This document shows positions 1-64,000 of a stretch of DNA of 64,000 bases, piece after piece. Below the pieces are notes generated by a model. It did not search any database and was not told where the DNA came from. It was given only the letters and a program-made list of their open reading frames with translations. A program made the translations under genes and the position numbers. This DNA comes from Halieaceae bacterium (GTDB lineage: Bacteria > Pseudomonadota > Gammaproteobacteria > Pseudomonadales > Halieaceae): contig JBELJN010000006.1 in the NCBI GenBank assembly GCA_042090345.1, positions 11,923-75,922 on the forward strand. The letters run 5' to 3'. The stretch's first letter is position 1, and each line of letters opens with the position of its first letter.

Positions 1-909
1 GGATTCCACCGCCTCGTTAGCACGCCCACTGGTTTTCAGTGCATGACCGCGGGAAGTCAATATTCTTGCCATCTCGCCGTGCTCATTGAGCACCTTGTCA
101 TACACGGACAACGCACCTGAGAAATCACCCACCGCCTGCTGCTGAGCTGCAAGGGTGACGTCATAGACCATGTTTTCGGGAGACCTCGCCCGCAAATACA
201 GCGCCTGATTGAGTGCCTTATCAAACTTTTGCCGTTTGTGGAGAACCTGAACATAGTCGAGTCGAGCACGTTCGTACTCCGGATAGAATTCAACACATGA
301 CTCAAGCAAATACTCTGCGTCGTCAAATATTTGTAGCTGACTGCCAATTTCAGCAAGCAGCCTCATACCCTCTTGATGATGGGGCTCTTTCTGCAGAAAT
401 TGTCGACAGATCTGCTCGGCAACATACAATTTGCCCTCGTAAAGTAAGCTCGTGACCGTCTGTAACTCGCTCGGCATGCCTTCAAGCCAACGGATATGAT
501 TAGCCGCTTCTGCTTTGCGATCAGCTAAGCCTAACTGTCCATAGCGACCATGAAGCGCTTTCCAGCTCGCAAGCAGTGCTGGGTTCAACGACACAGCCCG
601 TTCAAACGCCTCGAGCGCTGAATCATTTCGTTTTAAGGCAATGAGGTTGTAGGCCTCTTCCTGATAGGCGCGCCCATAATCCGGATACGCAGCAAACAGC
701 GACTGAAGCGTGTTACGGGCAGAGGCTGAGTCCCCTTGCTGCCTCATACTCACCGCCAAGTAATACAGTGCGTCTTTATGAGTGGGGTCCGAATCAAGGA
801 TAGAGTGCAAGGCTCTCACCGCTGCAACCCTATTACCTGATTGAAGCTGCCGCTTGGCCTCAGACAAGATTGCGTCGTTCCCTTGTAACTTACTGTTTTC
901 CACTGTCAC
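1..909 (-). CDS. TPR-repeat protein, C-terminally truncated by the window edge (resembles the N-terminal part of TPR-sulfotransferase family proteins)
   Basis: Absent from the ORF track because it runs off the window. I translated the minus strand in the frame of GTG 909/903 and it is stop-free to position 1. It reads ...AILSEAKRQLQSGNRVAAVRALHSILDSDPTHKDALYYLAVSMRQQGDSASARNTLQSLFAAYPDYGRAYQEEAYNLIALKRNDSALEAFERAVSLNPALLASWKAL..., a typical TPR periodicity. Confidence 0.65.
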   Translation of the reverse strand, partial: MTVENSKLQGNDAILSEAKRQLQSGNRVAAVRALHSILDSDPTHKDALYYLAVSMRQQGDSASARNTLQSLFAAYPDYGRAYQEEAYNLIALKRNDSALEAFERAVSLNPALLASWKALHGRYGQLGLADRKAEAANHIRWLEGMPSELQTVTSLLYEGKLYVAEQICRQFLQKEPHHQEGMRLLAEIGSQLQIFDDAEYLLESCVEFYPEYERARLDYVQVLHKRQKFDKALNQALYLRARSPENMVYDVTLAAQQQAVGDFSGALSVYDKVLNEHGEMARILTSRGHALKTSGRANEAVES

Positions 910-941
910 TGAGTAAACTCGTAGAGTTGATGTTTTCAACT

Positions 942-966
942 AAAAAAGGCGCTCCATTGGAGCGCC
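942..966 (-). terminator. Rho-independent terminator downstream of the TonB-dependent receptor
   Basis: Seven-bp GC-rich stem GGCGCTC/GAGCGCC (948-954 with 960-966) and a 5-nt loop. On the minus strand it is followed by T6 (complement of A6 at 942-947). It lies 29 nt after the receptor stop at 995. Confidence 0.75.
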
Positions 967-994
967 TTGTATTTTTACCGCATTTGCAAACGAC

Positions 995-3358
995 CTAGAA
1001 ACGATAGCTCAGACGGACACCGAACGTGCGAGGACGATTCGGAGTGGTCTTGACAATGTCGTCTTCGTTACTAATGAAGAGATCTGCAAGCTCATCTGTC
1101 AGATTCTCGCCAAAGACAGTAATGGTCATATTTTCCAGGTCATACCCGAGACTCGCATCCCAAGTACGGTAGCTATCCATCTGGAAGTCGGCACCGGTCA
1201 CGATTGCACTGATTTGTTCATCTGTATACTGGTGAACAAGCTGCGCAAACATGCGATTACCGTTACCAATCTCCCAGTCATAGCGCGCTCTGAGCACGTA
1301 CTGCAGCTCTGGAGCCAAGGCGAGGGAACTTCCGGGCTGACGAAGACCTACAATGTTTGCCGGTACTCTAGTCAGTTCACTGTCGTTGAATGACACGTTC
1401 GCGAACAGGGTCAAATTCTCATTTGCCTGCCAAACGCTGTCGATTTCCATGCCCGTAATCTCAGCATCCGAAACATTGTCAATGAACGTGAGGTTCGAGA
1501 TATCGAAGTCTAGGACACCAATCTGCATGGCTTCCCACTCAATACGATAGATGGCACCGTTAAACCGTAGCGTGTCATCCATCATTGTCATCTTCCAACC
1601 AAACTCAAGGTTGGTCACCTCGTCTGACTCGTAGAAGTCAGGCACGAATGGCCCCTCAGGGTTAGCGCTCGACCCACCATTTCGGTTAAAGCCACCAGGG
1701 CGGTAACCCTCAGACCAGGTTCCGTAGATCATGGTGCTGTCGTCGATATTCCACTGAACATTCAACTTCATGATCGTGTCGCTAAGATCTGCAGGGCTCG
1801 AGCCTTCGAGTACCTCATCAACGTTACGACCCCAGTCTAGATCGCCCGTGCCGTAGTCCCGGTTTGCAAAGTTAGAGCTGCCTTTAAGACCGATCTCAAT
1901 GTCATAGCGGCGAACACCAATGGTTGCGGTCACGTCGTCGCTGATGTCGTAGTACAACTCACCAAAGAACGAGAGTTCCTTCTTGCTTCGAGTGAAGTCA
2001 TTGAAGAAAACAACGCCGGGAGGACGCGTATTCGGATTGCTTGAGGTCGCTCCAGGAATGGGCGCATTCGGTACGAATCCGGCTTCCACAGACGACGGAT
2101 AGTTCCAATCACCCTGCTCAACGTTCTCAGTATCATCGGCAAATACACCGATCATGGCGCGTAAACGTCGATCGGCATCTGTATTGATTCGGAATTCGTG
2201 CGTTGTTCTTTCCGTGTTGTAGTACTGATCGAGGAAGAACGCGGTCTCACCACAGCTCGTATAAGACGTATTACAAATGTAATAGGGAATATACGGGCCG
2301 TTATTGGCATAACCCGAGTAATCCGATATGCCCTCGACCAATCTGTCTAGGTACGAACCGGTGTAAATAACGTCCAAGTTGGCCATACGACCTGAGACGG
2401 TCCATGTCGTTAGGTCGAATTCGTCATCGGCGAAGTCAGGTTGATAAGACTCAGAGTTCAAGTCACCCAGCGTTGGATCGTAATCCCAGACGCCCTCAGT
2501 CTCAATTGTCTGGCTGGTATGCTGCAATTGCACATCCCAGTCATCATTCGGTGCCCACCGAAGGCTCGCTCTGTAGCCCTCGTACGTCGCATCGTTGAAG
2601 TTGTCTTCTACAAGACCCTCGTTTGTAGAGATCGCCCGCTCAGCTGGCTCTCGCCCACCGAGACCTGGGTTGCTGTAGGGGAGTAATCGACTCCCACTCA
2701 CGTTATTGATGTAGCCACCCTCTTTGGCACGGTAAACAGCGACCCGGGCAGCGAGTTTGTCATCAACGAGCGGAATGTTTGCATAAGCCTCAATAGCGCT
2801 GCTGTTGTCAGCTGACGACGTATTAGAACCCATCAAATCGATACCACCAGAGAATTCGTTGAATTCTGGCTTGTTGGTAATCAATCTGACTGTTCCAGCC
2901 TGAGAACTTGCCCCATAGAGCGTACCCTGTGGACCCGGCAACACCTCCACACGGTTCATATCGGTCATGTAGGGGTCGATATTTCGACCACCCATGGATA
3001 TCGGCGCTTCATCTAAGTAGAGCGCGACAGTCGGCTCAAGACCCACAGCACCCGCGATCTTCAGACCTCCTTTACCGGTCGAAACACCGCGAATGAAAAT
3101 TTCATTACGACCCGGACCACGGCCCCCCGAGGTCACCCCTGCAAGGTTCTTGATGTAGTCTTTGAAGTTACCAATACCCAAGTCTTCAAGCGTGTCTTCA
3201 CCCAGGGCTTGGATGGTAATGGGGATGTCTTGCGCACTTTCGGTACGCTTCGTGGCCGTAACGACCACCTCCTCAAGCTGCGCGTGTGCCGAGGTCGCGG
3301 TAATCGCGCTGACGGTTAACGCAGAGATCGCATGGCTAAGTGTTTTCTTTTGGAACAT
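995..3358 (-). CDS. TonB-dependent outer-membrane receptor, substrate unknown
   Basis: ORF 995..3373. Signal peptide MFQKKTLSHAISALTVSAITATSAHA is followed by the plug motif QLEEVVVTATKR. The protein is beta-barrel length and ends in the aromatic terminus RLSYRF. ATG 3358 is preferred because an AGAGG Shine-Dalgarno lies 5 nt upstream; ATG 3373 is the alternative. Confidence 0.9.
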   Translation of the reverse strand: MFQKKTLSHAISALTVSAITATSAHAQLEEVVVTATKRTESAQDIPITIQALGEDTLEDLGIGNFKDYIKNLAGVTSGGRGPGRNEIFIRGVSTGKGGLKIAGAVGLEPTVALYLDEAPISMGGRNIDPYMTDMNRVEVLPGPQGTLYGASSQAGTVRLITNKPEFNEFSGGIDLMGSNTSSADNSSAIEAYANIPLVDDKLAARVAVYRAKEGGYINNVSGSRLLPYSNPGLGGREPAERAISTNEGLVEDNFNDATYEGYRASLRWAPNDDWDVQLQHTSQTIETEGVWDYDPTLGDLNSESYQPDFADDEFDLTTWTVSGRMANLDVIYTGSYLDRLVEGISDYSGYANNGPYIPYYICNTSYTSCGETAFFLDQYYNTERTTHEFRINTDADRRLRAMIGVFADDTENVEQGDWNYPSSVEAGFVPNAPIPGATSSNPNTRPPGVVFFNDFTRSKKELSFFGELYYDISDDVTATIGVRRYDIEIGLKGSSNFANRDYGTGDLDWGRNVDEVLEGSSPADLSDTIMKLNVQWNIDDSTMIYGTWSEGYRPGGFNRNGGSSANPEGPFVPDFYESDEVTNLEFGWKMTMMDDTLRFNGAIYRIEWEAMQIGVLDFDISNLTFIDNVSDAEITGMEIDSVWQANENLTLFANVSFNDSELTRVPANIVGLRQPGSSLALAPELQYVLRARYDWEIGNGNRMFAQLVHQYTDEQISAIVTGADFQMDSYRTWDASLGYDLENMTITVFGENLTDELADLFISNEDDIVKTTPNRPRTFGVRLSYRF

Positions 3359-3602
3359 CTGGGCCTCTCTCATTTTGTTTATGGGCTGTTCATCTCTGAC
3401 TCAGCGAAACCTTTTAGAGATGTGTGTCGGACTCTTTCGCTTTTTTAATTATGTGCGCCGAACTGACTATAACCTTACGGATTTAGATAATAAATTCAAG
3501 CACAGTCATAGGTTGGCTCAGCTTTTATCAAGCCGTTATTTACTGACATTTCCACGTTATTTGCGGATTTTAGAGCGCAAGCCGCCGTGCGTTTGAGGGG
3601 GG

Positions 3603-4190
3603 TTAGTCTTTGTCCCGGACACCGGAAGTAATACCCCAGCGATTCACAAGATCGTTCTCAAGTTCGAACAAATCTAAAACACGCCCGACACTGTGGTTAA
3701 TGATGTCATCGACGCTCTCGGGGCGTGTATACATGGCAGGCAGCGGCGGTGCGATGATCGCCCCCATTTCCGATAGTGCCGTCATCGTTCTCAAGTGCCC
3801 CGTATGAAACGGCGTCTCACGCACCATCAAAACAAGTTTCCTGCGCTCTTTTAGGGCAACGTCGGCCGCTCGGGTAAGGAGCGATGAGGTAACGCCAGTT
3901 GCGATTTCCGACATGGTTCGCACAGAGCACGGTGCAATAACCATACCGGCTGTCGGAAAGGACCCGCTGGAGACCGCGGCCCCAACGTCTTTTACTGGAT
4001 ACCAGTGATCAGCCAATGCTTTTACGTCATCAGCGCGCAGGTCACTTTCATAACTAAGCGTCAGTTCTGCGGACTTACTCATGACTAAATGAGTCTCAAT
4101 GTTCGACGCGCGCAACGCTTCGAGCATACGGATACCGTAAATGATGCCCGAGGCACCGCTGATTCCTACGATTAGTTTCTGTCTGCTCAT
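3603..4190 (-). CDS. ubiX: Flavin prenyltransferase UbiX
   Basis: KLIVGISGASGIIYGIRMLEAL... and the C-terminal region are typical of UbiX/Pad1. ATG 4190 gives an N-terminus like E. coli UbiX. The track ORF starts at TTG 4217. Confidence 0.85.
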   Translation of the reverse strand: MSRQKLIVGISGASGIIYGIRMLEALRASNIETHLVMSKSAELTLSYESDLRADDVKALADHWYPVKDVGAAVSSGSFPTAGMVIAPCSVRTMSEIATGVTSSLLTRAADVALKERRKLVLMVRETPFHTGHLRTMTALSEMGAIIAPPLPAMYTRPESVDDIINHSVGRVLDLFELENDLVNRWGITSGVRDKD

Positions 4191-4562
4191 CTGGGGCAAC
4201 TCTGCTTTCTCTGACAAGACCCAATGTGCTTAAGCTGGGCCCAATTAATAGTTCACTGTTATCGGCATTGACCCTTTATCGATAGGCCATACACAACCAA
4301 CGCACAACGTGTGCGACTCTAACCCCAAAGCACCCGTCATGCCACAGATCGAGCATTAAGGCTCGGGTATTAGCTTGGACACGACGGCTTACCTAGTCAC
4401 GCCTTGGTCACTGCCACCACGGCATTACTGCAGATGCCTATTTCGCAAATTCCGATGATATTGCCCATTGGAAGCCCCCCTAGCACAACGCAAGAAAGCC
4501 ACAGAACACAGACTGGCGACCGAGAGGGAGGCCAGAAAGAGCGGATCATTACGGAAGGAATT

Positions 4563-4638
4563 TGGTGGAGCCAGGCGGGATCGAACCGCCGACCTCAACA
4601 CTGCCAGTGTTGCGCTCTCCCAGCTGAGCTATGGCCCC
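4563..4638 (-). tRNA. tRNA-Ala (anticodon GGC)
   Basis: The minus strand reads GGGGCCATAGCTCAGCTGGGAGAGCGCAACACTGGCAGTGTTGAGGTCGGCGGTTCGATCCCGCCTGGCTCCACCA. It folds as a cloverleaf with anticodon loop CTGGCAG. The G3:U70 alanine identity pair, the GTTCGATCC T-arm and an encoded CCA are all present. Confidence 0.95.
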
Positions 4639-4654
4639 AAATCGAAGAGGCCGA

Positions 4655-4683
4655 ACGTTACGAGTAAGCGCGGCCGGTGTCAA
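4655..4683 (-). promoter_or_regulatory. Putative sigma70 promoter for tRNA-Ala
   Basis: The minus strand has TTGACA (4683-4678), a 17-nt spacer and TAACGT (4660-4655). The -10 element ends about 16 nt upstream of the mature tRNA 5' end. Confidence 0.4.
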
Positions 4684-4733
4684 GGTGGAATCAGGTTTGC
4701 TATGGTGTCGCAGGCAAATCTGGGAGGCAAAAA

Positions 4734-5162
4734 ATGTTTGGTCAATTACTGTTGGGTGTTACAGGCGCCATTTTCTTCGGTTTAGGTGTCATTAGCGTTT
4801 ATAACCCAGAAATTCCTGCTGGTTGGTCGGGTTTATTTATTGCCTCGCAAGACGCCTACGCGGAAATAGCCGCCATGTATGGCGGTATGGAGATTGCCGT
4901 CGGCTCCATCTTGCTTGCTTCGGCCGTTATCAAAGAATATTTGAAGGCCGGCCTGTGGCTATTGTTTATCATTATCTTTTACATTGGCGCCGCAAGAGCC
5001 TTCACCGTAATCCGAGAGCTCGACTCGACGGTAGAGGTTGCAGGCAGCCAAGTCGGCATTGAGATGACGTCTAGCTTCACCAGCTATACGTGGGGTGTTC
5101 TAACCTTTGAGATCGTGGTCGCCATTTTGGCACTCATCGCACTTCTCAACCGCCCGCGCTAG
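4734..5162 (+). CDS. Small four-TM membrane protein, DUF4345-like
   Basis: ATG 4734 is preceded by GGGAGG. The product MFGQLLLGVTGAIFFGLGV... is hydrophobic with four predicted helices. The family assignment is from memory only. Confidence 0.6.
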   Translation: MFGQLLLGVTGAIFFGLGVISVYNPEIPAGWSGLFIASQDAYAEIAAMYGGMEIAVGSILLASAVIKEYLKAGLWLLFIIIFYIGAARAFTVIRELDSTVEVAGSQVGIEMTSSFTSYTWGVLTFEIVVAILALIALLNRPR

Positions 5163-5198
5163 CCACTCACCATATACAAGGCGGCAGCGCGGTGTTGG

Positions 5199-6683
5199 TT
5201 ATGCCAGCGCTGCGTACTCTTTCTCGAGTCGCTTTGCGGCCTTCTTAGACACGCCACCCAAAACGCTGATGGCGTTTCTCAGGCGCGCGCGCGTAAGATC
5301 AGGTCCAAGAATCGACATTGAGTCGGGGATCGAGTAGGCGCTCGACTTGCCCGAAATTGCGACGAAGAGAGGTGCGAACAAAACCTTTGGCTTTAATTCC
5401 AACGTGTCCGCCAAGCCTTTGAGCGTTACAAACAAAGCCCCGCGCTCCCAATCCTGCTGTGCCTCTAGTCGCCACAACACGAACTGCAAACGCTTAAGCA
5501 GCTCCTCCTGTGAATCCGCCGTGCCATCGAAGGCGTCAGCGGTCACCGCAACCTCACCCGACAGTAAATAAGCCGACATCGGGATAAAGTCAGACATGAC
5601 ATCCATGCGGCCCTGCGCGTGCGGCAAGATCTTATCTAAGGTCTCATCGTTCCAGAGCCAGGACTTTAAACGCGCCTTTAACGTCTGAGCGTCGAAGTCT
5701 TCCCGTAGCCAAGTACCGTTAAGCCACTTGAGCTTTTCAACGTCAAAAATAGGGCCTCCGAGCGATACACGATCAATATCGAACGCTGCCTGCATTTCGT
5801 CGAGCGAGAATTTTTCGCGCTCGTCGGGCATAGACCATCCCATACGACCCAAGTAGTTAACCAGTGCCTCTGGCAAGAAGCCCATGCGCTCGTAATGAAG
5901 AATGCTAGTCGGGTTCTTGCGCTTACTTAACTTTGACTTGTCAGGGTTTCTGAGCAACGGCAGGTGACAAAGCTCAGGCATATCCCAGCCAAAGTAGTGA
6001 TAGAGCAACTTGTGTTTTGGCGCTGAGTTCAACCACTCCTCGCCACGAATCACGTGGGTGATGCCCATCAGGTGATCGTCCACAACATTAGCAAGGTGGT
6101 AGGTCGGCATACCATCTGACTTTAGAAGGATCTGTGCATCGACCATGCTCCAGTCGAGCTCGATATCGCCACGAAGGCGGTCGTGAATCAGACACGCCCC
6201 TTCCTCATCTGGCACACGCATGCGAATAACAAACGACGCACCTGCGGCCTTTCGTGCCATCTGCTCGGCGTCACTCAACTCCAGATCCGCGGGCTTCAAG
6301 GCCGTTGATCGGCCGTCAGCACGACGGGCTTCACGCAATGTTTCAAGCTCCTCGGGCGTTCGATAGCAAACGAAGGCATCACCCTGCTCTACCAGTTGCC
6401 AAGCGTATTCGCCATAAATATCGCGCCGCTCACTCTGACGATACGGTCCATGATCACCGCCAACGTCGGGCCCTTCGTCCCAGTCGAGCCCTAGCCACCG
6501 GAGCGAGTCAAAAATCATCTGCTCGGCAGCCACGGTGCTGCGAGCCTGATCCGTGTCCTCGATGCGCAAAATAAACTGCCCACCGTGTGCTTTTGCAAAG
6601 CACCGGTTAAATAAGGCCATGTAAGCTGTGCCTACGTGGGGGTCGCCGGTAGGAGATGGGGCAACGCGCGTTCTGACGGTCAT
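5199..6683 (-). CDS. gltX: Glutamyl-tRNA synthetase
   Basis: N-terminus [21 protein letters not shown] carries a class I HIGH-type motif. A KLSKRK (KMSKS) motif is present and the length is 494 aa. Confidence 0.95.
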
Positions 6684-6849
6684 GTGAATCTCTTTTCGAT
6701 GAAGGGCTTTTGTAAGCGCGCAATGTTAACAGAAGCGGGTCCGAATAAAGCTGTCTATCACCGCTTCCCAATACACTTATTGCGTGAGTTTATTACACGC
6801 CCGAGTCAAAATTCGATAGGATGTGCCAAACCCAAGAGCAAGAAGAATC

Positions 6850-8490
6850 ATGCGTTGTTTTCGATCATTTTTAGCCGTCAGCTGCCTCGCGCTGCTGGCT
6901 GGGTGTGGTAGTGGTGAGAGTAATGTGGAGTCCGGAAATCGAGAGGGGCTTCTCCATTATGGAAATGGTGCAGAACCGCAGGGTCTTGATCCCCATGTGG
7001 TGACAGGGGTTCCCGAAAACCATCTTATTCGCGCACTTTTTGAAGGCCTCGCGGTAAAAAACCCGAAGACGCTAGAGCCAGAGCCCGGTGTTGCCGAGCG
7101 CTGGGAAATCAGTGATGACGGCACGGTTTACACGTTCTATATCAATCCAGATGCCAAGTGGAGCAACGGAGAGTCCATCACCGCCTCCGATTATGTTTGG
7201 TCGTGGCATCGTGCGCTGCACCCGGATACGGGCTCGCTATACGCTTACATGCTCTACCCCATTGCTAATTCAGAGGCCTACTCGAAACGGGAGATCACTG
7301 ACTTCAATGAGGTTGGCGTCAAAGCATTAGATGACCTCACACTGCAAGTGACATTAAACGCTCCGACGCCGTATTTTTTGCAGCTCATGGATCACTACAG
7401 TAGCTTTGCGGTGCACCCCGAGACCTTACTGCAACATGGGAAGATGACAGATCGATTTACCCCATGGACGCGGGTTGGAAACATTGTGAGCAATGGCGCC
7501 TTCACCTTGGAAGAATGGTCGCTTAACCGACGCATTATCATGAAGAAAAACGATCACTATTGGGATCGTGACAATGTTGCGCTCAATGGTGTGGTGTTCT
7601 ACCCAACCGAAAACGTGGTGAGTGAAGAGCGCATGTTCCGCGCCGAGCAGTTGCACTACACCCAAGTCGTACCCCTGGACAAAGTTCCAGGCTACCGCGA
7701 GAGCGGGAACCCAAGTTACGTTCAAGCGCCTTATTTAGGTACCTACTACTACCTCGTAAACACTGAGCGACCACCAGTGGACAACGTTTTAGTCCGCCGC
7801 GCCCTGTCGCTTGCTTTGGATCGCGATACGCTGACACGGACCGTACTACAAGACACTGCCATTCCAGCCTTCAGCATCACGCCGCCCGATACGCTTGGCT
7901 ACAATCCGCCAAAACTGTTTGCTCATGACCCCGAAAAGGCGCGTCAATTACTCGCGGACGCGGGCTACCCCAATGGCGAGGGTTGGCCGGGCCTTGAGAT
8001 CATCTACAACACCCAGGAAGCGCACCGTAAAATCGCAGTCGCCGTGCAGCAAATGTGGAAGCGCGAGCTAAACATCGACATTACGATCGCGAACCAAGAG
8101 TGGAAGGTGTATCTCGACTCTGTGTCCCAACGAAATTTCCAGGTGGCGCGTCGAGGTTGGATTGGCGATTACGTGGACGCTAACAACTTCCTTGACCTCT
8201 TCATAACGGACGGCGGGAATAACAATACGGGCTATGCCAACGAAGTCTACGACGACATTATTTTAAATCGCGCACCGAAAGCCAAAAGTCGAGATGAGCG
8301 ATATGGGTTGTTCTATGAAGCTGAGACTATGCTGATGCAGGAAATGCCTATCATCCCAATTTACACCTACACAAGTAAGCACTTAGTGCACCCAAGCGTA
8401 GAAGGTATTTACCCCAACCTAATGGACTCATTGAACCTTAAATACGTGACGTTGCATCCCGAACGTCGCTTAAACGGAAAAGCTAACTGA
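6850..8490 (+). CDS. Peptide ABC transporter substrate-binding lipoprotein (family 5, OppA/YejA-like)
   Basis: Lipoprotein signal MRCFRSFLAVSCLALLAGC. The body matches SBP family 5 in size (about 545 aa). It is the first gene of a four-gene ABC operon. Confidence 0.85.
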   Translation: MRCFRSFLAVSCLALLAGCGSGESNVESGNREGLLHYGNGAEPQGLDPHVVTGVPENHLIRALFEGLAVKNPKTLEPEPGVAERWEISDDGTVYTFYINPDAKWSNGESITASDYVWSWHRALHPDTGSLYAYMLYPIANSEAYSKREITDFNEVGVKALDDLTLQVTLNAPTPYFLQLMDHYSSFAVHPETLLQHGKMTDRFTPWTRVGNIVSNGAFTLEEWSLNRRIIMKKNDHYWDRDNVALNGVVFYPTENVVSEERMFRAEQLHYTQVVPLDKVPGYRESGNPSYVQAPYLGTYYYLVNTERPPVDNVLVRRALSLALDRDTLTRTVLQDTAIPAFSITPPDTLGYNPPKLFAHDPEKARQLLADAGYPNGEGWPGLEIIYNTQEAHRKIAVAVQQMWKRELNIDITIANQEWKVYLDSVSQRNFQVARRGWIGDYVDANNFLDLFITDGGNNNTGYANEVYDDIILNRAPKAKSRDERYGLFYEAETMLMQEMPIIPIYTYTSKHLVHPSVEGIYPNLMDSLNLKYVTLHPERRLNGKAN

Positions 8491-8491
8491 G

Positions 8492-9427
8492 ATGCTGCGC
8501 TTTATTTTCTGGCGGCTAATCCAAGCGATTCCCGTTATTTTTGTCGTTATCACGGCCACGTTTTTCTTGGTGCGCTCTGCGCCAGGTGGGCCCTTTGACA
8601 GTGAGAAAGCGGTTCTACCCGAGGTCAAACGCGCGCTGGAGGCCCAATACAAACTGGATCTCCCACTGCATGAACAATACTTTGCCTACCTTAGCGACTT
8701 AGGTAATGGCGACCTGGGACCTTCTTTTAAATACCCAGGGCGCAGCGTCAATGAAATTCTTAGCAGTGGTCTTCCGGTAACCGCTGAATTGGGTTTATAC
8801 GCGCTAAGCTTCGCGCTCCTTATTGGCGTTTTCGCAGGTGTATTTGCCGCACTGAAACCCAACACGCGGCAGGACTATATTCCAATGGGGCTGGCGATGA
8901 TTGGAATCTGTATGCCCTCTTTTCTCCTGGGTCCACTGCTGGTGCTCATTTTCGGTATCTACCTCGATTGGCTGCCGATTGCCGGATGGGGCGACCTTCC
9001 GGGCGATAAAATATTACCCTCAATCACGCTGGGTTCGGCCTATGCCGCGTATATCGCAAGACTTAGCCGGGCCGGCATGCTCGAAATTTTGTCGCAAGAC
9101 TACATTCGCACGGCACGAGCCAAAGGCTTGCCCGAATGGCGTGTCGTCACACAACACGCCTTGCGTGGCGGATTGATACCCGTGATTGCGTTCCTTGGTC
9201 CCGCCTTCGCGGGCCTACTCGCCGGCTCATTCGTTGTCGAGACGATCTTCCAAATACCCGGTTTGGGACGCTTCTACGTCCAGGCCGCCTTCAACCGCGA
9301 CTACACGATGATCTTGGGAACTACGGTGTTCTTGTCGACACTCATCGTATTCTTCAACCTGATCAGTGACGTCATCGCAGCGTGGCTCAATCCGCGTCTC
9401 CGCGCGCAGTTCAAAGGAGCCGCCTAA
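8492..9427 (+). CDS. Peptide ABC transporter permease (OppB/YejB-like)
   Basis: Six-TM BPD-type permease. It starts 1 nt after the binding-protein stop. Typical sequences MLRFIFWRLIQAIPV and the EAA-loop region YIRTARAKGL are present. Confidence 0.9.
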   Translation: MLRFIFWRLIQAIPVIFVVITATFFLVRSAPGGPFDSEKAVLPEVKRALEAQYKLDLPLHEQYFAYLSDLGNGDLGPSFKYPGRSVNEILSSGLPVTAELGLYALSFALLIGVFAGVFAALKPNTRQDYIPMGLAMIGICMPSFLLGPLLVLIFGIYLDWLPIAGWGDLPGDKILPSITLGSAYAAYIARLSRAGMLEILSQDYIRTARAKGLPEWRVVTQHALRGGLIPVIAFLGPAFAGLLAGSFVVETIFQIPGLGRFYVQAAFNRDYTMILGTTVFLSTLIVFFNLISDVIAAWLNPRLRAQFKGAA

Positions 9428-10314
9428 TGAATACAGAGCAAATCGACTATCTTGCCGAGGCCGAGGATGGCTCATCTCTCTGGCAAGACGCCTGGCTGAG
9501 ACTGAAGAAAAATAGAGCGGCCGTCGCTGGCGGCATTGTATTGATCACCATGGTGCTTCTCGCTTTGCTTACCCCCTTGATTGCGCCCTATGGTTACGAG
9601 GCACAAAACCTCGATTTGGGCGCATCGCCGCCCTCGGCCGCACACTGGTTAGGCACTGATATTTTCGGAAGAGATCTACTGACCCAGATTCTGTATGGCG
9701 GGCGTATCTCTCTGGCAGTGGGTTTCATAGCAACCGCTGTGGCCCTCGTCATTGGTGTGACTTGGGGCGCTGTTGCTGGCTACATTGGAGGGCGCATCGA
9801 TGCAGCGATGATGCGATTTGTGGATATTTTATACGCCCTACCCTTCATGATTTTCATCATTTTGCTGATGGTGGTGTTTGGCAGAAATATTCTCTTGTTG
9901 TTCCTGGCAATTGGCGCGGTTGAATGGTTAACCATGGCTCGAATCATGCGGACGCAAGTACAAGCCCTTCGCCAGCAGGAATTTGTTGAAGCCGCTATTT
10001 CGCTTGGACTCTCGCCAAGATCGATCATTTTCAAGCACATTGTCCCCAACGCAATCGGACCCATTATTGTTTACACCACACTGACCATCCCAAGCGTCAT
10101 GTTGCTGGAGGCCTTCTTGAGCTTCCTAGGCTTAGGTATCCAGCCACCACAAACTAGCTGGGGACTGCTTATCAGCTATGGGGCAGAGACGATGGAAGAG
10201 TACCCGTGGCTCCTTATCTTCCCGGGACTTGCACTCACCGTAACCTTATTCTCACTTAACTTCCTCGGCGATGGTTTGCGCGACGCGCTCGACGTTCGCG
10301 GCTCTAAGGATTAA
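9427..10314 (+). CDS. Peptide ABC transporter permease (OppC/YejE-like)
   Basis: ATG 9427 overlaps the upstream stop (TAATG). The protein has an OppC-type N-terminus and a permease core (FVEAAISLGLSPRSIIFKHIVPN). Confidence 0.9.
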   Translation: MNTEQIDYLAEAEDGSSLWQDAWLRLKKNRAAVAGGIVLITMVLLALLTPLIAPYGYEAQNLDLGASPPSAAHWLGTDIFGRDLLTQILYGGRISLAVGFIATAVALVIGVTWGAVAGYIGGRIDAAMMRFVDILYALPFMIFIILLMVVFGRNILLLFLAIGAVEWLTMARIMRTQVQALRQQEFVEAAISLGLSPRSIIFKHIVPNAIGPIIVYTTLTIPSVMLLEAFLSFLGLGIQPPQTSWGLLISYGAETMEEYPWLLIFPGLALTVTLFSLNFLGDGLRDALDVRGSKD

Positions 10315-10318
10315 ACGC

Positions 10319-11905
10319 ATGAGTCTATTAACCGTTAATGATTTAAGCGTCTGCTTTGTCACGCGAAATGGAACGACAAAGGCCGTCCAGAACATCAGCT
10401 TTTCGGTAGAGCCGAAATCCATTACCGCCATTATTGGCGAGAGTGGCTCGGGTAAATCCGTTTCGTGCTACGCCCTGCTCGGACTCATTCCACAACCGCC
10501 AGGTCGTGTCGATTCGGGTAGCGCGCACTTCGAAGGCAGAGATCTGCTGGCGCTCTCAGAACGTGAGTTAAGGGGCGTACGCGGCTCCGACATTGCCATG
10601 ATCTTCCAAGACCCTATGACATGTTTGAATCCTTACATGCGCATTGGTGAGCAATTAATAGAGCCCTTATTAGTGCACGGTGTCGCCGATAAAGAGACGG
10701 CCACAGCTCGTGCTGTCGCCCTGCTTGATGAGGTCGGTATACGAAACCCTGCGTCGGCGATGAATGCCTACCCCTTTGAGTTTTCAGGTGGTATGCGCCA
10801 GCGAGTTATGATTGCGATGGCACTGATTACCGAGCCAAAACTGCTGATAGCGGACGAGCCCACAACGGCGCTTGACGTCACCATTCAGGCACAGATTCTT
10901 CGACTCATTAAGTCACTTCAAGAGAAGCGTGATATTGGCGTGCTGTTCATCAGTCACGACCTTGCCGTGGTTTCCGATATTGCCGATCAGATTGTGGTGA
11001 TGGAGAAGGGGCATGTGGTTGAACAAGGATCGCCCACCGACATTTTTTCGGGCGCACAGCACCCGTACACACAAAAGCTTCTTGCCGCCATTCCAAGTGG
11101 CGAGGCACCGCCCGCAGACGCATCACGCACACCATTTATAACAGCGAGTAACCTCAAGACTTACTTCACAAGCGAGAACAGTGATGAGCCCGTCAAAGCC
11201 GTTGATGATGTTTCGCTGACGATTAACCGTGGTGAGGTTTTGGGACTCGTAGGCGAATCCGGCAGTGGGAAATCGACGTTTGGACGCTCTCTTCTTCGCC
11301 TAACCCCCATTACCTCAGGCAACATAGCATTCGATGGCGTAAACGTGGGGGAGCTGGACCGTGGAAGCTTGAAAACCCTGCGTCGTCGGATGCAGATGAT
11401 ATTCCAGGATCCCTACGCCTCCCTGAATCCGCGAATGACGGTATACGACACGCTGGCTGAGCCACTCTTACTCCATAAGATCGTCGACCGCTCGAACCTC
11501 GATGCGGCGATCAAGTCGCTTATGGATAACGTGGGGCTATCGCGTGCTTTTGCCAAGAAATACCCGCATGAGTTTTCGGGGGGACAGCGACAGCGCATTG
11601 CGATTGGTCGGGCTTTGGCCACCAAACCTGAATTCATTGTCGCCGACGAGCCGGTTTCGGCACTCGACGTGACCATTCAAGCCCAGATTCTCGATCTACT
11701 GAAAGACCTCAAAGACGAGTACGGACTGACCATGTTGTTTGTCTCTCATGACCTGGCCGTTATTCGACAAATTGCCGATCGCGTTGCTGTTCTGTATCAC
11801 GGGAAGCTTGAGGAAGTTGGCGAGACCGCATCGGTATTTAATACTCCTACCAGCGACTACACAAAGCGCCTCTTAGCCGCTATTCCTGGGAAAACGGCTG
11901 CCTAG
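10319..11905 (+). CDS. Fused double ATPase of the peptide ABC transporter (YejF-like)
   Basis: Two complete ABC cassettes are present. Walker A appears as GESGSGKS twice, the signature as FSGGMRQR and FSGGQRQR, and Walker B as [12 protein letters not shown] and [12 protein letters not shown]. Confidence 0.9.
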
Positions 11906-11930
11906 CGGCTAGCAGTCTAGTATTTCGACG

Positions 11931-11955
11931 AGCCCCCAAGAGACGTCAGGGGGCT
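11931..11955. terminator. Hairpin between convergent ABC ATPase and phoD, a possible bidirectional terminator
   Basis: AGCCCCC (11931-11937) pairs with GGGGGCT (11949-11955) across an 11-nt loop. Neither side has a clear U-tract. Confidence 0.35.
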
Positions 11956-12011
11956 TAACCAGTCCTAAGCACAGTGACGAATAAAATCCACGTCAAAGAA
12001 AATGATGCGAC

Positions 12012-13658
12012 TTACCCGAACTGCTTTTTACCGACTTTGCAAACAATGGGTTCGCTCTCGGAAATCGAGTAACGACTTTCGAGAATCGTAGAGACAAATC
12101 GCCACTTCGAGGTCGTAGCCTCAGGTGTAAACTCGATATGAGTCCAGCCGCGCCTCGCCGTATCGAGGTCGTAGAGTTCCTTACTGCTCGCCTTGAGGGC
12201 CTTTCTCAATACGTCTGGTGGAGCCGGTAAGTAAGCCTCCATTCCTGGGCTGGTGATGCCCGGCGTACCAATCTCAACGCCTATGGCGTCCCCCTCTTGA
12301 TCTTGCATATTGAAAGCCCAGCCATTGTGAGTATCGCCGGCCAGTACAACGGGGTTCTTGGCAAACCGCTTAAAGATGGCGTGTATGCGCTCGCGGCAGA
12401 CCGGATAACCATCCCATGCGTCGAGATTCATAGGTAATCCTGCCTCAGCGATTTCTCGCATCCCCTCTAATCGCTCGCGATAGTATTTTGGCAGTGCCAT
12501 GCTATCGATGGCGTGTTTTGAGAGGACGGGTGCGATGAGCTTCCCCATCAGCACTTGCTGGCCAATGATTTGCCATGTCGCACCTCGATCGCGGCCCGCC
12601 GCAAGTTGTGAGGCCAACCAATTCTCCTGCTCGGCACCTAAAATGGTGCGATTGGGATTCATCAACAATTCTTTAACGAAGGCCTCTGCTCCACCCGCTT
12701 TAGGGATATCACGTTGGTAAATGAGCTGCTCATCGCGACCGTGGAGTCGCGTATCAAGCATAATCAGGTCTGCGAGATTCCCGATCTGGAACTGCCGGTA
12801 GATCGGTGCTTGGTCAGTTTGCGCTGCGGTGCGAATCGGCATCCACTCGTGATAAACCTTACGCGCCATCGCAATACGCTCATCAAAGTCACCTTCTCCC
12901 TCATTATGGTTCTCAGCGCCAGCCTTCCAGGTGTTATTCATGAGCTCATGATCATCCCAGACACAAATCCATGGATGCGAGGCATGTGCCGCTTGTAAAT
13001 CTTTGTCCGCACGATAAACCGCGTATCGGGCGCGGTAATCGTCCAGCGTCAGAATTTCATTCTCGGGCTCAACGGCTCTACCTAGGGTCCCCTCGGCAAT
13101 AGGGTTTACGTAGACGCCGCGGGCATATTCATAAATGTAATCTCCTAGGTGCAGTACAACATCAAGATCGCTTTTCGCGATATCGTCATACGCGTGAAAA
13201 TAGCCCTGTGGATAGTTGGAGCAGGAAGCCACTGCCATGCGAAACAGCGGGACATCACCCACAGGCAACGTTTTGGTACTCCCCGTCGGCGAGTACTCAC
13301 CGTTCACCCTGAAGCGGTAAAAGTAGCGCTTACCAGCTTCTAGCCCTGTCGCATCGACTTTCACGGTGTAGTCGCGCTCGGCATGGGTGGCCGCAGTTCC
13401 GCTAGCGACTAATCGCGTAAAGGACGCGTCATCAGCCACCTGCCAGATAATCTCATTCAATTGACCGTCCACTTTGGAAGCACCCGCCTTTGGAAGATAA
13501 CGAGTCCAGAGAATGACGCGGTCTGATAGCGGATCGCCCGACGCAATACCATGAGTAAACCCATAGGACCTCGTGGATGCATAGCTCATGCGGCTCGCGC
13601 CCATAATTCCTACACCCGCGGTCATTCCTTGCAAAACGCGTCGACGATTAATGTTCAT
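12012..13658 (-). CDS. phoD: Alkaline phosphatase D family (PhoD), Tat-exported
   Basis: Twin-arginine signal MNINRRRVLQGMTAGVGIMGASRMSYA. PhoD-like metallophosphatase motifs are present (GDYIYEY, WDDHE, GDTHNGW). Confidence 0.85.
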   Translation of the reverse strand: MNINRRRVLQGMTAGVGIMGASRMSYASTRSYGFTHGIASGDPLSDRVILWTRYLPKAGASKVDGQLNEIIWQVADDASFTRLVASGTAATHAERDYTVKVDATGLEAGKRYFYRFRVNGEYSPTGSTKTLPVGDVPLFRMAVASCSNYPQGYFHAYDDIAKSDLDVVLHLGDYIYEYARGVYVNPIAEGTLGRAVEPENEILTLDDYRARYAVYRADKDLQAAHASHPWICVWDDHELMNNTWKAGAENHNEGEGDFDERIAMARKVYHEWMPIRTAAQTDQAPIYRQFQIGNLADLIMLDTRLHGRDEQLIYQRDIPKAGGAEAFVKELLMNPNRTILGAEQENWLASQLAAGRDRGATWQIIGQQVLMGKLIAPVLSKHAIDSMALPKYYRERLEGMREIAEAGLPMNLDAWDGYPVCRERIHAIFKRFAKNPVVLAGDTHNGWAFNMQDQEGDAIGVEIGTPGITSPGMEAYLPAPPDVLRKALKASSKELYDLDTARRGWTHIEFTPEATTSKWRFVSTILESRYSISESEPIVCKVGKKQFG

Positions 13659-13739
13659 AAATTCCGTTTTCCTATTACTAAAACCACCACTCTCACGGCC
13701 AGAGCGAATGCGATCTTAAAGACTAATGTCGCGTAGATC

Positions 13740-13757
13740 TGTGAATGTAGTGTGAAA
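13740..13757 (-). promoter_or_regulatory. Pho-box-like direct repeat upstream of phoD
   Basis: The minus strand reads TTTCACA-CTAC-ATTCACA, a 7-bp repeat with 11-bp periodicity about 80 nt upstream of the phoD ATG. The match to the enterobacterial CTGTCAT-N4-CTGTCAT consensus is only partial. Confidence 0.25.
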
Positions 13758-13829
13758 GTTATCGTTATTTGGTCGACAAACAGTACCTGAATTTAAGGCG
13801 AGACCAAGCCCTTGTGCGACAATAGTGTG

Positions 13830-14843
13830 ATGAGTATCGATACCGACCAAAAACCTTATTCACCCTGGCGATTCAGTACAGCCCCTTGCATGGACTGGAC
13901 AGATCGACATTGTCGCTATTTTTGGCGATTGATGAGCCAGCACAGCAGAGTCTATACGGAAATGGTAACAACCGGCGCCCTTATTCACGGGGATGCGCAC
14001 AGGCACTTACGGTTCAATGAAGAGGAGCACCCCGTTGCGTTACAGTTAGGGGGTAGCTCTCCTCGCGATCTTGCTATCTCTGCCAAGATGGGCGCGGAAT
14101 ATGGCTATGACGAGATCAACCTCAACTGCGGCTGTCCCTCGGATCGGGTCCAAAATGGCGCCTTTGGTGCCTGCCTCATGCGCGAGGCCGAGCTTGTGCG
14201 AGACTGTGTCAGCGCCATGAATGACGCAGTCGACATCCCGGTCACAGTCAAACACCGACTGGGCATCGATGAAGACAACAGCTACGACGTTGTCCGAGAT
14301 TTTGTGGGAACCGTGGCCGAGGGCGGCAGTGCAGTGTTTATAGCTCATGCACGAAACGCTTGGTTAAAGGGGCTTTCACCTAAAGAAAACCGGGAAGTGC
14401 CGCCCTTAAAATACGAGTGGGTCCATCAGCTAAAGCGCGATTTCCCTAACCTTACGATTGTCATTAACGGCGGCATTACGTCGCTCGAGGAATGCCAAAC
14501 CCAGTTGGCCCATGTAGATGGTGTGATGCTGGGACGAGAACCCTATCAGAACCCCTGGTTAGTCAGTGACGTCGATCGGGTGTTATTTGACGGCGAGGGT
14601 TCAGGTCATACACGCCTGTCAATTGCTGAGGCCTTGATACCTTATTTGGAGCAGGTGCTCTCAGAGGGGGGGAGACTTAATCACGTTCTTCGGCATGTGC
14701 TCGGCTTGTACCAGCGCCAACCGGGCGGAAAGCAGTTCAGACGAATTCTGAGCAAAGGTATGCACAGCGAGGGCGCGGGTATCGAATTATTTGAGCAGGC
14801 GGTTGCACAAACTCAAGCGCTGATAGAGCGCCGTCGCGCCTAA
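13830..14843 (+). CDS. dusA: tRNA-dihydrouridine(20/20a) synthase DusA
   Basis: The sequence APMMDWTDRHCRYFWRLMS...VYTEMVTTGA is characteristic of DusA. The Dus catalytic region NLNCGCPSDRV is present. Confidence 0.9.
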   Translation: MSIDTDQKPYSPWRFSTAPCMDWTDRHCRYFWRLMSQHSRVYTEMVTTGALIHGDAHRHLRFNEEEHPVALQLGGSSPRDLAISAKMGAEYGYDEINLNCGCPSDRVQNGAFGACLMREAELVRDCVSAMNDAVDIPVTVKHRLGIDEDNSYDVVRDFVGTVAEGGSAVFIAHARNAWLKGLSPKENREVPPLKYEWVHQLKRDFPNLTIVINGGITSLEECQTQLAHVDGVMLGREPYQNPWLVSDVDRVLFDGEGSGHTRLSIAEALIPYLEQVLSEGGRLNHVLRHVLGLYQRQPGGKQFRRILSKGMHSEGAGIELFEQAVAQTQALIERRRA

Positions 14844-15565
14844 AACTCCTCGTCCCAATCTTCGTCTTCAAAGTCGGAAAACGTATCGACAATTACACCG
14901 TCATTCACCAGTGCCTCTCTGTTCTGGAGGTAGGCGTCACGAATAAAGACATAACGGTCGCCTGTAATCAGCTCTTCAGCCTCAAGTAGATCCGCTCGAT
15001 ATTCCAGAGCACGCCATCCGCGCGACCCCCACGTAATAAGATCGTCGTCTACAAGGTAGTCATTCGCTGACATGAAACTATCGGTAATATCGCCAACGCC
15101 GGCACGAATTGTGTAGGGGCCCAAAAATGGCATCATCACGTAGGGGCCTTCTGGTACCCCCCAGCGGGCAAGCGTATGCCCAAAATCCGTCTTGTATCGA
15201 TCGATTCCCATGTCTGATGCGACATCAAGAACGCCAAATAAACCTAGCGTCGTATTTATCAGCACGCGCCCGGTGTTCTTACCTGCTCTGACGGGGCGGC
15301 CCTGCAAGACAGCATTTAACGCGCCATTAATGTCAGTCAAATTATCGTAAGCATTCATTAATCCGCGGCGGATCGGCATTGGCATAATGTCGTCGTAGAC
15401 CACGGCAATAGGCCGCAGTACCGCAGCATCGGCTGCGTCATTGAATTCCAATATTTCGCGGTTTAACGACTCAAACGGGTCGTCATTGGCACTTGCCAAT
15501 GGCGGTACGATAACCATCGATATAACGACGCAAATATAAGTGAGCATGGAGAGTAAGCTACGCAC
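14840..15565 (-). CDS. mlaA: MlaA/VacJ outer-membrane lipid asymmetry lipoprotein
   Basis: DPFESLNREILEFNDAADAAVLRPIAVVY, INTTLGLFGVLDVA and GPYVMMPFLGPYTIR align with E. coli MlaA as I remember it. The C-terminal tail is acidic. Confidence 0.85.
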   Translation of the reverse strand: MRSLLSMLTYICVVISMVIVPPLASANDDPFESLNREILEFNDAADAAVLRPIAVVYDDIMPMPIRRGLMNAYDNLTDINGALNAVLQGRPVRAGKNTGRVLINTTLGLFGVLDVASDMGIDRYKTDFGHTLARWGVPEGPYVMMPFLGPYTIRAGVGDITDSFMSANDYLVDDDLITWGSRGWRALEYRADLLEAEELITGDRYVFIRDAYLQNREALVNDGVIVDTFSDFEDEDWDEEF

Positions 15566-15614
15566 TATTTAAACCTTCCCGTTACATATCAATATTGTAC
15601 CAAAAAGCGGCACT

Positions 15615-18600
15615 TTAACGTGGGTTATTCGTCATCCATTGCTCAACGGATTGCCACTGCTGATCGAGTCGCTTAGCCGATACGGGTAATTTTGTACCCA
15701 GCTGCTGTGCAAAGAGCGATACACGAAACTCTTCCAGCATCCACCTAAATCGAACAGCCTCGTAAGACAATACCTCCAGTCCCGGATAGTCTCTTTGACC
15801 TTTAGCAAGCCGCTCGAGCTGAGGCTGAAGCAAAGACATAGATTTCTCGTCTTTCCCCCCCTGCGCTGACAGTCGCTCAGCACGATTGAGAACCGCTTTT
15901 AAATACCGAGGATAGTAAGACAGCCACTCGGCCGGGGTCTCCAGCAAGGCTTTTGCGTCAAATAGTCCGGCTATTTGCTGTTCCATATCCAAGCGGGATT
16001 CAGAAAATTCTTTAGGTTGGTATTTCGTCAGAACAGACCGCACCCCAGCTGCGGTCTTCACGGCGAGTGTCAGGTGATTACCCATTTCCAAAACGTGGGG
16101 TACCCAGTTGGCTGTCACCTGATGCTGCACCTGACTAAACGTATCTGGCGATCGAGGCAGTACGATGTCCTCGAGCAATTGCCAAAGTCCACCTTCAATC
16201 AACGCATCAACCAGTGGGTCTCGCTCTAATTGAGCCCCCGCCAGCGCAAGCTTCGCCGCATTGTCAGTAAAGAGCTGCTTTTTAAGGTATTTGGCTGTTT
16301 TCAAATCCCCTTGAAGTAAAAGACCTGCCACACCAAGTCTGTGCTGACGCGTTGCCTCGGATGCATAATCCAAAAGCCTTACGGACAACTGTCCTGAGCC
16401 CTCCTTTATCACCGCAGGATAGGCCATGACCTCGGCCCCCGCCGACTTACCCCGCCACTCCTCGGGAAGCGCTTGAAAATCCCAGCGTGTAACGTTGACA
16501 CGCTCTAGATTGTTCTTCGTTGTCACAACCTCTACGGGAGAGTCACTTCGAAACTCCGCGATGAGACTCGAGAGGTCTCTGCCCTCAGCGAGTAATTTCT
16601 TACGATCATCAACAACACGGATATTCATTTGGTAGTAGGGTTCGATGACCACCTGTGACCAGTCATCAAGCGATACAGAAACGCCTCTCAAACTTTTTAG
16701 CTCGCGCGACAACACCTGTGCCAAAGGCTCATTACTCAAGGTCAATCGATCAAGTAGGGCATCCGCAACATCGGGTGCGGGAACGAGCTGTTTACGTAAA
16801 GTTTTAGGCAAACCTTTGATCATGGCGATCAGCTTCTCTCGCAGGAGACCTGGAACAAGCCACTCGAAGCGATAGCGCGGCGCACGATTCATCATTGCCC
16901 TGGGTATTGTCACCGTTACGCCATCACGGTTACCCCCTGGTTCAAACTGGTAACTGAGGTCGAAACAGACCTCTCCAACTTGTAAGGTCTTAGGGAATTG
17001 ATCCTCGACCTCACCACCTGGGTCACGCGTAAGCACCTGCTCACGATTCATCTTTAAGCTGGTCGAGGCGCTCTCGTCCCTGCGTAGCCATTTGTCGAGT
17101 GCCACACCGCTCGCGCAATCCGCCGGAAGACGTTCCTCATAAAACCGCACCATAGACTCCTCGTCGACCAATAAGTCTCGACGACGTGTGCGCGACTCCA
17201 ACTCCATAACATCAGCAACGAGTTTCAGATTGTGCTTCAAAAACTCAGGAGGCTTTCGAACGTTACCGGACACCAAGCCATCACGAATCATAATCTGACG
17301 TGATGTTTTTTGATCAATACCCGCATAGTGGACGCGCTGTCCATCACTGATCGTCAGGCCAAACAGTGAGACCCGCTCCTTTGCCATGACACGACCGGAA
17401 CGCGCGTTCCATGCGGGTTCATAGTGATGTCGCTTTAGCAGATCAGGATTGGTGTCTAACAACCAAGCCGGTTCAATCGCCGCGCACTGTCGCGCAAATA
17501 CCTGTGAGGTTTCCACCAACTCCGCGGCAACCAGCCACTTAGGGGGCTTCTTGTACTGACCCGAGCCAGGAAATACCTGTGCCTTTCGGTTACGAGCCGC
17601 GTTGAACTTCCGGTTCTCGTCTTGCTGCGCAATATTGCCCAGTAGACCCGTGAGTAACGCTCTATGAATCGCCTCATACCTGTCGTCGTCGGCTTTCCCA
17701 GACGTGACAGAAAATTTCATTTGTCGGCAAGACAGCACTAATTGATGGTGGACCTCTCGCCACTCGCGAATGCGCAGATACGACAAAAATTCGCGTTCAC
17801 ACAGTTTACGCAGCTGATTTTGACTAAGTGCTTGACGCTGCTCTTCCACGTATTGCCATAAGTTAACCCACGCTAAGAAGTCCGATTTGGCATTATTAAA
17901 TCGTGCGTGCTGCTGATCTGCTTGTGCTCGTTTTTCCTGAGGTCTCTCACGCGGATCTTGGACAGACAGAGCACTGACGATAACGAGTGCTTCGTGGAGG
18001 CAGTCTCGACTCGCCGCATCGAGTAAGATCCGACTCAACTTTGGGTCAACGGGCAACTTCACCATGGCTCTACCCAAGTGCGTAAGCTTGGCATCGGTAC
18101 CGACCGCTCCCAATTCAGTGAGCAGTCTGAAACCATCGCGAACCATTTTAGTCTCGGGTGGATCGACAAATGGGAACTGGCGAACATCGCCCAGACCGAG
18201 CTCCAGCATGCGCAAAATAACAGAGGCGAGGTTCGTACGAAGAATTTCCGCATCGGTAAACTCGGGTCGAGATAAAAAGTCTTGCTCTGAGTAAAGCCGG
18301 AAACAAACACCCTCTGCAACGCGACCACAACGTCCTTTACGCTGATTAGCGCTGGCTTGGGAGATGGATTCAATTGGCAAACGCTGAAGCCCCGATCGAT
18401 GGCTGTAACGACTCACGCGCGCATCGCCTGGGTCAATCACGTAGCGTATCCCCGGAACCGTCAGTGATGTCTCAGCCACATTGGTTGCGAGAACCACTCG
18501 CATGCCCGATCCCGACCGACTGAAAACACGGTTTTGCTCCGCGTTACTTAAGCGGGCGTAGAGCGGAAGAATCTGAATGCGATCTCGCCCTCGCAGGGTT

Positions 18601-19361
18601 TTCGCTAGGTCGCGTATTTGACGCTCGCCCGGACAAAAAATCAGCACGTCGCCACGAGGGCCATATTTTTGCGCCTCAATTTCATCAACGAGCTCCGCCA
18701 CCTGACGTTGCACGCCGCGATCCCGGTCTTCAACCGCATCCAAGTAATGGACATCAACAGGGTAAGCACGACCGGATACCTCGATAATCGGTGCATCGTT
18801 AAAGTGCTTACTGAAACGCTCAACATCGATGGTGGCCGACGTGATAATGACCTTCAGATCAGGCCGCCTGGGCAATAATCGCTTTAAATAACCCAAAATG
18901 AAGTCGATGTTGAGACTGCGCTCGTGAGCCTCATCAATGATCAATGTGTCGTAGGCATTTAGCTGACGGTCTCGCGTGAGCTCGGTCAGTAAAATACCGT
19001 CAGTCATTACCTTGACCGCTGTTTGCTCAGACACCTGGTCGTTAAACCGCACTTGGTAACCAACCAGTCCGCCTACTTCGGCGCCAAGCTCCTCGGCAAT
19101 TCGACTTGATACGGCGCGTGCCGCAATACGTCGTGGCTGTGTGTGGCCAATGCGTTTATCTCGGCCTCGACCTAACTCAAGGCATATTTTCGGGAGCTGC
19201 GTTGTCTTACCAGAGCCTGTTTCGCCCGCGACAACAACGACTTGATTTTCAGCGATAGCCCGCATGATTTCGTCTTTTCGAGCAACAACAGGTAGCTGCT
19301 CGGGGTACGAAAGGTGCTGAGGAACAATCCGCTCAAAACGACTTTCACGGTCTTTACTCAC
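15615..19361 (-). CDS. hrpA: ATP-dependent RNA helicase HrpA (DEAH box)
   Basis: 1248 aa. Motifs GETGSGKTTQLP, DEAHERS, SATID and QRKGRCGR are present, plus the long HrpA-specific C-terminal region. Confidence 0.95.
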   Translation of the reverse strand: MSKDRESRFERIVPQHLSYPEQLPVVARKDEIMRAIAENQVVVVAGETGSGKTTQLPKICLELGRGRDKRIGHTQPRRIAARAVSSRIAEELGAEVGGLVGYQVRFNDQVSEQTAVKVMTDGILLTELTRDRQLNAYDTLIIDEAHERSLNIDFILGYLKRLLPRRPDLKVIITSATIDVERFSKHFNDAPIIEVSGRAYPVDVHYLDAVEDRDRGVQRQVAELVDEIEAQKYGPRGDVLIFCPGERQIRDLAKTLRGRDRIQILPLYARLSNAEQNRVFSRSGSGMRVVLATNVAETSLTVPGIRYVIDPGDARVSRYSHRSGLQRLPIESISQASANQRKGRCGRVAEGVCFRLYSEQDFLSRPEFTDAEILRTNLASVILRMLELGLGDVRQFPFVDPPETKMVRDGFRLLTELGAVGTDAKLTHLGRAMVKLPVDPKLSRILLDAASRDCLHEALVIVSALSVQDPRERPQEKRAQADQQHARFNNAKSDFLAWVNLWQYVEEQRQALSQNQLRKLCEREFLSYLRIREWREVHHQLVLSCRQMKFSVTSGKADDDRYEAIHRALLTGLLGNIAQQDENRKFNAARNRKAQVFPGSGQYKKPPKWLVAAELVETSQVFARQCAAIEPAWLLDTNPDLLKRHHYEPAWNARSGRVMAKERVSLFGLTISDGQRVHYAGIDQKTSRQIMIRDGLVSGNVRKPPEFLKHNLKLVADVMELESRTRRRDLLVDEESMVRFYEERLPADCASGVALDKWLRRDESASTSLKMNREQVLTRDPGGEVEDQFPKTLQVGEVCFDLSYQFEPGGNRDGVTVTIPRAMMNRAPRYRFEWLVPGLLREKLIAMIKGLPKTLRKQLVPAPDVADALLDRLTLSNEPLAQVLSRELKSLRGVSVSLDDWSQVVIEPYYQMNIRVVDDRKKLLAEGRDLSSLIAEFRSDSPVEVVTTKNNLERVNVTRWDFQALPEEWRGKSAGAEVMAYPAVIKEGSGQLSVRLLDYASEATRQHRLGVAGLLLQGDLKTAKYLKKQLFTDNAAKLALAGAQLERDPLVDALIEGGLWQLLEDIVLPRSPDTFSQVQHQVTANWVPHVLEMGNHLTLAVKTAAGVRSVLTKYQPKEFSESRLDMEQQIAGLFDAKALLETPAEWLSYYPRYLKAVLNRAERLSAQGGKDEKSMSLLQPQLERLAKGQRDYPGLEVLSYEAVRFRWMLEEFRVSLFAQQLGTKLPVSAKRLDQQWQSVEQWMTNNPR

Positions 19362-19396
19362 ATGCTCCTCAACTCAATCACACCGCTTTCGGTTAT

Positions 19397-21082
19397 CTAG
19401 CCTCGCGCCGCCTCATCACGGAGCTCTCGTCGCAAGATTTTACCGACATTGGTTTTAGGTAGATCATCTTTGAACACGATGGACTTTGGCACTTTGTACG
19501 CAGTAACTTGCTCTCGTATGTACGCGATGACGGCGTCCTCGGTGAGCGCGGGGTCAGACTTCACGACATACATGCGAATGCCCTCACCCGTCGCCTCAGA
19601 TTCGATCCCCACGGCTGCACACTCAAGTACACCCGGATGCTTTGCACAAACATCTTCCAACTCATTGGGATAAACATTAAAGCCCGAGACGATAATCATG
19701 TCCTTGATACGATCTACAATCTTCACGTAGCCATCTGGCTGTATCACAGCAACGTCACCCGTTGCGAACCAGCCCTCTTGATCAAGCACCTCAGCTGTCG
19801 CTTCTGGACGCTGCCAATACCCCTGCATGACTTGAGGCCCTTTGATACAGAGTTCGCCTGCCTCGTTGAAACCGAGCGTCTCACCAGACTCACCAACCGT
19901 CTTCACATAGGTTTGCGGCACCGGTATGCCGATGGTGCCCAATTGGCGCCCATTACCCGGATTGCTTGTCGCTGTAGGTGATGTCTCGGTGAGCCCATAG
20001 CCCTCATAGACATTACAGCCTGTCACCTCAGCCCAGCGCTCGGCCGCAGCCTGCGTCAACGCCATACCACCAGACATTGTCAGCTCAAGATTATTAAACG
20101 CTGTTTTTTGGAAACGCTCGTCATTGCACAGCGCAACAAATAGCGTGTTCAACCCGCAAAACACGGTGGGCTGATATTTTTCAAACGCATCAACCACCGA
20201 AGGCAAGTCTCGAGGGTTTGGGATAAACAAGGTGTGTGCACCTTTGCGCAGCGAATACATCGACACAGTAAACGCGTAGATGTGATAAACCGGAAGCGGC
20301 TGCATGAAGACCGCACCTTCTGCCTCAATGCCGAAGGTTTCAAAAAAACCATCCAGTTGCATGACGTTTGCAACGATGTTCCCGTGAGAGAGCATGGCGC
20401 CTTTGGCCACCCCCGTGGTGCCCCCTGTGTATTGCAGCATCGCGAGGTCGGTCAAAGCGATATCAACCGGTGTGTGTGTCTGGCGTGCGCCCTTTGCAAG
20501 CACATCGTTAAATTTCACGACATTCGGTAACACAACCTTCGGTACCATCTTTTTGATGTACTTCACCGCCGCATTCAACAACCAGCGCTTTGGCATGGGG
20601 TGCAAGTCAGCAATTTCCGTCAGGACAATTTTCTCTATGTCAGTCTTTGAGACCACATTTGCAGCTGTCTCTGCGACGTTCGCTTGAAGCACTAGCAATC
20701 GCGCACCTGAATCATTTAGCTGATGTTCTAGTTCACGCTCTGTGTACAGCGGATTGGTATTAACAACGACCATTCCAGCCCGCAACGTTCCGAGACAGGC
20801 AACCAAATACTGCATCAAGTTGGGCATCTGAATCGCGACGCGATCACCCTGTGACAACCCTGAATCACTTTGCAGCCAACTTGCAAAATTAGCCGACAAC
20901 GTATCCAGCTCTCGGTACGAGATACTGTGCCCAACGCTCGAGCAAGCAGGCAGATCGGGGTACCGTTGCATCGCATCCTCAAACAGCGTCACAATGGACG
21001 AGTACGCTGTGACGTCTACGTCCCACTCAATTTCTAGGTCTTGGTATCGCGCAGCAATAGCGGCACTAACATCTGCTTGCAT
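19397..21082 (-). CDS. fadD: Long-chain fatty-acid--CoA ligase
   Basis: AMP-binding motifs LQYTGGTTGVAKGAMLSH, YGLTETSP and GDV...DGYVKIVDRIKD are present. Length is 561 aa. Confidence 0.9.
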   Translation of the reverse strand: MQADVSAAIAARYQDLEIEWDVDVTAYSSIVTLFEDAMQRYPDLPACSSVGHSISYRELDTLSANFASWLQSDSGLSQGDRVAIQMPNLMQYLVACLGTLRAGMVVVNTNPLYTERELEHQLNDSGARLLVLQANVAETAANVVSKTDIEKIVLTEIADLHPMPKRWLLNAAVKYIKKMVPKVVLPNVVKFNDVLAKGARQTHTPVDIALTDLAMLQYTGGTTGVAKGAMLSHGNIVANVMQLDGFFETFGIEAEGAVFMQPLPVYHIYAFTVSMYSLRKGAHTLFIPNPRDLPSVVDAFEKYQPTVFCGLNTLFVALCNDERFQKTAFNNLELTMSGGMALTQAAAERWAEVTGCNVYEGYGLTETSPTATSNPGNGRQLGTIGIPVPQTYVKTVGESGETLGFNEAGELCIKGPQVMQGYWQRPEATAEVLDQEGWFATGDVAVIQPDGYVKIVDRIKDMIIVSGFNVYPNELEDVCAKHPGVLECAAVGIESEATGEGIRMYVVKSDPALTEDAVIAYIREQVTAYKVPKSIVFKDDLPKTNVGKILRRELRDEAARG

Positions 21083-21153
21083 TCGGTTAACCCCGTTTTT
21101 CTGATTATGGTATTTTTAGGGCCGTTTAATTGGCCGGAAGCGAGGATCTCCCC

Positions 21154-21660
21154 ATGGAAATCACCAACATTACGTTCGATGAACTCGCGGTTGGAGATGG
21201 TATCGAAGTTAGCCGCTTAGTCACAGCAACAGATGTCGAACTCTTTGCTGTGGTATCGGGAGATCACAATCCGCTGCACCTTGACCCAGAGTACGGTGCC
21301 ACGACGCCATTTGGAGAATGCATTGGCCACGGCATGCTGATCGGTGCTTTCGTCAGCGCCATGATTGGCATGGAGTTTATGGGGCCCGGAACCGTCTACC
21401 TTGGGCAGAACCTTGAATTCAGATCGCCGATATTTCTTGGTGACACGCTCACCCTGTCACTTACCGTAACTGACAAGCACGCGCGCAAACCGTGGGTCAC
21501 TATGGCACTCAAAGTCACCAATCAGGAGGGTAAAGAGGTATCTCGCGGCGAGTCCAAAGTCATCGCACCAACCGAGAAAAAAACACTCACAGTCGTGCCA
21601 CCCCCGCCCGTCGAACTAGTTGATCACGACTCGCCTCGACTGGATGGCGCAATAAACTGA
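21154..21660 (+). CDS. MaoC-like (R)-specific enoyl-CoA hydratase / hot-dog fold protein
   Basis: SGDHNPLHLDPEYG is the MaoC dehydratase signature region. ATG 21154 is preceded by GCGAGGA. Confidence 0.8.
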   Translation: MEITNITFDELAVGDGIEVSRLVTATDVELFAVVSGDHNPLHLDPEYGATTPFGECIGHGMLIGAFVSAMIGMEFMGPGTVYLGQNLEFRSPIFLGDTLTLSLTVTDKHARKPWVTMALKVTNQEGKEVSRGESKVIAPTEKKTLTVVPPPPVELVDHDSPRLDGAIN

Positions 21661-22127
21661 TCAGCATTCATGTACATAAGGTCCATCAAGATCAAGGGTT
21701 CGCTTAACGACGGCGTCATTGTGCACATCAAGACATTGATGTCGCCTCCGTGCACGGTCGGCCCTCTGGCACCGATAAGTACCTTGTTAGTGCCCTGTTG
21801 GTCTGGGCCCCGCTCCTGATACGTTCTCAGCGCACCCTCCTCCTTCAAGATTTCAATCAAATCTTGAAGGATCGCAACAATACTGTCCCTAAATCGCGAG
21901 TAATTAAGGTCGCCACGGTACTGGGAAATATCGAGAGTCATATTGAGCTGAACCGTTTCATCACCCTCAAATTCCAAGCGCGTGACGCCCACTGTCTCGC
22001 CCTCTTCGAGGCGACGAAACAGCCCTTTGGAGACCGTTCGGGTTGTTTCAATAAACGCCTTGTGCAACAAGTTGGCAGCCAAACTGCCCAACTGGTCGTA
22101 TGTCATCGTAGAATTGCCAAAGGCCAT
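21624..22127 (-). CDS. Hypothetical protein (167 aa), family not recognised
   Basis: The ATG is preceded by GGGGAG at 5-nt spacing. Composition is protein-like (…LEFEGDETVQLNMTLDISQYRGDLNYSRFRDSIVAILQDLIEILKEEG…). The antisense ORF 21750..22256 is R/S/P-rich and looks like a shadow. Confidence 0.6.
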   Translation of the reverse strand: MAFGNSTMTYDQLGSLAANLLHKAFIETTRTVSKGLFRRLEEGETVGVTRLEFEGDETVQLNMTLDISQYRGDLNYSRFRDSIVAILQDLIEILKEEGALRTYQERGPDQQGTNKVLIGARGPTVHGGDINVLMCTMTPSLSEPLILMDLMYMNADQFIAPSSRGES

Positions 22128-22227
22128 GATTGCTCCCCAAAAACTGTGCTAGTACGGACTACCCCAAAATCGCCGAACCCGTCTCTCAACGTTATCCCTA
22201 CAACATCGAGACCTATGCGGCCCAGCG

Positions 22228-24270
22228 TTGATGCGAGAGCTTATCAGTATGATTGACCGTGGCAACCACGATTGGCGACTTATGTCGCGCCCGACTTTAA
22301 CTTTTGTGGACGGGACGCCCAGATCAGTCGACTTTGACGATGACTACTACTCGCCAACGAACGGACTCGCCGAGAGCAGCTACGTCTACATTGAAGGTGG
22401 CGAGATCGTTCCGCGCATAAAAGCGCTCAAGGCCGGTCAAACGTTAACGATTGCGGAATTGGGCGTGGGTACCGCCCTCAACCTCGCGCTACTCTTGCAG
22501 GCTTGGTCGCATTTTGCTCCGGCAGATGCGCACTGCCACTATATTGGCATCGAAAAGTATCCACTTCGCCGAGCGCAGCTGGCCCAAGTCAATGCACAAT
22601 GGGAGGCGCTCGGTGAAATCAACGAGGTCATCATGTCCCGTTGGCCGGCGCCGATTCCAGGCTGTCATCGCCGAAATTCGATACTGCCGGGTTTCTCTGT
22701 CGATTTTTGGTGGGGTGATGCAACCGACGTTCTAAGCGACCTCTTGGGTTATCAACAAACATGGATTGATGTGTGGTTTCTGGACGGGTTTTCGCCGGCA
22801 CGCAATGAATCAATGTGGGGTGAGGCTGTTATCGATCGACTGATTCCGCTTAGTAATCCTGAGGCAATTGTCACCACCTTCACTGCGGCAGGTCATGTCA
22901 GGCGCGCTTTGGAGCAAAACGGATTTTCCGTAACTAAACGCCGTGGTTTTGGGGGTAAGCGCGAGTGCATGACAGCCACTCGGTCAAGCCGCCCCCCTCT
23001 CAAGGCAGATCGTTTTGACACGGATTGGGACCAACCCAAACATTGCGCTTCACTGAAAAACTGCTTGGTTATCGGCGCCGGGCTTGCGGGATCTCATATC
23101 GCGAGGAAACTTGCGGAGGCCGGCTGCACGGTAACGGTTATAGAGCGCAATAGCCTGGCCTCTGGCGGGTCGAGTCAACCGCAAGGCGTGATCTATACCC
23201 GCCCCTCTCATAAGCACGGGAAGCTCGCAGATTTCTCTCTCGCCGCCTACTGTTTATCCACCGATCATCACCAGCAGTTATTCTCCCATCAGCAGCTTTG
23301 TGAGGGCGTCGACGGTGAGATGTCGGGATATATTCAATTGCGCGACGCTGACAAGCTTACTCTTTTGGCATCGGCCTTCGCCGATGAAGACAGTCCAGTG
23401 AAATTTGTAACGCCGGACGAGGCGAGCCGCATTGCCGGTATACCACTTGATCGCGGTGGTATGTATTTTCCGGATTCAGGCTGGTTGAACCCCGCAGGCG
23501 TTTGTCGATCACTAATCAATCACCCCAAAATTACGCTTGTAGAGGGCGTTGGCGCGGTAAAGCCGCGTCAGTTAGATTCGGGGCTGTGGGCTGCTGAGAA
23601 TCAGAAAGGGCAAACGATCGCGGTTGGGGATACGGTGATCCTTACGACAGCATGGCAGGCAACAGACAGTACCGAGTTGGACTTCTTGCCACTACAGCCT
23701 ATTCGGGGACAAACGACACAGCTGTCCTCAAACGGCTTATTGGCGAGGATGCGTTGCACTGTTTGTCATGATGGTTACACCCCGCCTGCTCGAAGCGGGG
23801 AGCATTGTATCGGCGCAACCTATGGGCTCAACGAGACGACCTTAGAAGAGCGTGCAGACGATCATCGCTTAAATCTGTCGCAACTGGCGTCGAATATACC
23901 CTCCCTCACAGGAGCCCTCAGCGAGACAGGAGCCCTCAGCGAGCAAAGGCTCAAGGGCATTGCCGCCGTTCGCTGCGCCACCAGTGACTATTTACCTATC
24001 GCCGGGCCCGTACCCGATAAAATTGCTTTTAATCGAACCTTTGAGGGTTTGCGTCACGATCGTAAGCGGCACATTGACGCCCAGCAACCCAACATCGAAG
24101 GGTTATGGGTCTTTACAGGGCTGGGCTCTCGAGGGCTCACTTCAGCACCTATTCTGTCAGAGATGTTAGTGTCGATGATGTTCCGGCGACCGCCCCCGCT
24201 ACCGCGCTACTTGATGCAAGCGGTTTCACCCGCGCGCTTTTTGAGGCGCAACTTGATAAAGGGCGAGTGA
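22228..24270 (+). CDS. mnmC: Bifunctional tRNA mnm5s2U34 methyltransferase / FAD-dependent cmnm5s2U34 oxidoreductase MnmC
   Basis: The N-terminal methyltransferase part has DFDDDYYS and WFLDGFSPARNESMW. The C-terminal DAO domain has VIGAGLAGSHIARKLAEAG. The start is uncertain; candidates are 22228, 22231, 22249 and 22282. Confidence 0.9.
   Translation: MMRELISMIDRGNHDWRLMSRPTLTFVDGTPRSVDFDDDYYSPTNGLAESSYVYIEGGEIVPRIKALKAGQTLTIAELGVGTALNLALLLQAWSHFAPADAHCHYIGIEKYPLRRAQLAQVNAQWEALGEINEVIMSRWPAPIPGCHRRNSILPGFSVDFWWGDATDVLSDLLGYQQTWIDVWFLDGFSPARNESMWGEAVIDRLIPLSNPEAIVTTFTAAGHVRRALEQNGFSVTKRRGFGGKRECMTATRSSRPPLKADRFDTDWDQPKHCASLKNCLVIGAGLAGSHIARKLAEAGCTVTVIERNSLASGGSSQPQGVIYTRPSHKHGKLADFSLAAYCLSTDHHQQLFSHQQLCEGVDGEMSGYIQLRDADKLTLLASAFADEDSPVKFVTPDEASRIAGIPLDRGGMYFPDSGWLNPAGVCRSLINHPKITLVEGVGAVKPRQLDSGLWAAENQKGQTIAVGDTVILTTAWQATDSTELDFLPLQPIRGQTTQLSSNGLLARMRCTVCHDGYTPPARSGEHCIGATYGLNETTLEERADDHRLNLSQLASNIPSLTGALSETGALSEQRLKGIAAVRCATSDYLPIAGPVPDKIAFNRTFEGLRHDRKRHIDAQQPNIEGLWVFTGLGSRGLTSAPILSEMLVSMMFRRPPPLPRYLMQAVSPARFLRRNLIKGE
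23908..23943 (+). repeat. Perfect 18-bp tandem duplication inside mnmC
   Basis: ACAGGAGCCCTCAGCGAG occurs at 23908-23925 and again at 23926-23943. It is in frame and gives TGALSE-TGALSE in the protein. Confidence 0.95.
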
Positions 24271-25046
24271 TGAAGCTAAAGATCCTCTCAATGCTCCTCA
24301 CTGTTTTGACGTTGAGTACTCAGGGTGTTCACGGTACGCCGGTATCGGAAGACATCACCGTCTTTGATATTTCTGTCGCGGAAAGACGGCCGTATGACCG
24401 AGGCACTTTTACTCAAGGCCTACTCATTACCTCCGAAACCCTGTGGGTGAGCTCTGGCCTCTACGGACAGTCCTTTGTTCAGCGTATGGATTGGCCAAGT
24501 GGAGAGAATAAGCGGCAATTGGACCTACCTGACAACCTCTTCGCAGAGGGAATCGCACACCATGAGGGTCATTTGTACACACTCACTTGGAAGTCACGAC
24601 AGATGCTCGCGCTAGATCCCGAGACACTCTCGGTAACAGCCACTCATAGGCTACCAGGAGAGGGCTGGGGCTTAACGAGCGATGGGACAAGTTTGTGGAT
24701 GTCGGATGGCACGTCGCGCATCCGCGAGTGGCGCGATGGTAAATTTCAGCGCACACTGACCGTGACCTTGAGGGGCAAACCGCTCTCTAGACTGAACGAA
24801 CTCGAGTGGATTGACGGCGAAATTTGGGCAAATATCTGGATGACCGATCAGATTGTAACAATTGCGCCCACCTCAGGCAGAATCACCCGTATCATAGACC
24901 TGACAAACCTACTCCCAAAGAGTGAACGGGCAAGAAACACCGATGTGTTAAACGGTATCGCACACGACCCCAAAGCAAATGCCACATGGGTAACCGGTAA
25001 ACGATGGCCGTACATGTACCGTATAGAATTGCTAGAGCGTAAATGA
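24270..25046 (+). CDS. Glutaminyl-peptide cyclotransferase (bacterial/plant beta-propeller type), secreted
   Basis: Signal peptide MKLKILSMLLTVLTLSTQGVHG. Motifs FTQGLL, FAEGIAHHEGHLYTLTWK, GEGWGLTSDG, LNELEWIDGEIWANIW and VLNGIAHD...WVTGKRWP match the glutamine cyclotransferase family. The ATG overlaps the mnmC stop (ATGA). Confidence 0.85.
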   Translation: MKLKILSMLLTVLTLSTQGVHGTPVSEDITVFDISVAERRPYDRGTFTQGLLITSETLWVSSGLYGQSFVQRMDWPSGENKRQLDLPDNLFAEGIAHHEGHLYTLTWKSRQMLALDPETLSVTATHRLPGEGWGLTSDGTSLWMSDGTSRIREWRDGKFQRTLTVTLRGKPLSRLNELEWIDGEIWANIWMTDQIVTIAPTSGRITRIIDLTNLLPKSERARNTDVLNGIAHDPKANATWVTGKRWPYMYRIELLERK

Positions 25047-25111
25047 TCTAGCAGCAACTAAATAACGGCGCACTTGTAACTCAGTGCCCAAAGAGAAGTA
25101 GAAGGAATCCT

Positions 25112-28054
25112 ATGAACGCCGTTGTATCTCCGTCGACGCACCCCGCTTTTGAACTCATTCGAACTGTCCCTATTGAATCGCTGGGGCTAGACGTTCATGA
25201 ATATGTGCATCGCGCTACCGGTGCGCGGCATCTTCATATGGCCACCGATACCGACGAAAATGTCTTTATGGTGGCGTTGAAAACGGTCCCCGAAGACTCG
25301 ACCGGCGTTGCTCATATCCTCGAACATACGGTGCTTTGTGGCAGTGAAAAATACCCTGTTCGTGACCCCTTTTTCATGATGCTGCGCCGATCACTCAACA
25401 CGTTCATGAATGCCTTTACCAGCTCCGACTGGACTGCCTACCCTTTTGCGACGCAAAACCCCAAAGACTTCGATAATCTTTTATCGGTTTATCTCGATGC
25501 CGTCTTCTTCTCACGATTGGATCCGCTGGATTTTGCGCAGGAAGGCCATAGAGTCGAACTCGCCTCCGACGAGCCCGATGCACCGCTGGTTTTTAAGGGA
25601 GTGGTCTTCAACGAGATGAAGGGCGCTATGTCCTCGGTTTCATCAGTACTGTGGGATCGCCTTTGCTTTGAGCTTTTCCCAACAAATACCTATCACCACA
25701 ATAGTGGGGGTGACCCTGAAGCCATCCCTGATCTCAGCCATGACGAATTGATGGCGTTTTACAAAGGGCACTATCACCCCAGTAACGCGATCCTACTCAC
25801 CTTTGGCAATTTGCCGGTCGCACAACATCACGATGCCTTTGAAAGTCGAGCGCTACACCGATTCGAGAAATCAAAAGAAGTCATTGAGGTGCACCCTGAG
25901 CAATCGTTTGAGGCACCCAAGCGTGCGACGCATCGATATGCGTTGGATGACAGCGATGCCGCGGATAAAACGCACCTCATTATGGGCTGGAAATTGGGTG
26001 AGAGCTCGGACTTAGACGCCATGCTGGAGGCTCAACTCCTCTCCTCAGTCCTTATGGAAAACAGCGCATCACCACTTATGCAATGGCTGGAAACAAATGA
26101 CCTTGGGACGGCGCCGTCTCCACTTTGTGGCTTGGAAGAGTCGATGCGCGAAATGGTTCTTTGCTGCGGGATTGAAGGCAGCGAGGCAAATCGCGCTAAT
26201 CAATTCGAAGCAAGCGTACTCGACGTCATCCGAAAAACCGCACAAGAAGGGGTTTCTGAAGAACGACTTGATGCAATCCTGCACCAGATCGAACTGCATC
26301 AGCGAGAAGTCACTGGCGATGGAATGCCCTACGGGCTCAACCTCATGCTCCGTGCATTAGGTGCGGCAACACACAACGGTGATGCGGTGGCAGCGCTTGA
26401 TCTAAGCCCTGCGGTTGAGAAGCTACGCCAGAAGATGCGCGCTCCCAATTTCATTCAAAGTCGTCTAACTGACCTGCTGCTCGAAAACCCGCACCGCGTC
26501 ACACTTGTCGTCGCACCGGATGCCAATCTTGATCAAGAACGAAAGGATCGTGAGACATCCCGCCTTGCCACGATGCGAGCGTCACTCGATGAGGAGGCCA
26601 TCAATAACATTCGCAAACTCGCGACTGACCTAGAGGCCCGACAGAACCAGGTTGACGATGCCAGTATTTTGCCCAAAGTCGGCATTTCCGATATTCCTAA
26701 AGACTTATCAGCGCCAACGCTCGAGAGACGCCCGTTAAGTAGCGGGCAAACCCATTTTGTGGGAGCCAGCGGTACGAATGGGCTCGTTTATCAGCAAGTT
26801 GCCATGGATTTACCGGCACTCACCGAAGCGCAGCAGGGAAGGCTCCCGCTGCTTTGCGCACTCGCGACTGAAGTCGGTTTGGGTGGTTCCACCTACCTCG
26901 ATATCCAGGATCGGCAGTCCTCCACGGTCGGTAGTTTGAGTCTCAGCGTTTCAACTCGTGCCTCACGTGAAGACGTCAACGAGGCCTTTGGCTATCTCGT
27001 TACCGCCTCCAAAGCTCTGGCTAACCGAATACCTGATCAAGTCTCACTCATGATGGACACGCTTATGCGAGCCTCTTTTGATGAGACGGACCGTATAAAG
27101 GAGCTCATTAGTCAAATGCGCGCCCGTCGCGATCAAAGTATTTCAGGTGCAGGCCACAGCCTTGCCATGACGGCCGCAAGTGCGGGTATGAGTCCCCTTG
27201 CTAGCCTTTATCAGAGTCAAAGCGGTCTTGCGGGCATTGCAAGCCTTCGCGCGCTAGATAATGCCCTCTCTGACTCAACAGCACTTCACGATCTCAGCAC
27301 TGAACTTGCGGAACTCAGGGACCATTTATTGTCTTCTCCATCGTTCAATTTACTGACGGTGAGCGACTCACAGAGTCTAGATCAGGCCGCTCAAGCCCTC
27401 ATTGACGCGGTCGCACCCCTCGCAAATAGTGACAGAACATCGACTTGGACACCCGGTGAGAAGCAAGCCAGTACCAATCAGATTTGGGTCGCAAATACGC
27501 AAGTTAATTTCTGCGCAAAAGCATATCCCACAGTGTCAAGTGGACACCCCGATGCGCCTGCACTGACCGTCCTCGGCGCATACTTACGTAATGGCTTTTT
27601 GCATCGAGCCATTCGAGAACAAGGTGGAGCTTACGGCGGCGGTGCCAGCCACGATGCGAATGTTGGCGCATTCCGATTCTTCTCATATCGTGATCCAAGA
27701 AATATTGGCACCCTCGCGGACTTTGAAGCCTCGGTTGAGTGGTTACTGAGTTCGAAAGCAGATTCACATGCACTTGAGGAAGCTATCTTGAGTGTCGTTT
27801 CGAGCTTGGATAAACCGGCGTCCCCCGCGGGCGAGGTTAAAAAGGCGTTCTATGACACCTTGTACAAGCGAACTCTTGAGCAAAAGCGTGCGCTTCGTGA
27901 GGCGATCATTAATACCCGGCACGAAGATCTGTGCCGGGTTGCCGATACCTACCTAAAACCTGAGTTGGCATGCTCAGTTATTTTAACTGACGCCAAGTCC
28001 GCCGAAAGTGAGTCCCTAAGCAGTCTCGGCTGGCAGCATCATGATGTGAGCTGA
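25112..28054 (+). CDS. PreP-like M16C family zinc metalloprotease (presequence/peptide-degrading protease homologue)
   Basis: 980 aa. The inverted zinc motif HILEHTVLCGS (HxxEH) is followed by YPVRDPFFMMLRRSLNTFMNAFTSSDWTAYPF, which is typical of PreP/CYM1-type M16C enzymes. Confidence 0.85.
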   Translation: MNAVVSPSTHPAFELIRTVPIESLGLDVHEYVHRATGARHLHMATDTDENVFMVALKTVPEDSTGVAHILEHTVLCGSEKYPVRDPFFMMLRRSLNTFMNAFTSSDWTAYPFATQNPKDFDNLLSVYLDAVFFSRLDPLDFAQEGHRVELASDEPDAPLVFKGVVFNEMKGAMSSVSSVLWDRLCFELFPTNTYHHNSGGDPEAIPDLSHDELMAFYKGHYHPSNAILLTFGNLPVAQHHDAFESRALHRFEKSKEVIEVHPEQSFEAPKRATHRYALDDSDAADKTHLIMGWKLGESSDLDAMLEAQLLSSVLMENSASPLMQWLETNDLGTAPSPLCGLEESMREMVLCCGIEGSEANRANQFEASVLDVIRKTAQEGVSEERLDAILHQIELHQREVTGDGMPYGLNLMLRALGAATHNGDAVAALDLSPAVEKLRQKMRAPNFIQSRLTDLLLENPHRVTLVVAPDANLDQERKDRETSRLATMRASLDEEAINNIRKLATDLEARQNQVDDASILPKVGISDIPKDLSAPTLERRPLSSGQTHFVGASGTNGLVYQQVAMDLPALTEAQQGRLPLLCALATEVGLGGSTYLDIQDRQSSTVGSLSLSVSTRASREDVNEAFGYLVTASKALANRIPDQVSLMMDTLMRASFDETDRIKELISQMRARRDQSISGAGHSLAMTAASAGMSPLASLYQSQSGLAGIASLRALDNALSDSTALHDLSTELAELRDHLLSSPSFNLLTVSDSQSLDQAAQALIDAVAPLANSDRTSTWTPGEKQASTNQIWVANTQVNFCAKAYPTVSSGHPDAPALTVLGAYLRNGFLHRAIREQGGAYGGGASHDANVGAFRFFSYRDPRNIGTLADFEASVEWLLSSKADSHALEEAILSVVSSLDKPASPAGEVKKAFYDTLYKRTLEQKRALREAIINTRHEDLCRVADTYLKPELACSVILTDAKSAESESLSSLGWQHHDVS

Positions 28055-28055
28055 G

Positions 28056-28637
28056 TCAGGAGCCTTTGCCACTAACATAAAGAACAATGCCTGTAGGACC
28101 CTTGAGCCACAGGCGCGACCAGGTAGCGGGTCCAAGGTTCAGGTAACCCCTGGTCGGGTCGGCTAGTACCACTTTTGTGTCGCTCAACGATTGCACCACT
28201 GTAAAGTGGCCATTGCCGCCTAGATCAATCCAGGCCAGCAAAGGGTATTGAAGTCTTCGTAACTTAAGTAAGGTCACGCGTTCAGTGCTGAGCGAGACGC
28301 CATAGAAACGCGCTAAAGCCTGTAACTCACCGACTGAGTAACCGTCTCTGCTGCGTCGGTTAGCGCTGTTGTGATGCAATAAAGCGCCAGTTTGCTCCAA
28401 CTGCGCAAGTGAAACCGGTGATTCTGAAAAGTAAGTCAATAACATAGCGAGCGACGCCAGCCCACAATTCGTCGACGTCGATTGCCGGATCAAAGGCACG
28501 TCGATAGGCACTTCAAGGTTACCCAATTGAGCCTCCTTGGCTAAACGCGCCTGACTCGATGATGGCGACGCCATCACGCAAAGTGTACTTAGCGCAAAAG
28601 CAATTGAGGCGGTTATTCGCGCCTTCGACTCTTGCAC
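28056..28637 (-). CDS. Stand-alone C39 family (double-glycine type) cysteine peptidase, probably with its own signal peptide
   Basis: The core VPLIRQSTSTNCGLASLAMLLTYF ... YPLLAWIDLGGNGHFTVVQSLSDTKVVLADP parallels the CvaB/ComA peptidase domain (Gln-x5-Cys-Gly and His...Asp are present). GTG 28637 gives a K/R n-region, the hydrophobic core ITASIAFALSTLCVMA and SQA. Alternative starts are GTG 28688, ATG 28574 and TTG 28526. Confidence 0.75.
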   Translation of the reverse strand: MQESKARITASIAFALSTLCVMASPSSSQARLAKEAQLGNLEVPIDVPLIRQSTSTNCGLASLAMLLTYFSESPVSLAQLEQTGALLHHNSANRRSRDGYSVGELQALARFYGVSLSTERVTLLKLRRLQYPLLAWIDLGGNGHFTVVQSLSDTKVVLADPTRGYLNLGPATWSRLWLKGPTGIVLYVSGKGS

Positions 28638-28849
28638 CCGGCCAGACCAATATGAAATACAAAGAGCGCCAACATGGCACTCCCCCACGCAAGCGTATTA
28701 TTGGAATCTCTCTCGAGGCTTGTATACGTGATGGCAATAGCTACCCAGGTAACAAAGGGTCCAGAAATTTCGACAAAGAACAGCCGACGCGCTTTTACTT
28801 CGCTAAGGTACTCAGCTCGCATCCTTTGAAGTCGATCGCTAGCAGACAA
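28613..28849 (-). CDS. Small two-TM membrane protein (78 aa), unknown family
   Basis: TTG start with a perfect AAGGAGG Shine-Dalgarno 7 nt upstream (28857-28863 on the plus strand). There are two hydrophobic helices (LFFVEISGPFVTWVAIAITYTSL and AMLALFVFHIGLAG) and basic termini. The 3' end overlaps the peptidase ORF. Confidence 0.55.
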   Translation of the reverse strand: MSASDRLQRMRAEYLSEVKARRLFFVEISGPFVTWVAIAITYTSLERDSNNTLAWGSAMLALFVFHIGLAGCKSRRRE

Positions 28850-28895
28850 TATGACACCTCCTTAGAATTTAGGACTTCGTTTTAAGTCGCTAAGA

Positions 28896-28911
28896 GCCGC
28901 CCGAGGGCGGC
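28896..28911 (-). terminator. GC-only stem-loop between the 85-aa ORF and the downstream small ORF, a possible attenuating or stabilising hairpin
   Basis: GCCGCC-CUCG-GGCGGC is a 6-bp all-GC stem with a tetraloop. It lies 22 nt after the TAG of the 85-aa ORF and has only a weak U-tract (UCUU). Confidence 0.4.
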
Positions 28912-28932
28912 AAGATAATGGTTAAGGCTTCA

Positions 28933-29190
28933 CTAACCTCGTCGAGTCGAGGGTACGTAGACACCGTAAAAATAGGCCTGAAGAGCCAAATCAACTGCAA
29001 CCACGCCTAAAATAACGGGCCATACCTCGCCTCGGATTTCAGAAACATCGGTATCGAGCATGATCGATTTTGTTATCTCGCCTGGAAGCGAAAGGTTGTT
29101 ATTCACAAGCGCATCTGGGGGCGCTGCGACCGCGGACAATGACATCGTCATTGATATTGCGAGAACTGCTATCGTTTTTATTCGCTGCAT
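28933..29190 (-). CDS. Small exported protein (85 aa) with Sec-type signal peptide and C-terminal hydrophobic helix; candidate precursor or substrate
   Basis: The ATG is preceded by a perfect AAGGAGGG 5 nt upstream. The protein has signal MQRIKTIAVLAISMTMSLSAVAA, an acidic middle segment, then VWPVILGVVAVDLALQAYFYGVYV followed by PSTRRG. Confidence 0.65.
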   Translation of the reverse strand: MQRIKTIAVLAISMTMSLSAVAAPPDALVNNNLSLPGEITKSIMLDTDVSEIRGEVWPVILGVVAVDLALQAYFYGVYVPSTRRG

Positions 29191-29389
29191 TTCGACCCTC
29201 CTTGGTCATCCATAAACACACCCCGACTTGGGGGATAAAGAGGGTCTCAAAAACACAAAGTGAGGTAGAAGACTCCAAGCGCTCAAAACTCAACGATAGA
29301 TCTCGAGAAAGATCATGGTCGATCACTGCCTTCTCAGTATGGGGCGCACCGAGGGAATGCAGCTGACGTTAGGCTCGACAGAGACAGGC

Positions 29390-30295
29390 TTATTCAGCAA
29401 CCGCGAGCTTAAGCACCTGTGCGTAGCCGGTCACGTTGGTAAGCCCATCGAGACACCCCTTAGATCTTAACAGTGCCCGAAGCTTGGGTAGGTTGTAACA
29501 CGGCACGCCTGCCATAAAGTGATGCTCCATATGAAAGTTCACGTTATTTGGCGCTACCAAGAAGCGCTGCCAAAGAGGCGCCTCGACTGTTCGCGTATTC
29601 ATTCTCACGTCCGTATCGAGGGGATCGGGAACCACGGCGTGCTCGCCCACCTGACGAAGCCTTACCACCCACATGTAAGATGTCAAAAACACGCCCATCC
29701 ATATAAACCATGTCCATCCCACACCTAAAGCGAAGAGAATCGATGCAAAGACGAGATGCACGAACAGTTGCTTAGCCAATAAATTTTTCGTGCCCACCGT
29801 CTCCTTGCTCATTTGACTACCAGCACCGCTCGCCAATGTAATCAGTAACTTTAAGCCCGTTTGACCTGTTAGGTCGCGCCTCCATTTCCGATAAAGACTG
29901 CGTTTATTTATTGGGTACGCTTCATAATTTGGCAGATCAGGGTCCTCATGTGTGCCCGCGAAGCGATGATGTGAGGCGTGCCCTCTCGCGTAAGATTCAA
30001 GATCACCAAGCGTTGGAAGTGCGCAAAGCCACTGCCCCACCCAGGCGTTAAGCGATTTCGTCTTAAAGAGGCTGCCATGGCCCGCTTCATGCATTAATAC
30101 CGCAAGACTGAGTTGCCTTCCCGGGAGTACGATCCAGGCAAAAAGTAATGTAAAAATACTTGGAAAGTACCCCACGAGCATGAGGATGCCAAAAATGACT
30201 GTCCAAGCGCCCAAGACATGCATCCACGCCTTTACATCGCTTCGCTGCAAAAGCAATTCTCGCTCCTCTACTGATAGAACATTACTTGGCTTCAT
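29390..30295 (-). CDS. Membrane fatty-acid desaturase family protein
   Basis: Three histidine boxes are present: HEAGHGS, HASHHRF and HMEHHF. Several TM helices are predicted. ATG 30295 has GAGGAG just upstream. The track ORF extends to 30406. Confidence 0.8.
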   Translation of the reverse strand: MKPSNVLSVEERELLLQRSDVKAWMHVLGAWTVIFGILMLVGYFPSIFTLLFAWIVLPGRQLSLAVLMHEAGHGSLFKTKSLNAWVGQWLCALPTLGDLESYARGHASHHRFAGTHEDPDLPNYEAYPINKRSLYRKWRRDLTGQTGLKLLITLASGAGSQMSKETVGTKNLLAKQLFVHLVFASILFALGVGWTWFIWMGVFLTSYMWVVRLRQVGEHAVVPDPLDTDVRMNTRTVEAPLWQRFLVAPNNVNFHMEHHFMAGVPCYNLPKLRALLRSKGCLDGLTNVTGYAQVLKLAVAE

Positions 30296-30430
30296 TTGCT
30301 CCTCGTCTCTCTTTGAAGTGCTTTTTTTGAACTGCGCTTTTTGAAGTGCGCTTTTACTCACACCAGCAGACCTCAGTTGAGACCCCAGTATAAGCGATGT
30401 AGCCAAACGACCCAGCCTGATCTTCCACCC

Positions 30431-32152
30431 TCAAGCGAAGTACACCGTGTGCAGCATAATGAGTATGCCAACCGAGTACGTCACTGTAATGGGCAGGCCA
30501 AATCGGAGATAGTCTCCGCGTGTATAGCTCCCTAAGTTTTGTACGATCAAGTTAGTCGCATAGCCGTAGGGCGTAAGGAACGAGCCGCTTGCGGCAAATG
30601 CCACGGCCAGCGCAAATGGCATCACACTGACTCCCGCCGCGTCGGCAAACGCATACGCAATAGGGAACATCAGCGCCGCCGCCGCGTTGTTGGTGACTAA
30701 CTCAGTCAGTAGCAAGGTAATGAGAAACACACCTACGAGCCCAAGAAAAGACGAACTTCCGCTCAAAACAGGCAACACCGAACTCACCAACGTCTCAATG
30801 AGTTGACTCTCGATCATTGCATCGGCCAATACCAGAGCGGAGGACACTAAGATCCAAATATCAAAGGGAAAACGTCGCCTTAAGTCATCTACACTTACGA
30901 CATCTGCCGCCCAAAAACCCGTCAGCAAGAGTAATAGCCCCAGCGAGAGCGGCGCAGCACCCGTCGCGGCGAGTACAATGACTGCCAATAACGCCGCGGT
31001 AGCCAAAAGCCCCGACGTCGGGTTCATCAAACGAACATCGACACGGTCGGATAAAACAATAAAGTTTCGGCTCAAGTTCTTGCGATCAGCAAAATCATCA
31101 CCAGTAGCAAGCACCAATAAGTCACCGGCCTTTAGCGGCAGCTCACCAAGCCTGCCCGGTACGTGCTGCCCATCCCGCTGGAGTGCCACGATCGCGGCAT
31201 TAAACCTCGCGCGAAAACCTAGCGACTTAGCGGTTCGTCCATTGAGAACAGAGCCCGGCGCAATCAGCACTTCAGTCAACTCACTCTGCATCAGACCTTC
31301 GCGCTTCGCAAAAGTACTAAGACCTGATATCTGGTCGAGTCTTGCCACGTCCGAAACATCGCCAGTGAATACCAAGCGATCCTCAGGAAGGAGTGTCTCT
31401 GTCGGTGATACGGGCGTTATCGTCCGGCCGTCGCGCAGAATTTCAGCCAGGTACAGGGTCTCCAACGCTCTGAGTCCAGCTGTTTCGACGCTCTTTCCGA
31501 CTAAAACTCCGTCAGAATCCACCTCAGCTTCTAAGGTGTACTCGTTATCCGTACTCTCAAGGTTCTCCCGGATGGGTAAACGTCTCGATAAAAGCACCAA
31601 CAAACACCCGACCACTAAGACAACGGGGCCGGAAATACCAAAGAAGTCACCAAAACTCAGGCCTGTACCACGCTGTTCCTCGAGAAAGCTGCTAACAATC
31701 AGATTGGTAGAGGTACCTATAAGCGTGAGGGTTCCACCTAGGATGGCCGCGTACGAGAGTGGCAGCAGTAACCGCGAGGGGGCATGATGTTCACTTCGGC
31801 GTAAAACATGCGCAAGGCTCGCTACAACAGCCGTATTGTTGAGCAGTGCAGACATGGGTACTGTCACGGCAACGATACGAGCCGTCGCCACAGATAACCG
31901 AGGCGAATCAATCATTCGAGACAACATACCCAGCCAAGGAAGCCGTTCTAGAGCCACTGCACACAGCATGAGCAACAGTAACGTGACCAATCCTGCATTG
32001 GTGGTCTTTGCCCAAAAGGTATCGACAGTCACCATGCCTGTAACGAGGCAGAACAGTGCCGCCATCAAGAACAAAATTGTCGCGCTGACGCGGTACAATA
32101 CAAGTGCGCTGATCAAGCTAGCCAACGTCAAGCCAGCGAGCCATAAGTCCAT
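30431..32152 (-). CDS. SLC13/DASS-type anion permease with two central TrkA-C (RCK C-terminal) domains
   Basis: Two roughly 190-aa multi-TM halves flank a soluble central region of about 180 aa (…[27 protein letters not shown]… and …[27 protein letters not shown]…). ATG 32152 is preferred. The track ORF starts at TTG 32170. Confidence 0.75.
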
Positions 32153-32156
32153 GATG

Positions 32157-32165
32157 CCCCCCCCC
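32157..32165 (-). repeat. Homopolymeric G9 tract (C9 on the plus strand) at the ribosome-binding position of the SLC13 permease
   Basis: On the coding strand the sequence is TTGTTGGGGGGGGGCATCATG. The G9 run ends 4 nt before ATG 32152. Confidence 0.9.
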
Positions 32166-32280
32166 AACAATAAAAATGGTCATCACCAAAACACCCTGAG
32201 CTGCGCTGCCATCTAGAGCTCGTGCGCGGGTCCGACTCGCGCTAAAGTAACACATCATTTGCACACAACAGGAATCAAAC

Positions 32281-32655
32281 ATGCTTGGCTACGTGACCCT
32301 TGGCACTTCAAACTTGGCGGCTGCAATAGACTTTTACACGGCATTAACTGCGGAGATGGGCTGGAAAAAGCTAATGGGAACGGACCGTATCGTCTTCTTT
32401 GGCTCGTCAATGGAACAGGCTGCTCTGGCGATCTGCACGCCCTACGACGAGCAGGCACCAACGGCAGGAAATGGCGTCATGGTTGCATTTCACGGGGGCA
32501 GCCCAGGGGGAGTAGATGCCTTGTATTCAAAGGCTATTGAACTTGGCGCCGCCTGCGACGGAGAGCCAGGCGAGCGCGTCCCCGGCGTTTTCTATGGTGC
32601 TTATGTAAGAGATGCCGAAGGCAATAAGTTATGCTTCTGCCACTTCACGCTGTAA
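32281..32655 (+). CDS. VOC (glyoxalase/bleomycin-resistance/dioxygenase) family protein
   Basis: 124 aa. MLGYVTLGTSNLAAAIDFYTAL... and ...GAYVRDAEGNKLCF are typical beta-alpha-beta-beta-beta VOC modules. Confidence 0.75.
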   Translation: MLGYVTLGTSNLAAAIDFYTALTAEMGWKKLMGTDRIVFFGSSMEQAALAICTPYDEQAPTAGNGVMVAFHGGSPGGVDALYSKAIELGAACDGEPGERVPGVFYGAYVRDAEGNKLCFCHFTL

Positions 32656-32677
32656 TAATCCGGTGGCGTAGAGTTCG

Positions 32678-32698
32678 CGGGCTGGGTCGCCCAGCCCG
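32678..32698. terminator. Nine-bp GC-rich hairpin between the convergent VOC and DUF501 genes
   Basis: CGGGCTGGG-TCG-CCCAGCCCG is a perfect inverted repeat. Neither strand has a strong U-tract. Confidence 0.4.
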
Positions 32699-32702
32699 AG
32701 AG

Positions 32703-33257
32703 TTAGCCATGTCGCCACTCAAAATCTTCGGCACTCGCTATGAGTTGATCAACTGCTGAGCCGACGCAGTTTGCCTCGACCATATGTGCTGCATACCACG
32801 TATGCAAACAGCGGATTCTGCTTGGCTCTTTAATACCCCCGATACCTCGATCTGATAGCGCTGACATCATCCCACGATCCGTTAGCAGTGTCCGCTCTGC
32901 TTCGCTCAGAAAAGTCTCTCGCAGGCGTTTGTGTGCTTCGTGCGCCAGCTCCATTTGCTCCTGCAATGTCGCACTGTTATCAACATCTCTCTGAAGCCTC
33001 GCAATCCAGCCCGCCGCCTCAAGTCGATCGATCTTCAGTGAGATGTCGGCGTCAATAAGCCAAAATAGGGTCGGGAATGGTTTCCCGTCCACAACCGAGC
33101 TTACCCTTATGACGGCTGGTTCGCCCTGCGCATTGAAGGCGGATACGTCGCAGAATCCCCTAGGCTCTCGTCCCAGTCGCTCCGTGACAAAGTCGCGCCA
33201 CTGCGCTACACGCGAATCTTTCTGCTCAGATATTTGCATGCGCGAACCGTAGCACAA
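32703..33257 (-). CDS. DUF501 domain protein
   Basis: GEPAVIRVSSVVDGKPFPTLFWLIDADISLKIDRLEAAGWI matches the DUF501 core as I remember it. ATG 33239 is an alternative start. Confidence 0.65.
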   Translation of the reverse strand: MCYGSRMQISEQKDSRVAQWRDFVTERLGREPRGFCDVSAFNAQGEPAVIRVSSVVDGKPFPTLFWLIDADISLKIDRLEAAGWIARLQRDVDNSATLQEQMELAHEAHKRLRETFLSEAERTLLTDRGMMSALSDRGIGGIKEPSRIRCLHTWYAAHMVEANCVGSAVDQLIASAEDFEWRHG

Positions 33258-33264
33258 AATGCAA

Positions 33265-33294
33265 TTGACTCGGACAGATCATGGGGTGTAATGT
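33265..33294 (+). promoter_or_regulatory. Putative sigma70 promoter of the btuB operon
   Basis: TTGACT (33265-33270), an 18-nt spacer and TAATGT (33289-33294). This places the transcription start at about the first nucleotide of the riboswitch P1 stem. Confidence 0.4.
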
Positions 33295-33300
33295 CCGGCG

Positions 33301-33421
33301 CTTAGGTGCCTACAGGTGGAAATGCCCGGGTAGGTTAAAAGGGAAGTCTGGATGAGCCAGCGCTGCCCCCGCAACGGTAATTGTATTGTTATGACAGTAC
33401 AGAGCCCGATACCTGCCTAAG
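33301..33421 (+). promoter_or_regulatory. Cobalamin (B12) riboswitch
   Basis: The conserved core GGTTAAAAGGGAAGTCTGG...AGCGCTGCCCCCGCAACGGTAA and the B12-box region AGAGCCCGATACCTGCC are present. P1 forms between CTTAGGTG (33301) and ACCTGCCTAAG (33411-33421). The element lies directly upstream of btuB. Confidence 0.9.
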
Positions 33422-33529
33422 CAATACAAACCCGTGGCGCGGTGGGCTCCAGCAGGGAGCTTCCGCTTCGTGCTGTGCGCGCTGCTGGCCTCTTTGCTTG
33501 TTCATTGCTCCTCTAAACATGGAGCCAAC

Positions 33530-35389
33530 ATGGCCAAGCTAACAAGACCCCTTACCCTCGCGGTATCAATTACTGTTTCCTCGCATTTCGCAGTCGCGGG
33601 CTCGATTGAAGAAACGGTTGTCGTGGCCGACCGAGTCGACACCGCCGTCAACTCACTCGCCGTATCCGTGAACGTTTTAGACCGCGAACTCATTTCTGCG
33701 TTGGGCTCTGCCACATTACCTCAACTGCTCAAGTCACAAGTCGGCATATCCACGACTCAAAACGGGGGTATTGGAGCAGTAAGCGGTATTCGCGTCCGAG
33801 GGCAAGACGCCTTTAGAACCCGAGTATTGATTGATGGCATCGATATAAGTGACCCCTCCTCGCCTCAAATTGCGCCCAGAATGGAGCACATACTGGCAGC
33901 CTCTCTCGAGCGCGTGGAAGTACTGCGAGGGACACAAGGATTGCTATGGGGCGCAGATGCAGGTGGTGTGATCTCACTGACGAGTCGTCGCGCAACAGAG
34001 CAGCCAAGCATTACTGTGAGTGCTGAGCGCGGCGGTTACGGCTTTGAAACAGAGTCCATCGTAGCGAGTAGCGGCGCCACTTCTTTGGGTGAGATGACAG
34101 CCGTTTTGAACCATGTGGGTATGGATGGCTTCAACGCATTAAAAAGTGATACCCAATTGGCCGATAACGATGGCTATGACAACGACAGCTACCGTCTCAG
34201 TTATACCACACCACAGTGGCAAGGTTGGTCGGCAACGATAAGCGCGCGCGAAGTAGATGCAGCAACGGACTACGATGGCTGTGGAAGATTCGACGAAAGC
34301 TACAGTTTCATATCGAGTAATGACTGTTCAGACGGTTACAACAATGAGACGCGAGCCGTCGTTGTGCGTCACGCGGGTGACGGTAATTCAACCCAAATCA
34401 GTATGAGTGAAAGTGACAGCGACCGTGCTTATTTTACGGACGGTCTTTTTCAGTTCGCACTCAAGGGCTCTAACGAACAAATGTCTGTTTCACACAATCG
34501 GACCCTGACTGAAAACTACGATCTAACTGTCGGCGTTGATCTCGACGAGCAAAGCTACGACGACGGATTTGGGACTGCGAGGAGTCGTGATAACGAGGCG
34601 ATCTTTATGAACGTCAGACGCTCCACTGACAAAGGAACACTCTCGGCCGCAGTGAGAAGCGATGACAATGACGACTTTGGTCGCTTCACCTCTTGGCGGA
34701 TCACCGCACTGACCGAGACCGGCTTTGATGGCGTAGCCTTTAAGGCAGCTTATGGAACGGGATTTCGCGCGCCATCCCCCTATGAAGTGGGCTCTAATCA
34801 ATCACCCTTCGCACTGCCTGAGGCACGAGAGACAGCATTAAACGAGGAACAAAGCGAAGGCTGGGAGATGGGGCTTCGTGGCAGCCAAGACCACCTATCA
34901 TGGGAGCTTACTTACTTCGACCAAGAAGTAAGCGATGCAATCGTCTATAGCTATAACCCGGCACTGTTTGCCGGGGGCTACCTTCAAATACCCGGCACTA
35001 GCCAATCCAGCGGAGTCGAGGCGACGGCAGCTTGGGAGATTGGCGAGGGCGTAACGCTAGAGGGCTTTGTCACTGATTTGAGCTCAGACGATGCAAACGG
35101 TAACGATCTGCCGTATCGGCCAGAAACCACGGCACAAGTGTCAGCACGATACAGTGCGGCGAAGATCGATTGGCTTTTACTCGCTCGCTACACAAGCGAT
35201 CGCAGTGATGGCTTCGGCACCCGCCTCAGCGAATACACTGTGATGGATGGATCCTTCAGGTATGCGATAACGGATGAGCTAAACGTCTCAGTGCGCGCAG
35301 AGAATCTCACCAACGAGGGTTACTCTGATATTGTCGGCTACCGAAGTGCCGGTCGCACATTTTACGTCGGCCTTAATGTATCCATCTAG
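33530..35389 (+). CDS. btuB: TonB-dependent vitamin B12 outer-membrane receptor
   Basis: ATG 33530 is preceded by GGAG. The protein has signal peptide MAKLTRPLTLAVSITVSSHFAVA, TonB box ETVVVADR, a plug and a 22-strand-size barrel. A cobalamin riboswitch lies upstream. Confidence 0.85.
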   Translation: MAKLTRPLTLAVSITVSSHFAVAGSIEETVVVADRVDTAVNSLAVSVNVLDRELISALGSATLPQLLKSQVGISTTQNGGIGAVSGIRVRGQDAFRTRVLIDGIDISDPSSPQIAPRMEHILAASLERVEVLRGTQGLLWGADAGGVISLTSRRATEQPSITVSAERGGYGFETESIVASSGATSLGEMTAVLNHVGMDGFNALKSDTQLADNDGYDNDSYRLSYTTPQWQGWSATISAREVDAATDYDGCGRFDESYSFISSNDCSDGYNNETRAVVVRHAGDGNSTQISMSESDSDRAYFTDGLFQFALKGSNEQMSVSHNRTLTENYDLTVGVDLDEQSYDDGFGTARSRDNEAIFMNVRRSTDKGTLSAAVRSDDNDDFGRFTSWRITALTETGFDGVAFKAAYGTGFRAPSPYEVGSNQSPFALPEARETALNEEQSEGWEMGLRGSQDHLSWELTYFDQEVSDAIVYSYNPALFAGGYLQIPGTSQSSGVEATAAWEIGEGVTLEGFVTDLSSDDANGNDLPYRPETTAQVSARYSAAKIDWLLLARYTSDRSDGFGTRLSEYTVMDGSFRYAITDELNVSVRAENLTNEGYSDIVGYRSAGRTFYVGLNVSI

Positions 35390-35398
35390 GTGGGAAAT

Positions 35399-35998
35399 AT
35401 GAGTAAAGCAGCCAAACACAAAGCCTCCATGGAAAAGCAAAAGACCAACGTCGACGCATCCATCGCAGCAGCTGATACCGAGAAAAGCCTTGTTTTACTG
35501 CTTACCGGCAACGGTAAAGGCAAAACAAGTTCTGCGTTTGGCATGGTCATGAGAGCGATGGGGTACGGACACCGCGTTGGCATTGTCCAATTTATCAAAG
35601 GCGAACAACTCTCTGGTGAAGAGCTCTTCGCGCGTGAAAATCTCCCAGAGACCGACTTTTACCAGATGGGCACTGGCTTTACCTGGGACACTCAGGATCG
35701 GCAATCCGATATTGAAGCGGCACAGCGCACATGGCGTGAAGCACATCGAATGCTAAGCGACCCAAGCTATGACCTTGTCATTCTCGATGAACTAACTTAC
35801 ATGCTGTCATTTGATTACCTAGAGGAAAGCGTTGTACTTGAGGCGATTCATCAGCGTCCTGAGCAGCAGAGCGTTGTGGTGACTGGCCGCGGCGGCGGTT
35901 CTGCGCTACAGGAGCTCGCCGATACGGTATCCGAGGTAAAAGAGATTAAGCATGCGTTTAGGGCAGGCATCAAAGCGCGCAAGGGCGTGGACTTTTAA
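35399..35998 (+). CDS. cobO: Cob(I)yrinic acid a,c-diamide / cob(I)alamin adenosyltransferase
   Basis: LLLTGNGKGKTSSAFGMVMRAMGYGHRVGIVQFIKG and ILDELTY are CobO/BtuR P-loop motifs. GTG 35390, directly after the btuB stop, is an alternative start. Confidence 0.9.
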   Translation: MSKAAKHKASMEKQKTNVDASIAAADTEKSLVLLLTGNGKGKTSSAFGMVMRAMGYGHRVGIVQFIKGEQLSGEELFARENLPETDFYQMGTGFTWDTQDRQSDIEAAQRTWREAHRMLSDPSYDLVILDELTYMLSFDYLEESVVLEAIHQRPEQQSVVVTGRGGGSALQELADTVSEVKEIKHAFRAGIKARKGVDF

Positions 35999-36595
35999 GT
36001 GTCAGAGGCCACTCACCCTGCCCTGAAACTGCGGCCTTTTATTGGTTACAAGGCCACAAATGCTTTTTTTCAGGGGCTTTGGGGAACGGCCTATGTCGGA
36101 CTCATGTCGCCTCTGCCGCCTGAAGTCTTCTCTGCAGGCGGTATTGGCTTTAGCTTGGGTACGTGGCTGGTGGCTCTCGCCTACTCGCGACTGTTTAACC
36201 TCTCCGCCTTCTTTCGCATTTCGCTTGCCGTGGAAGTCGTTGCTTTAATCAGCGTAATCGCCATTTTGATCTACCCGCCGGGCTTTGCGATCGCCGCCGG
36301 CATATACCTCGGATTCCAATTTGCACTGATTTTTGGCAGTTACTTGGGAAGGCTCGAGACGCTTGTCGTGGCTAAAGACAGCCTAAAACACCTCGATATG
36401 GGTAAATCGATTGGCGCCCTGCTGGGGCTCGGCTTCGCCGCTCTGTTTTACCAGTGGGCGCGGCTTTGGCTGAACATTGACGAATCAACAATCCTTGTTC
36501 AAATGATTCATTACCCACTGCTTTTGGTACAAGCCGTGAATGTAGGACTGCTACTCTCGTCATTTGACCGCTCGCGGTTCAGCGACGCACTCTAA
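35999..36595 (+). CDS. Six-TM membrane protein of unknown family, last gene of the riboswitch-controlled btuB operon
   Basis: A GTG start immediately follows the cobO TAA. The product is 198 aa with six hydrophobic segments and no cysteine. I recognise no family. Confidence 0.6.
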   Translation: MSEATHPALKLRPFIGYKATNAFFQGLWGTAYVGLMSPLPPEVFSAGGIGFSLGTWLVALAYSRLFNLSAFFRISLAVEVVALISVIAILIYPPGFAIAAGIYLGFQFALIFGSYLGRLETLVVAKDSLKHLDMGKSIGALLGLGFAALFYQWARLWLNIDESTILVQMIHYPLLLVQAVNVGLLLSSFDRSRFSDAL

Positions 36596-36631
36596 CACGA
36601 GGTTCCCCGCATCAATTAAAGCGCTTGTAGA

Positions 36632-37417
36632 TTACTCGAGAAGCTCGGGCTGCTCACTCAAAATAACGTCAAACAAAGGCTGACCACTAAACCACCCAGA
36701 GAGCGTGCTCCCCACCTGTTTTTGGGTGTGCACCGCCATGTCATGGGGGATCGGTTTTGTCTCGCCGGCGGCCTCAGCCAGTAACTGTGCTTGGCAAGAA
36801 CGCTCCATGGTGACATACCACCATGTTGCCTCTTCCACCGACTGACCCACTGTGAGATGTCCGTGATTTTTCAAAACGATTGCTTTCTTGTCGCCCAACG
36901 TCGCCGCCAAGCGCTCGCCCTCTGTCATATCGACAACCACTCCGGTGTAATCATCAAGCAACGCATGGTCACCATAAAAAGCGCAGGCATCTTGTGTGAG
37001 TGGGTCGAGTAAGCGTCCTAGGGAAGACCACGTCTTACCGTAGATTGAGTGCGCATGCGCCGCGGCCGTGACATCCGGTCTCGCCGCATGAATTTGGCTG
37101 TGAATCGTGAATGCAGCACCATTTAGAATCCCGCTGCCCTCCACAATTTTTCCATCGTGATCAACACGAATGAGATCAGAGACACGCATCATCTTGAAGG
37201 AGCGTCCCATGGGGTTCACCCAAAACGTCTCTGGGTCGAGTGGATCGCGAACTGTAATGTGCCCAGCAACGCCTTCATCGAAACCGAAACGACCAAATAT
37301 TCGAAGAGCGGCGGCGAGACGCTGTTTGCGAAATAGTTGTTCATCGGCCGGCGAACGCTCGACATGGCCCATGTTCTCATCCGCGTTCATGATAAGACTA
37401 TTAACGTGTTGATTCAT
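36632..37417 (-). CDS. Class II aldolase/adducin family protein
   Basis: FGFDEGVAGHITVRDP..., ...AAHAHSIYG and ...VLKNHGHLTVG are class II aldolase metal and active-site regions. Length is 261 aa. Confidence 0.8.
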   Translation of the reverse strand: MNQHVNSLIMNADENMGHVERSPADEQLFRKQRLAAALRIFGRFGFDEGVAGHITVRDPLDPETFWVNPMGRSFKMMRVSDLIRVDHDGKIVEGSGILNGAAFTIHSQIHAARPDVTAAAHAHSIYGKTWSSLGRLLDPLTQDACAFYGDHALLDDYTGVVVDMTEGERLAATLGDKKAIVLKNHGHLTVGQSVEEATWWYVTMERSCQAQLLAEAAGETKPIPHDMAVHTQKQVGSTLSGWFSGQPLFDVILSEQPELLE

Positions 37418-37974
37418 CTGACCGCTCCTTTGGTTTTTGTTTTACGATGCTCTCCTGCCATCTTAGGAAGCTGCGCATCGGTCGGTATTGGTAAGCCGTG
37501 TTGTTTTAAGTGTGCCACATATTCACTGATCTCAGCGCCGTGCTTGGAGGAAACTTCCTCAGGGCGAAGAGGCTCTCCACATTCGCTACAGGACAACACG
37601 GGTTCGCAGACGCTTGCGCAGCCACTGTGCCAATAATGCATGGGCGCACCGTGTTCATCACTTAACCATTGATCGCCCCATTGACTCAATGTCATCAACA
37701 CGGGGTAAAGGCCCAACCCCTTTCGAGTAAGGCGATATTCAAAGCGCTCAGGATGAGTGCTGTACGCAACCTTTGTCAGAACGCCCTCATCCACCAGCAT
37801 GGCAAGCCGTTCAGCGAGGCGATGACGCGTGACGCCTAAGTTTTTGTGGAAACCCTCAAAGCGTCGAGTTCCCTTGAAAGCATCGCGAATGATCAACAAC
37901 GTCCATCGTTCACCCACAACAGAAAGCGCCCGGGCGACGGAACAAACTTGCTCGTTAATGTTTTCCCATTTCAT
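37414..37974 (-). CDS. HxlR-family winged-helix transcriptional regulator with a Cys-rich C-terminal extension
   Basis: CSVARALSVVGERWTLLIIRDAFKGTRRFEGF is the HxlR signature region. About 70 extra residues carry C-x3-C and C-x2-C (HSGCASVCEPVLSCSECGEPL). The stop overlaps the aldolase ATG (ATGA). Confidence 0.8.
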   Translation of the reverse strand: MKWENINEQVCSVARALSVVGERWTLLIIRDAFKGTRRFEGFHKNLGVTRHRLAERLAMLVDEGVLTKVAYSTHPERFEYRLTRKGLGLYPVLMTLSQWGDQWLSDEHGAPMHYWHSGCASVCEPVLSCSECGEPLRPEEVSSKHGAEISEYVAHLKQHGLPIPTDAQLPKMAGEHRKTKTKGAVR

Positions 37975-38018
37975 TTTGGAACTCTGCTATTCCCCCTGAA
38001 AAATAGCAAGCGACAGGC

Positions 38019-38046
38019 AAAAAAAAGCCCGGTCAACCGACCGGGC
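38019..38046 (-). terminator. Rho-independent terminator of aceA
   Basis: GCCCGGTC-AACC-GACCGGGC is an 8-bp stem (38027-38046). On the minus strand it is followed by T8 (A8 at 38019-38026). It lies 21 nt after the aceA stop. Confidence 0.85.
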
Positions 38047-38066
38047 GTATCGAACACTGGGCATGT

Positions 38067-39653
38067 TCATCCAAACTGATTCATTGTGTTATCGGAGCCA
38101 CCGGCCTTTAGAGCGGCGTCACCTGAGAAGTATTCCTTGTGATCATCGCCCATATCGGAGCCCGCCATATTTTGGTGCTTCACACAGGCGATGCCCTGTC
38201 GAATTTCTTTTCGCTGAACGCCTGCAACATAGCCGAGCATCCCCGCCTCGCCAAAGTACTCCTTCGCAAGGTTATCCGTCGACAGTGCCGCCGTATGGTA
38301 AGTGGGCAATGTGATGAGATGGTGGAAGATTCCGGCTTCACGCGCCGCATCAGCTTGGAACGACTGTATACGGTGATCAGCCTCAATGGCCAATTCGGTC
38401 TCGTCATAGTCGGCCGACATCAAACCATCGCGGATGTAACCGGATACGTCCTTACCTTCCTCCGCCCAGGAATCAAATACCTGCTGACGGAAGCTTAAGG
38501 TCCAGTTAAACGATGGGCTGTTGTTGTAAACAAGTTTGGCGTTAGGCACTTGCTCGCGAATGCGATTGACCATGCTAGCAATTTGACCCACGTGAGGCTT
38601 CTCGGTCTCGATCCATAATAGATCCGCCCCATTCTGGAGTGATGTCACGCAATCAAGTACCACTCGATCTTCGCCGGTATTGGGCTTAAAGCGGAACAGA
38701 CCTGACGCCAGTCGTTTTGGACGCACGAGTTGACCGTTCGCCTTAACCACGACATCACCGTTTGCCAGATCATCGGCACTGTGAACCACGTCGCCGTCAA
38801 GGAAGCTATTGTACTGATCCCCAAGATCGCCCGGTTCATTGGTCACGGCGATCTGCTTAGTCAGGCCTGCACCCAACGAGTCAGTTCGCGCGACGATGAT
38901 GCCATTCTCAACGCCCAGCTCAATGAAGGCATAACGTACCGCTCTAATCTTCGCTAGGAAGTCTGAATGAGGAACCGTGACCTTACCGTCTTGGTGCCCA
39001 CACTGCTTTTCGTCTGATACCTGGTTTTCAATTTGGATCGCACAGGCACCGGCTTCAATCATTTTCTTCGCCAAGAGGTACGTGGCTTCTTCGTTACCAA
39101 AGCCTGCGTCGATATCTGCGATGATCGGGACCACATGGGTTTGGAAATTATCGATCTGATTGAGGATGGCTCGCTCTTGCACCTCGTTGCTCGCGGCGCG
39201 TGCGGCGTCCAATTCACGAAAGAGACCTCCCATCTCCCGCGCATCGGCCTGTCGAAGGAACGTGTATAGCTCCTCAATCAGGGCCGGAACGGATGACTTT
39301 TCATGCATGGATTGATCGGGCAAAGGTCCAAACTCTGAGCGAAGCGCAGCAATCATCCACCCCGAGAGATACAAATAGCGACGATTGGTATCGCCAAAGT
39401 GCTTCTTAATTGCGATCATTTTTTGCTGGCCAATAAACCCGTGCCAGCAGCCCAGGGACTGTGTGTATTGAGACGTATCAGCTTCGTAGTTGTCGATATC
39501 GCGGCGCATGATGTCCGCTGTGTACTTGGCTACATCCAAACCCGTTCTGAACTGATTTTGGAGGCGCATCCGCACAGCGTGCTCGGCGCTTACCCCGTTT
39601 GCAGCGGTTGCGATACCGGCCAGTTTTTCTACTTGCTCAACATAATTACTCAT
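38067..39653 (-). CDS. aceA: Isocitrate lyase (long, Pseudomonas-type form)
   Basis: 528 aa. The catalytic signature EKQCGHQDGK (K-x-C-G-H) and the phosphoenolpyruvate mutase/ICL superfamily motifs ADIDAGFG are present. Confidence 0.9.
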   Translation of the reverse strand: MSNYVEQVEKLAGIATAANGVSAEHAVRMRLQNQFRTGLDVAKYTADIMRRDIDNYEADTSQYTQSLGCWHGFIGQQKMIAIKKHFGDTNRRYLYLSGWMIAALRSEFGPLPDQSMHEKSSVPALIEELYTFLRQADAREMGGLFRELDAARAASNEVQERAILNQIDNFQTHVVPIIADIDAGFGNEEATYLLAKKMIEAGACAIQIENQVSDEKQCGHQDGKVTVPHSDFLAKIRAVRYAFIELGVENGIIVARTDSLGAGLTKQIAVTNEPGDLGDQYNSFLDGDVVHSADDLANGDVVVKANGQLVRPKRLASGLFRFKPNTGEDRVVLDCVTSLQNGADLLWIETEKPHVGQIASMVNRIREQVPNAKLVYNNSPSFNWTLSFRQQVFDSWAEEGKDVSGYIRDGLMSADYDETELAIEADHRIQSFQADAAREAGIFHHLITLPTYHTAALSTDNLAKEYFGEAGMLGYVAGVQRKEIRQGIACVKHQNMAGSDMGDDHKEYFSGDAALKAGGSDNTMNQFG

Positions 39654-39784
39654 AGTGCACTCCCGAGATACACGGATTCGTTTGTCATGGGGGCACTATG
39701 ATCTACAACTCACTATTTTTAAAATAAATGAGTTATATCTTTCTCATAATAAAAACGAATAAATGGTCGTTTGCCAGTGCGGCC

Positions 39785-41206
39785 TTACGACTTAGTCTTT
39801 TTACTCTTGCGCTTTTTCTCGGATTTCTTGATGTGAGACACCATGCGACGCCGACGCTGGACTTGTCGCTCAGTTAACTTATTGCGCCGACCCGCGTAAG
39901 GGTTCTCGCCGGTGCGCAATTCAATCCGAATCGGTGTACCGGAGAGCTCCAATTCGCGCCGAAAGCTATTTTCCAGATAGCGCACATAGCTTTGAGGTAA
40001 GTTTTCGGTGGAGTTACCGTGAATCACAATACGTGGGGGGTTGTGCCCACCCATGTGCGCGTAACGCAGTTTTACACGTCGACCGCTGACCATCGGAGGT
40101 GGATGGCTGGAAATAATATCTTCGAGTAACTTAGTTAAACGGGGCGTCGTTAATTTTCGCGTCGCGGACTCGTAAGCGCCGTGAATCGATTCGTATAAGT
40201 GCCCAACGCCTGTCCCGTGCAATGCAGAAATAAAGTGAATATCCGCATAATCGACAAATAACAGTCTTCGCTGTAACTCGACTTTGACACGGTCGCGCTC
40301 ATCGGCGTCCATGCCGTCCCACTTATTGATGGCAACCACGAGACCCCTTCCGGCCTCGATGCACTGACCTAACAAATGAAGGTCCTGTTCGACCACTCCC
40401 TCGCGCGCATCCATGAGCAAAATAACTACATTTGCCTGATCGATGGCTTTGAGTGTTTTTACAATGGAGAACTTCTCGACCGTCTCTTTAACATTTTTGC
40501 GTCGCCTAACACCCGCCGTATCGATCAAGGTGTAAGCATGTCCATGACGCTCAAACTCGATAAACACACTGTCGCGAGTCGTACCGGGCTGATCGAATAC
40601 AACCACCCGTTCCTCACCGAGTAAACGATTAACTAGCGTTGACTTACCCACATTCGGGCGACCCACAATGGCGACTCGAATACCGCTATCGAGCTCCATG
40701 GGTTCAGGCGTCTCAGCGTCAAAGGGCTCAAGAACCTCGATGATCATTGAGCGAATCCCACGATTGTGCGTCGCAGCAATCGTGTGGAGCGCACCCACGC
40801 CTAAGCTATGAAAGTCACTGGCGGCAACATCCTCGCCAACACCGTCGATCTTATTGACTACGAGCTCAAAAGGTTTGCTGCGTTCACGCAGTAGCCGCAC
40901 CAAGGATTGATCGCCAACCTGAAGCCCTGAGCGGCCGTCCACCATCAACAGGACCACGTCGGCCTCATCGATAGCCGCTAGGGATTGTGCTGCCATCGCA
41001 GCATCGATTCCTTGCTCCTCACCCGTGATACCGCCAGTATCGATCACCATGAAACGCTGCTCACCCAGCCGCCCTTCACCGTATTTTCGATCTCGGGTTA
41101 GACCTGAGTAGTCAGCAACTAGGGCATCTCGCGACTTAGTCAACTGATTAAACAGGGTCGACTTCCCTACATTGGGACGCCCAACTAAGGCGATGACAGG
41201 TATCAT
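39785..41206 (-). CDS. der: Ribosome-biogenesis GTPase Der (EngA)
   Basis: Two GTPase domains are present, each with [10 protein letters not shown]. There is a KH-like C-terminal domain and a Lys-rich tail. ATG 41206 ([16 protein letters not shown]) lies 4 nt after the bamB stop. Confidence 0.95.
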
Positions 41207-41210
41207 TGTG

Positions 41211-42383
41211 TCAGTCCGACGATTCCAGGTCGAAGGCCGATAACTTGCCGTCGTCATCGAGAATAAACAACCGACCGTTATCAGAGATCATGTCAGCACG
41301 CGCAGGCCCTCCGGCGATCTTCAAGCGTCCGACAATCACGCCATCAACTTGCGAAAGCAAATGCAGGTACCCCTCAAGATCTACCGTTGCGACATAGCTT
41401 TTTACCGGTGTTGGCCGGGACAACTCGCGGTAGCCAAGCTCAATATTCTGCCAACGGGCACCCTGCCCATTTCTCAGAAATGCACTGACCGTGCCATCGA
41501 CATCTGCGACGTAGACGTTACCAAAGCCCACCGAGGTGCCTGTGACCGATGACACATTTTGCTGCCACAGCTTCCTACCCGTGCGTATATCAAGCGCAGC
41601 GACGCGCCCTTGATAACTTGATACGAAGAGTTCAATACCTTGAACGGTCATCACTCCATCGATATCGACAATTCGATCGATCTCGGATCCACCTTGGGGA
41701 ATTCCAATACGAGACTCCCAAGAGACATTGCCCGAATCCAAATCAATGGCCACCACTTTGCCATCGCCAAAGCCTGCAATCGCATTATCGCCAATAAGCA
41801 GAGGGATTGAGGTCCCTCGAAGGGTTAGCACTGGGACATCACTGGTATAAGTCCACGTCGGTGTCTCTGCACCCGTTTCAAAACCCAGCAGCTTACCGTC
41901 ATACGTTTGCACGATGACCCAGTCATCGGAGACCGCTGGCGCCGCGAGCACTTCGCCCGATACGGTCGCTTCCCAAACCATGGAGCCGTCATCAGCTGAA
42001 AGTTGAAGCACTGAGCCATCAGCGCCACCCAGGTACAAACCGCCCGCATGGTAGCCCACACCTCCGGATAGAGGTCGCTCCAGCGAGACGCTCCAGCGCT
42101 TATCACCATCTACAGCATCAATCGCCGCAACCTCACCGTCACTGGATGCCACGTACAGGACGCCCTCTGACAGAGCCGGACGTATTTTGAAAAAACCTTT
42201 GCCTTGCCCATCACCTACCGATGTGGACCAGCGCTTTTTAACCTTTACCAGCGCGTCGATTTTCTCAAGCTCGACCGGTGCAGTGAGGTCTTCACCCTCT
42301 GAATCAAACCAACCCTGAACGGTACTGCACCCCGTCATTGTTACGGTAAGCGCCGTAATTAAAAGAAGCCGCGACAACTTCAT
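41211..42383 (-). CDS. bamB: Outer-membrane protein assembly factor BamB
   Basis: Lipoprotein signal [11 protein letters not shown]-like beta-propeller repeats, and the conserved yfgM-bamB-der context. Confidence 0.9.
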
Positions 42384-43048
42384 TGAGGCGCATCCTCAGA
42401 AACCGGCTGCTCAGTGCGAAGTGACAAACCGCTTACTTTCAAATCAATGAGACCTGATTGTCCGGCGAGCATTAACGAGGCAGCTTTAGCTGTCTGATAC
42501 GCTTCAAGCGCTGCCGCTTCCCGTCCTGCGGCAAGATGGATGTCGCCAAGCACTTGCGCATAGCTCACTGGGAACGAATCGCTGCCCAGTTCAAGAATTG
42601 CGATGGCCGCTTCCTCCTGACCAAGGGCAGCTTTTACCTTCGCGAGCCTGAGCTGTGCAAGTTGTCCCAGTGTGGAATCGACCTCGACACCCGCCATCAC
42701 CTTTTCCAGCTCAATTTGCGCTTGTTCGAAATCGCCTTCCTCAGCGGCCGCTGCTGCTACTTGCAAAGCGGCAAACTCTGCAAAGGCAATCGACCCGTTT
42801 TCATCACGAATTGTGTCCGCCAGCATAGCGAGCTGATCGGCAGACTCTCCTGACGCTCGCTCAAGCAAGATCTCATCGTAGGTGTCGGCTGCGGCAATCG
42901 CGGTAGCCGAGGTGTAGTCTTGGTATTGAGACCAGCCAAACGAACCACCCAGCGTCAGCACAATCGCGCCAATTACCGAGACTTTATTTTCCTGCCACCA
43001 CTGCTTAATTGCGTCTATCTGCTCTTCTTCTTGAAGATGATCTGCCAC
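42380..43048 (-). CDS. yfgM: YfgM family protein (TPR-like, ancillary SecYEG translocon subunit)
   Basis: The N-terminus EEEQIDAIKQWWQENKVSVIGAIVLTLGG forms a single TM helix, followed by a TPR-like periplasmic domain. The stop overlaps the bamB start (ATGA). Confidence 0.8.
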   Translation of the reverse strand: MADHLQEEEQIDAIKQWWQENKVSVIGAIVLTLGGSFGWSQYQDYTSATAIAAADTYDEILLERASGESADQLAMLADTIRDENGSIAFAEFAALQVAAAAAEEGDFEQAQIELEKVMAGVEVDSTLGQLAQLRLAKVKAALGQEEAAIAILELGSDSFPVSYAQVLGDIHLAAGREAAALEAYQTAKAASLMLAGQSGLIDLKVSGLSLRTEQPVSEDAPQ

Positions 43049-43051
43049 ACC

Positions 43052-44338
43052 TTACTCCTCAACATCCTGCGCCAGGGCTTCTAGCTGGGCCAAAAACTTG
43101 TTCAATCCTTCTCGATCGAGCGTCATTTGCTCATCTCGAGACCTAAGCGGCTTTAAGGTAACCGTGCCCTGGGCAACTTCTTCTTCACCAAAAACCATGG
43201 CCCATGCTGCACCACTCTTATCAGCTCGTTTGAACTGACTCTTGAAACTACCGCCCCCCAAATGTTGGACAACATTCAGGGTGGGAAATTCGCTGCGTAT
43301 TCTATCTGCCTCGAGCATCGCTTTGCCAAGTGCATTTTCATCACTGCTAATAATGTACAAATCGGGATCTGCAGAGGCTTCCACATCGAGCGCTTGCAGG
43401 AGCAAAATTAAGCGCTCCAATCCCGCTGCGAAACCACAACCAGCGGTATCGCGACCCCCAAACTGGCTCACCATGGCGTCGTAACGTCCACCGCCACAAA
43501 CCGTTGCTTGCGCACCCAGCTTATCGGTCGTCCACTCAAAGACGGTCTTATTGTAATAGTCGAGACCCCGAACCAGATTGGGGTTAGGGACAAATGAGAG
43601 ACCCGCAAGGCTGAGTAATTCGCAAAGTCGATCGTGGTGCGCACGCGACTCATCATCGAGAAACGTCGACATTGAGGGCGCGCCTTTAAGCACTGCCTGC
43701 GTCGATTCGGACTTAGTGTCGAGTATACGAAGAGGGTTTGTATCAAGACGACGCTGACTGTCGTCGTCGAGAGCGTCAAAATGGCCTCGTAAATAGTCGG
43801 TTAATGCCGCCTTGTACCGCTGGCGTGCCTCACCGGAGCCGATCGTATTGAGCTCGAGAGTGAGCACATCATCGATCCCTAAGCGCTTCCACCACTGGCG
43901 ACACATTAGCAATAATTCGGCGTCCAGGTCTGGCGTTGCTATCCCAAATGCTTCGACACCCAGCTGATGAAACTGCCGTTGTCGGCCTTTCTGAGGACGC
44001 TCGTACCGAAACATAGGCCCTCTATACCAAACACGCTGAGGGGACTGTATGAGATTATGCTGAACCATGGCGCGAACGGTACTGGCTGTGCCCTCTGGGC
44101 GTAGCGACAAACTCTCGTCGTTGCGATCAGGAAACGAGTACATTTCCTTCTCCACGATATCGGTAACCTCACCGATCGAGCGAGCAAATAAATCAGTGCT
44201 CTCGACGATGGGCGTTCGAATCTCCTGGTAGCCATGCGCACCCAACACGTCACTCGCCGTCTGCTCTAGCATCTGCCACAACGGGGTGTCGTCGGGAAGA
44301 ATGTCCACCATTCCCCGAATCGCTCGGTACTGACTCAT
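43052..44338 (-). CDS. hisS: Histidyl-tRNA synthetase
   Basis: AIRGMVDILP, class II motifs FRYERPQKGRQRQFHQ and GGGRYD are present. Length is 428 aa. Confidence 0.95.
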   Translation of the reverse strand: MSQYRAIRGMVDILPDDTPLWQMLEQTASDVLGAHGYQEIRTPIVESTDLFARSIGEVTDIVEKEMYSFPDRNDESLSLRPEGTASTVRAMVQHNLIQSPQRVWYRGPMFRYERPQKGRQRQFHQLGVEAFGIATPDLDAELLLMCRQWWKRLGIDDVLTLELNTIGSGEARQRYKAALTDYLRGHFDALDDDSQRRLDTNPLRILDTKSESTQAVLKGAPSMSTFLDDESRAHHDRLCELLSLAGLSFVPNPNLVRGLDYYNKTVFEWTTDKLGAQATVCGGGRYDAMVSQFGGRDTAGCGFAAGLERLILLLQALDVEASADPDLYIISSDENALGKAMLEADRIRSEFPTLNVVQHLGGGSFKSQFKRADKSGAAWAMVFGEEEVAQGTVTLKPLRSRDEQMTLDREGLNKFLAQLEALAQDVEE

Positions 44339-44350
44339 GAATTACGTGTC

Positions 44351-45478
44351 CTAGTGACTACTGGAAATAATCTCCGCGTCATCGCGGGCGCGCTGCGCTT
44401 CCAGATTCTCAGCGCGCTTCCTAATGGTAGCCTCTAAATGGTCAACAAAGTTGTTGTTGCTCACTTTATGATCAGGCTCACCATCGAGGTAGATCAAGTT
44501 AGACGGAGTAGCACCGGTCATGCCAACATCCGCTTCACGGGCTTCGCCCGGTCCATTAACAATGCAGCCGATTACGGCAACGTCCATGGGCGTGCGAATA
44601 TCTTCTAACCGCCGCTCTAATTCGTTCATTGTACCGATGACATCAAAGTTTTGTCGCGAGCAACTCGGACAGGCAATGAAATTAATGCCGTTCGCCCGCA
44701 ATTTGAGACTCTTAAGGATCTCAAACCCGACTTTTACCTCTTCAACAGGGTCTGCCGCCAACGACACACGCAAGGTGTCGCCGATACCTTCCATGAGTAG
44801 CATGCCCAGCCCAACGGCAGATTTCACTGTGCCACCGCGCAACGCACCGGCCTCAGTAATTCCGAGATGCAGCGGTTGCTCTATCTGAGCAGCAAGGCCC
44901 CTGTAAGCGGCGACTGCCATAAACACCTCGGAAGCCTTTACACTCACTTTGAAATCGGGGAAGTCATGTCTATCTAATATATCGACGTTTTTGAGCGCCG
45001 ACTCAATGAGCGCTTCTGATGTTGGCTCCGGATACTTGCGCATCAACTCCTTACCCAGGGAACCGGCATTCACACCAATTCTTATCGGTATGCCTTTGTC
45101 TTTGCAGGCCGCTATGACCTCACGCACCTTCTGCTCTTTGCCAATATTGCCCGGATTAATCCTTAAGCAGTCGACACCGTACTCAGCAACTTTCAAAGCA
45201 ATTTTGTGATCAAAGTGAATATCGGCGACCAACGGAACGGGTGATTCTTTTCGAATGGCTTTAAATGCCTCAGCGGCCTCCATGCTCGGAACAGAGACAC
45301 GTACGATGTCCGCACCCGCTTCCGCAATCGCTGTGATCTGGCCAACCGTTGCCTGCACATCGCAGGTCTCGGTATTCGTCATACTTTGAACACTTATGGG
45401 TGCATCTCCACCCACAGGCACATTGCCAACCATTATCTGACGACTCTTACGGCGCTTAATGGGCGAAGCCTGACTCAT
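44351..45478 (-). CDS. ispG: 4-hydroxy-3-methylbut-2-en-1-yl diphosphate synthase (flavodoxin)
   Basis: [30 protein letters not shown] and the cluster-binding region CPSCSR...GC.VNGPGE are present. Confidence 0.95.
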
Positions 45479-45506
45479 GGAGAGTTCCCCTACTTTTCTT
45501 ATCGTA

Positions 45507-46268
45507 TTATCGCTGCTCCAACTGCGCAGCGCTCCACACCTTGTAAATAGGTGCCTCAGCGTGGAGGTTTCTTAGCGACAGTAAATTACTGGCCTCTAAG
45601 TCTGCGTCGCCGGAAAGACGCGCGATCTCAACACCGAGTATCAGAGCCCGTGCACTTTGACCACGTACGCTCTGGCGGTAACTTGCATAATACCCACTCG
45701 CGGCCTCGACATCACCCTCAGTCAGTGAAATCTGTGTTAATTCGAGTAACGCAGTTGGATTTCGCGAATCCATGAACAAGCTCCGCGTAAAGGCTTGACG
45801 CGCCTCGTTGGTATTACCGAGTTGCAGCAAGGCCAGACCGAGGTTCACAAAAGCGCGAGGGCGGCCGCTGTAAAGCGTATCGGCGGTTACCTCCCGAAAC
45901 TCGTCCGCAGACTGCTGATATTGACCTTGCGAGAACAGAAATGCCGCGTAATTGTTGCGCGCTCGAGACCCAGCACCTCCCTCCAGTGCGCGGGTGAAAT
46001 TGGCTGCCGCAAGCTCGAATTCGCCCGTGCTCTGAAATACCAACGCAAACGCCTCCAATACCTCGGGGTTATCCTCGTCAATACTCGCTGCGAGCTCCAA
46101 ATTGCGTTTGGCGTTGTCCCAATCCCCGGCACCTATATATTGCCGAGCCAGTGCGACACGCTGAGAAATAGCCTGCTTGTCGTCAACGACAACAGGCTCA
46201 GGACCTTGGGTTTCGGTGACGCACCCGGCCGTTACGGCGAGTAATAGTGCTATCAGTCGGTTTTTCAT
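45507..46268 (-). CDS. pilW: Type IV pilus biogenesis/stability TPR lipoprotein PilW (PilF)
   Basis: Lipobox LLLAVTAGC and six TPR-like repeats. The position between rlmN and ispG matches Pseudomonas. Confidence 0.75.
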
Positions 46269-46296
46269 CCGCAGTGCCACCTCTGTGTTGTGAAAA

Positions 46297-47433
46297 CTAT
46301 TCTAATTCTTCGTACTGGGCTCTATAACGTTCTGACCGCTTTGTTCGATCGTTCACATCGCCAACTAACTGACCGCAGGCGGCGTCAATATCGTCGCCTC
46401 GTGTGGTTCTTACTGTGACGATGAATCCCGCTTCCATCAAGACCTTCCAAAACCGCGAGACGGCATTCCCACTCGGACGTTGATAGCCAGAATTGGGGAA
46501 GTCATTGAATGGGATGAGATTAATTTTGCAGGGGTAATCCTTAAGTAGGACTGCAAGCTCATGCGCATGCTCTACTTGGTCATTAACGCCCGCCAGCAAC
46601 GTGTACTCGATGGTCACGACGCGTTTTTTGTCCGTCTGCGCATCAATGTATGCGCGCGCGGAGTCGAGGAGTTTGGCAATGGGATAGCGCCGATTGATGG
46701 GAACAATCTCATTACGAATGGCGTCATTCGGTGCATGCAGTGACACAGCAAGACTGACATCTGAGAGCTCTGCTAAACGGTCAAGCGCAGGAACAACACC
46801 AGAGGTCGACAACGTCACCTTGCGCTTTGATAAGCCGTAAGCGAGGTCATCACACATGAGTTCCATGGAACTGACGACGTTATCGAAGTTAAGCAGGGGC
46901 TCACCCATGCCCATCATCACAACGTTCGTGACAACTCGTCCGTTGCCCGCTTGCCAGCCATCGTATGAATTGATGGCCAACCAAACCTGACCAATGATCT
47001 CGGCGGAGGTTAGGTCCCGCTGAAACCCTTGCTTGCCCGTTGAACAAAACTTGCAATCAAGACTACAACCCACCTGGGAGGACACGCACAGCGTGGCGCG
47101 GTCGCCTTCCGGTATCAGTACCGCCTCTACCAGTGCACCCCCGTCGACCTTGATCGCCCACTTTCGGGTGCCGTCGGTTGAATCTTGCTGACTTTCAATT
47201 TCCGGTGGCGTTATTTCAGCGCAAGAGGCGAGCTTGTCTCTAAGCGCCTTACCGAGATTCGTCATCGCTTGAAAATCACGGACGCCTTGGTGGTGCATCC
47301 ACTTCATGACTTGCTGAGCGCGAAACTTTTTCTCGCCCAGCTCGTCAAAGTAGCTTTCTAGCTGGGCACGGGTCATGCCCAGCAAGTTTACTTTGCTGGC
47401 CGGATTGGACGTTGCGATTAACGCTTCCGGCAT
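46297..47433 (-). CDS. rlmN: 23S rRNA/tRNA A2503/A37 C2-methyltransferase RlmN (radical SAM)
   Basis: [11 protein letters not shown] and the radical SAM motif [11 protein letters not shown] are present. The C-terminal catalytic Cys region DIDAACGQL is also present. Confidence 0.95.
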
Positions 47434-47445
47434 CGTAACCCGCGG

Positions 47446-47877
47446 TTACCGACTACAGAGGTCGCTGGCAGCGAAAAAGTAAGCAATCTCGCGCGCAGCG
47501 GAAGCTGGCGAGTCAGAACCATGAACCGCGTTTGCATCGATTGAGTTAGCAAAATCTGCACGAATAGTGCCAGCATCGGCCTCAGCAGGATTTGTTGCGC
47601 CCATCAGTTCGCGGTTCTTCAGAATAGCGCCCTCACCCTCTAGCACCTGAACGACCACGGGTCCTGACGTCATGAAAGAGACGAGATCCGGATAAAATGG
47701 ACGCTCTTTGTGCTCTGCGTAGAAACCGCCCGCCACGTCATCCGACAAGCGCAGCATTTTCTGCGCGACAATCTGCAAACCAGCAGCTTCGAAGCGCGCA
47801 TTGATCTGACCTGTGACGTTTTTCGCAACAGCGTCAGGCTTGATAATTGAAAGAGTTTGTTCGACGGACATGGTCAT
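47446..47877 (-). CDS. ndk: Nucleoside diphosphate kinase
   Basis: [10 protein letters not shown] and the active-site region NAVHGSDS are present. Length is 143 aa. Confidence 0.95.
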
Positions 47878-47986
47878 CTCCTGAGGATCGATAAAATTAG
47901 GGGCCCGCTTGAAGTCGCAGGACCGCCAGCGCGCGCGGAGTATACGGACTTTGACTCACCCTGTCATTGCACCAAAAGTGTGCTTA

Positions 47987-48325
47987 TTAATGCTTCTCCG
48001 ACGCGTGGTTGATCGTATAGCGCGGAATTTCAACCACGAGGGGCTCACTGCCGACAAGTGCTTGGCAGGAAAGCCGGGACTCAGGCTCCAGTCCCCACGC
48101 TTTATCGAGATAATCCTCCTCGAGCTCGTCGGCCTCGCTGAGCGAATCGAAGCCTTCTCTCACAATGACGTGGCAGGTGGTACAGGCACATGACATCTCG
48201 CAGGCGTGCTCAATATCGATGTCATTGGACAGCAACACATCACACACACTCTGCCCACTCTCAGCCTCGATTGCAGCGCCGTCGGGGCAAAACTCATGAT
48301 GGGGTAATACGATAATCTGTGGCAT
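47987..48325 (-). CDS. fdx: ISC system [2Fe-2S] ferredoxin
   Basis: The adrenodoxin-type motif CEMSCACTTCH...C is present. Length is 112 aa and the gene follows hscA. Confidence 0.9.
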   Translation of the reverse strand: MPQIIVLPHHEFCPDGAAIEAESGQSVCDVLLSNDIDIEHACEMSCACTTCHVIVREGFDSLSEADELEEDYLDKAWGLEPESRLSCQALVGSEPLVVEIPRYTINHASEKH

Positions 48326-48336
48326 TTATGTTCTCT

Positions 48337-50193
48337 CTAATCTGAGTCATCAAGCTCCGAGACGGCTACACCGCTCAGAGCACTCTTTATACTTCTGTCC
48401 ATCCGACGCTCGGCAAAGGTAAGAGAGGCTTGTCCCAATGTCTCGGTTCGTTGGCGAATGGCCTCAGCATCATCGCCCTCGATGATAGTAACCAGCGCTG
48501 CCGCGGTACTCTCAAGTTCGCCGCGCTCTTCAGCACTCAACAAATCACCGTCGGCTTCGAGTGCACCCGAGAGACCATGAAGCAATGATTCCGCTTCAAC
48601 TCTCGCCTCTCGCAGTTGCCGTGCCTGCATGTCTTCTGCTGCGTTTTGCTGACTTGAGCGCAACATCAGGGCGACCTCATCATCAGATAAACCAAAAGAG
48701 GGCTTCACGACCAGACTTGTCTCGGTGCGTGTTATTTCCTCGCGCGCTGAAACCTCTAAGAGTCCATCTGCATCGACTTTGAATGTCACACGGATACGTG
48801 AAGCACCAGCAACCATCGGAGGAATACCGCTCAGCTCAAATCTAGCAAGTGAACGGCAGTCTTCGACACGCTCCCGCTCACCCTGCAGCACATGGACAAC
48901 AAGACCGGTTTGCCCATCCTTTGCGGTGGTGAATTCCTGCGCTTTCGCAACCGGCAGCACCGAATTTCGAGGAATAATTTTTTCGATCAGCCCACCGTAT
49001 GTTTCCAGACCGAGTGACAAAGGGATAACGTCCAATAAGAGTGCTTCATCGCCATCACCATTGCCGACCAACACATCGGCCTGCATCGCAGCACCCAAGG
49101 CTACGACTTGATCAGGGTCCAGTGTGCACAGGGGCTCACATCCAAAAAAATCTGCGACCTCCATGCCGATAACGGGCATACGAGTCGACCCACCCACAAG
49201 CACAACCTGTGTCACATGAGCTATGCCCGCATCCGACATGGCCTGCCTACAGGCATCAAGCGTTCTCACAACGAGGCCTCGGGTAAGCGTATTAAATTCC
49301 TCTCGGCTTAAGGTCAGTTCTTCTTTGTCCGAACAAAACGATGGAGGCAAGACCGATATCGCATCAAGCTGGGTCAGTGACTCCTTAATCTCACGCGCAA
49401 TGGTCATTAACTCGCGTTGCTCAGCATAGGTTAGATGACTGAAAGACCACGCTCTAAGTAGCCAATCGACAATACATTCATCGAAGTCATCTCCGCCGAG
49501 GGCACTGTCACCACCCGTCGCAAGAACCCGTAATAGGCCGCGCTCCATACGGAGTATCGAAATGTCAAAGGTGCCACCGCCAAGATCATAAACGGCAACA
49601 ACACTCGACTCGTCGATAGACTCATCCAACCCGTAGGCAACCGCTGCCGCCGTAGGCTCATTCAACATGCGCAACACGTTTAAGCCGGCCAACTCGGCTG
49701 CCTGGCGCGTGGCCTGGCGTTGACTGTCATCAAAATAAGCAGGAACGGTTATAACGACGCCGTCGACTTCTGCCGTGGCATTTTCCTTGGCCCGTTTTGC
49801 AAGCGCGAGCAAGATCTCGCTTGAAACCTCAACAGGTGTTTTTTCGCCAAAATCCGTATCGAAGGCTAGCCGGTCTGACTCGGCCAAACCCATCGTCTGA
49901 GATACCGTAAGATCTTCGCGCGAACGTCCCATTAATCGCTTTGCCGACACGATTGTATTTTTGGGATCACTGCTTGCGGTGGCCTTGGCCTCATGTCCGA
50001 CAAGGACAACCTCACCAAAGTTCACGACCGAAGGCAGCAAAACCTCACCTGTCGCATCCTTGATAACTTCAACACCTGACTCTGTTTTTACGGCGACCAA
50101 ACTATTTGTTGTACCAAGGTCAATGCCAAGCCCTCGCTTGCGCTCTCGCTGAGACGCCTGACCACTGTCGGGTTCTGCAATTTGCAATAACAC
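48337..50193 (-). CDS. hscA: Fe-S cluster assembly chaperone HscA (Hsp70 type)
   Basis: [24 protein letters not shown] and [10 protein letters not shown] are present. Length is 618 aa. Confidence 0.95.
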
Positions 50194-50198
50194 GGCGG

Positions 50199-50708
50199 CT
50201 ATCCCCTTTGATCCCGCGCACGCTTCAGCTCATCACTAAGCTTCTGCTGAAAATGAAACTCCACCCATGCGGCGGAAGCTTGCGTGACATCTTCCGCCTC
50301 AAAATACGTAATGAACTTCTCCTGAGTCTGTTTGTATGCGGCATCAATATCCGCAACAAGAGCGGCGGCTAAGTCCGCGCTCAACGTCTCAAACTCCTGC
50401 ACCTTTTCTCTTAGGAGCATTTGTTCGAATAAGAATTCGGGTTCTGCCGGTTGGCGCTCCAAGACCGATAGGTCCACACCCCAGAGCTGTAATAAATGAC
50501 CAGCACGATCCACGGGGTGTTTGAGCACATTGTACGCTTCGTTGATATCGGCAGCCCGCTTGGCCGCCGCGTTCTGTTCAAAGGTAGGCGCTCCCGCAAA
50601 TCTATCCGGATGGCATATCGCCATCATTTGCTCGTACCGCTGTTCTAACATACCGAGGTCAATACTGAACGCAGGATCAAGATCAAATGACGTAAAATGA
50701 TTGGTCAC
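50199..50708 (-). CDS. hscB: Fe-S cluster co-chaperone HscB (J-domain)
   Basis: The J-domain carries HPD (ICHPDRF). Length is 169 aa and the gene sits between iscA and hscA. Confidence 0.9.
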   Translation of the reverse strand: MTNHFTSFDLDPAFSIDLGMLEQRYEQMMAICHPDRFAGAPTFEQNAAAKRAADINEAYNVLKHPVDRAGHLLQLWGVDLSVLERQPAEPEFLFEQMLLREKVQEFETLSADLAAALVADIDAAYKQTQEKFITYFEAEDVTQASAAWVEFHFQQKLSDELKRARDQRG

Positions 50709-50742
50709 AGGACCTCGCTTTAGCTCTGTCTGTCAATCTTGA

Positions 50743-51066
50743 TTAGACCGTGAAGCTCTCACCGCAACCGCACTCACCGGCAACATTGGGATTGCGAAAC
50801 TCCAACCCCTCATTGAGCCCTTCACGTGCAAAATCGACGATCGTGCCGTCTAGGTAGACCAAACTTTTGGGGTCGACAAAGACGCGCACGCCGTCGACTT
50901 CAAAGACCGAGTCACTGGGGTCTTGATCGTCCACGAACTCGAGCACATAGGCGAGCCCTGAACAACCCGAGGTCTTTACACCGATGCGAATACCCTCACC
51001 GCGTCCGCGCGCGGCAAGCTGTTTACCGACATGTTCGGCGGCAGCGGCTGTGACACTAATGGCCAT
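50743..51066 (-). CDS. iscA: Iron-sulfur cluster assembly protein IscA
   Basis: [12 protein letters not shown] and the C-terminal CGCGESF motif are present. Length is 107 aa. Confidence 0.95.
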
Positions 51067-51449
51067 TATTCGCCTCGCTTTTCCCGGAAGTTTTTAACCG
51101 CTGCCTTGATGGCATCCTCTGCAAGGACAGAGCAGTGAATTTTAACCGGCGGCAAGGCAAGCTCCTGAGCAATTTCAGTGTTTTTAATGGCCTCGGCTTC
51201 TTCAAGCTTTTTACCTTTTACCCACTCGGTGAGCAGCGAACTTGAGGCAATCGCGGAGCCACAGCCATAGGTCTTAAACTTGGCGTCTTCAATAACACCT
51301 TCGTCGTTGACGCGAATCTGAAGGCGCATGACGTCGCCACAGGCAGGTGCTCCCACCATACCCGTACCGACGCTATCACTATCAGCGTCGAGCTTTCCTA
51401 CATTGCGAGGATTTTCATAGTGATCAATTACTTTTTCGCTGTAAGCCAT
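51066..51449 (-). CDS. iscU: Fe-S cluster scaffold IscU
   Basis: [37 protein letters not shown] and the LPPVKIHCS motif are present. Confidence 0.95.
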
Positions 51450-51478
51450 AACCTACTCCTGTAAGCGCAAATCGCTAA

Positions 51479-52711
51479 TTAGTGCGCTGCCCATTCAATC
51501 GTGTCGAGATCAATGCCGTCTTGGTACATATCCCAAAGTGGCGAGAGCTCACGTAGTTTGTCGACGGCATGACGCACACTCTGTGCCGCCTGATCAACAT
51601 CGTCTTCTGTGGTAAATCTTCCAAAACTAAAGCGTAATGAACTGTGCGCCAGCTCATCGTTGAGGCCCAAGGCTCTCAATACATAAGAGGGTTCCAAGCT
51701 AGCTGAGGTACATGCAGAACCACTTGAGATGGCGAGGTCTTTGAGCGACATGAGCAGTGACTCCCCCTCAACAAACTCAAAACTCACATTCAGCGCACCC
51801 GGCAACCGATGATCGCGCGAACCATTAATGTGCACTTGTGGAATGTCATTGATCGCATCCCAAAATCGCTGTCGCAGCCCCATCAGGCGATCGCCCTCAG
51901 CCTGCATCTCTTCCGTCGCAATACGTGCAGCCTCGCCCAGACCCACAATTTGGTGCGTTGCTAGCGTCCCTGATCGCATCCCGCGCTCATGGCCACCACC
52001 GTGCATTTGCGCCTCGATGCGCACACGTGGTTTACGACGAACATACAGCGCACCGATGCCTTTAGGACCGTACATTTTGTGTGCTGAAATCGATAGCAGG
52101 TCGACTTTCATCGCCTCCATATCGAGCGGGAGCTTGCCAGTACTCTGAGCCGCATCCACGTGGTAAATCACACCCCGCTCACGACATACCTCACCGATTC
52201 CTGCTATGTCGTTCACCACGCCAATCTCGTTGTTGGCGTGCATGACGCTGACCACAGTCGTATCTTCGCGTAGCGCAGCCGCAATCATCTCAGGGGTGGT
52301 CAATCCGTCCTCATTTGGCTCCAAATATGTGACTTCGAAACCTTCACGCTCAAGCTGACGGCAGGTATCTAAAACCGCTTTGTGCTCGATTTTGGAGGTA
52401 ATGACGTGCTTGCCTTTACGCTGGTAAAAATGGGCCGCACCCTTGATCGCAAGATTGTCTGACTCCGTTGCTCCCGACGTCCAAACGACCTCGCGAGGAT
52501 CAGCGTTAATGAGCTCTGCCACCTGACAGCGCGCATTTTCAATCGCCTCCTCGGCTTTCCATCCGTACTGATGCGACCGAGAAGCCGGATTGCCAAACAC
52601 ACCGTCCATGGAAAGGCACCGTGTCATGGCCTCCACGACCCGAGGGTCTACGGGGGTCGTAGACAGGTAGTCTAGGTAAATGGGCACATTAATCGTTTCG
52701 GCCTTTCCCAT
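51479..52711 (-). CDS. iscS: Cysteine desulfurase IscS
   Basis: [13 protein letters not shown], the PLP region [10 protein letters not shown] and the active-site loop SSGSACTS are present. Confidence 0.95.
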
Positions 52712-52738
52712 ATTGCTCTCTTCCTCAGACTATTGAGT

Positions 52739-53206
52739 CTATTGATCTCTAATGGTTAATGGCTGAGCGTCTACCATGCCCGCCATGTAACTGCTTGCTC
52801 TAAACCCACCGCGCTTCACGAGGTCTTCCAAGCTTATGCCGCTTAAAAAACCGTGAATTTGATCTGACAGGTCTTGCCATAGGTGATGGGTTAAACACAC
52901 CTCGCCGTGATTACAATCACCTCTACCCTGACAGTTCGTAGCATCGATAGATTCGTCAACGGCATCGATAATTTGAGCGACAAAAATAGCATCGAAATTT
53001 CTGGCGAGCTGGTAGCCGCCGCCGGGTCCTCTCACACTGCGCACTAGGTCCTCTCTGCGCAACTTAGAAAACAGTTGCTCAAGATATGACAGCGAGATCT
53101 CTTGCCGCTGAGAAATATCGGCAAGTGTGATCGGTTGCTTGTCACCATGGATCGCTAGATCAAGCATGGCTGTCACCGCGTAGCGGCCCCGAGTGGTCAG
53201 TTTCAT
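52739..53206 (-). CDS. iscR: Fe-S cluster sensing transcriptional regulator IscR (Rrf2 family)
   Basis: [18 protein letters not shown] and the cluster ligands C-x5-C-x5-C ([13 protein letters not shown]) are present. Confidence 0.95.
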
Positions 53207-53231
53207 GTGTTTCGCATGACGCTCTTACATA

Positions 53232-53256
53232 ATACCTGACTAGTTTAGTCAAGAAT
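53232..53256. promoter_or_regulatory. Probable type 1 IscR binding site in the iscR promoter
   Basis: ATACCTGACTAGTTTAGTCAAGAAT closely resembles the type 1 consensus ATASYYGACTRWWWYAGTCRRSTAT as I remember it. It lies 26-50 nt upstream of the iscR start. Confidence 0.5.
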
Positions 53257-53280
53257 TACCTTGGGGACCAGCTTATACGG

Positions 53281-54024
53281 TTAATTCGTGCCTTTTTGGC
53301 GAATTACCCGTCGAGTTTCCTTCAAAATACCTCGCAATATTTGGACTTCCATGTCGTCAAGGCGAACTCGGCTATACAACCGTCGAAGGCGCGTCATCAA
53401 TTGCTTGGGGGCCGCAGGGTTTAAAAACTCAAGCTCTACAAGCGTTTCTTCCAAATGCTGATAGAAGTACTCCATGTCTTTAGAGGTCGCAAAGGGGTTC
53501 TCCCAATGTGAGTCCTCGTTGGAAGGCAGCGTTCCTTCAAGTTCAGCCATACGGATCTCGTAACAGACAATTTGCACTGCCATCGACAAGTTCAGCGACT
53601 CATAGTCAGGGTGAGTCGGTATGTGACAGTGCAGGTTGCACCGACGCAACTCCTCGTTGTTTAAGCCGCTGTCTTCGCGCCCGAACAGTATTGATACCTT
53701 TTCTTGAACCGACCTCTCAACTATTCGAGCCGCCGTGAGACGCGCATCTTGAACAGGCCAGGGGATTCGGCGATCACGCGCACTGGTACCAACGACGAAC
53801 TGACTGTCACCAATCGCCTCATCAAGCGTCTCAACGACACGTGCATTATCAATAATGTCCACTGCAGATGCCGCTCGCCACTGCGCCTCGGGGTCGGGAA
53901 ATTTACGGGGTGCGACCAGAACAAGGTGGTGAAGCCCCATATTTTTCATGGCACGAGCAACCGCTCCGATGTTTCCTGGATGTGAGGGATTGACCAATAC
54001 GACCTGTATGTTTTGAGAATTCAT
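53281..54024 (-). CDS. trmJ: tRNA (cytidine/uridine-2'-O)-methyltransferase TrmJ (SPOUT)
   Basis: ATG 54024 gives MNSQNIQVVLVNPSHPGNIGAVARAMKNMG. The SPOUT C-terminal knot region NLSMAVQIVCYE is present. Confidence 0.9.
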   Translation of the reverse strand: MNSQNIQVVLVNPSHPGNIGAVARAMKNMGLHHLVLVAPRKFPDPEAQWRAASAVDIIDNARVVETLDEAIGDSQFVVGTSARDRRIPWPVQDARLTAARIVERSVQEKVSILFGREDSGLNNEELRRCNLHCHIPTHPDYESLNLSMAVQIVCYEIRMAELEGTLPSNEDSHWENPFATSKDMEYFYQHLEETLVELEFLNPAAPKQLMTRLRRLYSRVRLDDMEVQILRGILKETRRVIRQKGTN

Positions 54025-54122
54025 AGAAGTGCCTGTAATAATGCGCGGCGAGTGTATCAAAACCTGACGGCGGCGCGTGCTTCTTGATATGATCGCGCCC
54101 CCACGCAAGCCTGGACACGCTC

Positions 54123-54908
54123 ATGGAACCAATGGTCAACATCGCGCTACGCGCAGCACGAAAAGCAGGCAACCTGATCGTTCGGGCTTCTGATGACCTC
54201 ACCCGCTTGCGTTTTGAAGCAAAAGGCAAAGCAGATTTCGTGACGGAGGTCGATCTGGCTGCAGAGCGAGAGCTTTTGTACAACCTACAAAACACCTACC
54301 CAGATCATGCATTCATCTGCGAAGAGAGTGGTAGGACCGGGCCAGACGACGCGGAGTACGTGTGGGTTATTGATCCGCTGGATGGCACAAGCAACTTCAT
54401 GCGCGGCATTCCGCACTACGCGATCAGCATGGCTTGCATCAAAGCAGGGAAGCTCGAGCATGCGGTCGTCTTAGATCCGGTCAAACAAGAGGAATTCACG
54501 GCGTCACGCGGGCGCGGTGCGCAGCTAAATGGCCGTCGTATGAGAGTGTCAGATCGCACGGATATGCGCGAATGTCTTTTCGGTACCGGCACACCTTGGC
54601 TCGGAAACTGCGACGATCAAATGGATTGGTACTTAAAGGGTCTCGGGCAAGTCGCAGGAAGCTCGATGGGCGTGCGCAGGGCGGGGGCCGCGGCGCTTGA
54701 TCTTGCATACGTGGCGGCAGGCAGGCTCGATGGTTTCTGGGAAGCCGGTTTAAAGCCTTGGGATATCGCCGCAGGTGCACTGCTCATTCGTGAGTCAGGT
54801 GGACTCATTACAAACTTCCAAGGCAGCGACGACGTTTTGGGTGGCAACGGCGATATCGTCTGTGCCAACCCTAAACTACTCAAGCAACTCGCAGCTGCTA
54901 TTCGCTAA
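54123..54908 (+). CDS. suhB: Inositol monophosphatase family protein SuhB
   Basis: MVNIALRAARKAG, the metal motifs WVIDPLDGTSNF and GAAALDLAYVAAGRLDGFWE are present. Confidence 0.95.
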   Translation: MEPMVNIALRAARKAGNLIVRASDDLTRLRFEAKGKADFVTEVDLAAERELLYNLQNTYPDHAFICEESGRTGPDDAEYVWVIDPLDGTSNFMRGIPHYAISMACIKAGKLEHAVVLDPVKQEEFTASRGRGAQLNGRRMRVSDRTDMRECLFGTGTPWLGNCDDQMDWYLKGLGQVAGSSMGVRRAGAAALDLAYVAAGRLDGFWEAGLKPWDIAAGALLIRESGGLITNFQGSDDVLGGNGDIVCANPKLLKQLAAAIR

Positions 54909-54986
54909 AGCGCCCGCACTCAGACGGTAGGCACCTGAACGGGAAAACCTTGGATTCAATCCAACGACCTGGCCCAGAAAAAAGCC

Positions 54987-55901
54987 TTAAGGCGCGATTG
55001 TGTCCTGATCCTCACCCTCTTTAACCGGTATGGCAACATCTTCTTTCGTGACACCCAAGGCCAGAAGCGACGTCGAGGCGACGTAAATCGAAGAATAGGT
55101 ACCGACGGTTACGCCGACTAAAAGCGCAATAGCGAAGCCAAAGATCATATCGCCGCCTAGCAACGCGAGCGACGTAAGCACCAGCAGGGTCGTTAAAGAC
55201 GTAACCAGCGTACGCCCGAGTGTTTCGTTTAGTGATACGTCGATGACGCCCATCGGCTCCATCTTACGAATTTTCCGAAGGTTCTCGCGAATCCGGTCTG
55301 ACACAACGATGGTATCGTTGAGTGAATAGCCAATCACCGCCAGGATCGCCGCTAAAACAGAGAGGTCAAACTCTAAGCGGGTAAGCGAGAAGAACCCAAG
55401 AATGATGAGCACGTCGTGTGCTAAGGCGATGACCGCTCCCATTGCAAACTTAATTTGGAAGCGAAAACCCACGTAGATCAAAACAAGTCCAAGCGCCAGT
55501 AACATGGCGAGACCACCCTGCTCACGTAGTTCATCGCCCACCTGTGGACCGACAAACTCCATACGCTGAAGCGTTATAGACTGGGATGTGGCCTGACGCA
55601 GCACATCAACCATACGAGCGCCTTCCGCATCCGAATAACTGATGGGCAAACGCACCAAAACGTCGCGGTCCGTGCCGAAACTGACCACCAAGGCGCCGTC
55701 AAAACCACTGTTCGCTAATTCGTCTCTGATGCCCCCGAGGTCTGCACTCTGCTCGTAGTTGAGTTCGATAAGCGTTCCACCGGTGAAGTCCAAACCCCAG
55801 TTGAGCTGTTGCGTTGCTAAAGACACAACGGTTGTGAGCAGTAACGCACCTGAGATCGCTGCGGCAACAAAGCGCCCGCGCATAAAAGCAATCGATTTCA
55901 T
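54987..55901 (-). CDS. secF: Protein translocase subunit SecF
   Basis: NWGLDFTGGTLIEL and the six-TM SecF core are present. The start overlaps the secD stop (ATGA). Confidence 0.95.
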   Translation of the reverse strand: MKSIAFMRGRFVAAAISGALLLTTVVSLATQQLNWGLDFTGGTLIELNYEQSADLGGIRDELANSGFDGALVVSFGTDRDVLVRLPISYSDAEGARMVDVLRQATSQSITLQRMEFVGPQVGDELREQGGLAMLLALGLVLIYVGFRFQIKFAMGAVIALAHDVLIILGFFSLTRLEFDLSVLAAILAVIGYSLNDTIVVSDRIRENLRKIRKMEPMGVIDVSLNETLGRTLVTSLTTLLVLTSLALLGGDMIFGFAIALLVGVTVGTYSSIYVASTSLLALGVTKEDVAIPVKEGEDQDTIAP

Positions 55902-57805
55902 GCAGAAGCTCCCTCAGTTTTCAAAGTTGGTTTCGCTGTCACATGCCCGATGCTGAGCGACTGAACTCGCCTTCCGCCGTAAACCAAATTGACCAGCGCG
56001 CGGGTACCCATGATCGCGGTAAACATGGAGGTAATGATTCCCACGGACAGTGTCACTGCAAAGCCCTTAATCGGCCCAGTGCCAACCGCGTACAGAATCA
56101 CCGCAACAATAAGCGTAGTGATATTGGCATCGAGAATGGTTGTCACGGCACGCTCAAAGCCGCTATGGATAGCCAGCTGATTTGAGGTCCCTGCTGCAAG
56201 CTCCTCACGAATTCTCGCGAAAATAAGTACGTTAGCGTCCACCGCCATACCAACGGTTAACACGATACCGGCGATACCAGGGAGCGTTAACGTGGCGCCA
56301 AGCAGTGACATCACCGCCACCAATAAAATGAGATTAGCTGTGAGTGCAACAACGGCGATGACACCAAACACCCGGTAATACACAATCATAAACAGCACAA
56401 CCAGCGCGAGCCCCAATTGCAGTGACTTCACGCCAAGCTCAATATTCTCTGCGCCCAAAGACGGGCCGACTGTGCGCTCTTCAACGAAACTAATGGGCGC
56501 TGCAAGCGCACCGGCACGCAACATCAATGCAAGCTCAGAGGATTCGCCGGGGCTATCGAGTCCCGTGATTTGAAATTGTGCACCAAGAGCAGACTGAATA
56601 ACGGGCGCGGTAAGTACCCTTTTCTCGTCATAGGGCTCACGTGTGATGACCGTCTCGCCGTTCTCATCCACGTCGTACTGCGTTCGGTATTTCCGCTCAA
56701 TGAATAGAACGCCCATACGCCTTTTCACATTGGCTCTCGTGGCGCGCGACATCAACATACCGCCCTCACCATCGAGGGTAATCTGAACATTTGGCTGGCC
56801 GTTTTGGTCAAAGCTTGCTGCCGCATTGGACACGCGCTCACCCGTAATAATGATGTCGCGCTCTAACCACTCAGTCATGCCCTGCCGAGTCTCACCCCGG
56901 TATTCAAATTTTTGCCTCTCCGAGAGTGGCGCGTTGGTCTCGGCGACAAGTCGAAACTCGAGATTCGCCACCTTCCCAAGGATTCGTTTTGCCTCCGCTG
57001 TGTCCTGAATACCCGGAAGCTCAACAACAATTCGGTTCGTGCCTTGGCGCTGTACCAGAGGCTCTGACACACCGAGTTCATTCACCCGGTTTCGTAGCGT
57101 CGTAAGGTTTTGCGCTACCGCATATTCCACTGTTTCGGCAATAGTGGTGTCAGTCACCTCGGCAAACAGTTGTGGGCCTGTCTCGTCGACACGGTCCAAC
57201 AAAAGCTCAGGATAGAGATCGCGAATCTCCGATCGCGCACGCTCCCGATCCTCAACCGACCTGAACGTTATACCAACCCGAGTACCTTCCAACGCAACGC
57301 GACCGCGAATACGTTCCTCACGCAAACGCCGCTTGATGCCGTTTTCGTATTGCTCAAGCTTCCTAGCCGTTGCTGCATCGACATCGACCTCGAGTTTGAA
57401 GTGGACGCCTCCACTCAAATCAAGGCCCAGCTTCATTGGCTGTGCCGCACCGCGAACCAACCAATCAGGGGTTGTCGGCGCCAAGTTCAGAGCAACGATA
57501 TACCCGTCACCTAATGCACGCTGCAGCGTCGCTTGCGCTCTTAACTGCTGATCGCGTCCTTCGAGTCTGATAAGACCCGTTTTACCTGACTGTTGAATTT
57601 CCTGACCAAAATGGCCAATACCCGCGTCGTTCAAGGCTGAACTCGCGCGCGCTAAAACAACGTCATCAACACCCTGCGATCCGCTTGACCCACCGATCTG
57701 CAAGGCAGGGTCAGGTGCATAAATATTGGGGGCCGCATAATAAAAGCCCATAGCGACGACAGACGCTATGAGAAGATTTTTCCACAAGGAATAACGATTC
57801 AGCAT
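55898..57805 (-). CDS. secD: Protein translocase subunit SecD
   Basis: MLNRYSLWKNLLI, a large periplasmic domain with LGLDLSGGVHF, and a C-terminal six-TM region are present. Confidence 0.95.
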   Translation of the reverse strand: MLNRYSLWKNLLIASVVAMGFYYAAPNIYAPDPALQIGGSSGSQGVDDVVLARASSALNDAGIGHFGQEIQQSGKTGLIRLEGRDQQLRAQATLQRALGDGYIVALNLAPTTPDWLVRGAAQPMKLGLDLSGGVHFKLEVDVDAATARKLEQYENGIKRRLREERIRGRVALEGTRVGITFRSVEDRERARSEIRDLYPELLLDRVDETGPQLFAEVTDTTIAETVEYAVAQNLTTLRNRVNELGVSEPLVQRQGTNRIVVELPGIQDTAEAKRILGKVANLEFRLVAETNAPLSERQKFEYRGETRQGMTEWLERDIIITGERVSNAAASFDQNGQPNVQITLDGEGGMLMSRATRANVKRRMGVLFIERKYRTQYDVDENGETVITREPYDEKRVLTAPVIQSALGAQFQITGLDSPGESSELALMLRAGALAAPISFVEERTVGPSLGAENIELGVKSLQLGLALVVLFMIVYYRVFGVIAVVALTANLILLVAVMSLLGATLTLPGIAGIVLTVGMAVDANVLIFARIREELAAGTSNQLAIHSGFERAVTTILDANITTLIVAVILYAVGTGPIKGFAVTLSVGIITSMFTAIMGTRALVNLVYGGRRVQSLSIGHVTAKPTLKTEGASA

Positions 57806-57896
57806 TGATGCTCCATATCACCCAGCTTTTTAGCCGCACGGGTAAGCGGCGCGAAGTTTAGCGCGTGGCGCCGGTTTCTGCTAATGAAAGCCATGC

Positions 57897-60800
57897 TTAG
57901 TTAACCCAAACCCTCGCATTGCGAAAGAGACGCATCCAGCCTGAGTCTTCAGGCCATTCTTTTGGCGCCCATGACATTTGAACGGTTCGGAAAACGCGTT
58001 CCGGATGAGGCATCATGATGTTGACGCTTCCATCCGCATTACAAAGGCCCGTAATACCGTTCAAAGAGCCATTCGGGTTCGCTGGGAAGGCCTCTGTTTG
58101 CTGCCCGTGGTTATCGATGTAGCGCATAGAAACTCGTCCAGCGTTCTCGAGCTGAGCCGCTGACGCTGAGTCTCTGAATTGGGCCCGACCCTCGCCATGA
58201 GCGACCACAATCGGGAGTTCAGACCCTTCCATACCCGCCATCAAGATACTCGATGACTTTTCAACGCGGACCCGGACAAGCCGGGCTTCGTACTGTTCTG
58301 ACACATTGCGAGCAAAACGCGGCCAGTGCTCAGTCCCCGGTATGAGTGGCGCCAATGCCGATAACATTTGGCAACCGTTACAGACACCCAAGGCAAAGCT
58401 GTCGTCTCGCTCAAAAAATGCTTGGAATTGATCGCTCATTGCAGCGTCAAATAGGACCCCTTTCGCCCATCCCTCGCCTGCGCCAAGCACGTCACCGTAA
58501 GAGAAGCCGCCACACGCTGCGAGGCCTTTGAACTCGGTGAGCTGGCGTCTGCCCGACTTCAAGTCAGACATGTGCACATCAATCGATTCAAAACCCGCGC
58601 GATCAAATGCTGCGGCCATCTCAGCTTGCCCGTTGACGCCCTGCTCTCGCAAGATGGCAATCTTAGGTCTCACACCTGTCGCGATCATGGGGGCGGCTAC
58701 ATCCTCTGACGCGCTGAAGCTCAGCGAGGCACTCAAACCGAGGTTTGGAGCTACGATGTCAGCGTATTCTTGATCCGCGCACTCCGCGTTATCTCGATCA
58801 CGCTGGATGACAAAACTATTTTGAGCCCACAACTGCTGTAAGGCGCCTCGTCGGCTGTCGATCAACTCAAACGACGCGGTATTGACCACAACACGCTCAT
58901 CGAGTCGCGGTTTTGCGACAATGGAGGTGAGCGCATCCAATTGGTGTTGAGCGAGAATTGATTGGACGGTATCCAAGGTAGAATCCGCAACCTGAATCAC
59001 GACCCCAATCTCTTCACTAAACAAGGTCGAAACAGCCGCATCAACCTCTGCGTCGATTTGAACATCAAGCCCACATCTCGCGGCAAAGGCCATTTCCAAC
59101 AAGGCAACCAACAAGCCACCATCGGAACGATCGTGGTAGGCCTGAATGAGGCACTCAGACTTCAGCTCATTAATGGCCTCAAAGAGACATCGGACATCTT
59201 CTGGTGTGACATCAGGGACCGCATTTCCAAGCTGACCATAGGTTTGGGCCAGCACCGACCCGCCCAAGCGGTTTTCACCGCGACCCAAATCGATCAGTAA
59301 TAAGCTCGTCGCTTCATCACGCACTAATTCTGGGGTCAAAGTCTCGCGAGCATCACCCACCGGGGCAAAGGCGGAAACGATGAGCGAAACAGGTGCTGTG
59401 ACCGCTTTTGCCTCACCCGCTTCGTCCCATTGAGTGCGCATCGACATCGAGTCCTTACCTACTGGAATGGTCATTCCCAGGGCAGGACAAAACTCAAGAC
59501 CCACGGCTTTTACCGTGTCATAAAGAACAGCGTCATCACCGGAGTAACCTGCGGCACACATCCAGTTGGCGGACAACTTAATATCAGTCAGCGATTGTAC
59601 TGGCGATGCCAATATATTGGTCACGGCCTCAGCCACCGCAAGGCGCGCCGAGGCCGGACCATCGAGGGTCGCAACCGGCGTGCGCTCGCCCATGCTCATC
59701 GCTTCACCTAGGTGCGTATCGAGCGAGGCTGTCGTGACTGCCACATCTGCCACAGGCACCTGCCATGGTCCCACCATTTGGTCACGCGCAACCGTACCGG
59801 TTACCGAGCGATCACCAATCGTGATGAGAAAACTTTTACTGCCCACCGCTGGAAAAGTGAGAACGCGCTCTAGGGCATCTGCAATGGGCACGTTACCGTT
59901 AAAATCATCGACCGGTGGCGCAACACGCTGCGTTTCCCTATGCATCTTAGGTGGCTTACCAAAGAGCAAAGAGAGCGGCAGGTCGACAGGATTATTGTCG
60001 AACAACGTATCGCCCAATCGAAGGTGCTGTGCGTCGGTCGCTTCCCCCACGACGGCAAAAGGACAACGCTCTCGGATGCAAATTTCGCTGAAGGTGCTCA
60101 ATTGATCCGGATCGATCGCCATCACATAGCGCTCTTGGGATTCGTTGCACCAAATCTCGAGTGGGCTCATGCCTTTTTCGTCGCTCGGCACATTGCGGAG
60201 CTCGAAATTGCCCCCACAGCCACCGTCTTTTACAAGCTCTGGGAAGGCATTACTCAGACCACCCGCACCCACATCGTGAATAAAGGCAATGGGGTTATTT
60301 GCGCCACGCTCCCAGCAGCGATCGATGACTTCTTGGCAGCGACGCTGAATCTCCGGGTTCTGGCGCTGCACCGAGGCGAAGTCTAGGTCTTCGGTACTCG
60401 ATCCACTGGCCATGGAGGACGCCGCACCGCCGCCAAGCCCAATGAGCATCGCAGGACCGCCTAACACCACCAGCTTTGCTCCGGCAGAAAACGGCGGTTT
60501 ATCAACGTGCTCTTCTTTGATATTGCCAAAACCACCTGCGATCATAATCGGCTTGTGATAGCCCCGAACACCCTCGCTGGTAGCAACTTCAAACGTTCTA
60601 AAATACCCACCTAAGTTCGGTCGACCAAACTCGTTATTAAAGGCAGCAGCACCCAACGGACCCTCGGTCATTATTTGCTGCGGAGTCACTATCCGACCGG
60701 GCTTACCATAACCTGTCTCCCAGGGACGTTCGTACCCGGGCAAGTTGAGGTGAGAGACGGTGAAGCCGCATAGACCTGCTTTTGGCCGAGAGCCCCGACC

Positions 60801-61766
60801 TACCGCACCCTCGTCACGTATTTCACCGCCAGAGCCTGTGCCAGCCCCTGCGAATGGCGCAATCGCAGTCGGGTGATTATGTGTTTCAACTTTCATTAAG
60901 AGCGCTATCGGCTCTTCATGGAAGGTCCAGGACTGCGAGGCAGGCTCAGGATAAAAGCGACCAGCAGTGTGCCCTGCTACAACCGCTGCGTTATCGGAAT
61001 AGGCGGACAGCACTTGCTCCCCACCTTGCTGATACGTGTTCTTAATCATGCCGAACAGCGACCAGTCTTGATCGATCCCGTCAATGGTCCACGACGCATT
61101 AAAAATCTTATGTCGACAGTGCTCAGAGTTGGCCTGTGCGAACATCATCAGCTCGGTATCCGACGGGTCTCGCCCCAAAGCGGCAAACGCCTCTGCAAGG
61201 TAATCAATCTCATCCTCTGCCAACGCCAATCCTAAGTTGCCGTTGGCCTCGACCAAAGCCTCTCGGCCTGCTTCTATAACGGGCACTGAGGTGAGCGGTC
61301 GAGGTGAAACATCACTAAATAGCATCGAGAGGTCTTCATAAGACGCCATCACGGTCTCGACCATTCGATCATGCAATAAGGCCTTAAGCGCTCGCTGCTC
61401 AGTACACTGTTTCACACCCTCGATAACGTAAACAACGGCACGCTCGATTCGTTGCACGGCATCAAAATCGCAGTTATTGGCAATATTGGTCGCCTTGCTA
61501 GACCAGGGCGATATTGTCCCAATGCGCGGCGCCACAATGACTATATTGTCCTGTGTGAGCTCGTCTCCATGAGGCAGAGGTGTGGTTCCCGGCTGCAAAA
61601 GGGCCGCAAGCTGTTCGGCGTCAACCTCGCCCGTCGTTTCGACCGCGTAAACGAAAAACGCGCGTGTCAGTTTTAACGTTGAATCGTGCTGTGCTATCGC
61701 GTTCGATAGGCGCTTAAATCGGGGGGCTGACAGCGCGTCCGACCCGGGCAAGAGGAGCATGGGCAA
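57897..61766 (-). CDS. purL: Phosphoribosylformylglycinamidine synthase (single-chain large PurL)
   Basis: 1289 aa. The N-terminal domain, duplicated AIRS-like domains ([15 protein letters not shown]) and a C-terminal glutaminase with GVCNGCQM are present. Confidence 0.95.
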
Positions 61767-61850
61767 ATCCTACTATTGGAAGCGCGTATCATACCTTGCC
61801 TACGTCGCCGGGTGAATGTCCAAAGCAAAGATCTAGGCTACACTCGCGAC

Positions 61851-63269
61851 ATGAGACAGTGGCTATTGATCACAACTTTATACTTAACCGGCTGTGGCAA
61901 CCCGACCGTTCTAGACGCGTTTGCTCCCGGCAATGAGCTTGTTGTTATTACACGCAACGGGCCTACCACCTATTATTTAGGCGCCAATGAGCCGGCCGGA
62001 CTGGAATACGAGCTATTTCACGCTTTCGCAGACTCACAAGATATGACGCTTCGTATCAAGGTGGCGTCGACCATCGAGGAAGTTTTCGACACACTTGCTC
62101 GCGGGGAAGCGCATATCGCTGCGGCTGGCTTAACGCAATCAACTGCACGTGATCAGGTCTTTACCTCAACGAGACCCTATCTTGCCCAACATCCCGTCGT
62201 CGTCTATAAGGCAGGTCAGTTTAGACCTCGGGGTGTCGAGGATCTAACGGGGCTCGATATTGTCATTATGCAAGGCAGTCATCATAGAACACGCCTAAGC
62301 ATGCTCAGTGAGATGGATCCAGACGTTACCTACCGTGTACTCGAAACGGCCCAGTCCAGCGCTGTCCTGAGTGAGATAGAAGCGGACCAGGCTGACGTCG
62401 CGGTTCTAGACTCCGGTGAATTCTCAATGCAGCAACGGCTGTATCCGAGAGTGGCCAAAGCCTTTCAACTCAAAGAGACGCTCAACACAGTTTGGTATCT
62501 AGGGCTGGATGCAAGAGCCACCGCTTGGCAAGCCAAGATCAATGAATTTCTGGACAGTGCAGCTGCTGACGGCCGCCTTACCGATTTAGAAGATCGTTAT
62601 TTTGGCAGCGATGCCAATACGTCACGCATTGAGCTATTCACCTTTCAGCGTGCGGTGGAAAAAACACTGCCCAAGTGGCGCTCCCTCATAGAGTCAGTTG
62701 CTCAAGAATTCAGACTCGACTGGCAGCTACTGGCCGCTATCGCCTACCAAGAGTCACACTGGGACCCGATGGCTAAGTCGCCTACCGGTGTGCGCGGTAT
62801 GATGATGCTAACGCGTCCAACTGCGCGTGAGGTGGGTGTAAAAAACAGGCTAGACGCCGAACAAAGCCTTCGAGGAGGCGCGCGCTTTTTACGTAACCTA
62901 CTACGTCGCCTCCCAAACGACATTGAGCAGCCGGACCGAACGTGGATGGCATTGGCAGCCTACAATGTGGGTATGGCGCATCTCGAAGAAGCCCGGCGTT
63001 TAACCGAGGGGCATGGCGGAGATCCGCACCTTTGGCAAGACGTGCGAAAACACCTGCCGGATCTGCAAAATCCCGACATTTACCCCCATTTGAGGCATGG
63101 CTTTGCAAGAGGCAGAGAGGCGGTCACCTATGTCGACAACATACGGCATTACCAAGCGACCTTGGCGCTACAGGACATTCCATCGCAAACGATCTCGCAA
63201 CGACTAAACCTTGATGACCTGACTGCTAAAGCAAGCGATCTGCTTAACTGGACGCCGCTAAGCCTTTAA
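61851..63269 (+). CDS. mltF: Membrane-bound lytic murein transglycosylase F
   Basis: ATG 61851 gives the lipoprotein-like signal MRQWLLITTLYLTGCG. There is an SBP-3-like N-terminal domain and an SLT domain with AYQESHWDP and AAYNVG. Confidence 0.85.
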   Translation: MRQWLLITTLYLTGCGNPTVLDAFAPGNELVVITRNGPTTYYLGANEPAGLEYELFHAFADSQDMTLRIKVASTIEEVFDTLARGEAHIAAAGLTQSTARDQVFTSTRPYLAQHPVVVYKAGQFRPRGVEDLTGLDIVIMQGSHHRTRLSMLSEMDPDVTYRVLETAQSSAVLSEIEADQADVAVLDSGEFSMQQRLYPRVAKAFQLKETLNTVWYLGLDARATAWQAKINEFLDSAAADGRLTDLEDRYFGSDANTSRIELFTFQRAVEKTLPKWRSLIESVAQEFRLDWQLLAAIAYQESHWDPMAKSPTGVRGMMMLTRPTAREVGVKNRLDAEQSLRGGARFLRNLLRRLPNDIEQPDRTWMALAAYNVGMAHLEEARRLTEGHGGDPHLWQDVRKHLPDLQNPDIYPHLRHGFARGREAVTYVDNIRHYQATLALQDIPSQTISQRLNLDDLTAKASDLLNWTPLSL

Positions 63270-63731
63270 CGATCGGCGGGCTTTAAAGAATGCTTTAAGC
63301 TGCGCAGCACTCTCGTCGGCATACAAGCCTTCTGACCAAAGAACGCGATGGTTGAGGGCGTCGTTGTCGAGCGCCGACGCGGCGCTAATAACCGCACCGG
63401 CTTTGGGCTCTCTCGCGCCAAAAACAAGCCGCGATACACGCGCATGAACCATAACGCCACAACACATTGTGCAAGGCTCAAGTGTTACAAAGAGCTCACA
63501 ACCTGGCAGCCGATAATTTCCGACGGTTGCCGCCGCCGTGCGAAGCGCCAGCAGCTCTGCGTGTGCCGAAGGGTCGCTCAACGTAATCTGTTGATTACAA
63601 GCCTCGGCAACAACCTCATTGCCCATGACAACCACGGCGCCGACAGGCACCTCCCCAAGACGCGCTGCCCTGGACGCCTGTTCGAGGGCCCGGGACATAA
63701 ATTGCCGATCGCGTTCTGAAAACTCACTCAC
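63258..63731 (-). CDS. tadA: tRNA adenosine(34) deaminase TadA
   Basis: The deaminase zinc motifs HAELLAL and TLEPCTMCCGVM are present. Length is 157 aa. Confidence 0.95.
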   Translation of the reverse strand: MSEFSERDRQFMSRALEQASRAARLGEVPVGAVVVMGNEVVAEACNQQITLSDPSAHAELLALRTAAATVGNYRLPGCELFVTLEPCTMCCGVMVHARVSRLVFGAREPKAGAVISAASALDNDALNHRVLWSEGLYADESAAQLKAFFKARRSLKA

Positions 63732-63743
63732 AATGTCGGAGCC

Positions 63744-64000
63744 TTAAAGCGGCTCAGCGGTACAAAACCGCCAGCACAACATCGCGAGACTACTTCGGTA
63801 CGGTCTGTAATCCTCACCCATCGGCTTCAACTTACCCGCAGAGGGTCGCTCATCGAGTCCTTGAATGCGCCTAAACCCCTCACGAACGGCCAGATCACCA
63901 ACCGGCCAAATATCCGGTCTTCCGAGCGAAAACATGAGGTACATGTGGGCCGACCACTCGCCAAAACCCTTGATGCGCGTAATCACACTTGCCGCATCAT
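63744..64000 (-). CDS. HhH-GPD family DNA glycosylase (AlkA / 3-methyladenine glycosylase II-like); C-terminal part only, N-terminus lies beyond the window
   Basis: IKGFGEWSAHMYLMFSLGRPDIWPVGDLAVREG is the helix-hairpin-helix/GPD region with the catalytic Asp context. The ORF remains open to the window end. Confidence 0.7.
   Translation of the reverse strand, partial: DAASVITRIKGFGEWSAHMYLMFSLGRPDIWPVGDLAVREGFRRIQGLDERPSAGKLKPMGEDYRPYRSSLAMLCWRFCTAEPL

Follow-up and report, generated by a model that had tools for sequence, protein, structure and literature searches.

A three-gene module of marine Halieaceae with a stand-alone C39 peptidase and a candidate Sec-exported substrate

The window analysed here, a 64-kb stretch of Halieaceae DNA, carries three neighbouring genes for an 85-aa protein, a 78-aa protein, and a stand-alone peptidase of the C39 family. 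The reading that these genes form a vertically inherited module, restricted to the Halieaceae, that matures a small membrane-active peptide outside the cytoplasm, could in our judgement equally be right or wrong. The 85-aa protein is the obvious candidate substrate of the peptidase, with a predicted Sec signal that is followed by a leader of the double-glycine type.

Three minus-strand genes under purifying selection

All three genes are read from the minus strand. The gene for the 85-aa pre-pro-peptide (28933–29190) begins with ATG, with AAGGAGG 6 nt upstream, and the gene for the 78-aa two-transmembrane protein (28613–28849) begins with TTG, with AAGGAGG (28857–28863) 7 nt upstream; the orthologues of the latter use the same start site, but with ATG instead of TTG. 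The gene for the 193-aa C39 peptidase (28056–28637) most likely begins with the GTG at 28637, which gives the N-terminus MQESKARITAS... and a 25-nt overlap with the end of the 78-aa gene. This start was preferred because the gene calls of the closest homologues (P0001 and P0002) and of the L001 and L002 orthologues begin there. In the window, the module lies between a desaturase gene and a plus-strand gene for a PreP-like M16C metallopeptidase (25112–28054), a convergent neighbour that is taken as context and not as a proven component; its N-terminus, read directly, has no signal peptide. The initial annotation had placed three same-strand ORFs beside a convergent PreP gene with stop codons 1 nt apart, and its coordinates and strand were confirmed, with a single base (28055) between the two stop codons.

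Against the closest locus (L020), dN/dS was 0.03 for the 85-aa gene, 0.26 for the 78-aa gene, 0.27 for the C39 gene, and 0.075 for PreP; the ranges were 0.03–0.09 for the 85-aa gene and ~0.2–0.26 for the 78-aa gene, with about 0.25 for the peptidase. These values indicate that the three ORFs are more than chance ORFs. All three genes are real and under purifying selection, the precursor being the most constrained of them, and the earlier view that both small ORFs are genuine is supported. The ORF for the 78-aa protein has no NCBI accession, which is a practical gap in annotation.

A C39 peptidase with its own signal peptide

A C39-like core with Gln, Cys, His, and Asp had been recognized in the peptidase by the initial annotation, which proposed a profile search. 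This search returned Pfam Peptidase_C39 (PF03412; E = 2.8e-17, 63.2 bits against a cut-off of 22). Gln52, Cys58 (codon 28464–28466), His144, and Asp160 do not vary among 11 homologues, the most distant of which is 42% identical, and the catalytic Gln/Cys/His/Asp are also present in the 30%-identical enzymes of loci L018 and L103. The best PDB match by sequence was 6mpz (E = 5e-10). For the AlphaFold model, the core of which has a pLDDT above 85, the best PDB fold match was LahT150 (6MPZ; target-normalised TM score of 0.83, rmsd of 2.2 Å), with 5XE8, 3K8U, and PCAT1 structures as further best matches, and the predicted fold superposes on the LahT150-leader complex in 6MPZ.

The peptidase frame had also been credited with the capacity to encode its own signal peptide. 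Consistent with this, residues ~1–30 (...SSQA/RL) are signal-like, as are the N-terminal segments of all of the homologues read, in which variable linkers often come next. All 19-residue segments of the peptidase fall short of transmembrane hydrophobicity, which points to a cleavable N-terminal signal and not to an anchor. These results identify the enzyme as a true C39 double-glycine protease by family, apparently active, with its own signal peptide, which would place its action outside the cytoplasm.

For the PCAT/AMS peptidase domains (LahT150, ComA, and PCAT1; PF03412), the fold and the catalytic residues are common to the window enzyme, and the putative window substrate has the same leader register (-12, -8, -7, -4, and Gly at -2). 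In contrast to these domains, the window enzyme is not fused to a transporter and has its own signal peptide, its candidate substrate carries a Sec signal, and residue -1 in the substrate family is Glu, Gln, Arg, or Lys, not Gly, Ala, or Ser. A bifunctional exporter of the PCAT/AMS type was ruled out, since the protein has 193 aa in a single domain and the sole ABC ATPase of the window is that of an importer. This system (SBP_bac_5 at 6823–8490, permeases, and a double ATPase at 10271–11905) is a binding-protein-dependent peptide importer (6823–11905). The earlier statement that the 64 kb hold no ABC, MFP, or TolC partner thus overlooked the importer and stands for exporters, as no PCAT-type exporter, HlyD, or TolC was found among the scanned window ORFs.

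A free periplasmic C39 enzyme with a Sec signal had been regarded as non-canonical, but a precedent exists in FapD, the stand-alone, Sec-exported, active periplasmic C39 enzyme of the Pseudomonas functional-amyloid (Fap) system (PMC5557850), and in the NCBIfam models for FapD (NF058616), FilB (NF050078), and PA2778 (NF033920). FapD, which acts on partners that are themselves exported by Sec, shares with the window enzyme its stand-alone form and Sec signal, and the FilB and PA2778-type proteins are, like the window enzyme, secreted single-domain C39 peptidases of Gram-negative bacteria. Membership in the FapD family was nevertheless ruled out (cut-off 330; 37.4 bits for the window enzyme and 51–57 bits for its sister subfamilies, for which FapD is the best match in NCBIfam), as was membership in FilB (25.4 bits for the window enzyme against 475). 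Scores for the FilB/PA2778-type models were 25–48 bits against cut-offs of 475 and 150, and their gene context is unrelated. No fap context (FapA-C, FapE, or the FapF barrel) was found among the scanned window ORFs; unlike FapD, the window enzyme has a tiny precursor and a two-transmembrane protein as its neighbours, and a protein with a recognisable leader can be put forward as its candidate substrate.

A putative double-glycine-type leader behind a Sec signal

The 85-aa protein comprises a predicted Sec signal (residues 1–23; 29122–29190, minus strand), an acidic pro-region (residues 24–55; 29026–29121, minus strand) that ends in a leader of the double-glycine type, ...SIMLDTDVSEIRG54-E55, and a conserved hydrophobic core, VWPVILGVVAVDLALQAYFYGVYVPSTRRG (residues 56–85; 28936–29025, minus strand). 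Searches of Pfam and NCBIfam with this protein and 32 relatives gave noise-level matches only, and no leader family model in either collection matched the 85-aa leader; the protein can be assigned to a narrow, hitherto undescribed family for which neither collection has a model. It is 76–85% identical to relatives, whereas the peptidases of the same comparison are only 53–59% identical, and G54, D67, G76, Y78, and P80 are invariant among 32 family members. In all members a basic n-region, a hydrophobic h-region, and an Ala-x-Ala-like site lie ahead of the leader. The initial annotation had described a Sec signal instead of a double-glycine leader; both appear to be present, the Sec signal first and the leader behind it.

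Leader columns were counted across a non-redundant set of 38 family sequences, taking the invariant Gly as -2. In the window protein, this numbering puts Met44 at -12, Val49 at -7, Ile52 at -4, Gly54 at -2, and Glu55 at -1. Leu occupies -12 in 22/38 and Met occupies -7 in 23/38, -11 is Ser or Asp, -8 is Glu, Ala, or Asp, and -4 is Thr, Leu, Val, or Ile; Gly at -2 is found in all 38 sequences and Pro at +3 in 37 of them. In this register, the hydrophobicities at -4, -7, and -12 add up to +6.1; the sum falls to -1.9 and -5.7 with shifts of one position either way, and the double-glycine leader pattern is matched only when the invariant Gly stands at -2. A divergent member in the same module, P0227, has I(-12), E(-8), M(-7), I(-4), G, and G in exact register and is the only one of the 38 sequences with a true Gly-Gly. 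The remark of the initial annotation that the 85-aa protein has Gly at -2 and hydrophobic residues at -4 and -7 thus holds family-wide, with one canonical Gly-Gly member. The register agrees at -12, -8, -7, and -4 with the pattern recognized by ComA and LahT150, Leu(-12)-x3-Glu(-8)-Leu(-7) and Val-4/Leu-7/Leu-12 (PMC6363468).

The family therefore has the hydrophobic residues at -4, -7, and -12 and the acidic -8 of a double-glycine leader, and fits it at -2 but not at -1; the leader does not stand at the extreme N-terminus, since the Sec signal precedes it. Residue -1 is Glu in 18 sequences, Gln in 8, Arg in 6, Lys in 4, Asp in 1, and Gly in 1. Known C39 enzymes require Gly, Ala, or Ser at this position. 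Glu, Gln, Arg, or Lys in 36 of the 38 sequences would mean that either the S1 site differs or the cut lies elsewhere. The peptidase column that covaries best with substrate residue -1 lies three residues beyond the catalytic Asp, at Arg163 in the window enzyme. Peptidases paired with E/Q substrates have Arg there, those paired with K/R substrates mostly have Gln, and the Gly-Gly lineage has Trp; this covariation is fully confounded with phylogeny and can serve as a lead only. Conversion of a new N-terminal Glu or Gln to pyroglutamate by a syntenic periplasmic glutaminyl cyclase was considered and rejected, because a cut directly after the Gly breaks the canonical register and the idea also fails for the K/R subfamily.

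The motif E-I-x-G, which had been pointed out in both small proteins, is literally present in each. It is a conserved motif in the 85-aa family; in relatives of the 78-aa protein, the Glu is replaced by Arg and the Gly is not kept, and its occurrence there is due to chance.

Inheritance of the module and alternative explanations

The order small gene, two-transmembrane gene, C39 gene, and convergent PreP was observed in nearly every sufficiently long locus, ~100 including the window and all from marine Halieaceae, with two loci (L089 and L087) in which no two-transmembrane ORF was picked up. Every related locus with sequence reaching that far has PreP next to the module in convergent orientation. 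The initial annotation had called for such a survey and had named small ORFs that are not conserved, or never occur with the peptidase, as fatal to its proposal; the related loci show the opposite, the small genes co-occurring with a stand-alone C39 gene in nearly every one. A scan of genome contigs with the peptidase alignment, in which the patterns were too specific to the subfamily of the window, found only 7 Luminiphilus/Halieaceae loci. Throughout a family-level clade, a single copy of the module occupies the same chromosomal site, and its divergence parallels that of the flanking housekeeping genes (PreP, 56–97% identity). This indicates that the module belongs to the core genome and has been passed on vertically, rather than being a mobile bacteriocin island.

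Because all of the loci have the same flanking genes, the co-occurrence is inseparable from common descent. Linkage by descent alone is what would be expected if the peptidase acted on another periplasmic or envelope protein, as FapD may, with the unrelated small proteins kept by gene order. FapD has no assigned substrate (PMC5557850), so adjacency is not proof, and the -1 residue, which known C39 enzymes do not accept, also suits this explanation. On the other hand, the upstream neighbours vary by lineage while the three genes remain together, their reading frames overlap or are closely spaced, and the canonical -12/-8/-7/-4/Gly(-2) register with one true Gly-Gly member would be an odd coincidence. 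We consider such a different substrate unlikely.

Class II bacteriocin loci show the same order of precursor, small membrane protein, and C39 protease, and the order found here might reflect a Sec-routed, class-II-like bacteriocin or toxin, in which the hydrophobic peptide is a pore-forming weapon and the two-transmembrane protein is the immunity factor of the producer. The 85-aa protein has in common with class II bacteriocin and competence precursors an amphipathic leader of the double-glycine type (hydrophobic -4, -7, and -12, Gly at -2), a short hydrophobic core, and an adjacent gene for a small membrane protein. Its core helix shows a small-residue stripe with a polar Asp, as in oligomerising membrane peptides, and an outer-membrane barrel in related loci would be a possible exit. 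It differs from these precursors in that a Sec signal precedes the leader, residue -1 is charged or an amide, and the locus is core-genome and strongly conserved. Bacteriocins are patchy and fast-changing, whereas neither a patchy or mobile distribution nor rapid peptide evolution was observed here: the module is clade-wide and diverges like its housekeeping neighbours, and the precursor is as constrained as PreP. The window also holds no outer-membrane exporter. A weapon is thus a distinctly unlikely product.

The same considerations bear on the 78-aa protein, which has a charged N-terminal segment, two hydrophobic helices, seen as two hydrophobic Kyte-Doolittle windows, a short joining loop, and a basic C-terminus. 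The corresponding genes across loci encode L..KL...R.R.F..I..P...W, TM1, a short loop, TM2, and a basic tail, with low sequence identity and no invariant column. Searches of Pfam and NCBIfam gave no family for the 78-aa protein. A weak 8xMP match of one relative (E = 0.033) was set aside; a literature search on it gave unrelated papers only. The immunity role proposed for this protein in the initial annotation suits the gene order and sits poorly with a core-genome, vertically inherited, and strongly constrained module.

In the subfamily C loci, a gene for an outer-membrane barrel of 251–273 aa lies directly upstream of the precursor, 2 of 5 barrels matching PF13557 (E = 3.9e-7), and most of these loci also carry a gene for a GspG-like lipoprotein; a PDB profile search with the barrel alignment gave no match. 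Together with the peptidases of two sister subfamilies, which score best against FapD (51–57 bits) and FilB (36–48 bits), these genes recall Fap/Fil-like surface fibre or export systems, in which the processed peptide would leave through the barrel and assemble outside. These scores are, however, far under the respective cut-offs (330 and 475). The window contains neither a barrel nor a lipoprotein homologue, no Fap-type genes lie beside the module, and the product would consist of one hydrophobic helix rather than of Gln/Asn-rich repeats. Surface fibre assembly is therefore very unlikely.

A putative route of peptide maturation

From the enzyme family, the catalytic residues, the leader register, and the gene co-occurrence, we infer the following processing steps, topology, and role of the product. 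The 85-aa precursor would be exported by Sec and lose its signal peptide, which leaves an acidic pro-region of ~32 residues, the C-terminal half of which is the double-glycine-type leader, followed by a 25-residue hydrophobic helix that would lodge in or at the inner membrane. The soluble periplasmic C39 enzyme would dock on the leader helix via the side chains at -4, -7, and -12, like the PCAT/LahT peptidase domains, and cleave beside the invariant Gly54; the register makes a cut after Glu55 the most likely one. Cleavage would free the pro-piece and leave a hydrophobic peptide of ~30 residues, VWP...GVYVPSTRRG, the core of which has an invariant Pro, a mid-helix Asp, and a Gly-x-Tyr-x-Pro end. 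The two-transmembrane protein may be an inner-membrane partner, acting as a holder, an assembly factor, or a protective factor.

AlphaFold predicts helices in the precursor at residues 2–21 and 46–83, with a pLDDT of 81–95 over residues 51–80, and residues 46–83 form one continuous helix, not an extended cleavage site, which counts against the cleavage model. In addition, the hydrophobic segment is marginally transmembrane (Kyte-Doolittle 1.8, with a central Asp), and its flanking charges obey the positive-inside rule in the window type (..STRRG) but not in the subfamily with the ..YYAEQEAPQ tail. The marginal hydrophobicity and mixed flanking charges make membrane retention of this segment uncertain.

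If cleavage occurs, the C-terminal hydrophobic peptide is the likelier product than the acidic N-terminal piece, because the C-terminal core is the part conserved family-wide and the precursor is the most constrained gene. That the released acidic peptide is instead the product, a periplasmic or extracellular signal for which the helix is only a membrane tether, is highly improbable: PPDALINNxLSLPGExxKS is nearly invariant within the window's own subfamily, but the pro-region is variable family-wide except at leader-like positions, the hydrophobic core holds all of the invariant residues, and a mere tether needs no invariant Asp, Gly, Tyr, and Pro.

In its fuller form, the maturation model would amount to a new route, with Sec export first and then periplasmic removal of the leader by a free C39 enzyme whose S1 site accepts Glu/Gln or Arg/Lys. 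Its product would be an ultra-conserved hydrophobic peptide of ~30 residues, a core-genome component of an abundant marine family and not a weapon. We put this forward tentatively, as a possibility somewhat short of even. Along this new route, the two-transmembrane partner could hold the product as a small subunit or a regulator, and ancestrally the peptide could have been a ligand of, or cargo for, an outer-membrane barrel of the MetA type.

Stand-alone periplasmic C39 peptidases are widely annotated, and to our knowledge FapD is the only one that has been studied. Unlike FapD, the present enzyme has a candidate substrate with a readable recognition leader two genes away, so its cut site, its recognition, and the way in which a C39 S1 pocket could take charged residues become testable. 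Experiments are feasible, as the identical 85-aa protein is encoded by the cultured strain Ca. Paraluminiphilus aquimaris JH123. If the model is correct, leader-guided peptide maturation is not bound to ABC exporters, and a conserved small membrane peptide joins the known biology of OM60/NOR5, a clade abundant in coastal seawater.

RNA and regulatory elements

An Rfam search of 27800–29700 gave no match, and a sigma-70 scan upstream of the 85-aa gene gave no convincing promoter. The 5' untranslated region of this gene contains a short CCCC-loop-GGGG hairpin (29221–29234, minus strand), which a simple pattern scan called terminator-like and in which the stem is kept and the loop is variable in 7–8 diverged loci. 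Closer to the start codon, the element GACCAAGGAGGGTC (29194–29207, minus strand), which includes the Shine-Dalgarno sequence, is invariant at 14/14 bases in 8 loci, among which the surrounding intergenic DNA is otherwise barely alignable.

Directly past the 85-aa stop codon lies a GC-rich hairpin, GCCGCC-CUCG-GGCGGC (28896–28911, minus strand). The window hairpin alone is not significant (-15 kcal/mol, z = -1.2), and stronger counterparts occupy the same position in L001 (12 bp then U5, z = -3.5), L002, L012, and L018, so that a hairpin 3' of the precursor gene is found in five diverged loci. A hairpin after the precursor gene is the usual layout where a precursor is made in excess over its processing genes, and this one is a possible attenuator or RNA-stabilising element. 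In a pattern scan, a further terminator-like hairpin was detected ~80 nt downstream of the peptidase stop codon, within the 3'-terminal part of PreP (27960–27977, minus strand), and is a candidate for the end of the module transcript.

Gene organization and coding constraint

The three-gene module occupies 28056–29190 on the minus strand, between a fatty-acid desaturase gene (29390–30406) and a convergent gene for a PreP-like M16C peptidase (25112–28054, plus strand), with the stop codons of the PreP and C39 peptidase genes 1 base apart. The gene for the 85-aa protein (28933–29190, minus strand) starts with ATG, 6 bases past AAGGAGG, and that for the 78-aa two-transmembrane (2-TM) protein (28613–28849, minus strand) starts with TTG, 7 bases past AAGGAGG; the orthologues of the latter have ATG at the same position. 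The peptidase reading frame is open from 28688. Its most likely start is the GTG at 28637, because the orthologues and the gene calls of the nearest homologues begin there, giving a predicted protein of 193 aa (MQESKARITAS...) and a 25-nt overlap with the end of the 78-aa gene.

In comparison with the closest related locus (dS ~0.2), the 85-aa gene had a dN/dS of 0.03, the 78-aa gene 0.26, and the peptidase gene 0.27, compared to 0.075 for the housekeeping PreP gene. In one set of relatives, the 85-aa protein retained 76–85% identity, the peptidase 53–59%, and the 2-TM protein 46–53%. Therefore, all three genes are coding, and the 85-aa gene is under the strongest constraint of the three.

The 85-aa protein is identical to the 'hypothetical protein' WP_279241692.1 of Candidatus Paraluminiphilus aquimaris, the cultured Halieaceae strain JH123, and is annotated in RefSeq, unlike the neighbouring 78-aa protein. 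The latter had no NCBI accession in the protein collection searched, and occurred solely in assemblies from ENA and Logan; the public Paraluminiphilus genome annotation probably lacks this TTG-started gene.

Predicted leader of the 85-aa protein

No Pfam or NCBIfam model matched the 85-aa protein or 31 relatives, and a profile search that exhaustively covered 1.84 billion representative proteins returned only 43 matches at E ≤0.001. All of them begin with a Sec-type signal and a variable acidic region, continue with the conserved block L(S/D)xxxMxxT(R)G-(E/Q/R/K)-(L/V)-W-P-...-D-...-G-x-Y-V-P, and close with a variable tail; G54, D67, G76, Y78, and P80 do not vary, and P58 and V79 hardly do. 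The sequences fell into three subfamilies: the window type with the tail ..STRRG, one in which Lys or Arg succeeds the Gly and the tail is acidic, and one with a Gly-rich tail containing CxxC.

The leader columns were compiled from 38 non-redundant sequences, with the invariant Gly (Gly54) numbered −2, so that the proposed cut follows Glu55 at −1. Position −12 is L in 22 of the 38 sequences, −11 is S/D, −8 is E/A/D, −7 is M in 23, −4 is T/L/V/I, −3 is R, and −2 is G throughout (38/38), whereas −1 varies (E 18, Q 8, R 6, K 4, D 1, G 1) and is followed by L/V, then W, then P. The summed mean hydrophobicity at −4, −7, and −12 was +6.1 in this register, and fell to −1.9 and −5.7 when the register was shifted by one position. 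The pattern is the same as that recognized by ComA (Leu-12, Glu-8, and Leu-7; PMC6363468). In addition, the database relative P0227 (..LIDEIEMQAIDGG|IILLPW..), the sole member with Gly at −1, has the canonical double-glycine form of the leader, precisely in this register, and sits in the same gene arrangement. The column pattern and P0227 indicate that, as judged from sequence, a double-glycine-type leader comes after the predicted Sec signal of the 85-aa protein.

The initial annotation had pointed to an E-I-x-G motif in both small proteins. In the 85-aa protein, this motif corresponds to leader positions −5 to −2. In the 78-aa protein, it falls within the first hydrophobic helix and is a chance match, because the relatives do not keep it (Glu is replaced by Arg, and Gly is lost).

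A glutaminyl cyclase gene with a signal peptide (24105–25046, plus strand; Pfam Glu_cyclase_2, E = 2e-77) lies just beyond PreP and is always syntenic with the module. If the protease cleaved immediately behind the invariant Gly, the product would begin with Glu or Gln, a pyroglutamate substrate, in two subfamilies, and with Lys or Arg in the third.

The stand-alone C39 peptidase

The peptidase matched Pfam Peptidase_C39 with 63 bits (cut-off 22), which, together with the coordinates and dN/dS values, confirms the earlier observation of three ORFs including a C39 peptidase. Gln52, Cys58, His144, and Asp160 are invariant among the homologues. The AlphaFold model has a confident core, and its best PDB match was LahT150 with bound leader peptide (6MPZ; target TM 0.83, rmsd 2.2 Å), followed by the peptidase domains of ComA and PCAT1; 6MPZ was also the top PDB match of the sequence profile. 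These results indicate that the predicted enzyme belongs to Peptidase C39.

At the N-terminus, a basic start leads into 16 hydrophobic residues and an S-Q-A site. Because no 19-residue window of the peptidase attains transmembrane hydrophobicity, this segment resembles a cleavable signal peptide. All of the homologues have a signal-like N-terminus, often followed by long variable linkers. The scores against the NCBIfam models of the known stand-alone families FapD and FilB were 37 (cut-off 330) and 25 (cut-off 475), respectively, and FapD was the best match for the peptidases of two sister subfamilies. FapD is Sec-exported, active in the periplasm, and needed for Fap secretion (PMC5557850), and is the closest functional precedent for the peptidase. 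A free periplasmic C39 enzyme is thus not new in itself. We found no description in Pfam, NCBIfam, or the literature library searched of such an enzyme together with a Sec-exported precursor bearing a double-glycine-type leader and a 2-TM partner.

Membership of the peptidase in a PCAT transporter was rejected, as the sole ABC system among the window ORFs scanned is a complete binding-protein-dependent peptide importer (6823–11905, plus strand; SBP_bac_5, two permeases, and a fused double ATPase with an oligo_HPY domain). The initial claim that the 64 kb hold no ABC partner is literally incorrect, although the system is not an exporter. The initial interpretation was partly supported, with the C39 enzyme, its signal-like N-terminus, and the small ORFs upheld.

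Arg163 (codon 28149–28151; ADPTRGY) lies three residues past the catalytic Asp. In the comparison with L018, L103, and other related loci, this residue is Arg in 19 of the 21 peptidases with a Glu/Gln-type substrate (residue after the invariant Gly), Gln in 28 of the 44 with Lys/Arg there, and Trp in the lineage whose substrate has a true Gly-Gly. The variation, which is confounded with phylogeny, may represent S1-pocket co-variation.

The hydrophobic core and the 2-TM protein

AlphaFold predicted a helix at residues 46–83 of the 85-aa protein (pLDDT 81–95 over 51–80). The hydrophobic segment is marginally transmembrane, with a Kyte-Doolittle value of ~1.8 and a central Asp. When the core is read as a helix, small residues (7, 10, 14, 17, and 21 after the cut) line one face, and Asp, Gln/Ala/Ser, and aromatics another, a pattern suggestive of packing between helices. 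In the window type, the charges on either side of the segment are those expected of an N-out, C-in anchor, but they are not in the acidic-tail subfamily; because of this misfit, we only infer membrane retention of the core peptide.

The relatives of the 2-TM protein share position and architecture with zero invariant residues: a charged segment at the N-terminus (L..KL, R.R.F), I..P...W into the first helix, a short loop, the second helix, and a basic end. The sequence comparison gave no indication of catalysis by this protein.

Conservation and descent of the module

About 100 related loci were collected, 80 by a metagenome scan and the others by look-ups. Nearly every long-enough locus has the order small gene, 2-TM gene, C39 gene, convergent PreP, and glutaminyl cyclase, which bears out the co-occurrence of the small ORFs with a stand-alone C39 gene that the initial annotation had proposed to survey; no 2-TM ORF was picked up in the loci L089 and L087. 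The named sources are Luminiphilus, Paraluminiphilus, and Halieaceae MAGs. The identity of the module proteins declines in step with that of the flanking genes (PreP, from 97% to 56%), which makes the module an old one, passed on vertically within Halieaceae. With the flanks in common, strict co-occurrence is indistinguishable from common descent; the weight added by the varying upstream genes and by the frame overlap is modest.

The gene order would fit a bacteriocin locus, but a core-genome, strongly constrained module does not behave like one. The best explanation, to which we give an even chance, is leader-guided cleavage of the 85-aa protein by the C39 peptidase next to Gly54 in the periplasm. 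This would leave a conserved hydrophobic peptide of ~30 residues, working with the 2-TM protein. The predicted maturation is testable in the cultured strain.

Upstream, the module adjoins the desaturase directly, the desaturase plus two further genes, or a gene for an outer-membrane barrel of 251–273 aa, with or without a divergent gene for a GspG-like lipoprotein. The barrel protein ends in ..QYQF, and its gene lies on the same strand directly upstream of the small gene in loci of the CxxC-tail subfamily (L014, 6168–6956; L016, 6140–6961; L100, 5206–5961; L101, 5142–5936; L089, about 5069–5899). Two of the five barrels matched PF13557 Phenol_MetA_deg (E = 3.9e-7), and no barrel homologue was found within the window. 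P0222, from the protein database, resembles a fusion of the barrel and the small protein. The GspG-like protein is lipoprotein-like and carries the GspG domain of type II secretion pseudopilins at its C-terminus, and its gene adjoins the barrel gene in most such loci (L014, 5317–6009; L016, 5335–5982; L100, 4407–5054; all minus strand), and is absent in L101.

Expression signals

A weak GC-rich hairpin (28896–28911, minus strand; z = −1.2) lies past the precursor stop codon; four diverged loci have stronger hairpins at the equivalent position, one with a U-run next to it. The 14-nt element GACCAAGGAGGGTC (29194–29207, minus strand) spans the Shine-Dalgarno sequence of the 85-aa gene and does not vary among eight loci, although the rest of their intergenic DNA can barely be aligned. 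The ends of the element, GACC and GGTC, could pair. Just upstream, a CCCC-loop-GGGG hairpin (29221–29234, minus strand) is kept with a variable loop. The GC-rich hairpin and the 14-nt element would suit a precursor expressed more strongly than the processing genes.

The convergent PreP and module transcripts probably overlap, because no intergenic space separates the two units. A palindromic hairpin with T-rich flanks (27960–27977, both strands) lies within the final 100 nt of the coding region of PreP, ~80 nt beyond the stop codon of the peptidase gene. In the related locus L018, the PreP and peptidase coding regions themselves overlap by 47 nt.
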